Origin: Fimicolochytrium jonesii
Lineage: Eukaryota
Assembly: GCF_025526975.1 (NCBI RefSeq)
Contig: NW_026515670.1
Coordinates: 1,488,001 to 1,552,000, forward strand
DNA length: 64,000 bases
Direction: 5' to 3'
Shown: one piece after another, positions 1-64,000 of the stretch
How the letters are laid out: each line of letters starts with the position of its first letter
Numbering within the stretch: the stretch's first letter is position 1
Notes under the pieces: generated by a model
Database searches by the model: none
What the model saw: the letters and a program-made list of their open reading frames with translations, nothing else
What the model was told of the DNA's origin: nothing
Translations under genes and position numbers: made by a program

Positions 1-262
1 ACTGGGGATGGGGTGGCTACGCTGAGGCTGTGGGCGGGTACGTGGGGAAGTATGGAGAAGGGTTTGTAAGCGCCGAGTGTTGGGAAATGTGGCTACGTGC
101 GGCTGCGTGGAAAAATGAAGGCAGTGGCAGGTGTGGGGTAGCGCGGCTGCGTGCGGCTGCGAGGTTTGGCAGATGTCAGGTTTTGACAGGGAATTGACAT
201 TGACTGACTGTTGGGATGCTGTCATGAGGTAAGCGCATGGTATGGACGCGTCGTCCATAACA
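1..262 (-). repeat. 3' LTR (partial) of the chromovirus
   Basis: Direct repeat of 5342-5603. Starts TGTTATGG on the minus strand straight after the PPT. Confidence 0.96.
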
Positions 263-276
263 TCACCCCCTCCTTT
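263..276 (-). promoter_or_regulatory. Polypurine tract (plus-strand primer)
   Basis: AAAGGAGGGGGTGA on the minus strand immediately before the 3' LTR TG. Confidence 0.85.
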
Positions 277-3200
277 AGCCACGGCGTCCGGATGTTGTTT
301 TGATGTTGGCAGGCTTTGGTCGGGGTTTGTCGTGGTACTTTTGGTGGAACTGGGCAACAAGCTCTTGACAGCGGGCAAGGTGTTCCACTGGCTCCCATGT
401 GTTCTCCGAGCTTGGCCAACCCTGCCACTTGATGAGGTACTGAAGGTGCGTGCGTCGAATACGGGAGTCAAGAATGTCTTCCACAATCTATTCCTCCTGT
501 CCTTCGACTTCTTCTGGTGGGGTGGGTTCTGGCTCAGTTCGCTCCGGAATGGTGAAACGTGGTTCAAGAAGGGAGACATGGAAGACGTTGTGAATTTTGT
601 AGGATGGGGGAAGCTTGAGGCGATATGTGATCGAGTTGATCTTCTCCGTGATTGTGAAGGGGCCAATCTTACGGTGATCAAGTTTCTGGGAAGGTCGGAG
701 AGTCTTGAGATTCCGTTGTAAGAGCCAGACACTGTCCCCGGGTTTCATGTCTGGGCCAGGTGCCCTCTTAGCATCGGCAAAGCGCTTCATGCGTCCTTGG
801 GCCTCCTTGAGCTCAGTGGCAAGCTGTTCATGGATTTCCTTGAGATGGTTGGCACGAGCTTCGGCTGCAGGATTAAGGGATTCGGTTGTGGTGGCGGAAG
901 CCAGACTGAATCGAGGATGGAACCCATAGTTGGCGTAGAAGGGGGTTGTCTGGGTGGCGGAGTGGATGGTGTTATTGTAAGAGAACTCAGCAGAAGACAA
1001 GAGTTCCTTCCAGTTATCTTGTTGATAGTTGCAAAAGCAGCGAAGGTATTGCTCAAGAATCTGATTGGTCCGCTCGGTTTGTCCATCGCTCTGGGGATGG
1101 AACGCCGATGAGAGGTTGACCTTGGTTCCCAGGAGAGCGAAGAGACGTTTCCAGAAGTGGGGGTTGAACTGTGGGCCACGGTCAGATACAATATCGTTGG
1201 GGAGTCCATGGAGCCGGATGACATGGTGCCAGATCAGATCTGCAGTTGACTCAGCGGTGGCAGTTTTCCTGCACGGTACAAAGTGCGCCATCTTGGTGAA
1301 CCGGCAGATGACAACGAGCACAGAATCAACCCCATCACTGGCGGGTAGATCCGTGATGAAGTCCATGGAAATTGACCCCCAGGGGCGGTCAGGGACCTGC
1401 AGGGGTTGGAGGAGACCGTAGGGCTTGTGTCTGCTGGTCTTGGCTTGAGCACATACGTCGCAGGACCTGATGTAGGACTTGACAAAACGCCATTGGCTAG
1501 GCCACCAGTAGTTGCGTGAGATGAGCTCCAGGGTGTTTGACATGCCGTAGTGTCCTGCCAAACGCGTGTCATGCATGTCCCGGCAGATCTCAGCACGGAG
1601 CTTGTTGGTGGGGACGTAGACAAGGTTGTCGTACAGCAGAACCCCATTTTCCTCGGAGAATCGCTTTATCCGTTCTTGGTCTTCTTGAGATTGCTGGGAG
1701 CCCTAAGCTGTCGCCGGATGGTTTGCGCAAACACATCGGATGCCAGGGCAGCTTTGATTTGGTCAAGGAGCGAGGAGTCCAGTGGGGTCAGATAAGTGGC
1801 GGCCAGGCGGAGATGGTCAGGGGTGAGGATCGTGGTTTCCTGGGAGTGGAATGCTTCTTCCCCCTCCCTTAGCTCGTATTCAGAGCGACGAGAGAGGGCG
1901 TCAGCTTGGTGTTGCTGGGTACCAGGGCGGTATGTGATGACAAAGTCGAAATCAGCAAAGAAGATTGACCAGCGGGATTGGCGGCGGTTGAGGGTACGGG
2001 TAGTCATGAAGTACTGGAGGTTCTTGTGGTCACAGTAAACGATGACCTTGTGGCGGGCACCAATGAGGTGGTGTCGCCATTGAGCAAATGAGTCTTGGAT
2101 AGCCAGGAGTTCCTTGTCATAGATCTCATAGTTGATTTCCTCAGGAGTAAATTTGCGGGAGTGAAAGGCCACGGGGTGGAGTTGATCTGTGTCGTTGGGT
2201 TGAAGGAGGACGGCGCCAAGGGCAAAGTCGGAGGCATCGGATTCGACAATGAAGGGCTTGTCAGGGTCGGGGTGAGTCAGGATAGGTGCGGAGGTGAAGG
2301 CTTTCTTGAGGGTTTCAAAAGCTAGGTGTGCAGCGTGGGTCCATTTGAATGGCAAGTCTTTGCGAGTGAGCGTGGTCAGGGGTGCAACGATCGCAGAGTA
2401 CCCTTTGATGAATCGCCGGTAGAAGTTGGCAAAACCAAGGAAGCGCTGGATGCCTTTGACATTCGTCGGGGGTTCCCATTCGGTAATGGCAGCCGTCTTC
2501 TTTGGGTCCATGGAAATGCCTTGCTGGGAGATGATAAACCCCAGGAACTCAACAGAGTCACGGTTGAATTCGCATTTTTCCGGTTTCGCATACAGCCCGT
2601 GCTGGCGGAGCCGTGAGAGCACCTCTCGGACGTGGTTGGGGTGGTCTTCTGGGTTTTTTGAGAAGATCAGAATGTCGTCAAGGTAGACCACAACAAAAAC
2701 GTCGAGAATGTCACGGAATATGTCGTTCATGAGGTGTTGGAATACTCCAGGGGCATTGGTGAGCCCAAACGGCATGACATTATACTCGAATAGGCCGTAG
2801 CGACATCGGAACGCTGTCTTCCATTCATCCCCTGGCCGGATCCGAAGAAGGTTGTAGGCTCCCCGGAGGTCAATCTTGGTGAGCCGGCGTGCCCCTCGAA
2901 GACGATCCACGATGCTGTTAATCAAGGGCAAGGGATAGCGATTCTTGATGGTGATATTGTTGAGTCCACGATAGTCGACGCACAGACGGAGGGAACCGTC
3001 CTTTTTCTTGACAAAGAGGACTGGGGCACCGGCGGGAGACTTGGAGTGCTTGATGAACCCCTTAGCTAGGTTCTCTTCAAGGTAGTCACAGAGTGCCTGC
3101 ATTTCAGGCTCGCTGAGACTATAGATCGGGCCGAACGGTGGCTGTTTGCCCTCTTCTAAGTCGATGGGACACTCGTAGGGTCGGTGCTCTGGGAGGGTAT

Positions 3201-4122
3201 CCGCGTTCTTCTTGGCGAAGACGTCCGCAAAATCTTGGTATTCTTCAGGAATGATGGCCTTCGGATCTTTTGGAGGAGTGGTCGCCAGGGCTTGGGAATC
3301 TGACTTGGTCGGATTGGCGTAGGCAATGAATGCCTGGTCATGCCTTGCCGCCACACGGAAAGCTGGGGCGCTGATAAACGATACGTGGATCGGTGTGGGT
3401 GCTGGGTCCAGTGTGTTGGGTGTCTGGGCTAGGGAGACTGAAATCTCGTCTTGATGGATACGGATCAGAGGTTCAGGGGTTCTTGAGGGCTTTGGGCTAG
3501 GTTCTGTTGGCAGGGCATCCCAGGAGGCGTATTGTCCAAAACCGCAATGGCAGCGGACGCAAAGAGTGCGAGTCTTCCGGTGTAGCTCCACATCATGGAG
3601 CTCAAACCAGGGAAGCCCCAGGATGATTGGCGCATGCGGGGAACATGTCACATGGAATACCATCTCCTCAAAATGGTCGTTGACCCACATGCCCAAAGGT
3701 TGGGTGTGATGGGTAATGGAGCCCGCATGGCTGGGACGTCCGTCAACCAGTTCAAGCGCAATGGGGTCCTCCTTCTTGACAAGTGGGATGCGGTGCTTGC
3801 GGGCATAACTTTCGTCGATGAAGCACAACATCGCACCGTTGTCAAGTAGTGCTGAAAGCTGAACTGGAGCTCGCTGGGCCGATATCTGCAGGGTAACAGG
3901 GTACTCAAATGGTGAGGATGGGCCCAAAATCCGCATGGGTGCGGGTATCTCAGATCGGAGATTGACATTGTTGGTGGTCAGGAGAAGGGTGTTGCTGGAG
4001 ATGCCAGGATCGGAGCAAGGTTTTGTGGCTTCTCCCTTGGCAGTACTTGCGTGGTGAGAAGGCCCAGGACAGGTGTTGCCCAGCTGCTCGGCCTTTACTG
4101 CAGCTGGACTTGGGCAAAATCC
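275..4122 (-). pseudogene. pol: pol polyprotein (protease, RT, RNase H, integrase, chromodomain), disrupted
   Basis: Protease LLDNGA (canonical D-S/T-G altered). RT YLDDILIFS. RNase H ESDASD..LGAVL. Integrase HDTRLAGH..CDVC, SMDF, SDRG, GQTERTN, GPF. Chromodomain QYLIKWQGWPSSENTWEP. Frameshift near 1670-1700 and in-frame TAG at 488-490. Confidence 0.93.
4059..4122 (-). promoter_or_regulatory. Putative -1 programmed ribosomal frameshift signal (slippery heptamer plus H-type pseudoknot)
   Basis: G GAT TTT at 4122-4116, a 6-nt spacer, stem GTCCAGCTGC/GCAGCTGGGC, and loop AAGGCC pairing with downstream GGCCTT. The pol frame is open in -1 from this point. Confidence 0.75.
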
Positions 4123-5021
4123 TGGATGGGTGCAGGTTCCTTAACCGCGACATTCGCCGTGCGTATCTTGTTTGGGCAGAGTTTGGCTATGTGGCCAGGT
4201 TTACCACAATAGAGGCAAAGTTTGTTTGTGATGCGGTGTTGGCGCTCTAGCGGTGTGAGGGGTCCTCGCGGACGAGCAGCGTCAATGACCATAGGGTCGT
4301 CTGGGCGGTTGTCGGGGCTCATAAGGGTGGGGCTAGTGGTAACTGGCACATATGGCTGTCGGTTCCTGCTTTGCTCTAGACGGCGCTCAAACAATCGGTT
4401 GTCACATTGGATGGCCTGTTCCATCACGGTGTCGATTGAGGCGGTAGGGGGCATCGTGAGCATTAAGTCCTTGACGTCTTCTTTGAGGCCGCGACGGAAG
4501 GTGGCAATCAATGCCTGGTCATTCCACGACACATCGCATTGCAGCTGTCGGAATTCAGCTACATACTCTGTTGCTGCACGGGTTTGTCGAAGGTTCTGGA
4601 GCTTGTTTTCGGACGTGCGGATCCTGTCGCTGTCTCCAAAGACTGCTTGCATTTGCTGGATGAAATCATCCAGGTTCGTAAGGGAATGATGGTCTTGTTC
4701 GACAAGGGGCGCCAGCCAGGCCTGGGCGGTGCCAGTGAGGTAGGTGCCAATAGTTCGTATCTTGGTCTGATCGTTGGGGTAGCGCCTGGGTTGGAGGGCG
4801 AACATGAGCCGGATCTGGTTGAGGAACCCACGGAACTTGCTTCGGGTGCCATCAAATTTGTCTGGGAGACTGATTTTGGGTTCGGGGGCGTGAGTGGCAG
4901 GGGCAGTGGTCTGGGTTTGCGCTAGTTCGGCTTGTAGGGTGGTATTCTGCGCTCGAAGTTCGTCAATCGCATTGCACATGGCTTGCCAGGCTTCGGCCGT
5001 GAGGGGAAGGGCGTCGGACAT
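4095..5021 (-). CDS. gag: Gag (Ty3 capsid-like domain plus CCHC zinc knuckle)
   Basis: PEPKISLPDKFDGTRSKFRGF capsid motif and CLYCGKPGHIAKLC knuckle. First ATG at 5021 (the ORF track starts at GTG 5042). Confidence 0.93.
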   Translation of the reverse strand: MSDALPLTAEAWQAMCNAIDELRAQNTTLQAELAQTQTTAPATHAPEPKISLPDKFDGTRSKFRGFLNQIRLMFALQPRRYPNDQTKIRTIGTYLTGTAQAWLAPLVEQDHHSLTNLDDFIQQMQAVFGDSDRIRTSENKLQNLRQTRAATEYVAEFRQLQCDVSWNDQALIATFRRGLKEDVKDLMLTMPPTASIDTVMEQAIQCDNRLFERRLEQSRNRQPYVPVTTSPTLMSPDNRPDDPMVIDAARPRGPLTPLERQHRITNKLCLYCGKPGHIAKLCPNKIRTANVAVKEPAPIQDFAQVQLQ

Positions 5022-5072
5022 GGTGATTTGGCGTGGAGGCACAGCGGCTGGGGGTTGTTGAGCAGATCAAAC

Positions 5073-5603
5073 TGTTAAGAATGGGCAGAGCCGACGGAAA
5101 TAGAGGCGACTTGTGGTGCAGGTTGTTGACAGGTAATGGTATTCAGACCGAAACAAGAACTAGAACAAGACTAGGAAGAACTGGTGTTGATCTGCTGGGG
5201 GATCAGGAAGTGGGGAGCTCAGGGGAGGCGGCTATTTATGCTTTTCTGGGAAGGCTGGGGAAGCGTGGGGAAGCAGAAGGGTACGGAATGAGAGGGAAGC
5301 CAAGAGAAGCGCCAAGGGTGGGGGAAGCATAGAAACAGAAGACTGGGGATGGGGTGGCTACGCTGAGGCTGTGGGCGGGTACGTGGGGAAGTATGGAGAA
5401 GGGTTTGTAAGCGCCGAGTGTTGGGAGGTGTGGCTACGTGCGGCTGCGTGGAGAAATGAAGGCAGTGGCAGGTGTGGGGTAGCGCGGCTGCGTGCGGCTG
5501 CGAGGTTTGGCAGATGTCAGGTTTTGACAGGGAATTGACATTGACTGACTGTTGGGATGCTGTCATGAGGTAAGCGCATGGTATGGACGCGTCGTCCATA
5601 ACA
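5073..5603 (-). repeat. 5' LTR (531 bp) of the chromovirus
   Basis: Inverted TGTTA/TAACA termini, TATA-like ATAAATA at about 5238-5232, and a match to window bases 1-262. Confidence 0.92.
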
Positions 5604-5719
5604 GGCAGGTGCGGACCATGATTAGCCAAAAGAGGAAGCCGCAGGGGGGGGGGGGGGGGGTTCCGCTTCCTGTTGCCCGGGGGGGGGGGGGGTGGATAAA
5701 TATACAGGATGCAACTCAC

Positions 5720-6829
5720 CTAAATATGGCATTGCGTCCACCGCGAGGCTGTACGCAAGCAGCTCATCCTGGGGAGGAAACAGAGCCCATAACTCGTCGA
5801 GATGGTCCGCTCAAGTCGTGTGAGGCGCGCAAGCTCCTCTTCGGTTGGGTACTCTTCAAACGTCGCGTACTTTGTAAATTGACGGACACGACGATAATAG
5901 TGTCGCCGCTGCCCTCTCAGGAGATGCAGTACAACTTGCTTCAAACCAAGCCTTTCATTGACGTAGCGCAGAAACATTTGCATGAAATGCTCTTGTACGT
6001 TAACTTTGAGGTTTGTGAGGATGCTCGTAGCCGTGTACGCTGCGGTCTGTTGGCAATTTCGCATGCGGATGGGGGCGAATCCGTGAACATTACAGTACTC
6101 TTGAACCCGGCCGCAACTCTTGCGCGATGACCGGATTGCCGTTGTAGCCTGGATTGTTTAGTAGCTCAAATATGACACTAATGTGCTTGTCGGTGATGTC
6201 CGGGAAATCGTGTAGAGGATGATCAGCTGTGGTGGGGTGGGCAGATGTAGTAGTCAGGACATTGTTTCAAGGGAAATATACAGTGTAGTGTGCGCCAAAA
6301 ACTCACCAAGGTAGTACTTCAGGAAGAAGGTGGTGTGGCGCGCAAGGATGTGAACATTGCCGATGAATGTTCTCAGGCGCTCCCTTTGAACTTGATTCTG
6401 ATGATTCTGATTATGGATTCGATGAAGAGAAACCTTGGTGCAGGCATGCGTCTGCGGGCGGGGCCGTTGAGCAGGGGGTGGAGGCGGGGGTGGAGGCGGG
6501 GGTGGAGGCGGGGGTTCAAGCACCAGGGATCCACCCGGTGTGCTGGGAAAAGGGAAAGGATAAGAGCGGGGAGGTTCAACGGACGCTGCAGACCCCTTTC
6601 CACAGGTGAAAGCCCTCGCTGTTGGTGCTGCCCGTGTCATCGCCGGAACTCTCGCTGACCATGTCTGCAATGGCTTCGGGCAAGTGGCGCTGGACAGACG
6701 GTGGGAACTGGAATCGCGGGGGTTGCAAAGGTGTCTGCACAGTTGGCAGACGTATGGGCAACCGCGGGGTAACCGGAGCAACCTTCCTCCTCTTCCGCCG
6801 TGGTGTGGTTGATCCAGTAAATATGCCAC
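5720..6829 (-). pseudogene. Fanzor1 (eukaryotic TnpB/Cas12-like OMEGA nuclease), N-terminal WED/REC portion, spliced and frameshifted
   Basis: Reconstructed peptide: THACTKVSLHRI..RERLRTFIGNVHILARHTTFFLKYYL|ADHPLHDFPDITDKHISVIFELLN..VQEYCNVHGFAPIRMRNCQQTAAYTATSILTNLKVNVQEHFMQMFLRYVNERLGLK..LTRLERTI/LDELWALFPPQDELLAYSLAVDAMPYL. This is colinear with the Spizellomyces punctatus Fanzor1 N-terminus as I recall it (TNLKVNVQEHFMQM motif). Intron at 6227-6306, frameshifts near 6107 and 5800, next intron donor at 5719. The recognisable core is 5720-6451. Confidence 0.85.
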
Positions 6830-7546
6830 ACCACAGGTACCCCTGGAGCGCTTGGTGTGATGACATGATGACTGTGCTGTGCCTTAAGTCAGTCGAGAGA
6901 GGTGTTGCAGTTGATTGCCGTGATACCTGTGTGTCAAAGAACTCGCGTCAGTGCTGTGGTCATGAAGCTGAAGACGGTGAGGAATTGCGGTTGTTACCTG
7001 GTGGCGGTTGAAGGTGAAAACGGGGATGCTTACTGCTCACAATAATTGCGTTGGGAAGGAAGGGGGTTGGGAAGGAGTAGAGTGGGGATCCCACGTTTTT
7101 TACACGCGTGTAAAGGATGTGAGGTAGCTTCCAGGGCAGCTAGCTGGGCAGCGAGGGTAGCTTCTGGGGTTGATTTTGGCTCGAGCTCTCTCTTTCCCTT
7201 ATCCCCTGGATGCATGCGCCATTTGCGCGAACCCAGGTCTCTGCCCTCATCGTGCTGTGGAACTCGTTACTTTTATTCCCCTTCACACACACCACTCGTT
7301 TTATAGACGTTCGATCGGACAGTCTGCACACACCAGCTTTCTAACTGCAGAGAGGAAAAGGGGTACGGTACTATAAAAGGAAGCTGTGGCTGAAACAGGT
7401 TGTTTTACAACACTCCCTCTCAGACTGCAGATCGAATTCAGTCGCCGTCGAAGTCGCAGTCGCCATTGCTCCGCATCCTGATCTCATTGAACGTTCCGCT
7501 CTCAACTTCCGCGATTGCTTGAGTCCAGCGAGGAGTAGTCGCCGGG

Positions 7547-7740
7547 CTCGCGATTCGCTTTTCAACTTCAAGTCAGGATCGCTTGAGGTGTAGCCTGGAT
7601 ATGGGCACTCGCGATTCGCTTTTCAACTTCAAGTCAGGATCGCTTGAGGTGTAGCCTGGATATGGGCACTCGCGGTTCGCTTTTCAACTTCAAGTCAGGA
7701 TCGCTTGAGGTGTAGCCTGGATATGGGCACTCGCGGTTCG
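7547..7740. repeat. Tandem repeat, 61-bp unit, about 3.2 copies
   Basis: Units start at 7547, 7608, 7669 and 7730 (CTCGCG(A/G)TTCGCTTTTCAACTTCAAGTCAGGATCGCTTGAGGTGTAGCCTGGATATGGGCA). Confidence 0.97.
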
Positions 7741-8227
7741 TTATTCATCTTCCGCCATCGCCTCGCCGTCATAGTCGTGGATGTCTCGGTAAAAACCTCT
7801 CCCAGTCGTAAAAAAAAACCTCCGTGAGGAAAAAATAGATCCTGGGAGTAGGAAAAGAGCGCATCGTCGTATCAGGCAACATCGGCAGTTCGGCGTACTC
7901 ATTGTCATCGGGCAACATCGGCTGTTCGACGCAATCCTAGAGCGTGAACAAATTTCCAGTGTTTGTTTTCGTCTAGGGATTTGGTAAATATATCCGCAAC
8001 GTTGTCGATATATTTGTCAATATATTTTTCTTCTCGAGTGACATATAAATAACAGATAACCCTAGCCCCTTCCCTTTCCTTTCCTTTATCTCTTTTGAGC
8101 TATCGAGTGCTATGGCTGAAAGCTACGGTGGGAGGGGGGGATGTTCCGATGAAGAACTATATCGGGAGCGCAGTTTCTATGTACAAAAAACCCACATTCC
8201 GCTCACAACCACATGTTCACGAAATCC

Positions 8228-8570
8228 TCACTCTTCATCGCTACTGCTATCGCTGCTATCGCTGCTATCGCTATCACTCCCACTCTCCTCCTCCTCCCCA
8301 CCCTCCTTCGTTTCCTCACCCGTCTCCGCCTCACGCAGCGCCGCCATCGGAGTATTCCCCCTCTCCCACCCACCCCTCTGCACCACCTCCCACGGCCCGC
8401 CTTTATCCAGATTAACCACCCACAGATCATCCAAGGTATGCTCCGACTTCTTATCCTCAAACAGCCCGCCGTAGAGTATCAGCTGAGACTTGTAGGTAGC
8501 CAGCATCGCGTTGTAGCGGGGGTGGGGCTGGGACGGGTCTATCGCCGCGGGGGTCGCTGCCGCTGGGAGG
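8228..8570 (-). pseudogene. KEL3: Orphan 3' fragment of a Kel3/KLHDC4-like kelch-repeat gene
   Basis: PHPRYNAMLATYKSQLILYGGLFEDKKSEHTLDDLWVVNLDK (last kelch blade) plus an acidic tail. No upstream exons recognisable in the window. Confidence 0.7.
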
Positions 8571-8963
8571 ATTTCTCTTATGTACACTCTGCCCCCCCAG
8601 AGAACGCCCCTTGTCGGATTTGACATTCCATCTCAGCGTCAGATGGGTTGATGTGGTGTAGAACTTCCTCAGCTGTACTTTCGGTATGGCTCCGAACTCA
8701 ATCTGGGAATCGCGGTTGGCCAGACACGTCGCCAAGGCCCGTCCGTCACATCAGGAAAATCCTACGTACTGTCAAGTTCCGGCAACGGTTGCTCCTATCG
8801 ATTTCATTGCTAATATGCATCACAAGCGCAGCAGGCACAACTACGATACTCTTTGCGAACCACTTGCGGCGACGTCGAGGCTTTGCAGATTTGTCAGGGC
8901 GAGTTATGGCCGATAAACGACGGAGACCAGATCGGGACGCGCCCGGCTGTCTACTCCCAAACG

Positions 8964-9200
8964 ATGGCCTCCAAAACGCTCCCCACCGAGCTCATTGAGC
9001 ACATTCTAGAGTACCTGCCGCTTCCCCGACGCTTTCGCTGCGCCCGTCGCCTTTCGATTGTTACATACCCGGGACCGATGCGTTCCCCTATTGCGTCACG
9101 CGGACAGATTGGGCCTCCAACAGGGGTCTGGTCTCGCTTTTGGAATGGTGGGCCGCGAGTTCGTTGTTGTTTGCGTACATGGCCGTCGCTTGTAGTGAGA
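8964..9200 (+). pseudogene. F-box plus ankyrin-like repeat gene remnant
   Basis: MASKTLPTELIEHILEYLP (F-box consensus), then in another frame DWASNRGLVSLLEWWAASSL (fungal ankyrin-like repeat). Confidence 0.55.
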
Positions 9201-9671
9201 GGGAGGGGGGTCGTCGCCCATCCTTGGTCCCTCTTAATGTTGTTGAAAATCTGAGTTCGGCACCCTCACCACACAACACATTATGGGCAAGATTCCCTGC
9301 ATGGTGTACTGTACTTAGTTCATCTGGACGAGGAGAAAACGTCAGGGGAATTTCACCTCGTGCTGTTTTGTCACCGAACATTCTATACTACTACGAGCTC
9401 CTCCTCTCCACGACGGTCGGCCCTCTGCACTCTGGGCAGGCAGTTCACAAGAAACAAGGTTGTGTGGTTGACCGACAATTCGGCCACCAGCATTTGAGCC
9501 TCGGGCTAAACGCTGCTTGATGCCTCCATACAGTATGCCCTGCCATATGCCATCTACATACCCTCGCGGGCCGCAATTGCGAGCCCCTAAGTTATAATAT
9601 CTCGCGCTGAAGGCTGTTATTGGCTGTTACTCGCGCCTACCCCCTACTCCCCCTACTCTACCCCTCCCCTC

Positions 9672-12155
9672 CTACACACCCACCCCCTCCAGCTCCACCT
9701 CCACTCTCATCCCAGCACTCCTCGCCCGTTCCCTCTCAACAGCCAACCTCACAACTCTAACCTGCCTCGCTACAAGGTACCTCCACAACGCCGCCTCGTA
9801 CGGCCCATACAATATCTGCTTGACGGGGGGCATGCGGAACGGTGGGAGGAGGATGTTGGGGTAGGCTAGGTTGTCTGCGTAGGTTGTGTACGTGTAGTGT
9901 TGCTGTTCTTTGTATTCAGACGGCGGCGGGTGGCGAGGGTGGGGAAGGTGTGGATGAGCGGCTCTGGTGCGCGCGGCGGCGCGGCGACCCCATGTTTGCG
10001 CGGGGAGGCCGAAGGTGGGGACGCCGCCGCCGCCTGGTTGTCCAGTCGGGTCAGTTCCGTCGGGTGGTGGGAGGTTGACGCCGTTTTCGTCCACTTGCAG
10101 TTGCAGCATCATATCGGCAGACGCCACCCCTGAAGTCTCATCCAGCAATAATATCTGCCGTAACTCCTCCGGCGACACATCCGGAAACAACGCAGTCAAA
10201 CTCTGCATGTCCGTCAAATCCAGCGTCTGTAACTGGCCTCCTCCAGTGTCGCCTTCAACCCCGGGGATGGGAAGGGGGATGGTGATATCTTTGATATCGA
10301 CCCCGAGGTCTGCGAGCATGGTCAGGGAGGCGGCGAGGGAGGCGGCGTGGGAGCCTAAGGGGGAGGGTTTTTGGGCGTGTTGTTGCGGAAATGTCCCAAC
10401 ACCACCTGTACCTGTGGCGACGGCGGCGGCGGCGGCGAGGATATCGCTTGTGCGGTTATTCGCTGCTGCCGTTTTGGAGCCTGGTTTGGTGGGAAGTTGG
10501 GGCCCGCGGCGGGGTTGTTTGGTTTTTGTCGATGTAGCAGCGGTGGGAGGGACTGCAGAGTCATCAGCGGCGGTGGCGTCTTCATCCTCCATCTCCCCCT
10601 CAACTTCCAGCGCTTCCGAGATCGCGTAGTTTCGGATAGGCGGTAACGCCCTCCCTCCCGTCGTCGTGCGGTCCTTGCCCGCCGCACCCGAAATAGACCG
10701 TTTCCTCGCCGCCGCCCCCTTCACATCCCCACCCTTTGGCCCATCCGCCCCAACACTCCCCCTCCTCCCGCCCACCCCAACCTTCCCCTCCCCCGCACCA
10801 ACACCCGGCGGCATAAGCGTCGTCCCCCTGATACTTGTCCTCCTCTCCACCATCCGACTCGGCCCCTTCACATCCCTCCTCGCCGCCGCCGCCGCAGTGC
10901 TTGCGGCCGCACTCCCGCGTCTATTGGCCCCGGCAGACTCACCCTCACGCTGCTTTTCGGGTGAATTGGGCTTTGTACCCCCGCGGGAGAGGTCGGATAA
11001 TCCAACGAACTCGTAGGTGGTTCCCGAGAGCAAGGCGATGAGTTGTTTCGTGCGTTCATATTCTGCGCCTGTTGGTGCTTTCGTTTCTTTCCCATCTTTA
11101 TTACTATGATTAGCGTCGTCCTTTTTGGTTTTGGAGGTCCGGGATTTGAGCGATGTTTTGGTGGAGCGGGATGAGTCGACTTTGGCTTTCACGGTGCGTT
11201 GGGGGTTGGCTGATTTGCCTGGTGGCGGGATCAGGTCGTCGCGCATGATGCTGACCTCCCTTGAAGGTCGTTCGCTGGCTTCGCGGGACCGGACGGACTG
11301 CCATGTGCGGGGGACCGGGGGTGGTTGTTGGGGTGTTTTGGGTTTTTGTTTGCGTCGCGGGGTCGTGGTGGGTGGGAAGGCGACTGATTTAGTAGAGGCT
11401 TTGAATCTGGTTTTAGAGGGGTGTTGACTCTTTTCGTCCATTGAGTCCGGGGTGAGCGTGCCGTTGCGTTCGCGGGCGGCGGGGGTGAGGCGTGCGTTGC
11501 GCGGTTTTTTCTCGTCTACCGAGGGAAGCCGTTGTTGTTTGAGGAGGCCGCCGCGAGGGACTGGGAGCGGGCCCCGACGGGTGGGCGTAGGAGCGCCCGG
11601 TTTCAGTCGCGGCTGAACGGTCGTGCTGCCGCCGGCGAAGGATCCCCTCTTCGTCGTTGGATCACCAGCAAGAGGATTCAACTCGCTTCCCCTCCTCGAC
11701 ATCCTCCTCGGCACATCCATCCCTCCAGCACCATCATTACCAGCACCACTCACCCTCCTGCCACCCCCCTTCGCACTCGCTTGCCTCGACCTCGGATTGC
11801 GTCCCCATCCCGGCGGCGGATTACTCCTAATATTCCACGCCGCCGCCTCCTCCTCCAACACCTCCCCCGGTGACGACGGCTTCACCGACGTCTTGCGCGC
11901 CGCACCCACGTTGGACACACGTCGGGAGCCACGGCTGGTGGTGCGGCTGTCGGGTGCGTCGCTGCTGCTGTTGTAGGCGTCGGAGGGGCGACGGTGGGTG
12001 AGTGATTGTTGGGGTTGAGATGGAATGCTAGAGTCGGAGAGAAACCCGGTGTCGGGGGCGGATTCGTGGATGCTGGGTATGAGGCTGGCCCGGGGGTTCT
12101 CCATCAGGCGGCGGAAACTGTCGTAGGACGAGCGGCGGGTGTGGGCGGTTGCCAT
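9672..12155 (-). CDS. Low-complexity, probably disordered hypothetical protein
   Basis: Uninterrupted ORF of more than 800 codons rich in R/S/P/G/A with many RRxS motifs and a more ordered C-terminus. Likely ATG at 12155. Confidence 0.7.
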   Translation of the reverse strand: MATAHTRRSSYDSFRRLMENPRASLIPSIHESAPDTGFLSDSSIPSQPQQSLTHRRPSDAYNSSSDAPDSRTTSRGSRRVSNVGAARKTSVKPSSPGEVLEEEAAAWNIRSNPPPGWGRNPRSRQASAKGGGRRVSGAGNDGAGGMDVPRRMSRRGSELNPLAGDPTTKRGSFAGGSTTVQPRLKPGAPTPTRRGPLPVPRGGLLKQQRLPSVDEKKPRNARLTPAARERNGTLTPDSMDEKSQHPSKTRFKASTKSVAFPPTTTPRRKQKPKTPQQPPPVPRTWQSVRSREASERPSREVSIMRDDLIPPPGKSANPQRTVKAKVDSSRSTKTSLKSRTSKTKKDDANHSNKDGKETKAPTGAEYERTKQLIALLSGTTYEFVGLSDLSRGGTKPNSPEKQREGESAGANRRGSAAASTAAAAARRDVKGPSRMVERRTSIRGTTLMPPGVGAGEGKVGVGGRRGSVGADGPKGGDVKGAAARKRSISGAAGKDRTTTGGRALPPIRNYAISEALEVEGEMEDEDATAADDSAVPPTAATSTKTKQPRRGPQLPTKPGSKTAAANNRTSDILAAAAAVATGTGGVGTFPQQHAQKPSPLGSHAASLAASLTMLADLGVDIKDITIPLPIPGVEGDTGGGQLQTLDLTDMQSLTALFPDVSPEELRQILLLDETSGVASADMMLQLQVDENGVNLPPPDGTDPTGQPGGGGVPTFGLPAQTWGRRAAARTRAAHPHLPHPRHPPPSEYKEQQHYTYTTYADNLAYPNILLPPFRMPPVKQILYGPYEAALWRYLVARQVRVVRLAVERERARSAGMRVEVELEGVGV

Positions 12156-12844
12156 GGTGGGATTCAGGTGGGATTTGATTTGGCGGGCAATGATGGGTAT
12201 TTCTATCGAGGTATCTACGTATCTATCGCCGAATAACGTGTCCTTGTCGTCTGTCCTTTCCAAGAGGAAATATTTCACACCCGTGGTCGCTGCACCACGC
12301 TATCCTCAATATCACGCGAGCAATACGACACAAAGGCTTGCGTCAGGCGCCCCAAGTTCGTTCGTCGCCTGTGGCTTTCAGATGCGTAGGGGTTGAGCAG
12401 TCGTAGGGGGGTAGGGTGCAATGCGAGGTGCCGGCTGACAGCTATGCGAGAAGTGTGAAGTGTGCGTCAAGATGCTTCCCATCTAGCGTCTAGCCGTCCA
12501 TTGTAGGCGGCGGTGAACCGAGCGAAGGTATGGCTGCAGTGTGTGCGAAGTACTTCTCTGCGTCCGTGGGTGTTCCTGTGCCGAGTGCCCATGATGGCCA
12601 ACAGGAAAGGGCGACAGGCCTGGGGGGGTGCGAAAAGAAGCTTGTTCTTGTTTGGCTCTAGAGTCTAAACCTTTTCAGGGAAACGCCACGCGCAGAAGGG
12701 AGTGCACCGGGCGTCATACTGTACAGTAGGTTCGCTCCGCAGAGATCTCGACACCACCAGCGCAATAACCAAACAACAACATCATCGCCCGCAGCTGTCC
12801 ACGCACTGCCCGCAGCCTGCTTCAACGGCACCACGACAAAGGGA

Positions 12845-15124
12845 ATGAGCCCAACGCCCCGCCTCGTCCGGCTGCCGCGGGACCCAGCCGACGATGTGGA
12901 CGGGATGAGTGCTGGCGATGGGGTCCGGATGGGCGGGCTGGTGGAGGGTGTTGCGTGTCCTATCTGTGGTGAGTATGGCTGGTGTGGCAAAGTACAAAGT
13001 ACGAAGTGAATTGAAGTTGTTCCGACCAACTGAAAGTGCGTGTTGGGTGGGGACGTCTCACCACCTATGTCACATCCACAGGCGAAACAATGCTCCACCT
13101 ATCCCAACTCAACCGGCACCTCGACGACGAGCACATCCAACCCACCTCCTCCGACGACGACGGCACAAAAGATGCCGTGTTATCCTGGTTCAAAGCCGCT
13201 CAGCGGCGAGTCGCGCCGTCTTTGACTAGGGCTGCTACGGGGACGCTGAGTATCACACAACAGTCGATTAGGGGCGTGGAGGGGATTGTTGGGGGGGTTG
13301 TTGGGGCGACAACGGGGGCTGTCGGCGGGGCTTTTGAGTTGAATGGGGAGGAGGGGGGTGTGGGGTCGCCCAGTGGGAGTGGGGCGGGCACAGCGACGGC
13401 GAAGGAGTTGGAGGCAAGGGTGAGCAGGGCACATTGGCAGAAGGATGGCACCAATGATCGGTGTGTGGCGGATGGGTGTGGCAAGGTGTTGAGTTTGAGG
13501 ACGGGGAGACACCATTGCCGGAAGTACGTTCATCTTGTGAGGGGGTCAGATTCTACTCCTCGGTTGCTCGCTGCAAAGTTATCCCTGACACCCCCCCTCG
13601 CACCTGACCAGATGCGGCCGCCTCCACTGCGACACCCACTCCTCCTACCAAATGAAGCTCTCCCCATCCGCCCTCCCGGACCCAACCTCGGGCACATGGT
13701 GTCGCGTCTGCGAAGGATGCTTTACATCGCGGGCAGGCTATAAGGACTCTGTCGGGGTGTCGCGTAGCAGAACAAAGCTGTATCTACGGTTACGGAAGGC
13801 GAGAATTGATACGATGCAGATGGATGTGAATAAGTTGGAGAAGCGGTTGGAGAAGGTGGGTTTGGTTGGGGAATGTTTGTGGCTTTCGGCAGACGGGGGT
13901 TGATAGTTGGATAGTGTACTCATTGGGTGTAGGAGACCAGCTCAGCACGATCTACGCCGAGGAGAACGCACGGGTTCCGACCACGAATGGACAACGGCCG
14001 TCGCTGTCAACAAAGACGTTGGCTAGGATACGCATCCGTGAGTCGCTCATCCCCCCACCGTCACCCCTTTCAAATGCCACCATCAACCCACTGATGCACC
14101 TCCGCGTAGGCGAACAAGCAATCGTAGCCTGGGAAAACGACAGCAGCGTAACCGAATGCCCGTGCTGCAACTCGCAGTTTGGAAGCTTTGTGAATCGACG
14201 ACATCATTGTCGGCTGTGCGGGAGGGTTATCTGTGGGCAGGAGACGTGTTCCAAAGAGTTGCCGCTCACTGGTGGTATGTGTCCAGTCGCATCATATGGA
14301 GATTCACCGATTCTAAGTCACCTGACCTGTTTTTTTTTTTTCAATTTAGGACCACCAACACCAGACGCCCCAACAATCCGCGCCTGCCCTGACTGCTACC
14401 GCACCATTTCCGTACACAACAACGTACACTCGCCATCTGCAACGGCCATAGCGGCACTGTACCGTGCCATAACGCGGTATAGAGCTTCTGTGACTGAAGT
14501 GTTGCCAAAGTTTAATAATCTGTTGATGAATATGGCGTATGTGATATGAATCGTTTTGGGGGTTACTGAGGGTGGTTGCGGTTGGTTCTTACTTTTCGGA
14601 TTTAGGAATCGCGTGGTGACGGAGTATGATGACCCGGAGTACAAGCTGGCGTCGAAGTACCGCAAAGATTTGATGGAATGGTTCTCAGAGCTCGACAAAT
14701 TGGGGTATGTCTCGTATCCCGTCAACACACATATATGCACGTAATCTATTTCGCATCCTCACCCATCTCCCCCCCCCCCCCCCCCCCCCTCCTCAGAAAA
14801 CGCGTAAAATCCCACCCCACGCCCACGCCCACCACAACCCGCCTCCTAACCGCCCTCCACCTCTCCATAATCACCTTCCTTCAAACCCACATGTTTACGC
14901 TGCAACTCATGCCCAAAATCACCACCCCCAACAAAGCCCTTCCCGCCGTCCCTTCATCCTCATCGCAGAATGATGAAGAGGTTCGGGTGTTGGAGGAACA
15001 GCGACGGTTGGTGGAGGGATTTTTGGGGGATGCGTTGAGGAGGAGGAAGTTTGAGGATGCGGCGAGTTTGAGGGTTGGGTTGGAGGAGTTGGAGGGGGAG
15101 ATTTCGAGGAGGAGGGGTGGGTGA
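12845..15124 (+). CDS. PEP7: Vacuolar segregation protein Pep7/Vac1 (rabenosyn-5), multi-exon
   Basis: Spliced C2H2 finger CPICG|ETMLHLSQLNRHLDDEH, two FYVE domains (RHHCRK, RRHHCRLCG) and a C-terminal Rab-binding helix LEEQRRLVEGFL..RRKFEDA. Confidence 0.9.
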
Positions 15125-15442
15125 TGGCAATTCGGAGGCTTTCGATCCCCAGTCAGGGTTGGTATGACCCCCTCCGCCCGCCCCGAAAGGTATGAGCGGC
15201 CCCCGCCATCGAGGACACACGCTCGCTCATCAGGTCCGTCCTCGCTTTCTATGGTCACCCCCCCTTAAAGGGGTCACGCCTTTAATAAATGGTTGGGGCC
15301 GGTCCGCTAGGACCAGGAGGGGTGCAACGCCCTGCCTCCTGGGCGACCCGAGACTGCTGGTATCCAAATCTAACTGAGCGAAGCGAAGGCCAGATTCTGT
15401 ATCTCTGTACAGAATCTTATTGAGGCCTGGGGTGGTAAGATT

Positions 15443-15997
15443 TCATGAGGTAGGACTAGGGTAGTGAATCGACTCGGGACTCGGTACAGCAGGCGAGTCT
15501 CTATCAAGCAAGCGTTCCATGGCGTTGAGAATCGAAAAGGCAGCCTCTCGGGGTATTCCATGGTTAACGGGGTCAGCCAACTCATAAAGGGGCTGTCCCG
15601 ATGTAGATCTCTCGATGTTCTCTTTATGGAGGACTTCCGCCAAGAGCTGCGTGTAGTTCCTATACTCATTGATATTACTGAAAGGTTCAGAATAGAGGTC
15701 CAATCCCAGTTCATTCAGGAAATCGTCATCAGACCGCCCGTTAATCGACATCAAAGACATTAAAGTTTTCAATGGCGTGGTCCTGCGGCGACTGAAGGGC
15801 TTGGGGCACGGCTTGTGGCACGGCTTGGGGAGAAACCTGGGGCGGAACTTGTGGCGGGGCTTGCGGCGGGGCTGGAGGAGCGACCTGAGGGATGTACAAA
15901 CCTTCCAACGACTTTTGACCATTTTCACGTTCAACATACCCCATAAAAAAAAAGGGGTGATGAATAAGGAGATGAATATCTGTAGGCCGATGTACAC
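15443..15997 (-). pseudogene. Hypothetical protein with hydrophobic N-terminus and 12-bp Pro/Gln-rich repeats, probably frameshifted
   Basis: Overlapping minus-strand ORFs. One frame reads APPQAPPQVPPQVSPQAVPQAVPQ, the other gives an acidic globular C-terminus. No family recognised. Confidence 0.35.
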
Positions 15998-16130
15998 TCA
16001 CGCACTCGTGATATGTAAATCGGCCTACAGATATTCATCTCCTTATTGTACATACATACGCCTTATTGTACATATACATAATCACACTCCTGACACGTAA
16101 CGCAAATCTGCAGCATATCTGCAGCGCCGG

Positions 16131-17330
16131 CTATGGCTCAAGCGGTACGGGATTTTTCGCCATACTGGCAGCAACGCCTTCCCGCAGCTCCCTTGCCGCT
16201 CTGGCATCTTCTTCGGGGTCGTCCTCGTCGTCCGGGTTGGGCATCGCAAGCTTCCGGAACCGCTCGATGCTGATCGAGAACTCCTGGAGTTCCGCCTGGG
16301 AAACGGCGGGGCTGGCCGTCCGCGTGCTTTGACGAGCGCATTTTAACGTGTATCCGAGCCAGGTCTGGACATCGATATGGCTGGTGATTGCCGGGGAAAG
16401 GAACACTTTTCCGTTGTTGTCCACGCGGACGAACTCCCAAACGATGGAGTCCGTCACAAAACCGTAAATGGTTGCATTGTGAGAATACGGGGAGGATGCG
16501 ACGTGTTTAAGCCGCAGCTGAAAACCGATGCGTCAGTGACAATGAGCGCCGGGTCAGTCAGGCCCACTTCCTTACTTTGCGTAACATGCCACAGTAGGCA
16601 ATGATTTGCCACAGTGAGCGCTCCCCACCGGCCACCTTCGCCTCTCCAACAAACAACATCGTATGGAGGGCGTCCTTAAAGTCTTGGCCATGGCTGTGCA
16701 GTAACCAAGGAAATAATCGCCTCGCCCGCTGAGCTCCTGACCTTCGTGAATGTGGGACAGTGAGACCTCAGTCCATGTCGACATTATCTTCGCCGACTCG
16801 TCCTGTTCTCTGTTTTGAGCTTGTGCCATGACGTCCAGCAAGAAGAGATCAATGATTGTCCGGGTGCTGTTCTCGCTGTTGAGGTTCCAAAACTTGTCAA
16901 TCATTGCCCATGAGCTTTCTGCCAAAGTATTTTTATTTAGCTCTGACCTCGAGGTACTGTGCGGTGCGAGAAACGGCGAAATACTTACTGAGCCACTTCG
17001 TCGGAGAGTAGCGAGGGACATCTTCCGGTAAAGCCCAGCTGGGGTTGGTGCGCTTGACAGCTGACGTGTCCAGCTGCAGAACCCTGCGTATATCCTTGTC
17101 TGTGCAGTCTCGTACTGCCACAGAGTTCACCTTTGGAGCAAGGGTTCTCAAAATGCTGGAAAGATAAGGAAGATTTTTGAGGGCCTGCTCTTCTTCCTCT
17201 GGTAGCTTAGCGAGGAGTTCCTCGAGTTGTTGGTGGAGTTTCGTTCTGGAGCAACGGCGACTTTGTGAGAAGAAGAGGGACCCTAGTTTTTAGACGGCCA
17301 GCAGCAGGAGCAGAAAACTTACCGCTTCAT
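16131..17330 (-). pseudogene. PD-(D/E)xK restriction-endonuclease-fold protein, 4 exons, one frameshift
   Basis: GT-AG introns at 17246-17322, 16919-16988 and 16518-16575 join the ORFs in frame. Motifs SENSTRTIIDLFL, E..LSGRGDYFLGY, LFVGEAK, WQIIAYCGM, IYGFVTDSIVWEFVRVD. Frameshift near 16700. Confidence 0.75.
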
Positions 17331-17377
17331 TTATATATGGGGGAAGTCGGATATAAAGGTGGTTACGCAGCCGAGGT

Positions 17378-17767
17378 ATGTCTCAAAGAGTGTCTGGGAG
17401 GTTCGGTGAATGGGGGGGGCGACTGCGTTCTGTTGAGGTAGACATCCACGACGTCTGGTACTACACCAGGGGGTGCACTTCACCATGTGTTAGATCCCGA
17501 CATCGTATCTGTTGCCTTTCGAATTCCAACCATACGGAACCATACGGGACGACGCACCCGTACCCAAATCGTTGGATAGTAACCTTGGGATTCTTTGCTT
17601 TGCTTGTGGTCTTATGTATCTATATTACGTATTGTATCAGCGGGACTCCCACCGCAAACGAATCGTGGGCGATAACGGTCAAGGGCTGTCGGGCAGTTCT
17701 ATCTCATCATCTGCTTTGTATTGAGATGCTTACATTGATCCGGGAAGGCCCCTTTCGCGATCCTTGA
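17378..17767 (+). CDS. Possible small single-pass membrane protein
   Basis: 129-codon ORF with a hydrophobic stretch WIVTLGFFALLVVLCIYITYCI, filling the gap between the nuclease and methyltransferase genes. No homology recognised. Confidence 0.25.
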   Translation: MSQRVSGRFGEWGGRLRSVEVDIHDVWYYTRGCTSPCVRSRHRICCLSNSNHTEPYGTTHPYPNRWIVTLGFFALLVVLCIYITYCISGTPTANESWAITVKGCRAVLSHHLLCIEMLTLIREGPFRDP

Positions 17768-17795
17768 TCAATATGTGTATTGTGACTTGACGATC

Positions 17796-18646
17796 CTACT
17801 TGTGGAGTCCATCCATACGCTTCCTTGCGAGCGCAACGTATTCAGCGTTCAATTCGAATGCGAGATATCTACAGCCGGGAAGTCTACAGCATGCCATTAT
17901 CTCTGTCCCGGCCCCTGCAAAGGGAATGAGAACATTGGTTTGCATGCTTCTTCAGTATGCATAGCACTCTTGACAAGCCGTTCGGTTAGCTGCAACGGTT
18001 TTTGCGAAGGATGGGCGACTCCCTCTGATTTGCCGCAAGCCCCGCTCAACGCTGAGACTTTCATTACGTCTCGAGGCAACGCACCGTCCTCATGGATGTT
18101 GTAGGTGGTTGCAAGACTCCTTGAGTTGATACGCCCTGTAGAATCAGCAGCTCGGACCCGGCCGGGGCTGTACTTTTTGTATTCTTCAGTTTAGGCTTCC
18201 CGGACCAGATCACGATTGAACTTGGATCCAGGGAAGCGACAGAAAAGGATGCTTTCGTGCGACCGCTGGAAGGTCTTCGCCTTTGGATTGGTCTTATTCG
18301 TGTAGTGCCAAACGAGCCAGTCCACTTTCCAAGTGATGGCTTTATTACTGTGTATACGGGCAAAGATAAGGGCTAACGTGGTGGATAGGCCATAGATGTA
18401 ACATGTCCCAGTCTTTTTGAGAACACGGTGGCATTGCAGGATCCACTCTTCGCACCAAGCGAGATAGTCGTCCTCCTTCCTCTTATCGCTATCGTTACCA
18501 AAGTCCTTCCCAAAGTTGTAAGGCGGGTCACAGATGATGAGATCGGCTGACTCGGCAGGGACAGAATTGAGAGCCTTGACACAATCAGTGTGGTATATTG
18601 TGCTGTCATAGGCGTACTCTAGTACAGGTACAGGATGCTCTGTCAT
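17796..18646 (-). pseudogene. Beta-class DNA N4-cytosine/N6-adenine methyltransferase, intronless, disrupted
   Basis: DLIICDPPYN (motif IV) precedes HPSQKP and VLIPFAGAGT (motif I), then AFELNAEY. In-frame TAA at 18191-18193 and frameshift near 17938. Confidence 0.92.
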
Positions 18647-18707
18647 GTCTGCTATCTGCTATCTGATATCTGATATCTGATTCCTACTATAGGCGCCTTG
18701 GGGTGTA

Positions 18708-19310
18708 TTATACATCGATGAGAGGATCCGTACTTTTTATATCAGTCTCAACGCAGACGCATATCGGCTGATGAGTTTCCGAACTGTCTTCCCTCTTCGC
18801 TTCAGTGACAATGATAGATTGCCTTGCAAACCATCTCAAGACTTTCCACAACTTGGCCCCCACGTCGAGAGCCAGCATCAGTACAAGAGGTCCGTTGATG
18901 AGGGCGAATATGATGGCGAACCCTCTGATCCAACCGCTGCTCCAGACGCATTCAAAGTTCTCATATAGGGCCATCGGAACGGAGACCAGTTGAAAGACGA
19001 ATGTAAAGATCGCCACCACGAGAAGCCAGAGTATGACAAAAGCAGCAGCGTATTGAAGGGCAGGCCATCTTTCGTATGGCGCAGAATTCATCAACGCCAT
19101 TGAGGCGACTGCGGAGATGAATATTGTAAAGTCGGCGACTCCAGAGGCGAACGGGGCGCATTCTTGTGCAATCTTTATGCGGATGTCTTGAGCATGAGTT
19201 GAAGTGTATCCAGTGAGGCCGATAGAGACAGCGAGACGTAGGGTAGCGAGGAGGAAAGGCCAGTTGGGTCTGATCACTTTAGGGTTGAGAGGTTTGTACG
19301 GGGTAGCCAT
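18708..19310 (-). CDS. Multi-pass membrane protein of unknown function
   Basis: ORF from ATG 19310 with about four hydrophobic segments. Its stop lies 61 bp upstream of the methyltransferase ATG on the same strand. Confidence 0.55.
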   Translation of the reverse strand: MATPYKPLNPKVIRPNWPFLLATLRLAVSIGLTGYTSTHAQDIRIKIAQECAPFASGVADFTIFISAVASMALMNSAPYERWPALQYAAAFVILWLLVVAIFTFVFQLVSVPMALYENFECVWSSGWIRGFAIIFALINGPLVLMLALDVGAKLWKVLRWFARQSIIVTEAKREDSSETHQPICVCVETDIKSTDPLIDV

Positions 19311-19381
19311 TTGTGTGGGATGCTGGTTGGCATGGATCTGCTCTGCTATCGCTTCGGGTGAGGGATGATCTGTGTACTGTA

Positions 19382-19572
19382 CAGTAGGTGGCCAGATATC
19401 TGGGTACGACGGGTTCGCCAAGCCTCCGTGTGCAACCCAAAAGTCAACGACAAGGTGCCGTCAATTTGCGTACTTCTTCAGATGGGCAGGCAGGCCGGCG
19501 ACTTTTGCTGGTGGCTATGGTCGGGATGATGTGTCCTTGTCGCGTCGTACCCAGATATCTGGCCACCTACTG
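19382..19572. mobile_element. Tc1/mariner-type MITE (191 bp)
   Basis: Perfect 30-bp TIRs CAGTAGGTGGCCAGATATCTGGGTACGACG (19382-19411 and 19543-19572) flanked by TA on both sides. Confidence 0.9.
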
Positions 19573-20817
19573 TACACCGATGGCTTTCCCATTCCATCTG
19601 CTCTTAGCGCATTGCAAAGGAGAAGTCGTGGTTAATCTTCTTTGCATATCCAGCGTCTATAGGGCGGTTACCCAAGCGGACGTGGTCAGGGCCTACCCAA
19701 CCGGTCAAGATATCACCAAGCTGCCAAGAACTCTATGGACAACGTATATCCGCCTAGGCAGGGCAGACGTGCAGAACGCTATAGAGCGGGCGGTAAAACA
19801 CGCGCATCTGGATGCGATAAAGCTCCTTCTCTCGTCATGTCCCGATGCAACCTACGCCACCCTGCTCAGCAAAGTTGGGCCCCTTGAGTGTGTGGGTGAT
19901 GATGGCGAGCTTGAGCTGTTGAACTCTCCCCTCGCACATGCTAGCCGCTTGGGTAATCTGGAGACGATCAAGTTTCTGGTATCTATCGGTGCTGACGCGA
20001 ACGATGATCCATATGCATTCTCTGACGCATGCTCTTCCGGTCACCTACATGTTGTTGAGTTCTTTGTTCGCATCGGAATCAAGGATTGCAGAAGACGGTG
20101 GAGCTTCCTATACGCGTGTTTTGAAGGGCACCTGGACGTCATACAGTATCTCGTGATGCAGGGCTGGCAGGTCGAATCTGAATGCATCGGCTGGGCAATA
20201 AAAGGCGGAAGCCTCAGCACTCGTAGAGAACAGTCAGAATACCTCCATATCATTAAGTATCTCATTTCAGTGGGAGATGCTCTGGACTTCGACAACATCC
20301 TGAAGGACGCAATACGGGATGAGGCTGATTTGGAGATTATCAAGTATCTACGGTGCCGTTCATAAAGCAAGGCCCGCTGTCAATTTAATTCACCGGCTCC
20401 CTGGACGCGCCTCTCCATGATCTACGCCTAGTATCTAGTGAATGGATTCCGTTTGAGGTTGTGCTTACTAAAGCTTCTTTTCTTTCACTCAAGCGAAGAT
20501 ATAAATACATACAGCTCCCCATCCCCCCCCTTCCCGTCTATCTCTTTTTCGCTCGAGCAAAATACCTACGGATCATCGGAAGCACAACGTCCTACACACC
20601 CCAGACTAAGCATTTGCTCTCAATCCTTTTACAATTAGCCTGTACTCACGGCAAATTCTGCCTCCTTCACGCACAGAATCCCTTGCACATACACAAATGG
20701 TACGGGCAGCGCCGCAAACGGCGTTTGAAAAGGTTTTCACCCAGAGTGCACTAGTCACTTCGTGAGAAGCGTTGAGCCTAACAACCTCATACCATTCTCA
20801 GCCCAATTCTCAACACA

Positions 20818-21282
20818 ATGTCAGAAACCCAGAACTCGTCGGACATTCAAAACCCGTCAGACATTCAAAACCCGTCGGAGCTATCCAACCCAGAACAACT
20901 AGTCCACGAAATTGCGACGCAGCTGGCCGAGGAACTCGCTGCTGAGGAACAAAAGCCCATCCGCCTCGCCCGTGAAGAGGTGGACGTTCTCGCCCTCGAA
21001 AAAGAGCGTCTCGCAGAGGAGAATGCTTGCCGCCGCAACCTACTTGCCCGTCGTCGTGAGCAGCTAGCTCAAACCTTGCCTGCCTCGACGAACGACAGCG
21101 CCCACGACGGTACGCCCCTTGCCTCTCCCGTCGCGGGCAAAGACATGGATTATGATCACTTGGCCCGTAAACGCACCAAGGCCATTCTCCAACCCGGTCA
21201 GGACATCCCCATGAAACAACGCACCGTCGCCGACCTCATCAGTGACGACGGGGTTATCTACAAGATAGTGCCCCCAATGTAA
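20818..21282 (+). pseudogene. DIRS ORF1 (gag-like), truncated by an LTR insertion
   Basis: First ORF after the left ITR, with coiled-coil character. Its stop codon falls in the first bases (TGTAA) of the LTR at 21278. Confidence 0.65.
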
Positions 21283-21668
21283 CGTCAGAGGAAACGTAGA
21301 CAATATTGGGCCCTTCTGAGAGGGCTGAGAGCAGTGTATTGTAGTGAAGAAAAAAGTAAGAAGCTCTTCGCAGCAGCCGCTCGACTGACAGTTTTATATA
21401 TGGGCTGCCAGCGGGGCTTGCGTGGCTTTAGTGAGGCTTGGCGCCTTATGTAATGTATCACCGAGAGCTCGGGTGGCCAGCCCGGGTCTCGGATCAAGTA
21501 GAAGTAAAGAGATATAATATGAAATACAAGTGAAGATGAGATATCCCCAACACCTCCCTCAGATCCTGAGGAGGGCGCTGAATAAATAAGAGGTGAACTA
21601 CGAGGGATATGTGAAGAAAGGGAGAGCTCATGTTCATTTTAAAGTGTTGACGCACTTGTTCATTTTAT
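21278..21668 (-). mobile_element. Copia-like 3' LTR (21278-21552) with PPT and a short internal remnant
   Basis: On the minus strand TGAGGGAGG is followed by TGTTG...TTACA (275 bp) with an internal TATATAAAA. The superfamily is inferred from the termini and PPT only. Confidence 0.6.
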
Positions 21669-22193
21669 TGTTATGATCTCGACGACGGGGCGGAAGCAAA
21701 GTAGAGAAGACAGGGCAAGTGTGATAGGCGACAAGAGATTGTATTGGCGAAACAAGAAACAAGGACTAGAACAGGAGATGAGAAGAACTGGTGTTGATCT
21801 GCTGAGGAGGAAGGGAATGGACGAAGAGAGGCCGGCTATTCATAGATAGGCAACCCAGCAGATCAGAGAACAACAACAACAAGAGGGGACTGGGGGGCGC
21901 CAGCTATGCTCCTAGAGCATGCGTGGCGAGCGTAGAGAGCATTGCTACAGCTGCTGGCTATGGGGAAGCAGTGGGGGGTGTGGAGAAGCCAAGGGGGGAT
22001 TGGCGAACTGAGAGGAGAGAGGAGGAGTGGCGATATTGCAAGAGGATTGGCAAAATGAGAGGAGAGAGGGGGAGTGGCATTGACACTGACATTGACACTG
22101 ACATTGACATTGACATTGGCGTTTGACATTTGGCGGTTGACATTGGCGGCTGTCAGTAGGTAAGCTTATGGTATGGGCGCATCGTCCATAACA
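21669..22193 (-). mobile_element. Solo LTR related to the chromovirus at 1-5603
   Basis: TGTTA...TAACA termini, 525 bp. Shares GAAGAACTGGTGTTGATCTGCTG and GGTAAGC..ATGGTATGG.CGC.TCGTCCATAACA blocks with 5073-5603. Flanks TTTAT and CGAAC do not form a TSD. Confidence 0.88.
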
Positions 22194-23239
22194 CGAACCA
22201 CAAGTACCAGTCGTCCTGGAAGTACTTCAGTATGTGGTGTACTGAACAGCGTCTCGATCCCATTTGCGCCACCGATTTGGACGTGGTGAATCACCTTGCC
22301 TTCCTCCATCATAACGGGAAAAGCGTCAAAGTCATTGAAAGCGCGCGGTCCACAATCACCAGCACCCTCACGCTCCTTTCACCGCCCCGCCCCTTCCACC
22401 GCTCGTACCTCGCCCAGTCGATTGTAAAGGCAATGCATCTGAGAACTGGCCCCCAAAAGAAGGCCTACACAAAGATATGGAATCCGGCGACGCTGGGGAA
22501 TTATGTCGCCTCGTCAGAGGTGGACTGGAATGAGCTGCGTGCAGTGAGTCGTCGATTAGCCGTCATCATCATGCTGACTAACAAATGCCGGCCGAGCCAC
22601 TTGGCAAACCTCCATCACAACCGGTGCAAGGTGCGCCCATCTCACCTAGAACTACGATCGTGGCGACCTAAGGAATGGCGATATCAACATCAACATGGGG
22701 AAGAGGTCTTTGAAGGCCACGACTACCGCGTTATCACCGTCGCTCGCATTCCCACTCGCAACCTCGACGTCGGCGCGCTCTACCCTCGAATGATTGAGCT
22801 GCAAGGTACTCGCCGAGCGGGAATCAAGGCAGTCTTCATCAACATGCTGAAGAATTCCCCCATGGCGCCGAATACCATATCCAAACTTGTCGCCACCGCC
22901 ATGCGCGATGCGGGAATTGGTCCCGAATACACGCCGAAATTGATCTCTCACGCCGTCACTACCGCTCAATGCAACGGCGGCGTAGCCACCGAGGCCATCC
23001 GTGCCGGACGCTGGCTCCCCGGCTCCACGGTCTTCGAAACGCATTACACCATCCGCAACGACAACGGAAAGGTGCCCTCCGATGACGACGACAGCAGCGA
23101 CGTCAGCCCACGAGACTGCAGTCGCCACCTACTTCAACACGGCAGCCGCGGCGCTCACTACATTGACGAATTAGCACAACCTCGAACGGAATCCATTATG
23201 CTCTGGACGAGGAACGTAGTGCATGAGTTCAATGGATGA
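22194..23239 (+). pseudogene. DIRS tyrosine recombinase, 5'-truncated
   Basis: Frame is open from the LTR edge (NHKYQSSWKYFSMWC). Contains CRPSHL (Arg), RPKE (Lys), AGRW and FETHY (Tyr). The H-x-x-R position reads KLIS. Confidence 0.85.
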
Positions 23240-23941
23240 GGTGAGGTTGTGCTTACTATCCCACCCACCACCCGTAAGCACACCTTCTCCATACTCGCCA
23301 CCGCGCTGCCATTCCGAAACGATGATCACCGGCAATCCCCGACGATGATCACTATTTATCACTATTTATAGGGTTTTTTGGGTTCCCCTGGTGGTACCCC
23401 CACCGAATATGGCGCCCAGTAGAGAAAGGGCGCTCCCATCAACTCCATTCACACCATCCCTTACCCCCTCGGCATTAGCCATTAGCCATTAGCAGTCATT
23501 AGCTCTCGCTCCAAAGAGATAGACGAGAAGGGGGGGGGGGGGGGGATGGGGAGCTGTATGTATTTATATCTTCGCTCGAGTGAAAGAAAAGAAGCTTTAG
23601 TAAGCACAACCTCTCCTCATCCATTGAACTCATGAACTACGTTCCTTGTCCAGAGCATAATCCTCCTCTAGCTGCTATGACTGCCGCTATACGCCGGGGC
23701 ATGCTCGACACAAGGTTTTCCAGCACATCTGGCTCAATATCCTGAAATGTCTGCTGTGCAATGGCTTCTAGCTGCTCTAAAGTTGTCCGGGTTGTCCGGA
23801 GCGTCCGGCCGACGCGGTCGAGCACTTCTCTGACGCCACTGTCAAATGCGGTCTTGCTTTATGAACGGCACTGTAGTATCGCTCGGCGCAAGCCAGGACC
23901 GGATGGGTCTGAACGCTGCATGCGCTCTTTGTTCATGAAAG

Positions 23942-25060
23942 TTACAATTCACTATCAACGGTGGTGATCACCCTTTTCTCCTTTTCGTCCCACCCTCGCA
24001 CGTTGACATCATGTACCACACGAAAGTTGTTGTTACAACAACCAGGATCCTTCTTCCTTGAGGCTTTATCCGCATCACCTACTTTATACCCCATCGTGCG
24101 AAGCAATGCGACGGCCGACGGCTGATGTGTTCCGGCTGCGAAGCTTCTTTCGAAACGGTGAACATGTACGCGTGCGCCAGTAGTCCGCACTGCATTATCT
24201 TCAAGCCACATTGGGAAGGGACTGTTTTCATCTTTTTGCTCCTGGACATTCAGTTCTACTGACCGCGGGACGTGGATATGGCACCCTCCGTGAACATACG
24301 TCGCATAAATCTCCATGAGCATGAGCATAAACTCTGGGCCCCAGGACTCTGCCCGTTCTCCGAGAGTGGCGTCTGCAAGTTTCTCATGGGGTCTGTCGGG
24401 TGATGGATTCTCTGTGAAGATCGTACCGAAATGGATGATCTTGAGACGCCGCCAGATACCACGGATGTCATCATCTCCGCCTTCCATCTTGGGGATGGCA
24501 TTGCATAGGAGTGTGACAAGGAACCGCGGGACATACTCGATGTATGTGGAGCTATGCAGAGTGCGTATACGAACCGGATCTCTGCCGGTTAGAAACTTGA
24601 CGAACCCTGTATTGATTTTCTTTCCTGCTTGGGGTTCACTTGTGAACAAACTGCGTACCGACCGCACATCCATCAGATCCGGATTTGGTCTATCCGCTGA
24701 TGGTCTTTCAGCGGTTAAGAATGTCGCCAAGGGCTCGCGATGAAGCTTTTCTCCGAAGGCTTTGCCCATGAGGTTCTTAAGGAATGACTTGCCATTCATT
24801 TCCTCCAACCCCGGTCCAGATCATAGCAATGGCGTGGCGATTGACTCCCTCCAAACTCAGAGAGAGCATCGTAAGAAGGAAAGTACGGACACATTCGTCT
24901 GGCTGGATATCCGCAAGTACCGAGTTGATTTCTTGTCGCACACTGCCGTCCGAAACGGCCGGAAGTTCGTACGGTATCAATGAGGTAAGGTAATCGGTAT
25001 GTTTGTGCTCTCGCATGGTACAGTTTCTAGCATCAAAGACACCGTTCTCAACCATACGGG
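23942..25060 (-). pseudogene. D5-like SF3 helicase (NCLDV/poxvirus primase-helicase C-terminal part), frameshifted, primase domain absent
   Basis: ENGVFD..R....DYLT, Walker A WTGVGGN/GKS, SEPQAGKKINTGFVKFLTGRD, LLCNAIP, GIWRRLKIIHF. A 4-nt duplication (CATTCATT, 24793-24800) shifts the frame inside Walker A. Confidence 0.92.
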
Positions 25061-26488
25061 AGGTGGCACGTGCCTGAGTGTTTATGTGGGCAGGGTCTCT
25101 ATGGAAGTTGGCTGATGACATTGTCTGGACGAGGTTGAGTGAGAAACAGGCCAAAAAGCTTGGTGGGGCTGCTGGCTGTCAGTCGTGTCTTTTTCGCGGG
25201 GAGGGAACAGAAAGAAGGAATTGGAAAAGCGTTTGCCAATAAGAAGGGACAGCCTCCTGCTGCATGAATCTCCAAGCACGGGAAAAGGAAGGCGAACCCA
25301 ACAAACTCTGATACCACCGACCTGAAGCTTCTCCCTAGCAAACCCACGGTGGGGATTGATCAGGAGGACATTTCTCTCTACATGTACCTTCCTGGCGTCG
25401 CTGGGCCCAAATGGTAGGGGGACGTGGTGGACGCCGCCATGCAGGGCAAGAGGAGGGAGCAAAGTGGGAGGGAGGATGTTCGACATCGGCAGACACCGTG
25501 CCAAAATGTGGAGGGCACGAAAGGCCTCATGCAACATGGGAGTGTGGGGACATCATGGTGCCTGTCTCCTACATCCAAGCCTGACCTTCATCATCAGTCA
25601 GGCTCCCGGCTCAACCGGGAGTCAACCCACATGCCAGCCAACCATAAGATATCCACAATCTTGAATCGATAGACTGGGCACCCAACCGTGGTTCTTTCCC
25701 TGACCTTCCAGCCACGCCCACAATAGGCAGCCCAGGCTTCAACATATTTTGTTCAACGTCGAATTGACCTAACGATAAAATTGTATGTCAAATTTGTAGA
25801 AGGGCACGAGTCGTACGGCGTACCGTAATGGCACTGTACTAGTAACTGTACATCGGACAACGCTCGGCGGACGTCCGTTGCGGCTTTCGAACGTAAAAAG
25901 AAAGTTGACGAAACTTGGAAGCCGACTCGGAGGTACTGTACATATCTACTACTGTAGCTACTATGTACATACTACTAGTAGTAAGTAGTTCCACGGAGGA
26001 GCGGAGCCTCCCTGTCCTTGAAGGCAGGCTTTTACTTGAGTCCTTCATGATGGATTGACTGATTCGACTTCTTTTCGGTAATCACGTTCCCATCTGATCA
26101 ACCCGTTCAAAGGGACGCCTGGACATCGCAGAACTCACTGCCAGGCAGTGCCAGGCTGCCAGCTATAGCAGCGAGACTCTCGGACTGTCAAATCCACATA
26201 CATACGTTACCGAAAGATCCGTGCATCACTGGCAAAATTTGACTTTCAAAGTTCTTGTGGACTGTGGCTTTGGACTTGGATGATGGATCGCAGTGTCGTA
26301 GCACAACGGATCCAAACGTTAATTTCTAGACTTTTACTGTTAGACAGTGATCGAAAGAGAAGGTCCATGTCTCCCAGTCGGGACATTCGGAAGCCTGAGG
26401 ATATATGTAGACCACATTGCGTCGCTGCTCGCCCCTGGAAAGTTGCCCACGCCGCGGGAGAGCAGGTCAGTCACATACACTCCCGGCC

Positions 26489-28732
26489 ATGTTGTACGTC
26501 CAAGGCTTCCTCCTGCAGCCTATCGTCAGAGAAAATGTGGGGACCTTCCGCCAAGTCTCGACCACCATCATGGTCGCTTCTCTCGCCGCTATCATTCCGC
26601 CTTTCGCCTTATGGCTGCATTCGTGCGTGCTTTGGGCTCGCTTCAACTCTGCTCAACAACAGCAACAGAATTTGGCCACTCTTCCACCGGCACCCATTGC
26701 TCCGACCTCTGCCAAGGTTGACCCTGCCGGAGTACAAGTGCGTCATGTTGCCGAGAAAGAGGACAAGCTGGTGGACAGCCAGTCGGAGTCATCCGGTGCG
26801 TCTCTCAAAAGACCGGAGGTGGTCCATGGTCACGTAGCATCAGCGCCTGCCCAAATTTATCGAAGCAGTCATGGTCTTTTCCTCGAAACCTCCAACTCAC
26901 CGGGCGTCCTGTTGGGCCTCATTCGCGATCTGTGCAAACTTCGACTTCTCAGCTGCCGGTCCGACGGTACATGGGGTCCACGAACGCAGTTCGCCGTGCT
27001 GGCGCTTTTCGGCACCATCGTCGCCACGCTCTCGCAAGTCGTGCTACCGAAGATGTTTGAGATCAGCTACTCGTTGTGCAGCCTCAACGTCCCGCTGGAT
27101 GAGCTGTATCAAACGGTCGAGAGGGAAACGCTCGCCGGGCTCGCCACGGATGCTATGCGCGTCGGATCTAACAACACTCGCAGCACGCCGCTCTCCCTCC
27201 TATTGAGCCTCCGGGGCATCTCAACCCGCGTCACCCCGCGCGTCATGCACGAATCCGTTCAAGTCGATTTCGGCGAACCCTATTATGACTGCTCACAGCT
27301 AGCCACCGTGACTCCCGTCAACCGAAGCCTTACTTCCTGCCGCCTACTCTCGGACGCTATTATCAAGAACGAGGTCTCGGATTGGGCTGTGGACTCGTTG
27401 TCTGGTTTCTGGTTGCGGCCCAACGCGACTCCCGACGCTAGAATTTCAGGCAGACTCCCACTCGCGACCATCGCTAACCTCACTCAACGCGGGCAAGACA
27501 CACCAGTTGGCGGACACTTTCAACTCGTGCAAGGAGCCTGTCGGCGGAGAAGTTGGGCCCTCAGGCAGTCAGAAATCATCCAAGCAAGCGGGAGTGACCT
27601 CCAGCTGATGCGCTATTGCGGAGGGGTGCATCATTCAAACGCGTTGTACGCCTTCCCTTTCAATGTCTCTACGGCCGTCGGGAGCTTGTTTGTCGCTAAC
27701 CCTCGCCATGACGATTTCTGGTACGTCCAGCGGGACGTGAACGCGACGGTGGAAATGCAGGATGTTTACGAGGACGTCGTTACACGTTTCGGCGGGACGA
27801 TGCAGGATTGGACGTTCGACCTCCTGCAGGCCAACATGACCCACATTGCGAAGAACATGCCACCCGTCGGCAAGGACGCGTTGGTGCCACCGCAGTTCTT
27901 CTCGGTGTTTGCGCGCGCCAAGGTCGGGAACGAGACGTTAGTGGGCATCATCTACTCGTATGATTGGTCGTTTGAGAAAGATTATAAAGTTGCCGTCGTG
28001 GCGAACTTGGTTGCTGTCAGAGGGTTCAAGTTACAAAGCGGCGAACACTGGGACGCGCCGTTCAAGGATGGGCTCATAGTGGAGAAGAAAGACGCGTTGT
28101 TTACTCAGATCCAGTACGAACAGGACTGGTCCGCCGTCGAAGATCTGGCCAACAACCCCGGAGCCTCGTCCTCGCTGGCGCTACAAGACTCGGAAGACAC
28201 ATGGAGAACGAAACTGCGCAAACGCGCCGAAGGCATTCGGCAGCTTCTCGACCGCGCGGGCGATTTCACCCCGTTCATTCTGTACCGCACCGCCCTGCGG
28301 CAGGCCGCCCAGAACTCCGGCAGCAGCACCGCCGCGCATGATCTCGCCACCATCAGCTGCCGGGACTTCTCGGCTACAGATGAAGTCGGCGCCGTGCGCG
28401 TGTGGCACGTCGCTCTCGCTGCGATCCTCTTCCTCGCCGCGCAACTCCTTCGCAAGCTTGCGTTGAGTGGGAACGCGGGGTCTCATACCTTGGCGTGTTT
28501 GTCGGAAGCCCTCAACGCGACGACATCCGATTCTCATCCCACGCCCGGAAACGGAGAAGTCCATGAGAAACCCAAAGCGGGGGCCACAGGATTCGACGAC
28601 CCGGGGGACGCGGCTAGGTACCAGTTTGGTTTCGGGTGGAGGGACGGGCACAGGCATTTCGGTTTGGTAGAGACGAAGGATAGGGCGATTGAGAGGAAGA
28701 CCAGTGTGAACGAAGGCGAGGATGCCGCATAG
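26489..28732 (+). CDS. Intronless membrane glycoprotein of unknown function
   Basis: Long ORF with hydrophobic segments near both ends flanking a Cys-containing domain with several N-x-S/T sequons. Confidence 0.7.
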   Translation: MLYVQGFLLQPIVRENVGTFRQVSTTIMVASLAAIIPPFALWLHSCVLWARFNSAQQQQQNLATLPPAPIAPTSAKVDPAGVQVRHVAEKEDKLVDSQSESSGASLKRPEVVHGHVASAPAQIYRSSHGLFLETSNSPGVLLGLIRDLCKLRLLSCRSDGTWGPRTQFAVLALFGTIVATLSQVVLPKMFEISYSLCSLNVPLDELYQTVERETLAGLATDAMRVGSNNTRSTPLSLLLSLRGISTRVTPRVMHESVQVDFGEPYYDCSQLATVTPVNRSLTSCRLLSDAIIKNEVSDWAVDSLSGFWLRPNATPDARISGRLPLATIANLTQRGQDTPVGGHFQLVQGACRRRSWALRQSEIIQASGSDLQLMRYCGGVHHSNALYAFPFNVSTAVGSLFVANPRHDDFWYVQRDVNATVEMQDVYEDVVTRFGGTMQDWTFDLLQANMTHIAKNMPPVGKDALVPPQFFSVFARAKVGNETLVGIIYSYDWSFEKDYKVAVVANLVAVRGFKLQSGEHWDAPFKDGLIVEKKDALFTQIQYEQDWSAVEDLANNPGASSSLALQDSEDTWRTKLRKRAEGIRQLLDRAGDFTPFILYRTALRQAAQNSGSSTAAHDLATISCRDFSATDEVGAVRVWHVALAAILFLAAQLLRKLALSGNAGSHTLACLSEALNATTSDSHPTPGNGEVHEKPKAGATGFDDPGDAARYQFGFGWRDGHRHFGLVETKDRAIERKTSVNEGEDAA

Positions 28733-29704
28733 ACGAGAAACATCAGGATCGTTCGTTCTGGCGTAGATGTTCCATATACCGTGATAGACACCCACATCCT
28801 TTAAATAGTTGCTCCATATATATCCCCCCTCGGTACGATGTAGGCTGGCCCGAAAGTGCCGAGTGGTTCATTTGTATACCCCATGATCTGGGACATCATT
28901 AATGCGTGAACCCTACTAACTCGTCAGACCTCCATGTTCCCCCATATACAACGGTTTATCAAGAAGAGACTCGTATTATCTTTGAAAACCGTGGCATATT
29001 AAACGTTTTCTCTATTATCTATTACTGAAAGCCAACCGCTGCTGCTGCTGCTGCGCATTCTCCAAAGAGTCCGCTTGCCCTATCAAGCTCCGTCTGCCGC
29101 TCCTTGATCAGCATCTGCTTTCTGTTTCCGTTTGCGGTTCTCAAGCTCATTCTGGGCGGTGCGGAGTCCAATGGCTTTTCAGAGGACAACAGGCACACAC
29201 ACACACCCGCCACTCGTTTCACGGACACAGCCAATTCCTCAATTCCCTTCCTCCTATCCCACCCATCCCCGATGAGCTTCACCACTCAACCCGTCAGGCT
29301 TCCGAAGTGCAAGTGAATTTAAAGCAGAATTGACAGGCGCCCAAGCGTCGGATGATTACGTGATAGCGGAGTTAGTCTTTTGACAGTGCTAACAGCAGAA
29401 AGTGGACACCCGAACCTTGCGCAAAACTGACGATCTAAACACGAGGCATCTCAGAATGAATATCTGAAAACATACCTCTCTTCCTTTGCCATTTGTAAGT
29501 CCGACATCGTACGAGCTACGCCACTTTGGGCCAAAACGCGTCGATTTGTTCTCCTTCTGCATGGGAGGCCTAAAATCCAAAGGAGACTCGAATATTGATA
29601 GCACTCTCTTTCCCTGAATCCAGCGGAGACTACGAAGTCATAAACGTATCAACGACGCAGGCCCTGCAAAGTCTGCGGTCCGCCGCCTTATACAAGAAGA
29701 CCCT

Positions 29705-32700
29705 ATGGAGGCGCCACAACTCCGCGGTGGAGGCCTCGTGGCCGGGGCGCCGACCACCCAGTCCTCGTCGGCACCAGAAGACGATCCCTCAATCCCGCGA
29801 AATGCAAAGGACGATGCGATGGATATTGTCGAGGCGGCAACCAATAGCGGGAGTGGCGCTGCGAAGGAAGCAGGTGCTGGACCCAAGGTTGAATCATTCG
29901 GCCCCTTCCTTATCTCCTTATTCATTGGGACTAACCGACAGATTCCACCATATGCAGGAAATGAAACTGAATTTTGCACAGCTCATCGGCGTGCTTGTGG
30001 AAGCGCGGAAGCCACCGACTGCAAAGGGAAAACTACTTGGCCGTGATGACTCCCTCCTGCAGGACTCTTACATAGATCCCGCACCACAGGTGGGTATGCG
30101 TGCGGTACATCCTTCAACCACCGTGCCTCTGCCGACCAAAGTTCATGCTAATCTGGCCCGTTTCGCATAGAAAGCCGAACCATCCATCGATATCGACACA
30201 GCCAACCTTCCCCCACTTCTGAAATACTATTCTTGGACCCGCGCGGCGCCTTTCAAAGAAGAGAAATTCGCCCGGTGCGTGTCGGATTCCATCGGGAACA
30301 ACTACAGCCCGGGAGCTATGAATCTGAGCATAAAACAGATGCCTTCTATACCGCCATTGCCTGTGAAGAGAGCTGGGGATCGAGGTGAGCTGCGGGTGTG
30401 GTGTGATTTCGAAAAGTGTTTACGCGGAGGGTGTCTGATGAGTTGCTGGCTGATGCAGCGGGTGATAGCGGATCGGTTAAGCGACCAAAGTCTAGTAGGA
30501 GGTATGTGTGTATTTCTCGGCTCCGAGGAGGGAACGTGGATAACTGACAATGGCTAGCAAACTAGGACCGTCAGCTGCGAGTGGAACACGGGCATAACAG
30601 AAATACATAGCCGTCCATTATCACCGAAATCGCGGATCTCTGCGGAATACCCACCCATCGAGGACAGCGGGATCCCGCTTCAGCTTCCACCGCCCTCCTT
30701 GGACCCATACGACCGTGACTCAGAAAACTTGTCGAAACAACTGACCGGCGAGCACCGCTATTGGTACTATGTGACGAAAGGCATCCCAGCGACAGCAACG
30801 GCGCCGATGGAGAAATCTGTGCTGGAAGCGGTGCAGCGGGTGGTACCGCCACAGCTCCTCCAAGCCGACTCGTTGTCGAAAACCAAAGCCGGCGTGCTTA
30901 AAGAGATCAATGACGACTACACCCTAGCGCTGAAGCGCAGCATCATTGATTATATCTTGCTCGACCCCACTGAACAGGATCGACTATGCATCCCTCCGTT
31001 CTTGACTCGATATACCCCGCGGGTCGCTAGGGCGCCCGTTCCGTGGCATGAGGAATATATTGCTGCCAAGGGTTCGCTCAGCGACAACCTTTTCATCACC
31101 AACCCGGTTATGCTGAGCGTTCTGGAGGTGTTTGACCAATTCAAGCACAGCAGATTGGTCGACATGAGCGTCTTCTCGCCGTCGATGCTGCCGATATCCA
31201 TGGAAGATTTCCAGTCCATATTGAAAGCGCAATGTCAAGCCTTCCGCACCAAAATGCTGAACGAATGGATCCCCACCGTCGCCAACGCCTTCTTCACCAC
31301 CAAAGAACAATGGTACACCATCGCGACGGCCTGCACGGACTCGGACGTCGGGTTTCGCCGCTTGGACAATTTCTTCAAATCCGTCTGCGCGCTCATGTCG
31401 AACCAGCTGTGGTCGCTGCTATACGCCTCCCTGGACGATTTTGAAAACTTCTTCACACAGTTCGCGACGGCGTCCTCCGAGGTCTCGGTGTTCAACGTCA
31501 GGCTGGTCATCGCCGGCGCGCAGATCCGGTTCGACCCTCCGCTGGCGGAGCTGGAAACTTTGATCGTCTCGATATTGGAAGACATGGTCGCGGCGGCGCG
31601 GGACCTCCCGCGCGTGGAGACGAAGCTGTTTACGAGTCTGACGGGCGAGTCGCTGTACCTACCCGCAATGAGTTTGGAAGACGATCGCATTGCCGAAGGA
31701 AGATATGTGAGAAGCATCGTAGCAAAGAACACGATAGCGTCGCAGAAGCACTTGCTGAGTTACGACAAGTATAAGACCTTGTTGACCACGAAAGCGGAGA
31801 AACGAATTGAGGATTTCTTGAGAGAGAAACACGATTTGGACGAGTACGAAGTGGTGGGTTTGCCTGATCCTGCGTTTGTAACCACAGTCACCGAATGTCT
31901 TATGAGTTCTGGCGATCATAGGAAATCAAGAAGCTCAATAAGCTCATTGAAGAGATATCGGCGTCCCCATCCATCGTTCGCTTCAGCATGATCTATCTGG
32001 AGTGTGACGTCCTAAAAACGGAGCTCACGGCAAAAGCTCAGCTGCTCGTCCAAAAGCTCGTAGACCAAGTGGCTGACATGAACAGAAAGCTAAATCTTGG
32101 GTATGCTGTTCGAGACTGCCATCGTTCATTCACAATTCACAAATAGGCCAAAACAACTGTCCGCTAACGTCACCTTCGCTTCCCCAACAGCATATGCGAA
32201 TCGTACGAGAAGATATCGGCAAAGGCCATGAAAGCTCCCGCCGATACAGAAGAGCTGGTGGAGCTCATGAAATATGTCGACAATGCGCGCACAAAAGACG
32301 TAGTAGCGCTGCGAGACGAGATCACGCGGGGCAAGAAGCGGTTAGACTTCCTCCTCACCTACGCATTGATGAGCGAGGAGGACATCAAGCTGAACGGGGT
32401 GACGTTCACGTGGCCGGGCCGGATCATCCCGATATTTGAGCTGAGCAAGAAGCGCATGCTGCAGAAGAAGGGAAAAGCGCAGGAAGACCTTAAGACTAAG
32501 ATTGGGTCGACGAACGATGAGTTGGAGGAATGCTTTGAGGCCGTAACGAAGTTCCAAGATTACGGCATCATGGCAGAGTTGCCAGAGTACCTAAAGCGTA
32601 TCAAAACTCTGGAAGCGAAGCTGAAGGACTTGGATGATACGGCGCGGCGGATTAACGTGGAAGAAGAGCTGCTCGAGTGGGATAAGACCGCGTTTGGGAA

Positions 32701-35700
32701 ACTGCAGCAAACGGTGGATCTGCTTGCGCCATACAAGCAGCTATGGGAAACGGCATCATCTTTCCAGACCGAGCACTCCCGATGGATGAACGGCGCATTC
32801 AGGGAGCTCAACGCGGAAGCGCTGGAGGAGAGCGTGCAATCTATGTTTCGTATTATGTTCAAGCTCACAAAGACGTTCTCGGAGGCGCCCGTGCCGCGGA
32901 AGGTTGCCGAGAGCGTCAAGAACCGTCTCGACAGGTTCAAAGCTCACTTACCTCTCATCAACGTTTTGCGGAACCCGGGCTTACGCGAGAGGCATTGGGA
33001 AGCTATGGGTGCCATTGTGGGGCAGTCGATCCGGCCAGACGAATCGACGAGTTTGACCAAAGTTCTGGAAATGAACCTGGAAGCTCATTTGCCGCAATTC
33101 GAAACAATATCGGACGCTGCTTCCAAGGAGTTTTCGTTGCAAAAGACACTTACGAAGATGCGCGACGAGTGGGAACCGCTCGTTTTCAATTGCATCGAGT
33201 ACAAAGACACTGGAACGCGGATCCTCTCGTCGCTGGAAGAAGTGCAGGCGTTGTTGGATGACCAGATCGTGAAAGTACAGACGATGCGTGGCTCTCCGTT
33301 TGTCAAGCCCATCGAAGAGGAGGTCAAGACGTGGGAGACCACTCTCGTGACCATTCAGGAAATCATCGACTCATGGCTGAAAGTGCAAGCAACGTGGCTC
33401 TACCTTGAGCCCATCTTCACGAGCGAAGATATCATGGCCGCCATGCCGACGGAAGGGAAGAAGTTCCGCATAGTCGACAAAACGTGGCGCGAGATCATGG
33501 CCAACACTGCTGAGAATCCGAAAATCTTGTCGGTCGCGAATATCCCCGGAATGCTCGCCCGGCTCAACGAAAGCAATGTGCTGTTAGAGGACATTCAGAA
33601 AGGATTGAACGATTATCTGGAGAAGAAGCGGCTATTTTTCCCTCGATTCTTCTTCCTGTCGAACGACGAGCTTCTGGAGATCCTGGCCGAGACAAAGGAT
33701 CCACTTCGAGTGCAGCCTCACCTGAAAAAGTGTTTCGAGGGCATTGCAAGCCTAACGTTCCAAGATAACACTCGCATCATCGCCATGTGCTCCAGCGAGG
33801 GAGAGCGTGTGCGTTTGAAGGACGTTATCGAACCAGCACTTGCGAAAGGCGCCGTTGAGAAATGGCTGCTGCAGGTGGAGAAGGTCATGCAGGCGTCGGT
33901 GCATCAGCAAGTCAGCAACGCCTTAAAAGCATATCAAGAAACCCCCCGGTCCAAATGGGTCTTGGAGTGGCCGGGTCAGGTAGTGATCTGCGTCAGTCAA
34001 ATCTTCTGGACAAAGGAAGTCACCGAAGCGATTCGCGAAGGCGGTGTCGCTGGTCTCAAGGCCTACAAGGAGCTCTGCACCAAGCAGCTGGAAGAGACCG
34101 TCGCACTTGTACGTGGAGACTTGAGTCCTATGGCACGTATGACTCTTTCAGCGTTGGTGGTCATTGACGTGCATGCCCGCGATGTTGTTGGTGAGCTCGA
34201 GGGCCAGGAGGTTAGTCAGGAGAACGACTTCGGGTGGCTGTCTCAACTCCGTTACTATTGGGAGCATGACGATGTGCAAGTGCGGATGATCAATGCGACT
34301 TTGAAGTACGGACATGAGTACCTCGGAAACTCACCTCGTTTAGTCATCACGCCCCTAACCGACCGTTGTTACCGAACGCTCATCGGTGCGCTGGATCTGA
34401 ATCTTGGAGGTGCGCCGGAGGGACCTGCCGGAACGGGCAAGACAGAATCGGTAAAGGACCTGGCAAAGGCTATAGCAAAAGCCTGTGTGGTTTTCAATTG
34501 CTCCGACGGACTCGATTACATTGCGATGGGGAAATTCTTCAAAGGATTGGCTTCGTCAGGTGCATGGGCTTGTTTCGACGAGTTCAACCGTATTGATCTG
34601 GAGGTGTTGTCCGTAGTAGCACAGCAGATTCTCACCATCCAGCGAGCGGTCGTCGCAAAATTGGAGAAGTTTGTCTTTGAAGGAACAACCATCTCGCTGA
34701 ACGTGGGCTGCTCAGTTTTCATCACTATGAACCCCGGATACGCTGGTCGTTCCGAGTTGCCGGACAATTTGAAAGCTTTGTTCCGGCCTGTCGCTATGAT
34801 GGTATATATTCTAGGGGACTTTTGAGACTGTGAATTGTTCAGTGGAAGCAGTGGACTCATTTCATTTTGATGAATAGGTTCCCGATTACGCTCTCATTGC
34901 CGAGATCTCCTTGTACTCGTACGGATTCGTTGAAGCCCGGACGCTGGCGCGCAAAATCGTCGCCACTTACAAGCTTTGCTCAGAGCAGCTTTCTTCGCAA
35001 GACCATTATGACTACGGTATGAGAGCCGTGAAAGCCGTTCTCACGGCGGCAGGCAACCTCAAACTGCGTTACCCGGGCGAAAACGAGCATATCATTATGT
35101 TGAGGTCCATCAACGATGTGAACTTGCCCAAATTCTTGACGCAAGACATCCCGCTGTTCAAGGCTATCAGTGCGGATCTATTCCCGCGCGTCGAGCTGCC
35201 GACCCCTGATTACCGCCATCTGATGGCGGCCATAACAGGCAATATGGCGAAGATGAACCTCCAGTCTGTCGACAGTGCGTTAGAAAAGATCATCCAGACG
35301 TACGAGATGATGTGCATTCGACATGGATATATGATTGTTGGGCAACCATGGTCGGGGAAGACAACCGCTTACCGAGTCTTAGCGGCCGCGCTGAACGATA
35401 TGGCCGCGAAAGGCCTCGGTGAGAAAAAGGTGGAATATCGCGTCATCAATCCAAAATCCATCACAATGGGACAGCTGTATGGACAATTCGACGCTGTAAC
35501 CCACGAATGGACGGATGGGGTTCTTGCCACCACATTCAGAGCGTTCGCTCAACAAGGCACAGCGGAGAGACGCTGGATCATCTTCGACGGCCCAGTCGAC
35601 GCCATTTGGATTGAGAACATGAACACGGTGCTTGACGATAACAAGAAACTGTGTCTGACAAGCGGTGAAATCATGACCATGTCGTCGACAATGAGTATGC

Positions 35701-38700
35701 AGTTCGAGGTGGCGGATCTCGCGGTTGCATCACCGGCTACTGTGTCGCGGTGCGGTATGATATACATGGAGCCCGACGCCCTCGGTTGGCGGCCGCTGAT
35801 GCTATCGTGGCTGGCAACGCTGCCATCGTCTATGGGGCCAGAGCAGAAGCTGTTGCTGGAATCTTTGTTCGATTGGATGGTCCCGCCATGCTTGGAATTC
35901 GTCCGCAAGGAATGCAAGGAGTTTGTGTCCGTCAGCTACATCAACTTGGCGGTCACGTTGATGAATCTTATCTCGTGCCAGATCGACGAGTTTGGAACGG
36001 AACAGAAGCCCATCGCGGAGATCATCCCACCCAACATCGCGGGACTATGGTTGCATTGTGTGTTCCTCTTTTCCGCTGTCTGGGCGTTGGGGGGCAGTAT
36101 CGATGGAGATTCTCGCAAGAAATTCGACCTGTTCTTCCGTCAGATCATGGAGGGCAACGATCAAGCGCGGCCGACGCCTCGCAACGTCAAGATCGACAAG
36201 CCGATCCCCTTGGGTGGAAGCATCTACGATTATGTTTTCGAGAAAGACCGAAAGTTTGGTGGGGCATGGAAGCTATGGACGGACACTATCGGCAAATTTG
36301 AGATTGCGCCGAAAAGCAAGTTCAACTCCATCACGGTGCCGACGGTCGACACAACGCGATACAGCTACCTGCTCGACCTCTTCGTCACGCATGGCAAGCA
36401 GGTGCTGTTCGTCGGGCCCACAGGGACGGGAAAGACAGTATACGTGAACAACAAGCTGCTTTCAGGCCTAGGAAAGGAGTACACTCCGGTCTTCATCAAC
36501 TTTTCGGCGCAAACGAGCGCGAATCAGGTGCAGGATATCATCTTGAGCAAACTCGACAAACGCCGACGAGGTGTCTTCGGGCCTCCCCATGGTCAGAAGT
36601 GTGTCATCTTCGTCGACGACCTCAACATGCCTGCCCGCGAAAAGTATGGCGCTCAACCCCCTATTGAGTTGCTGCGTCAGTGGATGGACATTGGAACCTG
36701 GTACGATCTCAAAGACACCTCGGCCATGCAATTGGTCGACATCCAGTTCATTGCGGCGATGGGTCCACCGGGCGGCGGTCGCAACGCAGTCACCAGCCGG
36801 TTCCTGCGACACTTCAACACGATTGGCATCACGACGTTCGAGGAAGCCACTATGAAGCAGATCTTTGCGACCATCGTCGATTGGCACTTGACGAGCAACG
36901 GGTTTGCGCCTGGTGTGGCGGCGCTGAAGGACAAACTGATCAGCTCGACGCTGGAGCTCTACAACACCGCTATCGCCAGTTTATTACCGACGCCTGCAAA
37001 ATCGCACTACGTTTTCAATTTGCGAGACTTTTCAAGAGTCGTGCAGGGGCTGCTCCTCGCAACCCCCGAAAGGTTCCCGGAGCCCCCGAAGATGATCCGA
37101 TTGTGGTGCCACGAGGTCTATCGAGTCTTTTACGACCGTTTAGTGGACGACGCAGACCGGTCCTGGTTCTTTACGACGGTAAAGGATCTGACTTCCCGCC
37201 ACTTCGGATCACGATTCGAAGATCTGTTCCAGCATCTTGATGCCAACAAGGACGGGAAAGTGGAGGATGACGATATGCGCTCGCTCATGTTTGGAGATTA
37301 CACACAGCCCGACGCTGCCGTTCGTTTCTACGAGGAAGTGATGGACGTGGCCAAAATCTCAGACGTCATCAAAGGCCGACTGGATGAGTATAACCAGATC
37401 ACCAAAGCGCCTATGAACCTCGTCATCTTCCGCTTCGCCATAGAGCATGTCTCGCGCATCGCTCGTATCCTGAAGCAGCCGGCGGGGCACGCGCTGCTTG
37501 TCGGCGTGGGTGGAAGCGGTCGGCAAAGCTTAACCAAGCTCGCGGCGTACATGGCCGAATACCAGCTCTTCCAAGTCGAGATCTCCAAATCGTACGGGAT
37601 GAACGAGTGGCGCGAGGATCTCAAAAAGATCCTCATCACAGCAGGAGGCAAAGGTGTACCTTCCGTCTTCCTCTTCAGCGACACCCAGCTACAGCTCGAA
37701 TCTTTCCTTGAGGACATCAACAACATGCTCAACGCCGGAGAAGTGCCCAACATCTTTCCGAGTGATGAGAAAGCCGCTGTGATCGAGCAAGTGCGCACGG
37801 TGTTAGTAAAAGATAACCCCAAGATGGACGCGTCGCCGGCGGCGCTGTACAGCCAATTCATCGCGCGGTGCAAGGAGAATCTGCATATCGTGCTGTGCAT
37901 GTCGCCAATTGGGGATGCGTTCCGCAATCGTTTGCGCATGTTTCCGTCGCTGGTCAACTGCTGCACCATCGATTGGTTCCAGGCGTGGCCTGAGGATGCC
38001 TTGGAAATTGTTGCGCTCAAGTTCTTGGAGGATGTCGAGCTGACGCCCGAGGTGCGCCCGGCCGTTGTCAAAATGTGCAAGGCCTTCCATACGGGGACAA
38101 GGGACCTTTCGCAGAAATACTATGAGGGTCTCAGGAGACACAACTACGTCACCCCGACCAGCTATCTTGAGCTCATCCAGACGTACAAAACGCTGCTGGA
38201 AGTCAAGCGGAAAGAAATCAACCAGCTCAAGGGGCGATACGTGACGGGACTCGAGCAGCTTGCAAGCGCGTCGAGCCAAGTAGGCACGATGCAAAAGGAG
38301 CTCAACGACCTGCAACCGCAGCTGGTGCAAACGCAAAAAGAAACCGACGCGCTGCTAATCGTAATCGAGCGTGAGAGCGTCGAAGTCGAGAAGAAGCGAT
38401 CGGTGGTGAAAGTCGACGAGGCGGCGGCAAACCTCAAGGCCGGGGAGGCCAAAGCCATCAAGGATGATTGCGAGGCTGATCTCGCGGAGGCTATCCCCGC
38501 GCTCGAAAGCGCTCTGGAGGCATTGGATACGCTGAAGCCACAGGACATCACCGTGGTGAAGAGTATGAAGAACCCGCCGGGAGGCGTGAAGCTGGTGATG
38601 GAAGCTATCTGCATCATGAAGGGGATCAAGCCCGCACGTATCAAGGACCCGGGGGGTAGCGGCAAGATGGTGGAGGACTACTGGGGCCCGGCGCAGAAGA

Positions 38701-41700
38701 TGTTGAGTGACTCGCATTTCTTGCAGTCTTTGAGGTCATATGATAAGGACAACATTGACCCAAAGATCATGGAAAAAATCCGAAAGATCTACATCCCCAA
38801 CCCCGATTTCGATCCTAACGTCGTCAAAAACTCGTCAGGGGCTGCTGAGGGTCTGTGCCGATGGGTACGAGCGCTGGACAAGTACGACGTGGTGGCAAAA
38901 GTAGTCGGGCCGAAAAAAGAGGCATTGGCCAAAGCCGAAGGGGAACTAGCGGTGGAGATGGCCACCTTACGGCAAAAGCAAGCCGAACTCAAAGAAGTCG
39001 AGGACAAGATGGCGGCACTAGAAAGCAATTTCAAAGAGATGACGCACAAAAAAGCGGACCTGGAAAGCCAGGTCGACCTCACCGGTAAGAAGCTCGTGCG
39101 TGCCGAGCAGCTCATCAGCGGGCTGGGCGGGGAAAAGGACCGCTGGACAGAGGCAGCGCACAGCCTCTCCGCGGTGTACAGCAATCTCACCGGGGACGTC
39201 CTCCTCGCGTCGGCCGTGATTGCCTACCTGGGCGCCTTCACGTCCGCGTACCGGCAAATGTGTCTCGGCGACTGGAATGTAACCTGCGTGGCGAGCGGGA
39301 TTCCGTGCTCAACAACCTTCAGTCTCGCCACGACGCTGGGTGACCCAATCCAGCTGCGGGCGTGGAGTTTAGCGGGTCTTCCCAACGATGCCTTCTCAGG
39401 CGACAACGGGATTATCGCAGCAAAGACACGTCGCTGGCCCTTGTTCATTGACCCGCAGGGCCAGGCGAACAAATGGATCAAGAACATGGAGAAAAACAAC
39501 CGGTTAGCGGTCATCAAGCTCTCCGACAGCGACTACGTGCGGACGCTCGAGAATGCGATCCAGTTCGGCACGCCCGTGTTGCTCGAGAATATCGCGGAAG
39601 AAGTTGACTCGGTGCTGGAACCGCTGCTGACCAAACAGATCTTCAAGCAGAGCGGAGTCATGTGTTTGCGGCTCGGGGAGGCTGTTATCGAGTACTCGCC
39701 CGATTTCCGGTTTTACATCACTACCAAGTTGCGGAACCCACACTACTTGCCCGAACTGTCGACAAAAGTCACTATAGTCAATTTCATGATTACTCCCGAA
39801 GGTCTGGAGGACCAACTGTTAGGAATTGTGGCGGCGAAGGAGCGACCGGAGCTGGAGGAGGAGAAGAACCGGCTGGTGATCTCCAGCGCGAACAATAAGA
39901 AGCAGCTGAAGGAGATTGAGGATACCATCTTGGCAATTTTGAGTAACTCACAGGGCAGCTTGCTGGAGGACGAGTCGGCGATCAACGCCCTGACGAGCTC
40001 GAAAGTGCTTTCGGATGACATTGCGCAGAAGCAGACTATTGCGGAGGAGACGGAGAAACAGATTGATTTGACCAGGCAGGGGTATAAGCCGATTGCGACG
40101 CACTCGTCGGTGCTGTTCTTCGTCATTGCCGAATTGGCCAATGTAAGTTCAAAGAACCTCTGCGAACATATTTTCTGCTATCATACTTTGAACGAGAACA
40201 TTGCTAACCAAAGAACCTCCATAGATTGAGCCAATGTACCAATACTCCCTTGCCTGGTTCATCAACATCTTCCTCCAATCCATCTCCGAATCTGAAAAAT
40301 CCGACAACCTCTCCCTCCGCCTCGACAGCCTCCGTTCCCACTTCACCTACGCTCTCTACTGCAACGTCTGCCGGTCGCTTTTCAAGCGCGATAAGCTCCT
40401 CTTCTCCTTCCTCCTCTGCGTCGGACTGATGCGCGGGCGGGGGGAGATCGACACTGACGAGTGGATGTTCTTCCTCACGGGCGGGGTCGGGATCGATAAG
40501 GAACTGCCTGCCAACCCGGCGGCAGAGTGGCTAAGCGATAAGAGTTGGGCGGATATGGTGCGGTTGTCGGCGTTTGAGTCATTCAAGGGGTTCAGCAACT
40601 CGGTGAGAGAGCAGGTGACGAGCTGGAAGGACATATACGACGCCGCGGACCCGCATAAGGAACCGTACCCCGGTGGGTGGGACCAGCGGTTGAGCGCGTT
40701 CCAGAAACTTGTGGTGTTGAGGATCCTGAGGCCGGATCGTGTGGTGTTGGGGATCATGGAGTTTGTAAGGGGACAGATGGGGCAGAAGTTTATTGAACCG
40801 CCGCAGTTTGATTTGACCGCGAGTTATGCGGACTCGAATCATTGTGCGCCGTTGATCTTTATCTTGTCGCCCGGGGCGGATCCGATGGCTGGGTAAGTTG
40901 AATGTGCAAGTTATCCGAAAAGTCTCAACATCAACGTGGTTTGTGATGCATGCTAACCATCTCGTTTCTTCGCGTCCTCCAGTCTCCTCAAATTTGCCGA
41001 AGCAAAAGGCTTCAGCGGCTCAAAACTCACCGCCATCTCCCTCGGCCAAGGCCAAGGGCCCGTCGCCGCTTCCATGTTGCGGGCCGGCGTGCGCACCGGC
41101 ACGTGGGTCGTACTCCAAAACTGCCACCTCGCAGTCTCCTGGCTCCCCACACTCGAAAAAATGTGCGAAGAACTCGTTCCCGAAACCACCCACCAAGATT
41201 TCCGCTTGTGGCTGACATCCTACCCGTCGGACCGGTTCCCCGTCACATTACTGCAGAACGGGGTCAAGATGACCAATGAGCCGCCTGCCGGGGTGCGCGC
41301 GAACCTGCTGAGAAGTTACACGAGCGACCCGATTAGTGATGAGGCGTTCTTCAAGGGTGTGAAGAAGAGCGCGGAGGGTGTGTGGGAGAAATTGCTGTTT
41401 GGGCTGTGCTTCTTCCACGCGCTTGTGCAGGAACGGAGGAACTTTGGACCGCTTGGGTGGAATATCCCGTATGAGTTCAATGAGAGTGATTTGAGGATTA
41501 GTACAAGGCAGTTGCAGAAGGTAAGGGCCCTCAACGTTCAGGGCGAACCACGCCTCTAATCCCCGGAGAACATTCCACTAATCTGTCGGTTATCGTCCCC
41601 AGTTCTTGAACGACTACGAGGAAACCCCCTGGAAGGCCCTTGTATACCTTGCCGGCGAATGTAACTACGGCGGGCGAGTCACCGACGACCGCGACCGTCG

Positions 41701-43073
41701 CACGCTCATGTCCATCCTCTCCATCTACTACACGCCCTCGATCCTCAACGACGACCACCGGCTCTCCACCTCCGGAATATACTTCGCGCCTCCAAAAGGA
41801 TCCCATGAGTCGTATCTCCACCACATCAAGAGCATGCCGATAGCAGCGCACCCGGAGGTGTTTGGGATGCACGAAAACGCGGACATTGCGAAGGATTTAG
41901 CCGAGACGAATCTGCTGATCGCGTCAGTGCTACTGACACAGGCGCGGAGCGGGGGTGAGGCGTCGAAGGGGGGCAAATCGAAGGACGAGATGTTGAGCGA
42001 GATTGCGGGAGGAATACTGGATACACTGCCTCCCGATTTCGACGTTCCTGCCGTCCAAAAGGCGTATCCGGTGAAATACGAGGAGAGCATGAATACAGTG
42101 TTGGTGCAGGAGCTTGTAAGGTTCAATCGGTTGCTGAAGATTGTGAGGGAGAGTCTGCAGAGCGTGATCAAGGCGGTAAAAGGGTTGGTGGTTATGAATA
42201 AGGAGTTGGAGGAGGTGGCAACGAGTTTGACGTTGGGAAAGATTCCGGAGATGTGGGCTGGGAAGAGTTATCCTTCATTGAAGCCTTTGGTAAGAAGCTC
42301 TATGCAACGCTTTTTTGTTTGCATTCGCAGGGACTGACTGTTCGATGGGCATCACGTTTCCAGGGAGGCTATGTGACGGACTTCCTCGCTCGGCTGAAGT
42401 TCTTCCAAGACTGGATTGACAAAGGCACACCCACAGTGTTTTGGATATCCGGCTTCTTCTTTACCCAATCCTTCCTCACCGGTAAGTGTTCTGGCTCATC
42501 GCCTCGCAACCGTATTCCGCCCTCACTCACGGTCCCACTCCCACACCCACCCAAAGGCACACTCCAAAACTACGCCCGCAAATACTCCATTCCCATCGAC
42601 CTTCTCACCATGTGCTTCACCGTCCTCACCGACACGCTCCCCACCTCGCCCCCCGAAGACGGTGTCTACATCCGCGGTCTCTACATCGAAGGGGCGCGGT
42701 GGGACCGGTCCACCAACCTTTTGGGCGAGCAATATCCGAAACAACTCACCGACGCAATGCCAGTGATCCTCATAACGCCGATGAACCAGGACGACCCGCA
42801 GCTGCAGGCGATGAGAGAAGGGGGGTATGAGTGTCCCATCTACAAGACGAGTATGCGGAGGGGGACGTTGAGTACGACGGGGCATTCGACGAATTTTGTG
42901 CTTAATATGTTTTTGCCGACTGATCGGCCGGCGAGGGATTGGGTTATCAAGGGGGTTGCGATGGTGGTAAGTAGTTGATTGCTGCGTTTGACATGTGAGC
43001 TCGCTATTCTTCAATTGCTCATCAGTCTGTGCAATCTTTCCCCTATTTGCAGCTACAACTGTCGGATGCCTAA
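29705..43073 (+). CDS. DNAH3: Axonemal inner-arm dynein heavy chain (DNAH3/7/12 group, most like DNAH3), multi-exon
   Basis: P-loops [24 protein letters not shown] and GVGGSGRQS, stalk/MTBD, N-terminal [18 protein letters not shown], last exon LQLSDA*. The 5' exons are approximate. Confidence 0.95.
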
Positions 43074-43644
43074 GACAAAGCGGCACTATGACATTTTGGG
43101 CAGCTCTTTTTGGGGACGTTTGTATATACCACATGGTTCTCTGTATTTGTGCATACTAGAGTGTATGATAGGAGGGGACATCTAATGTATTGATGTCTTG
43201 CAAAAATATCATGTCTACCTGCGAGATGATGAAAATTCCTAGACACTCCGTCTACTTGATAGACCTACCATGTCTAAACTGGACGTGCCGCTGATGGAGG
43301 AGAACTAAATCCGAAGGGTACTACTTCGAACCGCCACCATGTGCGGCGAAGTGAATATACTAAGCCCGATGTCAGCTCCTGGCAGTGCAGAGAACCGTTT
43401 TCGTATATATATGAAGGAACCTGTCGGAAAGATGAGGAGCCAAACTTGACAGCGCGTGTGCCGTCAAATATTGCGCCTTAGCATTTTCCTTTTCCTTATT
43501 TTGAGCACGGCGGGTGACTGAAGTTCAGGCAACACACAAGCCCGACGATGTATACTTCAACCGGCGACTAAACAATTCGTTGCAACTACATCTCTCTTAT
43601 CCTCCATCAGCTAGATTTGGAATTTTGGCCATAGCTATGTACCA

Positions 43645-44499
43645 TTATGCTGTGTTTAGAGAGTTATTTCGATAGGGCCCGGCTTGATTGACGTGCTAAA
43701 AAATATCAAGAGAAAGCAAGAGAAGCATAAGTCAATCTTTTGCGGTTGTGGGAATGCGGGCTTTCATTGGCTCTTACCTTGGTGAACTTGGATGATACGC
43801 CGTGAAACCCTACGGGCATCTCGTGAACCGTTGGATGCGACTTGCCATAGTCGCCGGATGTTGTCGAATAGAGTGGATGATGTCCTGGAATCTCATACCG
43901 CCACAATGCTTCATGGGGGAAGACGTTTCGTGGTCAGGGGACGGATCCGTGTACCAATGATTGCCAGAAGCGTCAATGGACACACCTGGCCTCTCAAACC
44001 GATGTGGCATATGCCCCGTTGTTCTATACATCTCCGACGTGTGCTGCTGCCATTTCTCCTTCTCCTCTACATGCCGTGGCAGCCTGGCTTCATGCCTGTG
44101 CCGCAATGCATCCAAATTCTCATCTCCCGCACCACCCGCAGGCCCTCCATCAAGATGATTATGATGCTCATGCCGATTCAACTCCGACCTAGCCCCGTGC
44201 AGAAGGATCTCCTGCTCCTCCTCAGCCTTCTCCAGCTCGACTCCCTCCAGAGCAAAGCTTTCTTCCACAAACGTCTCCTCCATCTCCTTCACAGCCCGGC
44301 GTTGGGCATTCAGCAGGTCTGAGTCCTCCTTTTGGATTCTGGCTTGTGCTTGGTCGAGCGATTTTTGCAGCGAAGCGAGCTCTTTGTGGATTTGGGGGAG
44401 TTGGAGGACGTTGTTGCGAGGAAAGGGCGGACGCTGATTCTGTGGTGGACCAAACTGGTCCGAGCCGGTGGAGACGACGCCGCCCGGAATTAGCGACAT
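43645..44499 (-). CDS. PIERCE1: PIERCE1/2-like (C9orf116/UPF0691) ciliary microtubule inner protein with N-terminal extension, 3 exons
   Basis: SEMYRTTGHMPHRFERP|..HPLYSTTSGDYGKSHPTVHEMPVGFHGVSSKFTK|HVNQAGPYRNNSLNTA*. Confidence 0.8.
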
Positions 44500-45153
44500 C
44501 TTTTTTACACGGGGCCTGGATATTCCAAGAGGCAATGAAAGTGAGTAAAGTGACCCAGAGACATAGCTGAAACATACACTTACGATTGCAATTACTATCC
44601 AAGCCCAGGGGTTTGCGAAGTGTGGCCTGAGTTGCGTTATGTGCAGGTGTGCGGGGCTCATGAGCGGAGTTATCCTGCTTATTCAATCGGCCTTAACGCG
44701 TAACGGGGAGACGCGAGGACCAGGAAGCATGAGACCTGCCCTTGAACGGAACTACACATACAGTAGAATTGCTGTAGAATCGGCGTAGACGCAATTTGTG
44801 TTGTGAATATGCGGTTTAGCGCGAGTCTCTGTCGTGAATCGTACTTGTTTGCGACGGGGGAATGATATGTACGCATGCATGATTGTGCTCCATCGTTAAC
44901 CGAACTACAGTATATCGCTAGAATGAACTATCTAGTTGTGGGATTCTGAGCTTTCCTACTCACGCCTAAAAACGATGAGATGCACGAGGATGTTTTTCAT
45001 GTTTTTCGTGCTTGTGGAACAGGATGCCCCGTAGGTACGCCCCCGAACTGAAATGTTGAAATGGAGGGGGCTATGGTTTGACTGTTCTTCCACGTACGCC
45101 GTACCTTACATGGCAATTCCGCAGTCTCCTCCCAAACGGAAAGCCAGACTTGA

Positions 45154-45185
<32 letters not shown>

Positions 45186-45226
45186 AACTGTGCATACCGC
45201 ACCGTGCATCGGCGAAATGATGACTT

Positions 45227-47368
45227 TCAACTCCCCCACGGCTCCCTCCCTGCATACTCCCTAGCCGGCATAACATACGGCCACACCGCACGCAAGCCCC
45301 CACCACCATGCCCATCTCCCCCCACAACAACCCCATCAGCATCAACAGGCACAAGAACCCCCAGTTCCCAATTATTGATATCAATCGCCGTCCCACTGCG
45401 ATTCGGGGCCAACTTGCCCCACGCCGAGAGGGTCGTGTTGTGCGAGCCGCAGTAGTACCAGCCGATCGGTGCTGTTTGCGTTGGCGGTTGCAGTGTCGTT
45501 GTTGATGATGCAAACTGTGGCGTCCCTGGTAACTTAAACCCCGTCTCTGCAACCGTAGCCGGTAAACACACCATCATCTTCGCATGGGAGAGCACGCCCT
45601 GGCGCGTCGAGATCGAGTCGCGGAAACAGCGCTGCGGATAATGGTGCTTTTCCCAGTATCTGCGTTGAAAGGTGATTGTTCCCGCGCCGGGTGCACCGTA
45701 GGTCGAGCTGAGTACGGTTTCTTTTGTAGGGAAGAGGATGCGGACGTGGGTGAGTGCCGTGTCCTCGTCCTCATGGCTGGTATGCCGATGCGGGTCCTTC
45801 CCACAAGCGGCGCGAAGCATCTGCGTGAGCCACGAAAGAGTCGTGTCACCGAGGGATGATGTAGCGGCCGTGAGCGTGCTTTCACTCGGTGAGAGATGCG
45901 GGATATGCAGCTCGCGCACGCAGTGGGCGAGTCGGAGCATGCCGTAACTGTGCAGGTCGTCGCCGGCGTGGGTTCCTGGTTTGGAGAAGACGAGATTGAC
46001 GGCTGCGAGGGAGAAGTCGGCGTGGGCGAGGAGAGCGGTGATTGTGGATGGGATTTCGAGAAGGGTGAGGATATTGGTGAGGTCGAGGGCGAATTGGGAT
46101 GTTGCGTTTTCGGGACGAGGGGTGGGCGATAGGGGGAAGTCTTGGGCCCAGAAAACCTGCGCATCGGAGGGTGTAGACAAATCAAGATCAGCTTCTATCC
46201 CTTGATGATAGCCACCGCTCGGGAGGAAAGCAGTGCTCACATCGGTACATACATTCTCCAGTTGCACCCAATCATGATTCACCAGATTCGCGGACGGGAC
46301 AGCCACGCGCAAGAACCCCGGGTACCACAACACAAGCAGCTTGACATGCATACAGCAATACTTCCTCCTGCGGGGCGGAAATACCCAATACATGTTGTAT
46401 CCAGGGTGGTACTGCATCGGAGGGGGTTCCAAGATCTCCATTCCATAGGGCCGGACAATGTATTTCTCGGTCGTGCGGTTGACTTTCGCCATCAGCCACT
46501 GGTCGTCGATCTGGAAGGCGCTGAATATCCCGCGTTGCAGGTGATGTCTGTCCACGAGTTCCTCGAAGCGGGTGTATCGAGGATCCGCCGGTCCGTCCAC
46601 CTGCGTCATTCCGATGTGGCCGTGGGGGTATCTCATCGAGTACGCCGTGCTGCTGCTCTGAGTAGATGCCGGTTGATTAGCAATGCTGGGAGTCGGTGCA
46701 TTCGCAGCCGGATTTCCAACGGCCGAACGAACTGATCCTGAGCTATCGACCTTGACTTTCTTCGCAGCCCTCTCCAACCGCGCACGCTCTAGCTCTACCC
46801 TATCTACCATAGCATTCAGTGAGAACGATGCTTGTGCAGAGCCCGCCGACCCTTCGGCCGACGCGCCGCCATTAACAACAGGGCGATTCACAGGCCCAGC
46901 TTCCGCGGCGTCCTCCACATCCCTCTTCCTCTTCAAATCTCCCATAACCCCGTTCCCCGCCCAACTCGACTTCCCACCCTGGGGCACCGAACTCGAACTC
47001 GAACTCCCTCCCCCTCCCTCACCCTCCCAAACAGCATCCGCAAACCCGTCAACACTCTCCTCCAAAGACGCCTTCAAAGCCCGCTGCAGATCCGCATCCT
47101 CCCCGTCGTCAGCGTCAACGAGATCAATAACCTCTACCACCTGTTTGCCTTTGCCGTTCGTGCGTGCTCGGGGCGAGATGGGTGCGGCGGGGGTTAGATC
47201 TACGATATCGGGATCGTCGTCGTCGGGGATGGTGTAGATTGAGGTGGGAGATGGTTTGGAGGTGTGAGATGGTTTGACTCGCTGTGTGCCGCACACCTCG
47301 CAGGCGGGGAGGGCGGGGATGCTGTCGTTTATGTAGGTGCAGGTCTTGCAGGTCCAATTGGCAGCCAT
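45227..47368 (-). CDS. TDP1: Tyrosyl-DNA phosphodiesterase 1-like protein with RanBP2-type zinc finger and UIM
   Basis: Two HxK motifs (CMHVKL, LSHAKM), SANL, GSHN..SAWG, INNWELGVL. N-terminal WTCKTCTYIN..CEVCG and DADLQRALKASL. Probable in-frame intron at 46157-46252. Confidence 0.9.
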   Translation of the reverse strand: MAANWTCKTCTYINDSIPALPACEVCGTQRVKPSHTSKPSPTSIYTIPDDDDPDIVDLTPAAPISPRARTNGKGKQVVEVIDLVDADDGEDADLQRALKASLEESVDGFADAVWEGEGGGGSSSSSSVPQGGKSSWAGNGVMGDLKRKRDVEDAAEAGPVNRPVVNGGASAEGSAGSAQASFSLNAMVDRVELERARLERAAKKVKVDSSGSVRSAVGNPAANAPTPSIANQPASTQSSSTAYSMRYPHGHIGMTQVDGPADPRYTRFEELVDRHHLQRGIFSAFQIDDQWLMAKVNRTTEKYIVRPYGMEILEPPPMQYHPGYNMYWVFPPRRRKYCCMHVKLLVLWYPGFLRVAVPSANLVNHDWVQLENVCTDVSTAFLPSGGYHQGIEADLDLSTPSDAQVFWAQDFPLSPTPRPENATSQFALDLTNILTLLEIPSTITALLAHADFSLAAVNLVFSKPGTHAGDDLHSYGMLRLAHCVRELHIPHLSPSESTLTAATSSLGDTTLSWLTQMLRAACGKDPHRHTSHEDEDTALTHVRILFPTKETVLSSTYGAPGAGTITFQRRYWEKHHYPQRCFRDSISTRQGVLSHAKMMVCLPATVAETGFKLPGTPQFASSTTTLQPPTQTAPIGWYYCGSHNTTLSAWGKLAPNRSGTAIDINNWELGVLVPVDADGVVVGGDGHGGGGLRAVWPYVMPAREYAGREPWGS

Positions 47369-48026
47369 GGCTGTGGAATGGGCAACCTGCCCGGTGGGTT
47401 GTGACCGAGAGAAGGCTGGTGAGGTGGGGAGAGGTTGAGGTTGAGGACCCTGCGCGTGTTATGAGGGTGAGTTTCACGCGTGGGGAGCGGGCTTAGCAGG
47501 GCATATGCACAGTACCAGAGGCCTCCAGACTCTCCCGATCCAACGCTACGACACTAGCAACCGCTATGGATGCTGGATATGTCGATGTTCGCGAAAGGAT
47601 TCGAGTATCTGCTCAATGCGTTCGGTTGACATATACAGTATGAGACCTCCGTGTCCGCAACGGCACGCCTTCCAATTCACAGCCGAGAATGCTTCAATCA
47701 ATCAAAAATCCATTTGCATTCCGTTCCAGGCCACAGTATGAAATAAGGCAAATGCTCCAAAAAAAAAAAGTAGATCCGCCAGACTTGCAAATACGATGCA
47801 GTCGTTCCGTTCGCTTAGATCCCTCCCTCGCTGCCCCATGCTCCTCCCTCTGTCGCGGTATAAACGGCGTGGTATCAGTTTGATGTGTTTCAGTCCAAAA
47901 ATGTCAGCGTCTAGTTTCCTCCCTTCCCTCGTCAAGTCACCATATCCCAGCCGCACTCTCTCCCTCTTCCCTCCTTCCCTTCCCACCCCGCAGGTCCTAT
48001 CCCCATTCCAACCCTCTCACATCTCC

Positions 48027-51000
48027 TCAAGACAACACAACAGCCGCGCCCCCTGCAGCCTTCGCAGCCCTCGCCGCCTTCACTCGCGCATTATCCGCCA
48101 ACCTCTGTTTATGCACGAGCGTAAGTCTCGACTGGTGCGAGTTGGCGACGGTGGTGCGGCGTGCGGCGCGCGGTTCGGCGGTGTAGCCGGGGATTCGGAG
48201 GTTCCAGTTTCGTTCTTTTGGCAAAGTGATGTGTGTCAGATGAGGAATTTCAAAGCATTGGAATGAAAGCGGGGCGGAATAAACGTACCTAGTTCGAATT
48301 GGAGGTCTTTGACACCAACGGAGGAGTCGCCGCGATGTTTCGCTGCTTTTGAGGCGCGACCTACAACATCCAACAAGAAATCGTCGGCGAGCCGCAGGAA
48401 GAACTGGGTAGCAAGATGTGTTGTTGGCCACGATCACACAACGGGAGAAGGGAAGGTTCGCACAGAAAAACCACCCACCTGTTCAGCTTCGGGCTCCAAC
48501 CGGTGCCTAGGCGCAATCTGCTCCATCAACTCATTCAGCTTCCTCTTCCCCAACCCCATCTTCCCCACCGCCGGGCTCCCCACAGCCGTCGGCGGCTTAC
48601 TCGGCTCCGCATCCAAATCCACATTCGGATCCGCCACCACCGCAGCCCCCGTGCTAGGCCCATGCGGCGCGGTGTCTCCGGGTGCAGGGGATGCTTTGCG
48701 CGGCACGAACCGCTGGATCTTCCCGATCCCGTGCGTGAACTGGTTTTTGAAGAAATCGGGCGTGAATGGGTTGTTGGGGTTGTAGAGGCCTTCGTCTTTT
48801 GCGGTTGGTGTCCAGCCGTCGTTGGGGTCCGGACCGCTGTCTGGGAGTTTTTCGAGTTTGGGGCCTACGAGAGCGGGTTGGTGCGGTTGTTGGGATTGTA
48901 GTTTGATGGCTGCTGCGTTGGCTGGTTGTTGTTGTTGTTTGACGGCTGCCAGTTGCTGTTGCTGAGATTGTTGCATGGGCTGCACCGCTGATGGCCGTGG
49001 TTGCGCGATGGGCCGGACGGCGCCGGGGACGGATTGTGGCCGCGCTCGTGCATTTCCGGGGAAGTCTGGCCGCACGGTGCCCGCCGGCGACGCGGTGGGG
49101 CCTCTTGGTCTCGCTTGCATAGCCGCCTGCTGTGCCGCAAGGGCAGAGGGCACCTGCGCCGGGTTTCCCATGAGGTTTGCAGAAACAGCCGCCATGCTTG
49201 CGGCATGTGTGGTGTTGGGCTGAACCGACACGCCCTGCGGAATGACACCCATTGCCGCTGATAGGTTCCCCTGCTGCTGCATCGCCGCCTGTGCAGCTTG
49301 GCGCATCCGCATCTGCTGTATCTGCTGCGCCGTCAGACCTGACGCCGCCCCGCCTACTGCTCCTGCCGCCTGTCCTTGCATTTGTGCCCGGGCCCTGGCT
49401 TCCATAATCGCTCGCTGACGCAGTTGCAGATTGTGCATGTCTGCGGCTGTCATTTGCTGAGGGCGCGCCCCGGGATTCTGTATCATGGCCGGCCGGCCCC
49501 CCTCGGCGGCTCCCATAGCTTCGCGTGTTTGAGCTGCGATAGTCTGTTGAGCGAGAAGGGCATGCGATGCGGCTTGTTGCTGCAGCTGTTGGTTTTGTAG
49601 CATGGTCTGTTGTGTTTGGGCGCCTCGTCCAGCTTGTTGCTGTTGCTGCTGGAGTTGCAGCTGAGCCTGCTGTTGAGCGTGCACAAGTGACGCAGCCAAC
49701 GTCGCCTGTGCGGTTCCAGCCGGGGCTGCAGCCTGCTGTTGTTGTTGGCGCTGCTGCATTGCCTGCAACTGCGCCAAGGAAAGCCCACGGGCCAGAGCCT
49801 GCTGCTGCAATAGAGCTGCTTGCGGGTGAGCCGCCCCCGCTGCCTGTCCAGCTTGTCGTGCCGCAGCAATTTGACTTAACCGGTGTTGAAGAAGCTCAGC
49901 TTGACGCCGCAAACCGAATCCTCGAAGGTACTTGCTGAACGCTAGGGCCACATTCGGTGGGGCGCTGTCCCTCAAAGCCTGAATACTAGCATTCTTTGCA
50001 TTGACCTCCTTTTCCAGTTGCGATTTCAGTTGCTCCTCTCCAGGCGGAAGAGCGTTCACTTTGGTTTGCAGGTTGAACCGTTCCCCAAACATGCTCGTCA
50101 GTTCCTTGAATTGGGCGGCGTCCGCTGCACTCAATCCCCCTACCAATTGAGCAATCTGAGACTGGATGACTTTCAGCTCCTGCTGAAACTGCGCCAAATT
50201 CATGGTAGGAGCTCCTCCACCCGCAGCTCCCGCGTTGTGGACTACAGCAGCCGCAGCGGGAGCCCCCGGTGCGCTGGTACCCACCGCGGCCTGCATGTTC
50301 GGATTATGCTGCTGGGTGTGCGCTGCCGGAGAGGTCATTGACATTCCGGCACTCGAAGGGGGAAGCTGGCGCGGCATCTGTTGTTGGGTCGTTTTGTTTG
50401 CCGTATTCTGTTGCGCTCCATTGCTGGCTGCAGGTAGTTGGTGCAATTGAGCGAGCGTTTGGGCCTGCTGTTGCGCGAGGGTTTGAGCCTGTTGTTGTTG
50501 TTGAGCGAGGGATTGAGGTTGCTGCTGAGCGACTGTCTGGGCCTGCTGTTGTGCGAGCGTCTGGGCTTGCTGCTGCTGATGTTGCTGCTGCAGACGCTGC
50601 TGTTGCTGTTGTTGCAAGTGCTGCTGTTGAAGTTGTTGCTGTGGTGTTGACATCTGCATCGGCCGGGTTCCCCCAGCCCCGGCTGCGGCTGCCTGCTGCT
50701 GCTGCAGCAGATGTTGCTGAGGCTGCTGGTATTGAACAGCGGGTCTCGGTCCCTGCTGCTTGTTGAATAACGCCATCGCCTGATGCTGCAGAAATTGTTG
50801 CTGCTGTACCGGACCCAATTGTTGAAAGAATTGCTGCTGCTGTGGGTTGAGGTGGGCCATCAACTGCTGAGGTGTGATCTGCTGAGGCTGCTGCTGTTGC
50901 TGCTGTTGTTGTTGATGCTGCTGTATCAAGGCCGCCTGCTGCATCTGCTGCTGCTGCATGGGGGTCAACTGCTGCCCTTGAGTCTGCTGCCGTGGCGTCG

Positions 51001-51436
51001 GCGGCTGCTGTTGCTGCTGTTGTGCTCCCTGCGCGGCGTTGGCAGCGGCCTGCGCCCTCTGCGCGGCCTGCTGGGCCAAGTGAGCTCTAAGTAGTGGCTG
51101 AAACTGCGGATACTGCTGGGCAATCTGCTGCATATGCTGCGGGTTTGACATCGCCATCCGAAGGAACTGCTCTTGCTGCTGCAGAGGAATGGCTTGCGGG
51201 AATATTTGCGAGGTCTGCATTTGAGGTGTTCCGGCGGTCATACCGGGCTGAACAGCTGGCGAGGCGTTGACTGCATATGCTCCCGGTGGTAGCGACGTTC
51301 CACCCGCACCAATGTACTGCTGCTGCTGGCCATTTGCGCTCCCAGCTCGGCTCATCGCGGCCATATGATGCTGCTGTTGTTGCGTGTTGGGTGTGCCTCT
51401 GCCCGCGTTCGGCGTGGGAGGTGGTCGTGGTGACAT
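48027..51436 (-). CDS. TAF12: TFIID/SAGA subunit Taf12 with a long Gln-rich N-terminus, multi-exon
   Basis: Histone fold spread over exons: KRKLNELMEQI..LEPEAEQ|..LADDFLLDV..AKHR..VKDLQFEL|ERNWNLRIPGY. Confidence 0.88.
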
Positions 51437-51988
51437 ACTTGCTGTGAGCGAAACTCTCTCTGACCAAAAACTCCAGGAGGGAAGTGCGTCCGGTATTGGT
51501 CGTCGATACCTGTGCTGTGCAACAGCGAGTGATGAAGGACCGTGAGGCAGCCGGCTGTCTTTGGTGTATATGAAGTCAGACGGCGACAGTTTGTGAGTTC
51601 CCAGCGAGCGGAACGAGGCGCACAAGGTGGGAACTCTGAAGGAACGTGAAGTCATGCGCGTCCTGTCAGTTCGTTCCCTCGCTGTCATTTTGCGCTTGCA
51701 ACCAAAAGGTTAACCCCCGGAGAGTTTCCCCCCCATACCCACTTCTTGAACTCCGATGCCTTCAGGATCATGCTTCATTCGGCCCATGGCGAGATACTGC
51801 AATGCATGCTTGAGTTTAGCTGATATGGCTTACAGCATGCGCACTAATCTATGTACAGTACATCAAGCGCTACCCCGTTACGCCGCCCGAAAATGAACGA
51901 ACTTCCTTTACTGATGATTAAAAGAAAAGGAAGAATGCTCATGCGTCTATATCTAACTCTCCTCACCATTATCTCCCTACTGACGAGA

Positions 51989-54900
51989 CTACCTCCCCAA
52001 CAACAGAAACCAGCGATTACGCGTACTTGCCGCCTCCCTACGCACAACGCGTTTAGGATCGTCTAGCGCCACGTTCAGCCGCCGAAGCACCTCGGGCTTG
52101 TGCGGGAACAGCAGCGCATAGTCGAACTTCTTGGGCAGCTCGCCGAGGATCTTGAGGGCGGTGACGCGGACGGCCTGCGTTCGAATTTACATGAAAATCA
52201 AAGGATCGCTCTTGGGAAACACACACAACATACCATAGTATCCCCCTCCTCCACCCCCGCGGCAGTACCAATCTTCAGCAACGCCGCCACAATCGACGAG
52301 ATCTGCGGCGCCACGACGCCTCCATCGTCCCCAATCAGCGACTGCAACGTGTCGAGGGTAGCGAGCTTCAGATCCGCGTTGGGCTGCGAGAGGGAAAAGA
52401 GGAGGAGCGGGAAGAGCTGTGGGAGGGAGTTGGAGACGATTTGTTTGGGGACGTTCTTGAGCAGGTGCGAGAGGGCCACGAGGCAGGTTGATTTTGTTGC
52501 TGGGTGCGGGGGAGGATATGGCGTGAGTGATGTAGAGATGCGGCACACAGGCCGGCGAAAAGGAACCACCGAAAAACTCACCCGCATCCCCTTGCTGGAA
52601 CCCCTGCACCAGCAACGGCACACAATGTCCAAAGAACCGTTGCTTATACAACAGCTATTGCCGCGCGCAGTAGTTCAATCCGCATGAGAAAACCACTCAC
52701 AGAATCCATACCAAACGCCCAACATCCCCAAATCTCACCTTAACAACAGCAAACCCCTTCTTCGTCAACGTCCCATCCTCCGCATCCTGCACAATAATCC
52801 CTAACCCCTTTGCCGCATCCAGCCCTGCGGGCGTCTCGAGAAGTCGCAGGACTTGCAGTGACTTTTCGAAGCCGAGGGTGTGTGCCCTGATGATTAATGC
52901 GCGGACAATCCAGGAGTAAACCAAAATGTAGACCCGTCTACGCTCGATGGGCGCGGTTTCGTCGCAGAGGGCAGACTCGAGCTGCGCCATGATCGGACCC
53001 GACGCGAATGTCGCTATTTGTGCGTCTGCGTAACGAGAAAGAAGCTCAACGTCAACACCCAGATCCCGGAGTCCTGTCCCTTCTGCACCCAAGTCCCGTA
53101 TATCGACTCACGTCATACCATTGCCGATTTTGTTCAAAATCGAAGCAGCAGCTTTAGCCAACGCTTCCGCAAACTGTGTGTCCGAACTGCGCAAGGCGCG
53201 TTCCAGCAGGTCGGCCAGGAATTGTCCAAGATCGGGGACGGGGATCGCGGTCGCTGGCCTGCAATTACAAAGCAACGCGCTGAACAGGATAGCGAGCCGT
53301 GTCTGTCTCTCTGGCGCATCAGGCTGAAGAGGTGCAAAGGGTCCCTGAGTTTGCGCCATAGCGGTGACGGTCGAAGTGCCGCCCTTGACAAAGAGCTCGA
53401 TGGCGGTGTTCAGGACGGCTTGTTGCGATCCAACATCCATCCCCCGCATAACCGCCCCAAAAATCCTCGCCCACTTCACCAAAATCCGCGGATGATTCAA
53501 CAACACCTCGCTATGATACGACGCCGTAACAACCCTCGCCAAGAACGGCTTGATGATACTCTCCGCCATATCCAGGTCAACAGTCGGATCCACAGGCGAA
53601 GTTTTCGCCGCATCTTCAATAATCGAGCGGATCGTTTTCGACAATGATTCCGCGTACTGCAGTGCGGGTTCCTGGTGATTTTGCAGGTTCCCGACACTGT
53701 CGAGCCGCTCGAGGAGACGTTGGGTGCTGGCCATTTGCAGGTCGGGGATGGAAGACAGGGCGAGAATGGCGAGGAGGACGTTGGGGACGTGATTGGATTC
53801 GGTGGGGATGTTGCCGACGGGGAGTTCACGGAATAGGGCCGGGAAAGTTTTTTGAAGTATCACCCCCGGTTTCACTGTCCCGTACGTCACGAGTGCGGTA
53901 AGTGCTTCTTGCCGGATCTCCTGGTCCTTGCCGCGCACGACGGCCTGGTTGAGTTGTTCCACCGCGACGTTGATCTCGATATCCGCGAGGACTTGGCGGG
54001 ACATCATCAGCGCCGCGAGCCCGCGGAAACCTTCCCGGCGTAAAAGCATGTACTCGCTCTCGGAGGCGCTTGCTGCGATGTAGACTTGGAATAGGCGGTC
54101 TTTGAAGGTGAGGATGGGGTTGCTGGTGACGTCGTCCATGTCCATGGTGTCTGCGTTGGTGACGCCGTAGACGATCTGGCCGGCTTTGATGAACTCGGTT
54201 AGGACTTCGAGAAGGCTTTTCTGACGGGTTGGGAGGTTTTGCATAGAGCACTGCTCTAGGAGTGGGTTCACAAGGGCGTTCAAGACGTAATGGCATGCGG
54301 GATCTAGATGGGTTGTTGAAGAAGATGAGAAACACATAGAGTGCGTGAAAACAAGGCATCCTGATGCATCGCTGCTTGACACGCACCTGAAGCAGAGGCA
54401 GCAGCAACGAGCATCTTCCCGCTCAGTTTGCCGTATTTCAGTTCCGGATCCCTAAAATTATGTATCGAGTCTTTCACAGCCAGCTCCAAGAAGGCCTCCA
54501 GAGGAGACTTTGCACTGGTCGATGAGACCGTAGCGCTGGAGAGCGCGACGGTAATGGCGTTGACAAGGGCGAGGGCTGCCGCAATGTTGTGATCATCCGC
54601 CGTCCTGAAGATCTCTTCTTTCAAGTAGTTCCACAGATGCTCCGCCTGCGGGATGAAAGCATCTGGCCCGTACACCGGCGCACACGCGGTCAACGTCTCC
54701 ATAGCATCCCGTTTCGCACTGCCGGACGCGCTCGCCAGCTTCTCAAGCAACAACGGCATCGCATACTGGGCGAACAACGGGGTCGCAGATATACAATTCC
54801 GGAGCGCGAGTTTCAGATCGTCGGCGGTGATGCCGTACACATCGTCTGGTGGCGGACGGAAGGTGATGGGGAAGTAACAGAACACAACGCTGAAGAGGTC

Positions 54901-55732
54901 TTCTGTGAACTTTGCATAGTCCAGCGTCTCAACCATTGTTCGAACAATACGGAACGCTAGCAGGAGGTTGCGAGGGTCCTTTTCCCCGTCCATGGCTTGG
55001 ATGTAGCCGGCGACGAAGTCAGAGCCCATTTGCTGGACCACTTGCAGATGGTTTCGTAATAGCAGGTCGAAAATTTCAAAGACAGAGTGCCGCACTGTTT
55101 GTTGAAAGGTCTGGACGGCTAGCTCAGTGAAGATGCTGGAAACGGATGCCGAGCGTCAGATGATCTCTCGCCCTCGTGTGTTGCCGGATTCTTAACGATA
55201 CCACCTACCCTGTCGGTATCTTCCCCGCATCTTCGGATTTCACCAATTCCGCCTTCAGTAAGGCTTGTATCCCTTTCAAGACCTGCGCTACGCTGGGCTG
55301 ATCTTGCAGGCGCTCCAGATAGAACGTCAACAGCACACTAGCTGTATGGTCGGAACTGCATGTTAGTTGTCACTGATCCGGACACGAGCGTGCACGGCAG
55401 AATCTCTCCTACCTGCTGTGGATCCAATCCGCTCGCTGGGGCAGGTCGTCAGAATCGATGACAACAGTCCAACAGCTACACATCAGATCAAAAATGGAAC
55501 TCTCAGTGATCCCTGCCCTTATCCCGCTGATGCAGAACTATGATGCATATGCCTCCCCACCTTTGGCGCGGACAAATGGGTCCGTATTCGTCAACTGAGG
55601 CCCCAGCTGCTCCACTAAAGTCAATAGTGCAACTTCGCCCGCATTGACTCCCTGCACCACCACTTCTGCCGCGTTGTCGCTTTCTGGAGATCCCACAGGC
55701 ACGCTGATATAAGTTTGTAATGCGCCCTCCAT
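51989..55732 (-). CDS. MMS19: MMS19/Met18 cytosolic Fe-S assembly HEAT-repeat protein, multi-exon
   Basis: MDGEKDPRNLLLAF, FCYFPITFRPPPDD.YGIT and C-terminal LDDPKRVVRREA..RNRW. Confidence 0.93.
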
Positions 55733-56082
55733 TATGACCCGCCGGCTCTATTCCACTTTCTAGCGACGTTGCTGTGGTTGATAGATCGTGCCCTGTTATC
55801 GCAAATGCATGCCAGGAGTGAATGAATTCGGTCAGTTCAATCGATACCAAAACAAGCAGCCTTAAAGTTTTCTTGAATGCTATTCCTACCCTCTTGAAGC
55901 TTCTAAGTCAGTGGGAGACCGTCTTTTGACTGTATATGTATATCTATATGGTGCGTACGTGCTATGCAATTGCACGGTGTGTTGGGAAGGGAGGGTCGAG
56001 AGCAGGGTCGAGAGTTGGAGTTGGAAGGGATAACATTTCCACGCTTTTGATGCGCAACACAACGACCCAGACAACGACCGCC

Positions 56083-57623
56083 ATGCCGCCCCGGCTCAAC
56101 AACATCAAGCGCACTAAGAGCACCACCCTCCTCGCCTACGGCAGCTTCCTCCTCACCGCCCTCTCACTGCTCCACCTCCCGGCCCCGGCCGTCGCAACAA
56201 CACCAGAAGCCTACCCGCAATTCAACGTCTCGGCAGCGCTATGGTCGAACGGACCGGCAGAGGCCGAGGTGGAAGGCTTCTTCTCGACAAGTGGGCATAC
56301 GAATAATTGGGCAGTGTTGGTCTGCACCTCGCGGTTTTGGTTCAACTATCGGTATGTGGGAATGGAGTGGGATGGGTGATATCGCCTTGGGTTTTGGTGG
56401 ACAAGGGCTCAAAGCTGAAATCCCACCCACCAGGCATATCGCAAACACATTGTCGATGTACCACACGGTCAAACGCCTCGGCATCCCCGACTCGAACATC
56501 ATCCTGATGCTCTCTGACGACGTCGCCTGCAATGCACGCAACCATTTTCCCGCTACCGTTTACAACAACGTCGGACGCTTCCTCGACCTCTACGGCAAAA
56601 ACATCGAAGTCGACTACCGTGGCTACGAAGTCACCGTCGAAAACTTCATCCGCCTCCTAACGGGTCGTCACGACCCCTCCATCCCGCGCTCCAAACGGCT
56701 GCTCACCGACGACCGCAGCAACATCCTTGTGTATATGACCGGCCACGGCGGCGAGGAGTTCCTGAAATTCCAAGATGCCGAGGAGATCAGCAGCTATGAT
56801 ATCGCTGACGCGTTCGGGCAGATGCATGAGAAGAGCAGGTATCATGAGATCTTCTTTATGATCGATACCTGCCAGGCGGCGTCGATGTATAAGCAGATCT
56901 ACTCGCCCAATATCATCGCAGCGGCATCGGCGTTGACGGGGCAGAACTCGTATTCGCATCATTTGGACCCGGAGATTGGCGTTGCGGTTATTGATCGATT
57001 TACATATTACAATCTGGAGACATTGGAGAGATTGCAGAATGGGGCGCAGGATACTTTGCAGGAACTGGTAGGCATGGGGCGATGTGCTCTGGGGAAGAAT
57101 CATTATGTCGCGCTGGCTGACCCTTGCTCTTGCCCTGGTGTCCCAGTTTCAGACCTACTCGGTATCCGCAATTGCATCCACGCCCGGCATCAGGACAGAT
57201 CTCTACCCGCGTGGCACCCAGAAGGTATGTCCCAGAACATATTCAAGGAGGAGAAAGCCCCTTCTCATGTCCGCTCTCCACTTTTTCCAGGCCCTAGTAA
57301 CAGACTTCTTCGGCGGCGTCCAAAACATTGAGCTCACCAAAAAGGGCTACACACTCACACCGCGCGCCTCCAGTGACATCGCTCCCTCCCGCCGCAAAGG
57401 TAAAGCGGTCCATCATCGCAAAGAGACTGCTATCGCAACAGCAACTGCATCAAAGACGGTTAGGAATAGCGCATTACCCCTCCAAGACGCCGGGCGGCCG
57501 TCCCTGGTGCCCTTCCTGGCCGGCGCGGTGGTGTGTGCGGCGCTGGTGTGGGCGGTACAGACTGTGGGGATCACTGGCGAAAGGGGGAAGGCGTATGCGG
57601 GGAGACATAGGAAGGTGCGGTGA
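56083..57623 (+). CDS. GPI8: GPI-anchor transamidase subunit Gpi8/PIG-K, multi-exon
   Basis: [23 protein letters not shown], catalytic TGHGG and IDTCQA, signal peptide and C-terminal TM segment. Confidence 0.96.
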
Positions 57624-58084
57624 TTGTTGGAGGGATATGAGGGTGGGTGCCATGTCTGTATATGCATGTAGAGCAAATTTTGGGGATCATGGCGAGGTCT
57701 ATGTAGTTTGCTTCTATGGCTTTTCTGTCAATCTGGAGTGGTGGGTTGCAATATCTTGCGCAGGCTGGTCGTCCTGCTCTGGCAAACCTCGAAGACCACC
57801 CCCGCCCACCCACTTCTTTTTCTTTCTCGTTCCATCAACCTTCATAGGGGTGCGTGTATTTCTTGCTTCTCACCTGCACGCAATGACCTCGACACATTCT
57901 TCTCCCTCGGGGAATGTCTCTCGAGCAAACGACCCTGCCGCTGGGAAGCGTGCGGCTACCCCGCTTGCAGCTCGAACAGCTGCCTTTCAAAGGTTCCACG
58001 CAGCTGCGGTTTTCCCTTTGCACTTTTTTGCTTCAGCGCCTGCTGATGTCCGACCCTTCTTGAAGATTATGCAGAGCTTGCCAG

Positions 58085-58117
58085 CTTCGGGATAGGCTTC
58101 GGGATAGGCTTCGGGAT
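58085..58117. repeat. Short 12-bp tandem repeat
   Basis: CTTCGGGATAGG repeated about 2.75 times. Confidence 0.7.
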
Positions 58118-59551
58118 TTACGTCAACCTTCCATCGTCGAAGGACTTCAGCTCCAAGTGAGGAAGAGGTTGACGTTGGCACGCGGGTCTGATGTGTCGCT
58201 AACAGTCGCTAACTTCCCATGATTCTTCCCAGGGGTTCGACTCCAACATGAGGGCGGCGATTCTGCATTGCGCGCTTGGTGTCTCAATTCCAAGTCAACC
58301 GGCAAGAGACATCCCCGTTTGTTCCCAGCCAGCATCCTTAGCAGCACCCGACGCACTCACTCACGCAGGGCAGCACAGGCACCATGTTCATCACAAAGTA
58401 AGTCGCCCCCATCCCGGAGGATATTTCCCGTCGATCCTCACTTGGGATGTGGGATGCTAGACGCATGAGCCCCCCAACGTCATCCCGTCTTGCAAGACCC
58501 GCAACCACTAACCCACCCTCTTACTTCAACAGCCTGTACTCGAACCTTAGGCGGCGTCTGTACGACCACCCTACCATCTTCTTCTCGTACATCATGGGTA
58601 TCGGAGGTAGGTCAATGTGACGAATTGTTGTTCGTGCCTGAAGGTGGAAGGGAAGCGAAAGAACTGGCTCTCGGCGGCAATACCTCGGAGCTACCATCAA
58701 TTCACCTGGCGGGAGGGAAGAAGGGCGTTGGAATACTAGTGTATAAAGAGAGAAAGAGACTTAGAATAGAATCCGATCGCTAACATCCCCATCACCTCGC
58801 CATTGAATCACCCAGGCCCCGTACTACTACTTGTCGGCTACCCTATCAGGCGAGAGATGGGCTACAAGGCGCCCGTGGATGCTCCTCGGACTTTCCCAAG
58901 TAGGTTTCTTCGTTCACGCAGACGTCTCCTTTGGCCTTTCTTGCCACACCCATGGACGGACCGACTGACTGAACCCCGTCGCTCCTCTCCTGTATGCAGT
59001 ACCCTCCGGCCCGCGGAAATCCCCAGCAGGATACGATGATTAGAAAACTCACTAGATTCGGATTTCGGGGGACTCGTAGCAGATTTTAGATGATGTCCGA
59101 GGTGCCACTGGGAGATGGGACGAAGCGCAGACGAGAGATGGCAAAAACAAATGGGCGGTGTGGATTCGCGCTGAATTCCAACTGCCAATGACAACGAGAC
59201 GAATCCCGCATATCTCTTTTTGCTGCTTGTGCGCCCGCCGAGGCCCGGGATTAGAAGTGGGAACCCACTTTCGTCGCTCTTATACCAACCCGCTTTTGTG
59301 GGTTCAAATACGATCGTATATAACCATTGCCGCACATTGCCTGCTAACATGTTGTCTGTTTGTGTTTTGTTCCGGGAGACGTCCGACTTGTTTGCGAGTC
59401 GATTCAGGGAATGGGAATCGATATACCAAAAGACGTTACCCCAACGGGATTGGGTGTAACCTACGTGAGGGGGAAACTGTAACGCTTCTACGCTACACAC
59501 ACAGCTCCAGATGCTGAACCCATGAGCTCGTCCCCATCCGCACTAGTAAAA

Positions 59552-62500
59552 TCACCCAACGCTCGCCCGAATCCGTAACTCCTTCTCATCCATCAACGCC
59601 GCCATCTCCGCCAACTCATCGTCGTCGAATTCGGCACGGAGGAGTCCAAACGGGAGGAGGTAGATGTCTGTCCAGAAAATAACAAATTAGGGATTTTGTG
59701 TGTGCCCATTGTGACGCCCAAAACTACGACAAAAACATACCTTTACACCACGGACACTCCCTTACAGCTCTAAAAACCAGCGTCTTCGCTTTGGCCGTGT
59801 TGCCCTGCTTCGCTTCAAAGTGGAGGTAGAGGTACCACAGCGAGACGGAATGTCGAGCGCTGTGTGTTATGAAGAGGGGTTGGTTAAATTGACATTCCAC
59901 ATGAGGTATGCCACTTGGGCTAGCATACCTCGGACTATCAAGCGCGCGCTCGAAAAGCGATCGGACGATATTGGCGTTGGCGGTTTGGCGCTGGTGCAGT
60001 TCGGCCCAAATCGCGAATGTCCAGAGGATATGAGATGGGTTGCTGTGAGCGGACAGATAATGCGCGTTAGTTGGGTTAGTTTCGCACGAAAAATGGATAG
60101 GGCGCGCCTCCACCCCAACAGAAAACACACGCAAAAACTAACCTATTCAAAGCCCGATCAACCGCCCTCCTAACCCTCATCTCAACCTTCATCCTCCCCT
60201 CATTCCACCCATACAAGGCCCACATCATGGTATTCACCGGGTATCTCTCCAACGCACGTTCCAGCACCTCTCTAAACACGGCAGGCTTAAACGGCTGGCC
60301 AGAGGTCGCGTGCATGTACAGCAACCGCGCGTACGATTCCCACACGGCTTCTTCGAGCGCTGTCGGCGGGGAGTCGGGGGAGGTGAGGGATTGCAGGAAT
60401 CTTTCGTGAACTTCTTGGGCGTCGGTGACGGAGTGACAGAGGTATTCGGTGAGGGCGTAGCAGGCGAGGGTGTGGAGGAAGAGGGTGGCAGGGGGGGAGG
60501 AGAGGGGCATGGTGGGGTCGAGGAGGGAGGAGAGTTTTTCGAGGAGGGATTTGCGGGCTTTTATGATTTTTACGGGAGTGGGTTGGTGATTGGAAGAATC
60601 TCCCGCGGCTTGAGATTGTGGTGAGCTTGGCGGAAGAGGCTCGTCTAGCGCAAAGGCGAGTAGCACCGTGATGGCGCGCGGGATGTTTCCAGCGTGGTAC
60701 TCCAGTTCCGCGAGGTTGTGGTACAGCGCGGGTGCCGATGTCTGCTTGTCTTTAGGGAATGTGCGATAGGACTGCAACGCAACCTCATACACGCTCCTCG
60801 CCTCCTTCGTCCTCCCCTGCGCAAGATCAATCTGCGCATAAGCGTCCCACAATTCCAGATTCTGCCGCTCAGTTTTCAACTGCTGCTTGGCGAGTTTGGC
60901 CGCCCGTTTGGCATTGAAGGCCGCTTCGAGGGTATATTGCAACGGCAAGAAATCTCGTTGCAGTGGTGGATCCATGTTTTGCGTCTGTGCGAGGATGTTA
61001 TTGACGAAACCGTGCCTGCCCCGCCCGGCTGATTTGACGATATGGACGTCTCGCTCCGTCCAGAGACGGAACCATGTCCCGGCTTCGGAGAGGGTATTGG
61101 GCGTCTGCGGCCAGACTTTGATGGGAATGTCGGGGAGTTTTGCGCGTGGGTCTGCATCAGCCTCGTCTTCGCTGTCATTCGCAGAATGTCCTGCATCCGC
61201 AATCATCGGGAGCGAATCCAATGACGGCGGCCAGAACCCCATCGAGGACACATGACTGGCCAGCTCTCCATGCAGGAACGGGTCGCGAAAGAACAGATGC
61301 GATGACGAGATGCCACCGTTGAGCGGCACCGACAGCAGATGCAAGAAATTATGAATGAGTTGCTGCCTCGTCGACTCGTGTCGGACATCAAACATGAGCG
61401 TGGACACATCATCGAACATGACGGTGCGGTACGGATCATCTATACCGTTATCGTCCGCCGCTTCACGGAGAGGTAGCCAATTCCTGTAATCCTGCTGTGT
61501 CTCCTCATACAAGAACCTCGCATATTCATCTTCCTCGTCGTCCATTTCAGGCGGTGGACTAGGAGGCGCTGGAGCGTCAGCGGGCTTCCCTGTTTTGAGG
61601 ATATTGGCAGCCCATCCCTCCGCGCCATCCTCCCCAAATCGCGGGACCTCGCTTTCCCAAAACGACTCAAACATGCCCAAACGCTGTTCATACGTCTGGG
61701 TCCGAAACGCCGGCGGGCAAAAGCAGTTGAACTCGATGATCGCCTGGTACAACGCCACGGCGCGCTCACGGAAGCCCGACTGGTACAGCAGCAGACAAGC
61801 CCGTGTGAACAAATGCGTAAGGATTTCCTCCCGCTTCACTGCCCCTGCTTTCGTATCCTTCCGCATCGTGTCCATGCAATCCTCGTACAGCTCGATACAC
61901 GACGACACGCTGAACGCGCCGTAGATGGTTTGTCGGAAATCGATGTACTGCATCCATAATTCGATCGAGTTGGAACTCGCACGGAGGACGTTGTCCCATT
62001 TTGTGAGGATTGCGGTCGTCTCGTAGGTTTCTTGGCAGCTGGCCATGTAGCCGCATAAAAGTTCCTCGTTGTTGGGCAGTTCCTTGAGCGCGGACTCGAA
62101 GATCGCCTGTTTCTTCTCGTGTACTGCCACCCTGAGGTTTCCTTTGTCCTCTTTGTTCAGGAGGAGGGTGTCTTGCAGTTTGATGAGCTCAAGCCATAAG
62201 GAAAGGTCTTTTGGGTTCTCTCGCAGCCGTTTATTAGCTTTCGCAGTCTCTTCCGTAAAGTGGGCATCCTCGGAGATCACATCTGACGGGATGTCGGACT
62301 TTAAAGCTGGGTCAGCGGCGATAGAGATGAAGTCACCGCTATCGTGTTCTTGTCGGGTCGCATCGTCCTTTGATTTCAGCCTGCAAGACCAATGCGCGCA
62401 TAAGCTTCTAATCCGACTGCACGAAAACGGTTGAGACCATGCCTCATCGGAATGCCAGGCTCTTTGAGAACACGTTTGAAATCTTGATATCGCACTTTCT

Positions 62501-63508
62501 GCAAATGGATGCGACGGTCAGTTGGCAATCCGTTGTATGCTCCACACCTACGTCATGACCAGCAACATTTCGTACCCCCAATCCGTGAGAGCTTGAATCC
62601 ATCGGTCTGTACCGATAAACGACAACGTCACGGCTCTTGCGCGTGGCGTATCTGTCGATTCTCCAATCCGACGGAGCACCCAAAACCATGTCTAAAAGGG
62701 CATTTCGTTAGACTCCCAAAAGTCGATTGCCCAATCCGCAGGTCGCATTCTCTGAAAGTACCTCCCCAACGCTTGTAGCTCAACGTGGAGCTAGTTCCAC
62801 GTTGGTACGCCAAGTTTCGGCGATCGCCTTTCCGATCAAGAACGAAATCGGTCGTCTCGATGACATTATGATATGCCGAGTTCCTACAAAGTCTCAAATG
62901 TCAGCCCTTCAGTCGTGTTCCATCAATCCCAACAAATACGCAATCAAACTCACTTATTGAACGTGAACTCCTCCCGCTTCTTTGCATCCCTAGATCTCGA
63001 CCTTGATCTAGACTGGAAACACACGAAAACCGATCAACATTCTATCCCCTCTCCTTCATCCCCTCTCCTCTCCCAAAACGCACATCCGGAGACGGAGATA
63101 AAAGCAACCTACGCGTCTCCTCTTCTTTCCCTCCTTGCGATGGTTCTTCTTCTTCTTCGACGGCTTTCTCCCACCACGGTTCGTCTCCGACCGATCACCA
63201 TCGTCTGAGTCTACACTCCTACTACTGCTCCGTCGCCTCTTCCTATCTGCTTTTCGGGACGGTGATCGCGGACGTCGGGGGGGTGCGTCTGGGACGGGAA
63301 AGGCGGGTGATCTTGAAGGGGGTGGTTGCGGGGGCGGGATTGTTTGGGCTGTTTTGAAGGATGGGAAGGATGGGAGAGCGATTGTGGTGGGGTTGAAGGT
63401 GGAGAATGACGGGAAGGAGGGGAATCCGGCGGGTGTGGTTGATTTTGAGAGTGTTGAGGATGTGGTTTGGACGGTGTCCTGCCCATCCTCGTCCTGTGGC
63501 GTGGTCAT
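59552..63508 (-). CDS. NRDE2: NRDE-2 (nuclear RNAi/splicing/exosome regulator), HAT-repeat protein, multi-exon
   Basis: DRKGDRRNLAY, FESFWESEVPRFGEDGAEGW, DDPYRTVMFDD, RAVRECPWCK|DIYL and C-terminal MDEKELRIR. Confidence 0.92.
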
Positions 63509-63787
63509 GGCGAGCAACGAATGCGTGGAACCCGAACGTATTCAAACTCAGATTCAGTTGCGTGGATACCCGAACGGGCATTCAAAAGGTCAACAGCGCG
63601 GCCTCGCTTCTTCCCCGCTTCCCTTCCCTTCCCCTCAACGCATCCCGCTCTATATCTAGTACAGCTGTGCAGGAATATCGCATTGACGGTGTTGGACGTA
63701 CTGTACAACCTGGGGACCCATCCGAAGGAGATCCCGCTCAACTTAACAAGCATAGGAACTAGCGCTCTCTAGTATACTCCCGCATCC

Positions 63788-64000
63788 ATGTTCCTCCGCC
63801 CGGCCCTCCACCGAGCTCTCACCCGCTCCACACGCCACTGCCCCGCCCACCCAAAACTCTTCACCACAACCGCTCCCACACTCGCAACCTCCCCAACCGT
63901 AAAACTCGTCGCCCGCCTCCGCAAAGAAACCCAGTGCAGCATCTCCAAAGCCCGCGAAGCCCTCGCCGCCGTCCCCTCTACCTCCTCCGATCACTACGCC
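63788..64000 (+). CDS. TSFM: Mitochondrial translation elongation factor Ts, 5' part (runs off the window; not in the ORF track)
   Basis: Arg-rich presequence MFLRPALHRALTRSTR followed by VKLVARLRKETQCSISKAREAL (EF-Ts N-terminal domain). Confidence 0.8.
   Translation, partial: MFLRPALHRALTRSTRHCPAHPKLFTTTAPTLATSPTVKLVARLRKETQCSISKAREALAAVPSTSSDHYA

What the first reader, a model, noticed from the sequence alone, without database searches (positions are those of the whole stretch)
5604..6829. Hidden intron-containing Fanzor1 (RNA-guided nuclease) gene interrupted by the chromovirus
Seen: three short minus-strand pieces join into one protein through an 80-nt GTGAGT..CTGAC..CAG intron (6227-6306) and two small frameshifts. 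A second GTGAGT intron opens at 5719, and the LTR sits just after its branch-like GCTAAT. Known: the TNLKVNVQEHFMQM.LRY.N block and flanks match, from memory, the N-terminal WED/REC region of Spizellomyces Fanzor1. Inference: the RuvC exons, omegaRNA and transposon end lie left of the window beyond the 3' LTR, and the genome may hold intact spliced relatives. The ORF track does not reveal this gene.
Basis: partly seen in the sequence, partly recalled or inferred. Interest (0 to 1): 0.85.

Follow-up and report, generated by a model that had tools for sequence, protein, structure and literature searches.

The report
Broken intron-bearing chytrid Fanzor1 copy
This is the broken front half of a fungal gene for an RNA-guided DNA-cutting enzyme (Fanzor1), with two predicted introns, four frameshifts and a retrotransposon inserted in it; this copy is likely dead, but its little-noticed family has members that keep the cutting residues.

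Summary
Confirmed, with corrections. The minus strand at 6866-5720 encodes the N-terminal half of a Fanzor1. One open frame hits SpuFz1 (8GKH) at E=2e-16. The spliced read-through is 85-90% identical to four gene models of a multi-copy family annotated as 'uncharacterized' in Fimicolochytrium jonesii. Intron 1 (6306-6227) is the best GT-AG pair by brute force. The chromovirus likely sits about 9 nt before the intron-2 acceptor. Corrections: the ATG is at 6866, and there are four frameshifts, not two. No RuvC sequence lies in the window. The RuvC exons, omegaRNA and target duplication beyond the 3' LTR could not be seen (no genome). Relatives keep the D-E-D triad (10 of 33 models), and one folds like SpuFz1. 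Multi-exon Fanzors (2013, 2023) and Ty3/Gypsy insertions into Fanzor genes (2023) are published, so this is a new member of a known kind. Modest new leads: a family missing from two catalogues searched, two changed TAM-contact residues, and intron sites that differ across the SpuFz1 clade. The scan noted a decayed intron-bearing Fanzor1 before, on other DNA (e1-9795127).

The parts
6307..6866 (-). Fanzor1 exon 1: ATG, low-complexity Pro/Gln-rich N-terminal extension of about 130 aa, start of the WED/REC region; two frameshifts (near 6635, 6564)
   Evidence: (8GKH 405-458, E=0.07 alone); residues 1-129 of paralog P0028 have pLDDT<50
6780..6803 (-). Predicted nuclear localisation signal PRRKRRKV (SV40-like; the label is recalled, not tested)
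   Evidence: translation; same or similar stretch in paralog models
6227..6306 (-). Intron 1, 80 nt, phase 1, at FLKYYL|ADH (SpuFz1 about residue 64)
   Evidence: 16 of 18 paralog models with KYYL read KYYLADH
5720..6226 (-). Fanzor1 exon 2: REC region with the TNLKVNVQEHFMQM block; two frameshifts (near 6107, 5803)
   Evidence: (8GKH, E=2e-16)
5604..5719 (-). Intron 2, 5' part (phase 1, at MPYL|G), branch-like GCTAAT at 5626-5621, cut by the LTR about 9 nt before the inferred acceptor
   Evidence: 14 of 19 models read YLGA(Y/H)C; mis-spliced P0006 reads SAPA-SSQ-VP and the window's intron tail translates to SAPA up to the LTR
5604..5608 (+). Candidate 5-bp target-site duplication, right-hand copy (GGCAG); partner not in the window
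   Evidence: untested
5073..5603 (-). Chromovirus 5' LTR (TG...CA, about 531 nt; inner end inferred from the terminal TGTTA/TAACA)
263..5072 (-). Chromovirus internal region: gag (4095-5066), protease-RT-RNaseH (1666-4140), integrase (488-1702) after a frame change, then a stop and a chromodomain (299-487)
   Evidence: Pfam; frames
1..262 (-). Chromovirus 3' LTR, first 262 nt (3 differences from the 5' LTR); the rest runs off the window

Best explanation
This is a broken, likely non-functional copy of a Fanzor1 gene from a multi-copy chytrid family related to SpuFz1, with two predicted introns, four frameshifts and a chromovirus inserted in the second intron. Shown: homology, exon layout by alignment, frameshifts, LTR position, and no RuvC sequence in the window. 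Inferred from SpuFz1: intact members would be spliced to a protein of about 760 aa with an N-terminal nuclear signal, bind an omegaRNA made from the element's right end, and cut double-stranded DNA next to a TAM with the RuvC D-E-D triad, likely aiding spread or retention of the element. Copies share intron 1, so they likely spread as DNA, not through spliced RNA, with a transposase likely supplied in trans. The LTR likely separates the branch point from the acceptor by about 5.9 kb and brings its own transcription signals in the same orientation, so the downstream RuvC exons would not be joined. Those exons, the omegaRNA and the right end likely lie left of the window (about 0.75). The order of frameshifts and insertion is unknown.
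For: SpuFz1 hit E=2e-16. 19 clusters at 55-87% identity, all named F. jonesii. Spliced read-through 85-90% identical to four models, no stops. Over the exon-2 core the window is 87-93% identical to 10 models, whose pairwise range is 81-94%. Paralog P0003 vs 8GKH E=4e-100. P0028 D497/E656/D731 align to SpuFz1 D383/E541/D606. AlphaFold model of P0028 (pLDDT 76) matches 8GKH at E=1e-52, target TM 0.90. Tree: window plus F. jonesii 100/100, sister to a Gaertneriomyces protein 100/99. tblastn with full-length paralogs found no significant match to the RuvC half in the part of the output shown, which is complete for P0005.
Against: Splicing rests on gene predictions and on colinearity with intronless SpuFz1, not on reads. 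Three of four frameshifts shorten a short repeat, which also fits long-read error; many F. jonesii models are broken too and only 1 of 33 (P0028) runs from the MSSHQ start to the C-terminus. No omegaRNA, TIR or TAM was seen for this family, and activity is untested. Pfam (this copy) gives no Fanzor/TnpB family above cut-off for the window frame or for P0028.
Confidence: 0.9

Rival explanations
1. The frameshifts are assembly errors in a repeat, and the gene was intact until the chromovirus inserted, or is still spliced across it.
For: No in-frame stops. The window's end branch (0.036) is no longer than those of paralogs (0.043, 0.048). Three of four indels shorten short repeats. The LTR copies differ at only 3 of 262 nt.
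Against: Host genes in the window run as long unbroken frames (885 and 1783 aa). The LTR lies between the branch-like motif and the inferred acceptor, so even an indel-free copy would likely not be spliced correctly.
Confidence: 0.2
2. The locus is a 5' fragment only: the RuvC half is not beyond the 3' LTR, because of truncation, rearrangement or recombination between LTR elements.
For: Many paralog models cover only one half; the left flank is unseen.
Against: Two LTR copies 98.9% alike flank a complete gag-pol, which fits one recent insertion; the break lies inside a conserved intron tail.
Confidence: 0.2
3. The family is a domesticated or cut-dead RNA-guided DNA binder rather than a transposon nuclease.
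For: Long disordered N-terminal extension; several introns; SpuFz1 N385 is G and R96, N133 are changed; no ends seen.
Against: D-E-D is kept in 10 of 33 models; tens of similar, often broken models fit a mobile family; G at that site also occurs in other relatives.
Confidence: 0.05

Closest known systems
SpuFz1 / SPu-1 element of Spizellomyces punctatus (PDB 8GKH; Saito 2023 PMC10432273; Bao and Jurka 2013 PMC3627910; 'family4' in Jiang 2023 Data S1)
   Same: About 44% identity for the full-length paralog, same predicted fold, D-E-D triad, zinc-finger cysteines, 4 of 6 TAM-contact and 9 of 13 guide/hybrid-contact residues; multi-copy; Ty3/Gypsy insertions into Fz genes reported there.
   Different: SPu-1 has one exon; this family has at least two predicted introns and probably five. 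It has a 130-aa low-complexity N-terminal extension. R96 and N133 equivalents differ. TIR, omegaRNA and TAM are unknown. The window's copy is broken.
Multi-exon fungal and algal Fanzor1 genes (ROr, AMa, PBl, MCi, CRe families; CrFNuc)
   Same: Spliceosomal introns inside a transposon-borne Fanzor1.
   Different: Other lineages; many are tied to Mariner, MuDR, Crypton, Harbinger or Helitron elements. No transposase ORF was evident upstream here; intron positions were not compared with these.
Soil-metagenome Fanzor1 loci L006, L007, L008/L009
   Same: 41-46% identity to P0028, GT-AG introns, the same DPNKRD / DE(Y/F) motifs.
   Different: They share one intron at the RL(G/D) site, which the window lacks, and they lack both window introns.

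Membership tests
Fanzor1 | Significant homology to a characterised Fanzor1 across the WED/REC region | tested here: met
   8GKH E=2e-16; read-through vs SpuFz1 34% over 246 aa, E=4e-35
Fanzor1 | RuvC D-E-D triad and zinc-finger cysteines, in the window's own copy | not testable with these tools
   The coding sequence in the window stops at about SpuFz1 residue 240; left flank unavailable
Fanzor1 | RuvC D-E-D triad and zinc-finger cysteines, in close paralogs | tested here: met
   10 of 33 F. jonesii-named models have all three motifs; P0028 D497/E656/D731
Fanzor1 | Fanzor1 fold | tested here: met
   Predicted model of paralog P0028 matches SpuFz1, PpFz1 and GtFz1 first; the alignment used held SpuFz1 rows
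Fanzor1 | omegaRNA at the right end of the element | not testable with these tools
   3' end outside the window; no DNA of paralogs on hand; Rfam gives nothing above threshold in 4900-8300
Fanzor1 | Transposon ends (TIR, TA duplication) and TAM | tested here: inconclusive
   No second copy of the upstream region in the window; the left end could not be placed
Fanzor1 | RNA-guided, TAM-dependent dsDNA cleavage | not testable with these tools
   Needs biochemistry on an intact paralog
Fanzor1 (functional gene at this locus) | Intact reading frame after splicing | tested here: not met
   Four frameshifts and an LTR element in intron 2
Chromovirus (Ty3/Gypsy) | LTR-gag-PR-RT-RH-IN order with a C-terminal chromodomain | tested here: met
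   Pfam (PF00385 E=5e-20); a stop precedes the chromodomain
Chromovirus (Ty3/Gypsy) | 5-bp target-site duplication | not testable with these tools
   The left junction is about 270 nt outside the window

The most novel reading that the evidence does not exclude
The window's copy marks an uncatalogued, recently spreading, intron-rich Fanzor1 family that recognises a TAM other than SpuFz1's CATA, and the SpuFz1 clade shows fast intron turnover inside a mobile nuclease gene: one ancestral intron kept in three soil lineages was lost in SpuFz1 and in this family, which gained two to five new ones that every copy now carries.
Probability: 0.4. Interest if true: 0.55.

Novelty: new member of a known kind. 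Interest (0 to 1): 0.33.

Why it matters
The locus itself is a relic. Its value is as a pointer. Close relatives of the best-studied Fanzor editor sit unnamed in a public chytrid annotation, at least one looks complete, and two TAM-contact residues differ, so it is a cheap candidate for a Fanzor with another target motif. Many copies with different flanks would make the omegaRNA and TAM readable by alignment. The differing intron sites across the clade offer a small test case for intron gain and loss in a mobile gene, and show why single-ORF mining misses such genes.

Tried and rejected
No genome is held for the window, so the left flank and DNA of paralogs were not seen. Sequencing runs: none was listed, no RNA holder listed; this is no evidence either way. 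Pfam found no Fanzor/TnpB family above cut-off in the window frame or in nine paralogs (best: Cas12f1-like_TNB E=0.076 in P0006); the precomputed PF26935 label did not come up in those scans. Viral contigs gave only 21-25% relatives (5 loci of 126 pattern matches). Rfam: one chance-level hit. The 3' flank of L008 begins like the SPu-1 right end, but folds no better than shuffles (z=0.03), so I claim no omegaRNA there. Upstream translations in models P0018 and P0019 did not place the left end. The first tree had L008 and the 3' part of L007 out of frame by my error and was discarded; one search replaces it. A Fanzor-tyrosine recombinase partnership was considered from P0047 and rejected: 1 of 33 models, likely a fused prediction over nested elements. 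Earlier findings by sequence and by place: nothing.

Full report
Observation. On the minus strand, an ATG at 6866 opens a gene whose pieces run to 5720. An 80-nt GTGAGT...CTGAC...CAG segment at 6306-6227 is the best of the stop-free GT/AG pairs tested (score 536 vs 365). A second GTGAGT opens at 5719, GCTAAT follows at 5626-5621, and an LTR begins at 5603. A frameshift-aware alignment to four paralogs gives 85-90% identity (297-313 identical of 346-351 columns), no stops, and four frameshifts near 6635, 6564, 6107 and 5803; the unspliced control needs a fifth shift and a 24-column insertion.

Identity. The 144-aa frame 6154-5723 hits SpuFz1 (8GKH) at E=2.1e-16; the next hit is E=0.2. The exon-1 frame hits the adjoining SpuFz1 stretch weakly (E=0.07). 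The read-through aligns to SpuFz1 residues 2-243 at 34%, E=4e-35; its core scores 311 against at most 51 in 500 shuffles. It covers WED/REC only; the catalytic residues named by Saito et al. (D383, E541, D606) lie further on. tblastn with full-length paralogs showed no significant match to the RuvC half in the window; that output was cut in the middle but is complete for P0005.

The family. A search with the window frame returned 19 clusters among 436 candidates, all 'uncharacterized' proteins of the chytrid Fimicolochytrium jonesii. Cluster look-ups and a second search brought the set to 33 models; these are gene models, and some may be pieces of one locus. Over the exon-2 core the window is 87-93% identical to 10 models that are 81-94% identical to each other, and it groups with them at 100/100, next to a Gaertneriomyces protein. 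I did not determine whether the window comes from that genome. Of 18 models with KYYL, 16 continue ADH as the splice predicts; of 19 listed at the second junction, 14 read YLGA(Y/H)C. One mis-spliced model reads SAPA-SSQ-VP, and the window's intron tail translates to SAPA right up to the LTR, so the insertion likely fell about 9 nt before the acceptor. Ten of 33 models keep all three RuvC motifs; one (P0028, 761 aa) is complete from the MSSHQ start. Its predicted structure (pLDDT 76; residues 1-129 below 50) matches 8GKH at E=1e-52. Against SpuFz1 contacts, 4 of 6 TAM residues, 9 of 13 guide/hybrid residues and 12 of 25 scaffold residues are identical; R96 and N133 differ (the R291 column is ambiguous). 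Breaks in other models hint at three more introns downstream; this is indirect.

The retrotransposon. Pfam gives gag, protease (weak), RT, RNase H, integrase and a chromodomain. The LTR copies differ at 3 of 262 nt, so the insertion is recent. The element has a frame change before integrase and a stop before the chromodomain. It points the same way as the Fanzor gene.

Mechanism. Shown: a split, frameshifted Fanzor1 5' half with a chromovirus in intron 2. Inferred from SpuFz1 (PMC10432273): intact members make a nuclear RNP with a right-end omegaRNA and cut dsDNA beside a TAM; shared introns imply spread as DNA. This copy is likely dead twice over. I put 0.9 on 'broken Fanzor1 copy' and about 0.75 on the RuvC half lying beyond the 3' LTR. 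Assembly error could account for the indels; host frames of 885 and 1783 aa are unbroken, but repeats polish worse, and no reads were available.

Intron turnover. A metagenome scan (113 pattern matches, 5 loci) gave three distinct full-length relatives (L006, L007, L008=L009; L010 is a short weak match and was left out). All three have a phase-1 intron at the same RL(G/D) site (56, 176 and 67 nt; for L006 this pair scored second, 579 vs 587 for a nearby alternative). The window is uninterrupted there, and they lack both window introns. They do not form one clade (p-AU 0.018 on a quick LG+G4 tree of 19 rows; I named the group). SPu-1, -2 and -3 have one exon. The simplest reading is an ancestral intron lost twice plus lineage-specific gains; parallel gain is not excluded, the backbone is poorly resolved, and only five lineages have known exon structure.

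What is known. Bao and Jurka 2013 (PMC3627910; passages, supplementary file 1 whole, search of 12 of 14 files) list multi-exon Fanzors in several fungi. Jiang 2023 (PMC10530073; passages, supplement searches) report intron capture up to about 9.6 introns/kb. Saito 2023 (PMC10432273; passages, section 10, supplement searches) report 11 Fz loci with embedded genes, including Gypsy/Ty3 inside the Fz gene. Xu 2024 (PMC11423790) and Yoon 2023 (bioRxiv 2023.08.09.552727) were seen as passages only. The F. jonesii family was not found by name or accession prefix in Saito's files nor by motif in Jiang's Data S1 (all four TNLKVNVQEHF rows look like SPu-1). Limits: cells are cut at 400 characters, two Saito PDFs were unreadable, bioRxiv supplements are closed, and Jiang's files hold no organism names. 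Paper searches 'Fimicolochytrium' (17 papers, 15 listed, titles only, none on Fanzor), 'Fanzor + chytrid' (2), 'Fanzor + Spizellomyces' (10), 'Fanzor + intron' (75, 30 listed), 'Fanzor1 orthologs TAM fungal' (0) and 'intron gain, transposon, Fanzor' (1) showed no description. Fanzor1 relatives are common: 6581 representatives at E<=0.001.

Verdict. A real, correctly identified, broken Fanzor1 copy: a new member of a known kind. Interest 0.33; the leads worth following are the complete paralog and the intron map, not this locus.

Noticed in passing
window 5061-5070 and 5187-5196: The 10 nt just inside the 5' LTR are complementary, in the transcript, to a 10-nt stretch within the LTR, and no tRNA-type TGG primer site follows the LTR. 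This fits self-primed reverse transcription of the Tf1/sushi type (label recalled).
   Followed up: partly
window 86, 87, 112 vs 5427, 5428, 5453: All three LTR differences are G/A transitions in one direction; too few to call a mutator.
   Followed up: no
window 20348-23876: Nested repeats: several inverted-repeat pairs, a tyrosine-recombinase-like ORF at 22160-23239 (39% to the N-terminal part of P0047; Phage_integrase E=0.055) and a diverged solo-LTR-like relative of the chromovirus LTR at about 21756-22193.
   Followed up: partly
window 7256-7411: 156-nt TG...CA segment with TATA-like and AATAAA motifs upstream of the Fanzor gene; solo-LTR-like, but no matching target duplication.
   Followed up: partly
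window 7547-7752: Three near-identical 61-nt tandem copies between a Kelch-repeat fragment (8228-8632) and the Fanzor gene; unexplained.
   Followed up: no
window 18191-18658 (-): ORF with an N6/N4 DNA methylase domain (PF01555, E=9e-23), a family typical of bacteria and viruses (recalled), next to an ankyrin ORF; origin not examined.
   Followed up: no
window 23942-24820 (-): 292-aa ORF that reads like the C-terminal part of a D5-type primase-helicase of large DNA viruses (recalled resemblance); no Pfam hit at E<=0.1.
   Followed up: partly
P0047 (F. jonesii model): Tyrosine-recombinase N-terminal part fused to the middle of the Fanzor; 1 of 33 models, likely nested elements.
   Followed up: partly
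L008 2695-5012: Intact two-intron Fanzor1 (700 aa, no stops after splicing) from a soil metagenome, with a 3' flank starting like the SPu-1 right end; a second candidate live Fanzor1.
   Followed up: partly

Follow-up and report, generated by a model that had tools for sequence, protein, structure and literature searches.

Does the cluster of nuclease-like, methyltransferase, membrane, ankyrin and D5 helicase genes downstream of a host PEP7/rabenosyn-like gene represent the relic of a DNA virus or large mobile element, and which part of it is foreign? A sequence-only reading had described it as a compact virus-like island of 10.6 kb, disrupted by transposons. We re-examined it in a 64-kb window (the whole stretch of DNA that was analysed); all coordinates are positions within this window, and the features are collected in Table 1.

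Extent and composition of the foreign core

The proposed island measures 10.58 kb, of which 6.86 kb remain when the Tc1-like element and the MITE are removed, in agreement with the approximately 7 kb claimed. The reported spacers of 61, 3 and approximately 80 bp were measured as 61 bp (membrane-ORF stop to methyltransferase (MTase) ATG), 3 bp (ankyrin stop at 23936-23938 to D5 stop at 23942-23944) and 76 bp (divergent starts without the MITE; 269 bp with it). Such tiny spacers are, however, confined to a core of four genes, the others being 465, 186 and 318 bp. Most genes are indeed disrupted: those for the MTase, D5, ankyrin and nuclease-like proteins and ORF-X are broken, and the membrane ORF is intact.

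The intron-free segment with shifted GC3 spans 17796 to approximately 25100 (3.6 kb net) and contains the MTase, the membrane orphan, the ankyrin gene and D5. Pooled GC3 is 553/1036 (0.534) in this core vs. 4560/6834 (0.667) in host genes (Fisher p 1.6e-16); gene by gene, only 0-3 of 96 overlapping windows of host sequence have a lower value. The transposon tyrosine recombinase (YR) and both flanks do not share the lowered GC3. The core is gene-dense, intron-poor and distinct from the host in composition, and an island extending over 10.6 kb to include the nuclease-like gene and ORF-X is unsupported. Insertion directly behind PEP7, as had been stated, is likewise not shown: 2.7 kb separate the stop codon of PEP7 from the start of the core, for which neither a junction nor a target duplication of its own was found.

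Table 1. Features of the locus, in window coordinates
Feature	Position	Strand	Remarks
Host PEP7/rabenosyn-like gene, left flank	13015..15124	+	Pfam FYVE + Rbsn
ORF-X, P/Q-rich, two frames (one frame break)	15443..15944	-	GC3 0.61
Palindrome between ORF-X and nuclease-like gene	15963..16047	.	34-nt arms, 97% complementary
Nuclease-like gene, eukaryote-type, three introns	16131..17330	-	GC3 0.63; one frame break ~16690
Beta-class N6/N4 DNA methyltransferase pseudogene, intronless	17796..18646	-	Pfam N6_N4_Mtase 9e-23; GC3 0.55
Membrane orphan, 200 aa, intact	18708..19310	-	GC3 0.53
MITE between divergent starts	19382..19572	.	perfect inverted ends, TA duplication
Ankyrin-repeat gene, 5' part, intronless	19580..20350	+	Pfam Ank_2 3.6e-13; GC3 0.55
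Tc1/mariner-like element in ankyrin gene	20351..23873	.	TIRs, TA duplication; 27-nt arms 93% complementary
DIRS1-like tyrosine-recombinase retroelement within Tc1	20441..23661	+	inverted ends + internal complementary region 23173-23258
LTR-like remnant (TG...CA) inside DIRS-like element	21278..22193	.	kin to Ty3/Gypsy element at 1-5603
Ankyrin gene, 3' part with stop	23876..23938	+	same frame as 5' part
D5-like AEP primase/SF3 helicase, C-terminal third (end of D5_N + helicase)	23942..25100	-	GC3 0.51
773-codon open frame, right flank, without family	26411..28732	+	host-like codons, GC3 0.68

The nuclease-like gene had been counted among the virus-like genes. It contains three canonical GT-AG introns (17322-17246, 16988-16919 and 16575-16518), which account for the positions of two apparent breaks, and its top Atlas clusters are eukaryotic (0.95-0.96). 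Since it combines these introns and nearest clusters with a host-like GC3, it is not virus-like; more likely it is a gene of host type with a separate history, and it probably lies outside the foreign core. Its motif pattern suggests a fungal PD-(D/E)xK or CR-REase-like nuclease; a weak Atlas lead (0.83) points to a cluster in which 29% of members carry PDDEXK_12, and neither a Pfam nuclease nor a PDB match was obtained. ORF-X and the 773-codon frame on the right flank matched neither Pfam nor PHROGs.

The transposons form several layers. The MITE arms (34 nt) are 100% complementary including the TA, and the Tc1-like element cuts the ankyrin gene into halves of 771 and 63 nt that remain in one frame. 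Its transposase remnant (~23640-23858), presumably Tc1/mariner-like, matched only HTH_33 in Pfam (E 0.13). The DIRS-like element has repeat pairs I1, I2 and I7 at 95-96% and ORFs for a gag-like protein (20782-21282) and YR (22160-23239; Pfam Phage_integrase, E 0.054; GC3 0.65, host-like). No ORF for RT/RNase H occurs in it, and its middle is filled by the LTR remnant, which has stretches of 45 and 52 nt (each at 87%) in common with the Ty3/Gypsy element and shows no target duplication. YR was considered as the foreign element's own integrase and rejected on account of its position inside the DIRS ends and its host-like GC3.

The sequence-only reading had found no capsid, polymerase or terminal repeats, and neither did we. 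Pfam scans of 67 ORFs or pieces and PHROG scans of 14, covering part of the window's ORFs, gave no capsid, MCP, PolB, A32, VLTF3 or RNA polymerase, and no integrase of the core's own. Minor capsid and A32-like ATPase genes were likewise not seen at the locus with these profiles, which are general rather than PLV-specific, nor were Pithovirus-like PolB, RNA polymerase subunits or an SNF2 helicase near it by Pfam. Six end-pair comparisons gave no terminal repeats better than shuffles, and in a blastn self-search the palindrome and repeats of the transposons were all that appeared. For a structured end at 15125-15460 there was no support (z -1.65, 6/100 shuffles equally good). Pfam overlooks most PLV capsids and, because the locus is truncated, the missing structural genes carry little weight.

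Viral affinities of the core genes

The MTase carries an in-frame stop (18191-18193) and a frame break (~17935), beyond which its second motif sits in the other frame. The order of motifs, DPPY ahead of the FxGxG SAM motif, defines the beta class, and the PDB matches are RsrI/MboIIA/CcrM-like. Its two closest relatives are 79% and 71% identical; a scan of viral contigs with the closest MTase found no relative. The wider relatives lie on giant-virus contigs, 37 of 79 being named GVMAG (hand count). The sequence-only reading had suggested phylogenies of MTase and D5 as a check. The MTase is nearer to giant-virus MTases (patristic distance 1.24 to the nearest viral vs. 1.63 to prokaryote sequences), and D5 falls outside the sampled IMG/VR D5. 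A literature search joining chytrid N6-methyladenine, giant viruses and horizontal transfer found nothing.

The 200-aa orphan is likely a membrane protein, as suggested by four helices in a low-confidence model (pLDDT 58.7); this model had no match in BFVD at E<=0.001, and the homologue search returned the protein itself alone among 219 candidates. An F-box on the ankyrin protein found no support, Pfam giving no match in the first 107 aa. Compared with 244 collected loci, the island genes other than D5 and MTase had no match save one weak ankyrin match.

In tblastn the D5 relic matched family residues ~660-1030 and nothing farther upstream. The protein is thus without ~650 N-terminal residues, the primase and Zn-finger part being gone, and its frame is broken inside Walker A (~24797). 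It is 42-63% identical to 13 relatives. Intact relatives are ~1030-aa fusions of an AEP primase, a Zn finger and an SF3 helicase, and the AEP DxD motif was recognised by regex in 23 of 24 full-length members. For an intact relative, the closest Atlas clusters are viral D5 (0.94-0.98), most of the top ones from Nucleocytoviricota.

The D5 family forms a long-stemmed clade of its own (support 1.0). Its 24 full-length members are 28-99% identical to one another, and the named ones are all from chytrids (Blyttiomyces and two Geranomyces species). No IMG/VR D5 fell inside this clade, either in a tree with 72 such loci, from which a coverage filter left out the Synchytrium D5 (P0162), or in a larger tree with 78 that included it. 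In the larger tree, a 57-leaf set containing the Synchytrium D5 joins the family (support 0.958), and a 91-leaf group is likewise free of the 78 IMG/VR D5. The Synchytrium protein is the nearest named outsider (24-32% identity), and its accession number falls between those of two MCP genes; in Blyttiomyces, the accessions of D5 and of the MCPs are not neighbours. Scans of viral contigs with the window's D5 piece and with a close-family alignment found no relative, P0005 gave one match (32%), and the sister group recovered three giant-virus-like loci (29-32%). A metagenome scan added one close D5 (70%) and three remote matches; the close one lies on a 1.7-kb contig, likely chimeric, that runs into 76%-GC bacterial-looking DNA (L079). 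The family is accordingly absent from sampled IMG/VR and diverse in genome and metagenome assemblies. We did not find this clade described in the literature.

Pairs of members at 99% and at 89% identity lie, in each case, on contigs differing in size, and for two members at 34% identity the same longest contig size is given (321,979). Contig sizes alone hint that the family is multi-copy; multi-copy status and gene co-occurrence were judged from these sizes. The near-identical pairs may instead represent two isolates, and two D5 genes on one 322-kb contig are also compatible with a giant virus.

Origin of the core

With two genes of viral affinity and a codon shift shared by all four, the MTase-membrane-ankyrin-D5 core is very probably an inactive fragment of an endogenous DNA virus; the relic proposed by the sequence-only reading holds for this core and not for the rest of the island. 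Its source lineage is possibly undescribed. Of the sources considered, a Polinton-like DNA element of chytrids, mid-sized and multi-copy, that was later buried under host transposons appears the most likely, although it falls short of even odds. A small genome is hinted at by the rarity of MTase and D5 in each other's vicinity in IMG/VR, where D5 lay inside the flank examined in 2 of 151 MTase loci and this MTase at 0 of 81 D5 loci (loci partly redundant), vs. 3.6 kb between them here. Against such a source count that the core showed neither capsid, ATPase nor integrase genes and neither a TIR nor a target duplication belonging to it, that the wider MTase relatives lie on giant-virus contigs, that the Synchytrium D5 is flanked by MCP accessions, and that lake PLVs related to the Spizellomyces PLV point to pPolB.

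From what is known of these protein families, the living element would copy its own DNA with the single primase-helicase, the MTase would methylate adenines of the element's DNA and so shield it from nucleases of the host or of co-infecting viruses, and the ankyrin and membrane proteins may act against the host cell. Genes for capsid and integrase may once have resided in sequence now lost, either past the D5 break or on the far side of the MTase. Integration would have been followed by truncation, the MITE insertion, the insertion of Tc1 (carrying DIRS and the LTR remnant) and decay.

The next most likely source, though an unlikely one, is a fungal giant virus, of which the core would be an integrated four-gene scrap (Mycodnaviridae-like or from another nucleocytovirus) and D5 the ordinary core primase-helicase. 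D5 is a nucleocytovirus hallmark, and the top Atlas clusters, the MTase neighbours and the grouping with the MCP-flanked Synchytrium D5 all fit this origin. So do the four MCPs of Blyttiomyces (PMC7017919, Supp. Fig. 10) and the Mycodnaviridae, which reach 350 kb and left fossils in chytrids (PMC13533422). However, the absence of IMG/VR D5 from both the family and the 91-leaf group speaks against it, the Synchytrium D5 is hardly closer to the family (tree distance 2.86) than the nearest IMG/VR D5 (2.96), the Blyttiomyces D5 accession is apart from those MCPs, and MTase and D5 are seldom neighbours on giant-virus contigs. As none of the sampled IMG/VR D5 falls within the D5 clade, a nucleocytovirus source is not established.

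It is improbable that the core derives from a capsid-less, self-replicating chytrid transposon or plasmid-like element with an AEP-SF3 replicase and virus-derived cargo. The absence of structural genes at the locus and the distribution of the D5 family would suit such an element, but truncation and the blindness of Pfam to most PLV capsids deprive that absence of weight, and neither ends nor a recombinase of its own were seen. Separate arrival of the genes, clustered in a transposon-rich dumping ground, is marginally less probable still. The presence of four transposon insertions within 4.5 kb, the separate host-type origin of the nuclease-like gene and the lack, among the best 120 MTase matches, of any contig matching a D5-family contig in size (by eye) are in its favour. 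It does not readily explain four adjacent intron-free genes with the same GC3 shift, missing from the transposon YR and both flanks, with spacers of 3, 61 and 76 bp, and there is no second D5 or MTase match within the 64 kb.

Beyond the locus, we tentatively propose that the relic marks an undescribed, still-intact, multi-copy family of chytrid elements whose ~1030-aa primase-helicases form a deep clade by themselves, either fungal Polinton-like viruses or capsid-less self-replicating transposons. Such viruses would perhaps parasitise Mycodnaviridae giant viruses, the source of their D5- and MTase-type genes. Fungal DNA viruses are barely known. DNA-virus fossils in chytrids have already been published, and what remains at this locus is dead; it is of value because it leads to 24 full-length primase-helicases in a clade without a member among the sampled IMG/VR loci. 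If the D5-family genes sit in complete mid-sized elements, culturable chytrid hosts (Geranomyces) would be available, in which one could ask whether the giant viruses of fungi are parasitised by Polinton-like elements.

Comparison with known systems

The core shares with Polinton-like viruses (PLVs) the pairing of a primase-helicase fusion with a DNA MTase, in a compact block free of introns and integrated in a likely chytrid; unlike in them, no MCP, mCP, A32, YR/RVE integrase or TIRs of its own were seen. According to 10.64898/2026.06.19.733378, AEP-SF3 fusions are frequent in PLVs, the majority of which encode MTases, and many chytrid genomes contain PLV-type ATPases; PMC7017919 places five A32 loci of Spizellomyces on five scaffolds. 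In PMC7805220, PLVs from lakes that match the Spizellomyces (S. punctatus) PLV already described point to pPolB rather than to the AEP-SF3 type found here.

Mycodnaviridae and other endogenous giant viruses of zoosporic fungi resemble the core in their host group (likely), a D5-like gene, a gene-dense, intron-poor mosaic and fossils among host genes (PMC13533422), and differ in that no MCP, PolB or other core gene was seen here and that our D5 stands on its own long stem. The fundsalphaviruses share the gene types, D5 and a SAM-dependent MTase in fungal endogenous elements, as well as stops, frameshifts and nearby retrotransposons; they are defined, however, by Pithovirus-like PolB and RNA polymerase genes, none of which was seen here, and no genus named for the D5 family is among the 14 hosts listed for them (PMC7017919). 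Asfarvirus C962R and poxvirus D5 have the same AEP, D5_N and SF3 architecture and are the best solved-structure matches. This likeness is remote, the best PDB match of the family profile being the asfarvirus C962R primase at E 1.5e-17, and a UL52-type Zn finger was matched by Pfam in 5 of 12 D5-family members.

Extent and anatomy of the foreign core

The block of four genes (MTase, membrane orphan, ankyrin and D5 piece) is genuine and inactive, very likely derived from a virus, and of a type already known; it is shorter than first proposed. It lies within a contig of 1,794,109 bp and was thus assembled inside host DNA, in a window that also holds short-intron genes and a PEP7-like gene. Taken together with a dynein gene and a Fanzor fragment elsewhere in the window and with the chytrid names among the D5 relatives, these genes point to a zoosporic fungus as the probable host. 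The spacers between the core genes are 61, 3 and 76 bp, as the sequence-only reading had claimed. The island of 15125-25700 proposed there is too large, since introns and GC3 confine the foreign part to the core. Host GC3 is 0.667 over 14 ORF slices, compared to 0.51 for D5, 0.53 for the membrane gene, and 0.55 for both ankyrin and MTase (each p<=6e-4 vs host, the 96 host reference windows overlapping and hence not being independent). Outside the core, the nuclease-like gene (0.63), the nearby ORF-X (0.61), the YR ORF of the DIRS1-like element (0.65) and the right-flank ORF (0.68) did not differ significantly from the host. A blastn self-search and end-pair comparisons within the window found no ends of the core.

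The nuclease-like gene had been described as disrupted; part of this is splicing, as its introns demonstrate, and one frame break stays. Its last exon finds its best Atlas clusters among eukaryotes (0.95-0.96, with the recognition value flagged as weak).

Both ankyrin gene parts are in one reading frame. The Tc1-like element is a three-level nest: it contains a DIRS1-like element (inverted ends plus an internal complementary region), inside which an LTR-like remnant akin to the Ty3/Gypsy element takes the place of the RT region. No target duplication was seen around this remnant.

Features of the window, with strand where assigned
Feature	Position	Details
Ty3/Gypsy element	1-5603 (-)	young; gag and pol frames open; LTR copies 99% identical, 262 nt compared
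Fanzor (TnpB-like) gene fragment	5723-6157 (-)	E 2e-16 to Spizellomyces punctatus Fanzor1; adjoins Gypsy LTR
Tandem repeat	7547-7752	61-bp unit, three-plus copies, 94-99%
Pieces resembling an F-box/ankyrin-type gene	8814-9517 (+)	no Pfam match at E 0.001
Nuclease-like gene	17330-16131	3 canonical GT-AG introns of 77, 70, 58 nt
Foreign core	17796-~25100	3,587 bp net; from GC3 and gene structure
MITE	19382-19572	TA duplication
Tc1-like element	20351-23873	TA duplication
Orphan	26411-28732 (+)	intron-free, 773 codons, hydrophobic stretches, codon use as in the host; no family in Pfam or PHROG

Relatives of the D5 and MTase genes

The D5 piece aligns solely to residues ~660-1030 of its relatives, and nothing upstream matches the rest of their sequence, indicating that the primase and Zn finger have been lost. 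Among proteins of 512-2000 aa, a tight group comprised 13 of 18 matches (42-63%), outside which E-values dropped from 1e-38 to 1e-7; a full-library search added further members. The family combines an AEP (C962R/PPL4-like), a UL52-type Zn finger, D5_N and SF3; 24 of its members measure 949-1060 aa, with mutual identity of 28-99%. Two members, P0123 and P0157, are only 34% alike and both list a longest contig of 321,979 bp, which would fit a pair of elements within a single host scaffold or else a giant virus that carries the D5 gene twice.

A coverage filter left 147 proteins (out of 172) and 73 loci (out of 79) for a helicase tree. There the window D5 belongs to a clade of 38 leaves, with support 1.0 and a stem of 0.68, that includes none of the 72 IMG/VR loci. 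A second tree over a longer region, built from the window piece, 78 of the 80 IMG/VR loci and every one of the 126 proteins with at least 500 aa, gave a 29-leaf clade (support 1.0; IMG/VR 0/78); both are midpoint-rooted FastTree trees with soft deep nodes. The top IMG/VR matches reached 25-36%, 50 of 78 being named GVMAG by hand count. Among 30 D5 proteins looked up, four clusters carry a name, the named ones being Blyttiomyces, Geranomyces (two species) and a generic JGI primase label, with Synchytrium microbalum outside the clade. The Synchytrium accession, XP_031021970.1, falls between two accessions of the MCP tree of PMC7017919; judging from this numbering, its gene is probably flanked by MCP genes.

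Compared with the metagenome locus L079, the D5 piece differs at 44/32/105 sites of codon positions 1/2/3 (175 codons), as expected if it diverged under selection before breaking. The L079 relative (1-1703, 70%, 47% GC) runs into bacterial-looking 76%-GC DNA, and the contig is likely chimeric.

In the accessible text of PMC11296320, chytrid matches to a PLV D5-like helicase are mentioned without description, and the literature searched, mostly outside subscription papers, held no description of the clade. The fragment may mark an undescribed primase-helicase lineage in chytrids.

The MTase is beta-class. Its nearest relatives, both intact, share 79% and 71%, followed by 48-57% among the best 120 of 3100. 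An MTase tree was built from 202 sequences (43 out of 121 proteins, 79 IMG/VR loci, 80 prokaryote loci), and in it the window gene grouped with these two (support 1.0). The next large node takes in 78 of the 79 viral loci and not one of the 80 from prokaryotes, although its branch is very short and its support 0.80. The distances give a clearer picture than this node (median 1.35 to viral vs 1.86 to prokaryote). By grouping and distances the MTase is giant-virus-like, yet a lineage of its own. Four Woesearchaeota MAG contigs carry an MTase at 49-52%, the level of giant-virus matches and above other prokaryotes; they are possibly mis-binned viral contigs.

Source element and proposed roles

We tentatively favor a mid-sized multi-copy element as the source, at somewhat under even odds. 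This reading draws on near-identical D5 pairs located on contigs of unequal size, the contig listing shared by P0123 and P0157, the lack of family members among sampled IMG/VR loci, and the rarity of D5-MTase adjacency there (2/151; 0/81). A giant virus is a less probable source, for which three things speak: the D5 and MTase affinities, a sister group that includes the putatively MCP-flanked D5 of Synchytrium, and the 322-kb length of the contig listed for both P0123 and P0157. A capsid-less element appears improbable, and chance assembly of the core genes a shade more so.

From what is known of these protein families, an AEP-SF3 fusion would unwind and prime DNA, the DPPY MTase would mark the element's own DNA, and the ankyrin and membrane proteins would be directed at the host cell. 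The copy in this window is incapable of replication.

Elsewhere, the window contains an axonemal inner-arm dynein gene, with DNAH7 and DNAH3 as top PDB matches.

Follow-up and report, generated by a model that had tools for sequence, protein, structure and literature searches.

A broken methyltransferase gene of giant-virus type beside a spliced PD-(D/E)xK nuclease gene in Fimicolochytrium jonesii: a probable viral relic with a chance neighbour

Organisation of the locus

The window analysed here is a stretch of 64,000 nt of F. jonesii DNA (contig NW_026515670.1, positions 1,488,001 to 1,552,000). Between two host genes it holds an island of ORF pieces, a nuclease gene, a DNA methyltransferase (MTase) gene, a membrane-protein-like ORF, an ankyrin-repeat gene and a D5/P4-type primase-helicase gene. 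The host gene on one side is spliced, ends at 15124 and is taken by us to be of FYVE type (CxxC motifs); the one on the other side starts at about 29600 and presumably codes for a dynein heavy chain, judging from its sequence. GC content was 0.49-0.54 in the island and 0.54-0.59 in the host genes, with no clear separation.

The MTase pseudogene (17796-18646, minus strand) runs without introns from an ATG at 18646 to a TAG at 17796. Its stop is separated by exactly 465 bp (17331-17795) from the ATG of the co-oriented nuclease gene (16131-17330, minus strand), which is directly preceded by TATATAA. A first-pass annotation had placed a co-oriented MTase 465 bp upstream of a three-intron nuclease, and both the coordinates and the three introns agree with it. 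An intronless membrane-protein-like ORF of 200 aa (18708-19310, minus strand) lies 61 bp upstream of the MTase, and ORF pieces with a 12-nt repeat (15443-15947, minus strand), for which no family match was found, lie downstream of the nuclease.

The intronless ankyrin-repeat gene (19580-20348, plus strand) is cut near its end by an insertion (20348-23876) and resumes at approximately 23876-23938. The insertion is bounded by 27-nt terminal inverted repeats at TA and was assigned by us, presumptively, to the Tc1/mariner class (CAGT end, C-terminal transposase-like peptide). Nested inside it is a DIRS-like tyrosine-recombinase element (about 20441-23661), which is short and comprises a gag-like ORF, a tyrosine recombinase, inverted ends and an internal complementary region (23173-23258); no reverse transcriptase was seen in this element. 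Frameshifted pieces of the D5/P4-type primase-helicase (23942-25178, minus strand) converge on the ankyrin end. When the Tc1-like insertion is removed, the ankyrin and D5 ends are only a few bases apart, as in viral genomes. The D5 pieces match ORFs of the viral and metagenome loci fetched for this study with E-values down to 3e-25, the ankyrin gene with 6e-10. The MTase, ankyrin and D5 genes are virus-like in being intronless, closely packed and matched to viral relatives (MTase tree, D5 and ankyrin matches). The mobile-DNA setting proposed in the first-pass annotation is borne out. No capsid, PolB or A32 gene was recognised among the island ORFs, and neither terminal repeats nor a target duplication were seen around the nuclease or the island.

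Two long hairpins, the only ones in the window, bracket the nuclease, the MTase and the membrane ORF. One is a 34-bp perfect inverted repeat (19378-19576) lying where the membrane ORF and the ankyrin gene start in opposite directions. The other, a 34-bp hairpin (15963-16047), follows the nuclease and precedes the ORF at 15443-15947. Both carry TGTACA and CAGATAT. CAGATAT occurs 14 times in the window, nine times inside the island, in only four clusters and against a background that is mostly coding; the nuclease's own upstream spacer holds no copy. The words CAGATA(T) and TGTACA recur in the hairpins and in tandem copies before island genes (15963-16047, 18653-18680, 19378-19576). Judged from the sequence, they are possibly an element-specific promoter signal. 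With hairpins and CAGATAT on both sides, the nuclease may lie inside the element; this arrangement establishes no link with the MTase.

Several further features were recorded. A Ty3/Gypsy-like LTR retrotransposon occupies 1-5603, with 262-nt direct repeats (1-262 and 5342-5603) that are 99% identical; 45 nt of its end resemble the start of the DIRS recombinase ORF (22149-22193, 87%). Three near-perfect copies of a 61-bp unit lie in intergenic DNA at 7547-7752. An intronless ORF of 773 aa with predicted hydrophobic stretches (26411-28732, plus strand), divergent from the D5 gene, gave no Pfam, NCBIfam or PHROGs match and may be part of the island.

Methyltransferase gene and its relatives

In the MTase, DPPY precedes FAGAG, which is the beta order. 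The first ORF matched the Pfam family N6_N4_Mtase (PF01555) with an E-value of 8.5e-23 and 81.9 bits (cut-off 26.7), and two later pieces gave weak matches to the same family. Motif order and profile match agree with the earlier assignment to a beta-class (N6A/N4C) enzyme of prokaryote or virus type. The PADLOC profile MTase_II matched the homologue P0001. The frame is broken twice, by an in-frame stop codon (18190-18188) and near 17946 by a frameshift, and 85 of the 95 columns conserved in its clade are retained. The MTase was also considered as a methylase domain of the DIRS-like element; this was rejected, as the gene sits 1.8 kb beyond the boundary of that element and groups with viral enzymes.

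A protein search gave 326 MTase relatives, of which 120 were listed. The closest among these are two metagenome proteins, P0001 and P0002, and a second F. jonesii protein, P0003, with identities to the window MTase over the aligned length of 73%, 66% and 85%, respectively. In IMG/VR, 346 relatives were found, and GVMAG names, which mark giant-virus MAGs, occur on 38 of the 79 loci kept. MTases from prokaryote genomes, including Patescibacteria and others, are more distant (37-52% identity to P0001), and phage MTases among the matches listed are approximately 28-32% identical. IMG/VR scans with P0001, the membrane ORF, a D5 piece and P0154 as single proteins returned no relatives; these scans required exact 8-mers and are weak.

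A quick, midpoint-rooted tree of 88 rows was calculated from every second viral and prokaryote locus plus nine proteins, leaving out the metagenome loci. It placed the window MTase in a clade of 44 rows (SH-aLRT 97), of which 35 are viral and none is from a prokaryote genome. Within this giant-virus clade, the window MTase and its three closest relatives share a long branch.

P0003 (KAI8818701.1) is a gene model on a different, 574-kb F. jonesii contig. It joins an N-terminal gene (residues 1-295), a membrane ORF and an MTase; the membrane segment is 73% identical to the membrane ORF of the window. The two genes therefore recur together at a second locus, probably a further copy of the viral segment that is broken too. 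Residues 1-295 matched nothing in the fetched loci or the window. The P0003 model omits the DPPY region.

Partner genes of the viral methyltransferases

A full MTase ORF was present in 154 of the 159 viral and metagenome loci fetched (L001-L159), some of which are redundant. A small partner gene lies within 600 bp of the MTase in 95 of these 154 loci (50 of 76 viral, 45 of 78 metagenome), and 59 are without a recognised partner. Placement is downstream and convergent in 91 of 101 cases, with a median gap of 3 bp (n = 80). Examples are found at 10822-11568 in L109, 3975-4562 in L065 and 10715-11287 in L002, each on the minus strand.

The partners fall into three families, and two of the three match type II restriction enzymes: PADLOC profiles for these enzymes (REases) matched 4/4 members of one family, 6/12 of another (weakly) and 0/12 of the largest. 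The largest family, present at 58 loci and also beside seven prokaryote-genome loci, had no match in Pfam, NCBIfam, PHROG or PADLOC, and a single-sequence fold model of a viral member was uninformative (pLDDT 32). It is a candidate new family of restriction enzymes. Because REase-like partners abut them, the MTases of this clade probably serve as the methylases of viral type II systems.

Remnants of the partner families were found neither in 15000-20000 nor elsewhere in the window (best E 0.41), and the 465-bp spacer showed no trace of any of them. Profile comparison gave no similarity between the partner families and the fungal nuclease (probability at most 0.12). The long-branched subclade of P0001 and P0002 is a place where a different partner could exist.

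Nuclease gene, public gene model and family

The nuclease gene consists of four exons (17330-17323, 17245-16989, 16918-16576 and 16517-16131) separated by three GT-AG introns (77, 70 and 58 nt). After splicing, 995 nt remain, which is no multiple of three and thus implies one frameshift; it is located in exon 3 near 16700. The motifs GRGD, EAK, Q..AY and YGF.TD..W.F are present. This copy had been called inactive because of a nonsense codon and frameshifts. Both genes are indeed broken; the stop codon is confined to the MTase, and each gene carries a single frameshift.

The public model EV422DRAFT_606009 (P0121) is 100% identical over exon 4 and uses the same three junctions. It bypasses the frameshift by a 59-nt 'intron' (GTCAGG...AAG, 16741-16683) with a non-consensus donor. 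The G-x-x-D strand is thereby lost from the model, together with its predicted catalytic Asp, which 37 of 45 aligned rows retain; the additional intron is likely a prediction artefact.

The nuclease family comprises 54 representatives at 50% clustering. Twenty clusters were looked up, and 11 of them are named chytrid proteins from seven genera (Geranomyces, three from Blyttiomyces, Gaertneriomyces, three from Rhizophlyctis, Spizellomyces, Borealophlyctis and Fimicolochytrium); the other nine are metagenome records. Structural neighbours in the Atlas are eukaryotic clusters, and the top three are mostly from Ascomycota or Basidiomycota.

A fold model of the intact homologue P0130 (43% identical) reached pLDDT 84. 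Its best structural matches were two mitoribosomal chains (Z 14.7 and 13.4), followed by the nuclease domains of DrdV, BpuSI and the type I subunit HsdR (Z 9.9, 9.8 and 9.3; rmsd 2.8-4.4 over 132-143 residues). PADLOC PD_DExK matched four of four homologues (E 2e-7 to 2e-5), and of 45 aligned rows, 37 retain the D, 38 the E and 38 the K. The family thus has the restriction-endonuclease fold and the conserved D...E-x-K of the PD-(D/E)xK superfamily, as had been read from the motifs of the window gene. A PDB sequence search with the nuclease profile returned nothing.

The nuclease had further been likened to fungal Crinkler-associated REase domains. At the level of the fold, a loose resemblance holds: one structural neighbour cluster in the Atlas is 17% Crinkler (TM 0.54). 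It does not extend to the architecture, since the N-terminal ubiquitin-like/LxLFLAK header of Crinklers was detected by Pfam in none of the 45 aligned members, none of 11 further matches and not in P0121. No MTase domain was detected by Pfam in family members either. The nuclease is predicted to be a Mg-dependent DNase, probably of low specificity, from a mobile, multi-copy chytrid family, and would need no methylase.

Search for linkage of the two genes

The nuclease-family profile was run against 239 MTase loci from viruses, metagenomes and prokaryotes, a set without other chytrid genomes, the second F. jonesii copy and the neighbourhoods of P0001 and P0002; it matched at none (best E 1.5), so that no conserved linkage of MTase and nuclease was found among these loci. 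The positive control with the pieces from the window is circular, as P0121 is part of the alignment. IMG/VR pattern scans detected no nuclease relative with the one pattern used, which came from an alignment of seven sequences; the broad alignment varied too much to give a usable pattern.

In F. jonesii itself, two word-based protein searches gave no second nuclease, and the tool that gave none had found the second MTase (85% identity). A homologue of 63% identity shares 44 5-mers with the nuclease, so a close, annotated second nuclease should share many. Such searches overlook relatives that are distant or have short cluster representatives, and a protein search cannot detect genes that lack annotation; the 63% homologue was itself missed once, its cluster representative being under the length limit. 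No other chytrid species in which the nuclease occurs is represented among the 120 MTase matches listed.

The first-pass annotation had proposed a eukaryote-adapted restriction-modification (R-M) or toxin-antidote pair and had named linkage of the homologues elsewhere as a test. Looked for in viruses and prokaryotes, this linkage was not found, which speaks against the pair, as do the other, convergent partners of the viral MTases and the multi-copy nature of the nuclease family. A phrase search of the literature gave no paper on eukaryotic or fungal R-M, and the pair was absent from titles and the beginnings of abstracts; most subscription papers lie outside the coverage of this search.

Discussion

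We consider it probable that the locus holds a decaying relic of giant-virus type with a broken MTase, and that the unrelated fungal nuclease is its neighbour by chance. A segment of giant-virus type would have integrated at least twice, or would have been duplicated later. In the donor virus, the MTase would have methylated an exocyclic amino group within a short target, with N6-adenine as the likely position on account of the DPPY motif, and this would have shielded the viral DNA from a type II endonuclease. The endonuclease would then have been lost, and the MTase, useless after integration, would have decayed together with the ankyrin and D5 genes. The nuclease would be a broken member of a separate fungal family that came to lie beside the MTase by chance. 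Either an NCLDV or a Polinton-like donor would fit the genes in the window, in which neither capsid nor polymerase gene was seen to settle the type.

Alternatively, both genes could be cargo of one mobile element (approximately 15400-25600) with separate jobs, the MTase marking the DNA of the element and the nuclease acting as an element-borne DNase or transposase-like enzyme. The flanking hairpins with shared TGTACA and CAGATAT words, the CAGATA repeats before the MTase, the co-orientation of four adjoining genes, the damage to every island gene and the recurrence of the MTase and membrane ORF as a module all fit this arrangement. We nevertheless hold it to be unlikely: the motif copies form only four clusters and were compared with a mostly coding background, the spacer upstream of the nuclease is free of CAGATAT, and element termini and target duplications were not seen. 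Moreover, the nuclease alone has introns, and no viral contig with the nuclease family was found in IMG/VR. A direct bacterial source of the MTase, contamination, or intact genes that only appear broken through assembly errors are very improbable. Related MTases do occur in Patescibacteria and others (37-52% to P0001), single-base frameshifts are typical errors of long reads, and the retention of 85 of 95 clade-conserved columns would suit an intact enzyme. However, the tree puts the MTase within the viral clade. It lies among spliced fungal genes on a 1.79-Mb contig, and a different contig bears a second copy. Its stop codon is due to a substitution, and the damage extends to the D5 and ankyrin genes.

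The most far-reaching proposal is that the viral MTase was joined with a spliced host nuclease in a eukaryote-adapted R-M or toxin-antidote module that is dead in this copy. Co-orientation at 465 bp is in keeping with it, and the MTase clade normally provides the methylase of R-M systems, exchanging partners from at least three families. In the nuclease family, D, E and K are conserved (37-38 of 45 rows), and the nuclease fold is, among enzymes, closest to methylase-coupled REase domains (DrdV, BpuSI, HsdR). Against this stand the 0 of 239 loci linking the two genes, the multiple nuclease copies in chytrids that are absent from the 120 MTase matches listed, the lack of a second nuclease to match the second MTase, and a layout unlike the abutting convergent viral pairs. 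In addition, a stand-alone domain resembling HsdR or type IIG enzymes would have no evident way to share the target of the MTase. Such a module is very unlikely here, and it is equally doubtful that a virus-like element exchanged its REase for an intron-containing host nuclease and survives in intact copies elsewhere in chytrids.

Type II R-M systems of giant viruses, such as chlorovirus CviAI/CviAII and melbournevirus mel_015/mel_016, are described in the available text of PMC7253447 and PMC12700378. As in the chlorovirus and marseillevirus systems, the viral relatives of the window MTase have a prokaryote-type amino-MTase beside a nuclease. The window differs from the chlorovirus and melbournevirus systems in that its MTase belongs to another clade, the viral endonuclease is absent and the adjoining gene is spliced, fungal and unrelated, both genes being broken. 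For F. jonesii JEL569, a lone capsid gene of giant-virus origin amid fungal genes is reported in the sections available of PMC13533422, and viral remnants in this species also appear in the accessible part of a preprint (PMC12247965). The island resembles the Mycodnaviridae remnants of zoosporic fungi (PMC13533422, as far as its available sections describe them) in having viral genes amid fungal genes, and differs in that the window showed neither a capsid nor a polymerase gene; the main text of that article uses neither 'methyltransferase' nor 'restriction'. Polinton-like viruses with MTases, some of them near endonucleases, and Polinton-like regions in chytrids are described in the available portion of a bioRxiv preprint (10.64898/2026.06.19.733378), and such viruses in chytrids are an alternative donor. 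Shared with them is an MTase together with a primase-helicase on integrated DNA; unlike in these viruses, no capsid or A32 ATPase was seen, and the tyrosine recombinase is that of the nested DIRS-like element.

The nuclease shares with the REase domains of Crinkler-RHS proteins (Zhang et al. 2016, as cited in the passages available of PMC5289972 and PMC6131194) a eukaryotic PD-(D/E)xK fold and multi-copy fungal families, and differs in being stand-alone and without a Crinkler header (0 of 45 members). The transfer of a PF01555 beta-class MTase into a eukaryote genome has a precedent in bdelloid N4CMT, according to the available text of PMC8885841. N4CMT is intact, intron-bearing, fused to a chromodomain and of SPPY type, whereas the window MTase is intronless, unfused, broken and of DPPY type.

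If it were real, an R-M pair at this locus would be the first R-M or methylation-based toxin-antidote module encoded by the nuclear genome of a eukaryote; according to the available text of PMC12700378, no R-M system has been identified in eukaryotes. The analysis also brought to light a widespread clade of giant-virus MTases whose convergent partners come from three exchangeable families. For annotation, it matters that the public gene model EV422DRAFT_606009 masks a frameshift by a doubtful intron. As a probable viral relic, the locus enlarges the known giant-virus footprint in F. jonesii by an insertion that carries a methylase and is present at least twice. 6mA in this species exceeds 1% (PMC11258239, available text), and on the viral-relic reading non-ApT 6mA in chytrid methylomes could stem from viral enzymes.
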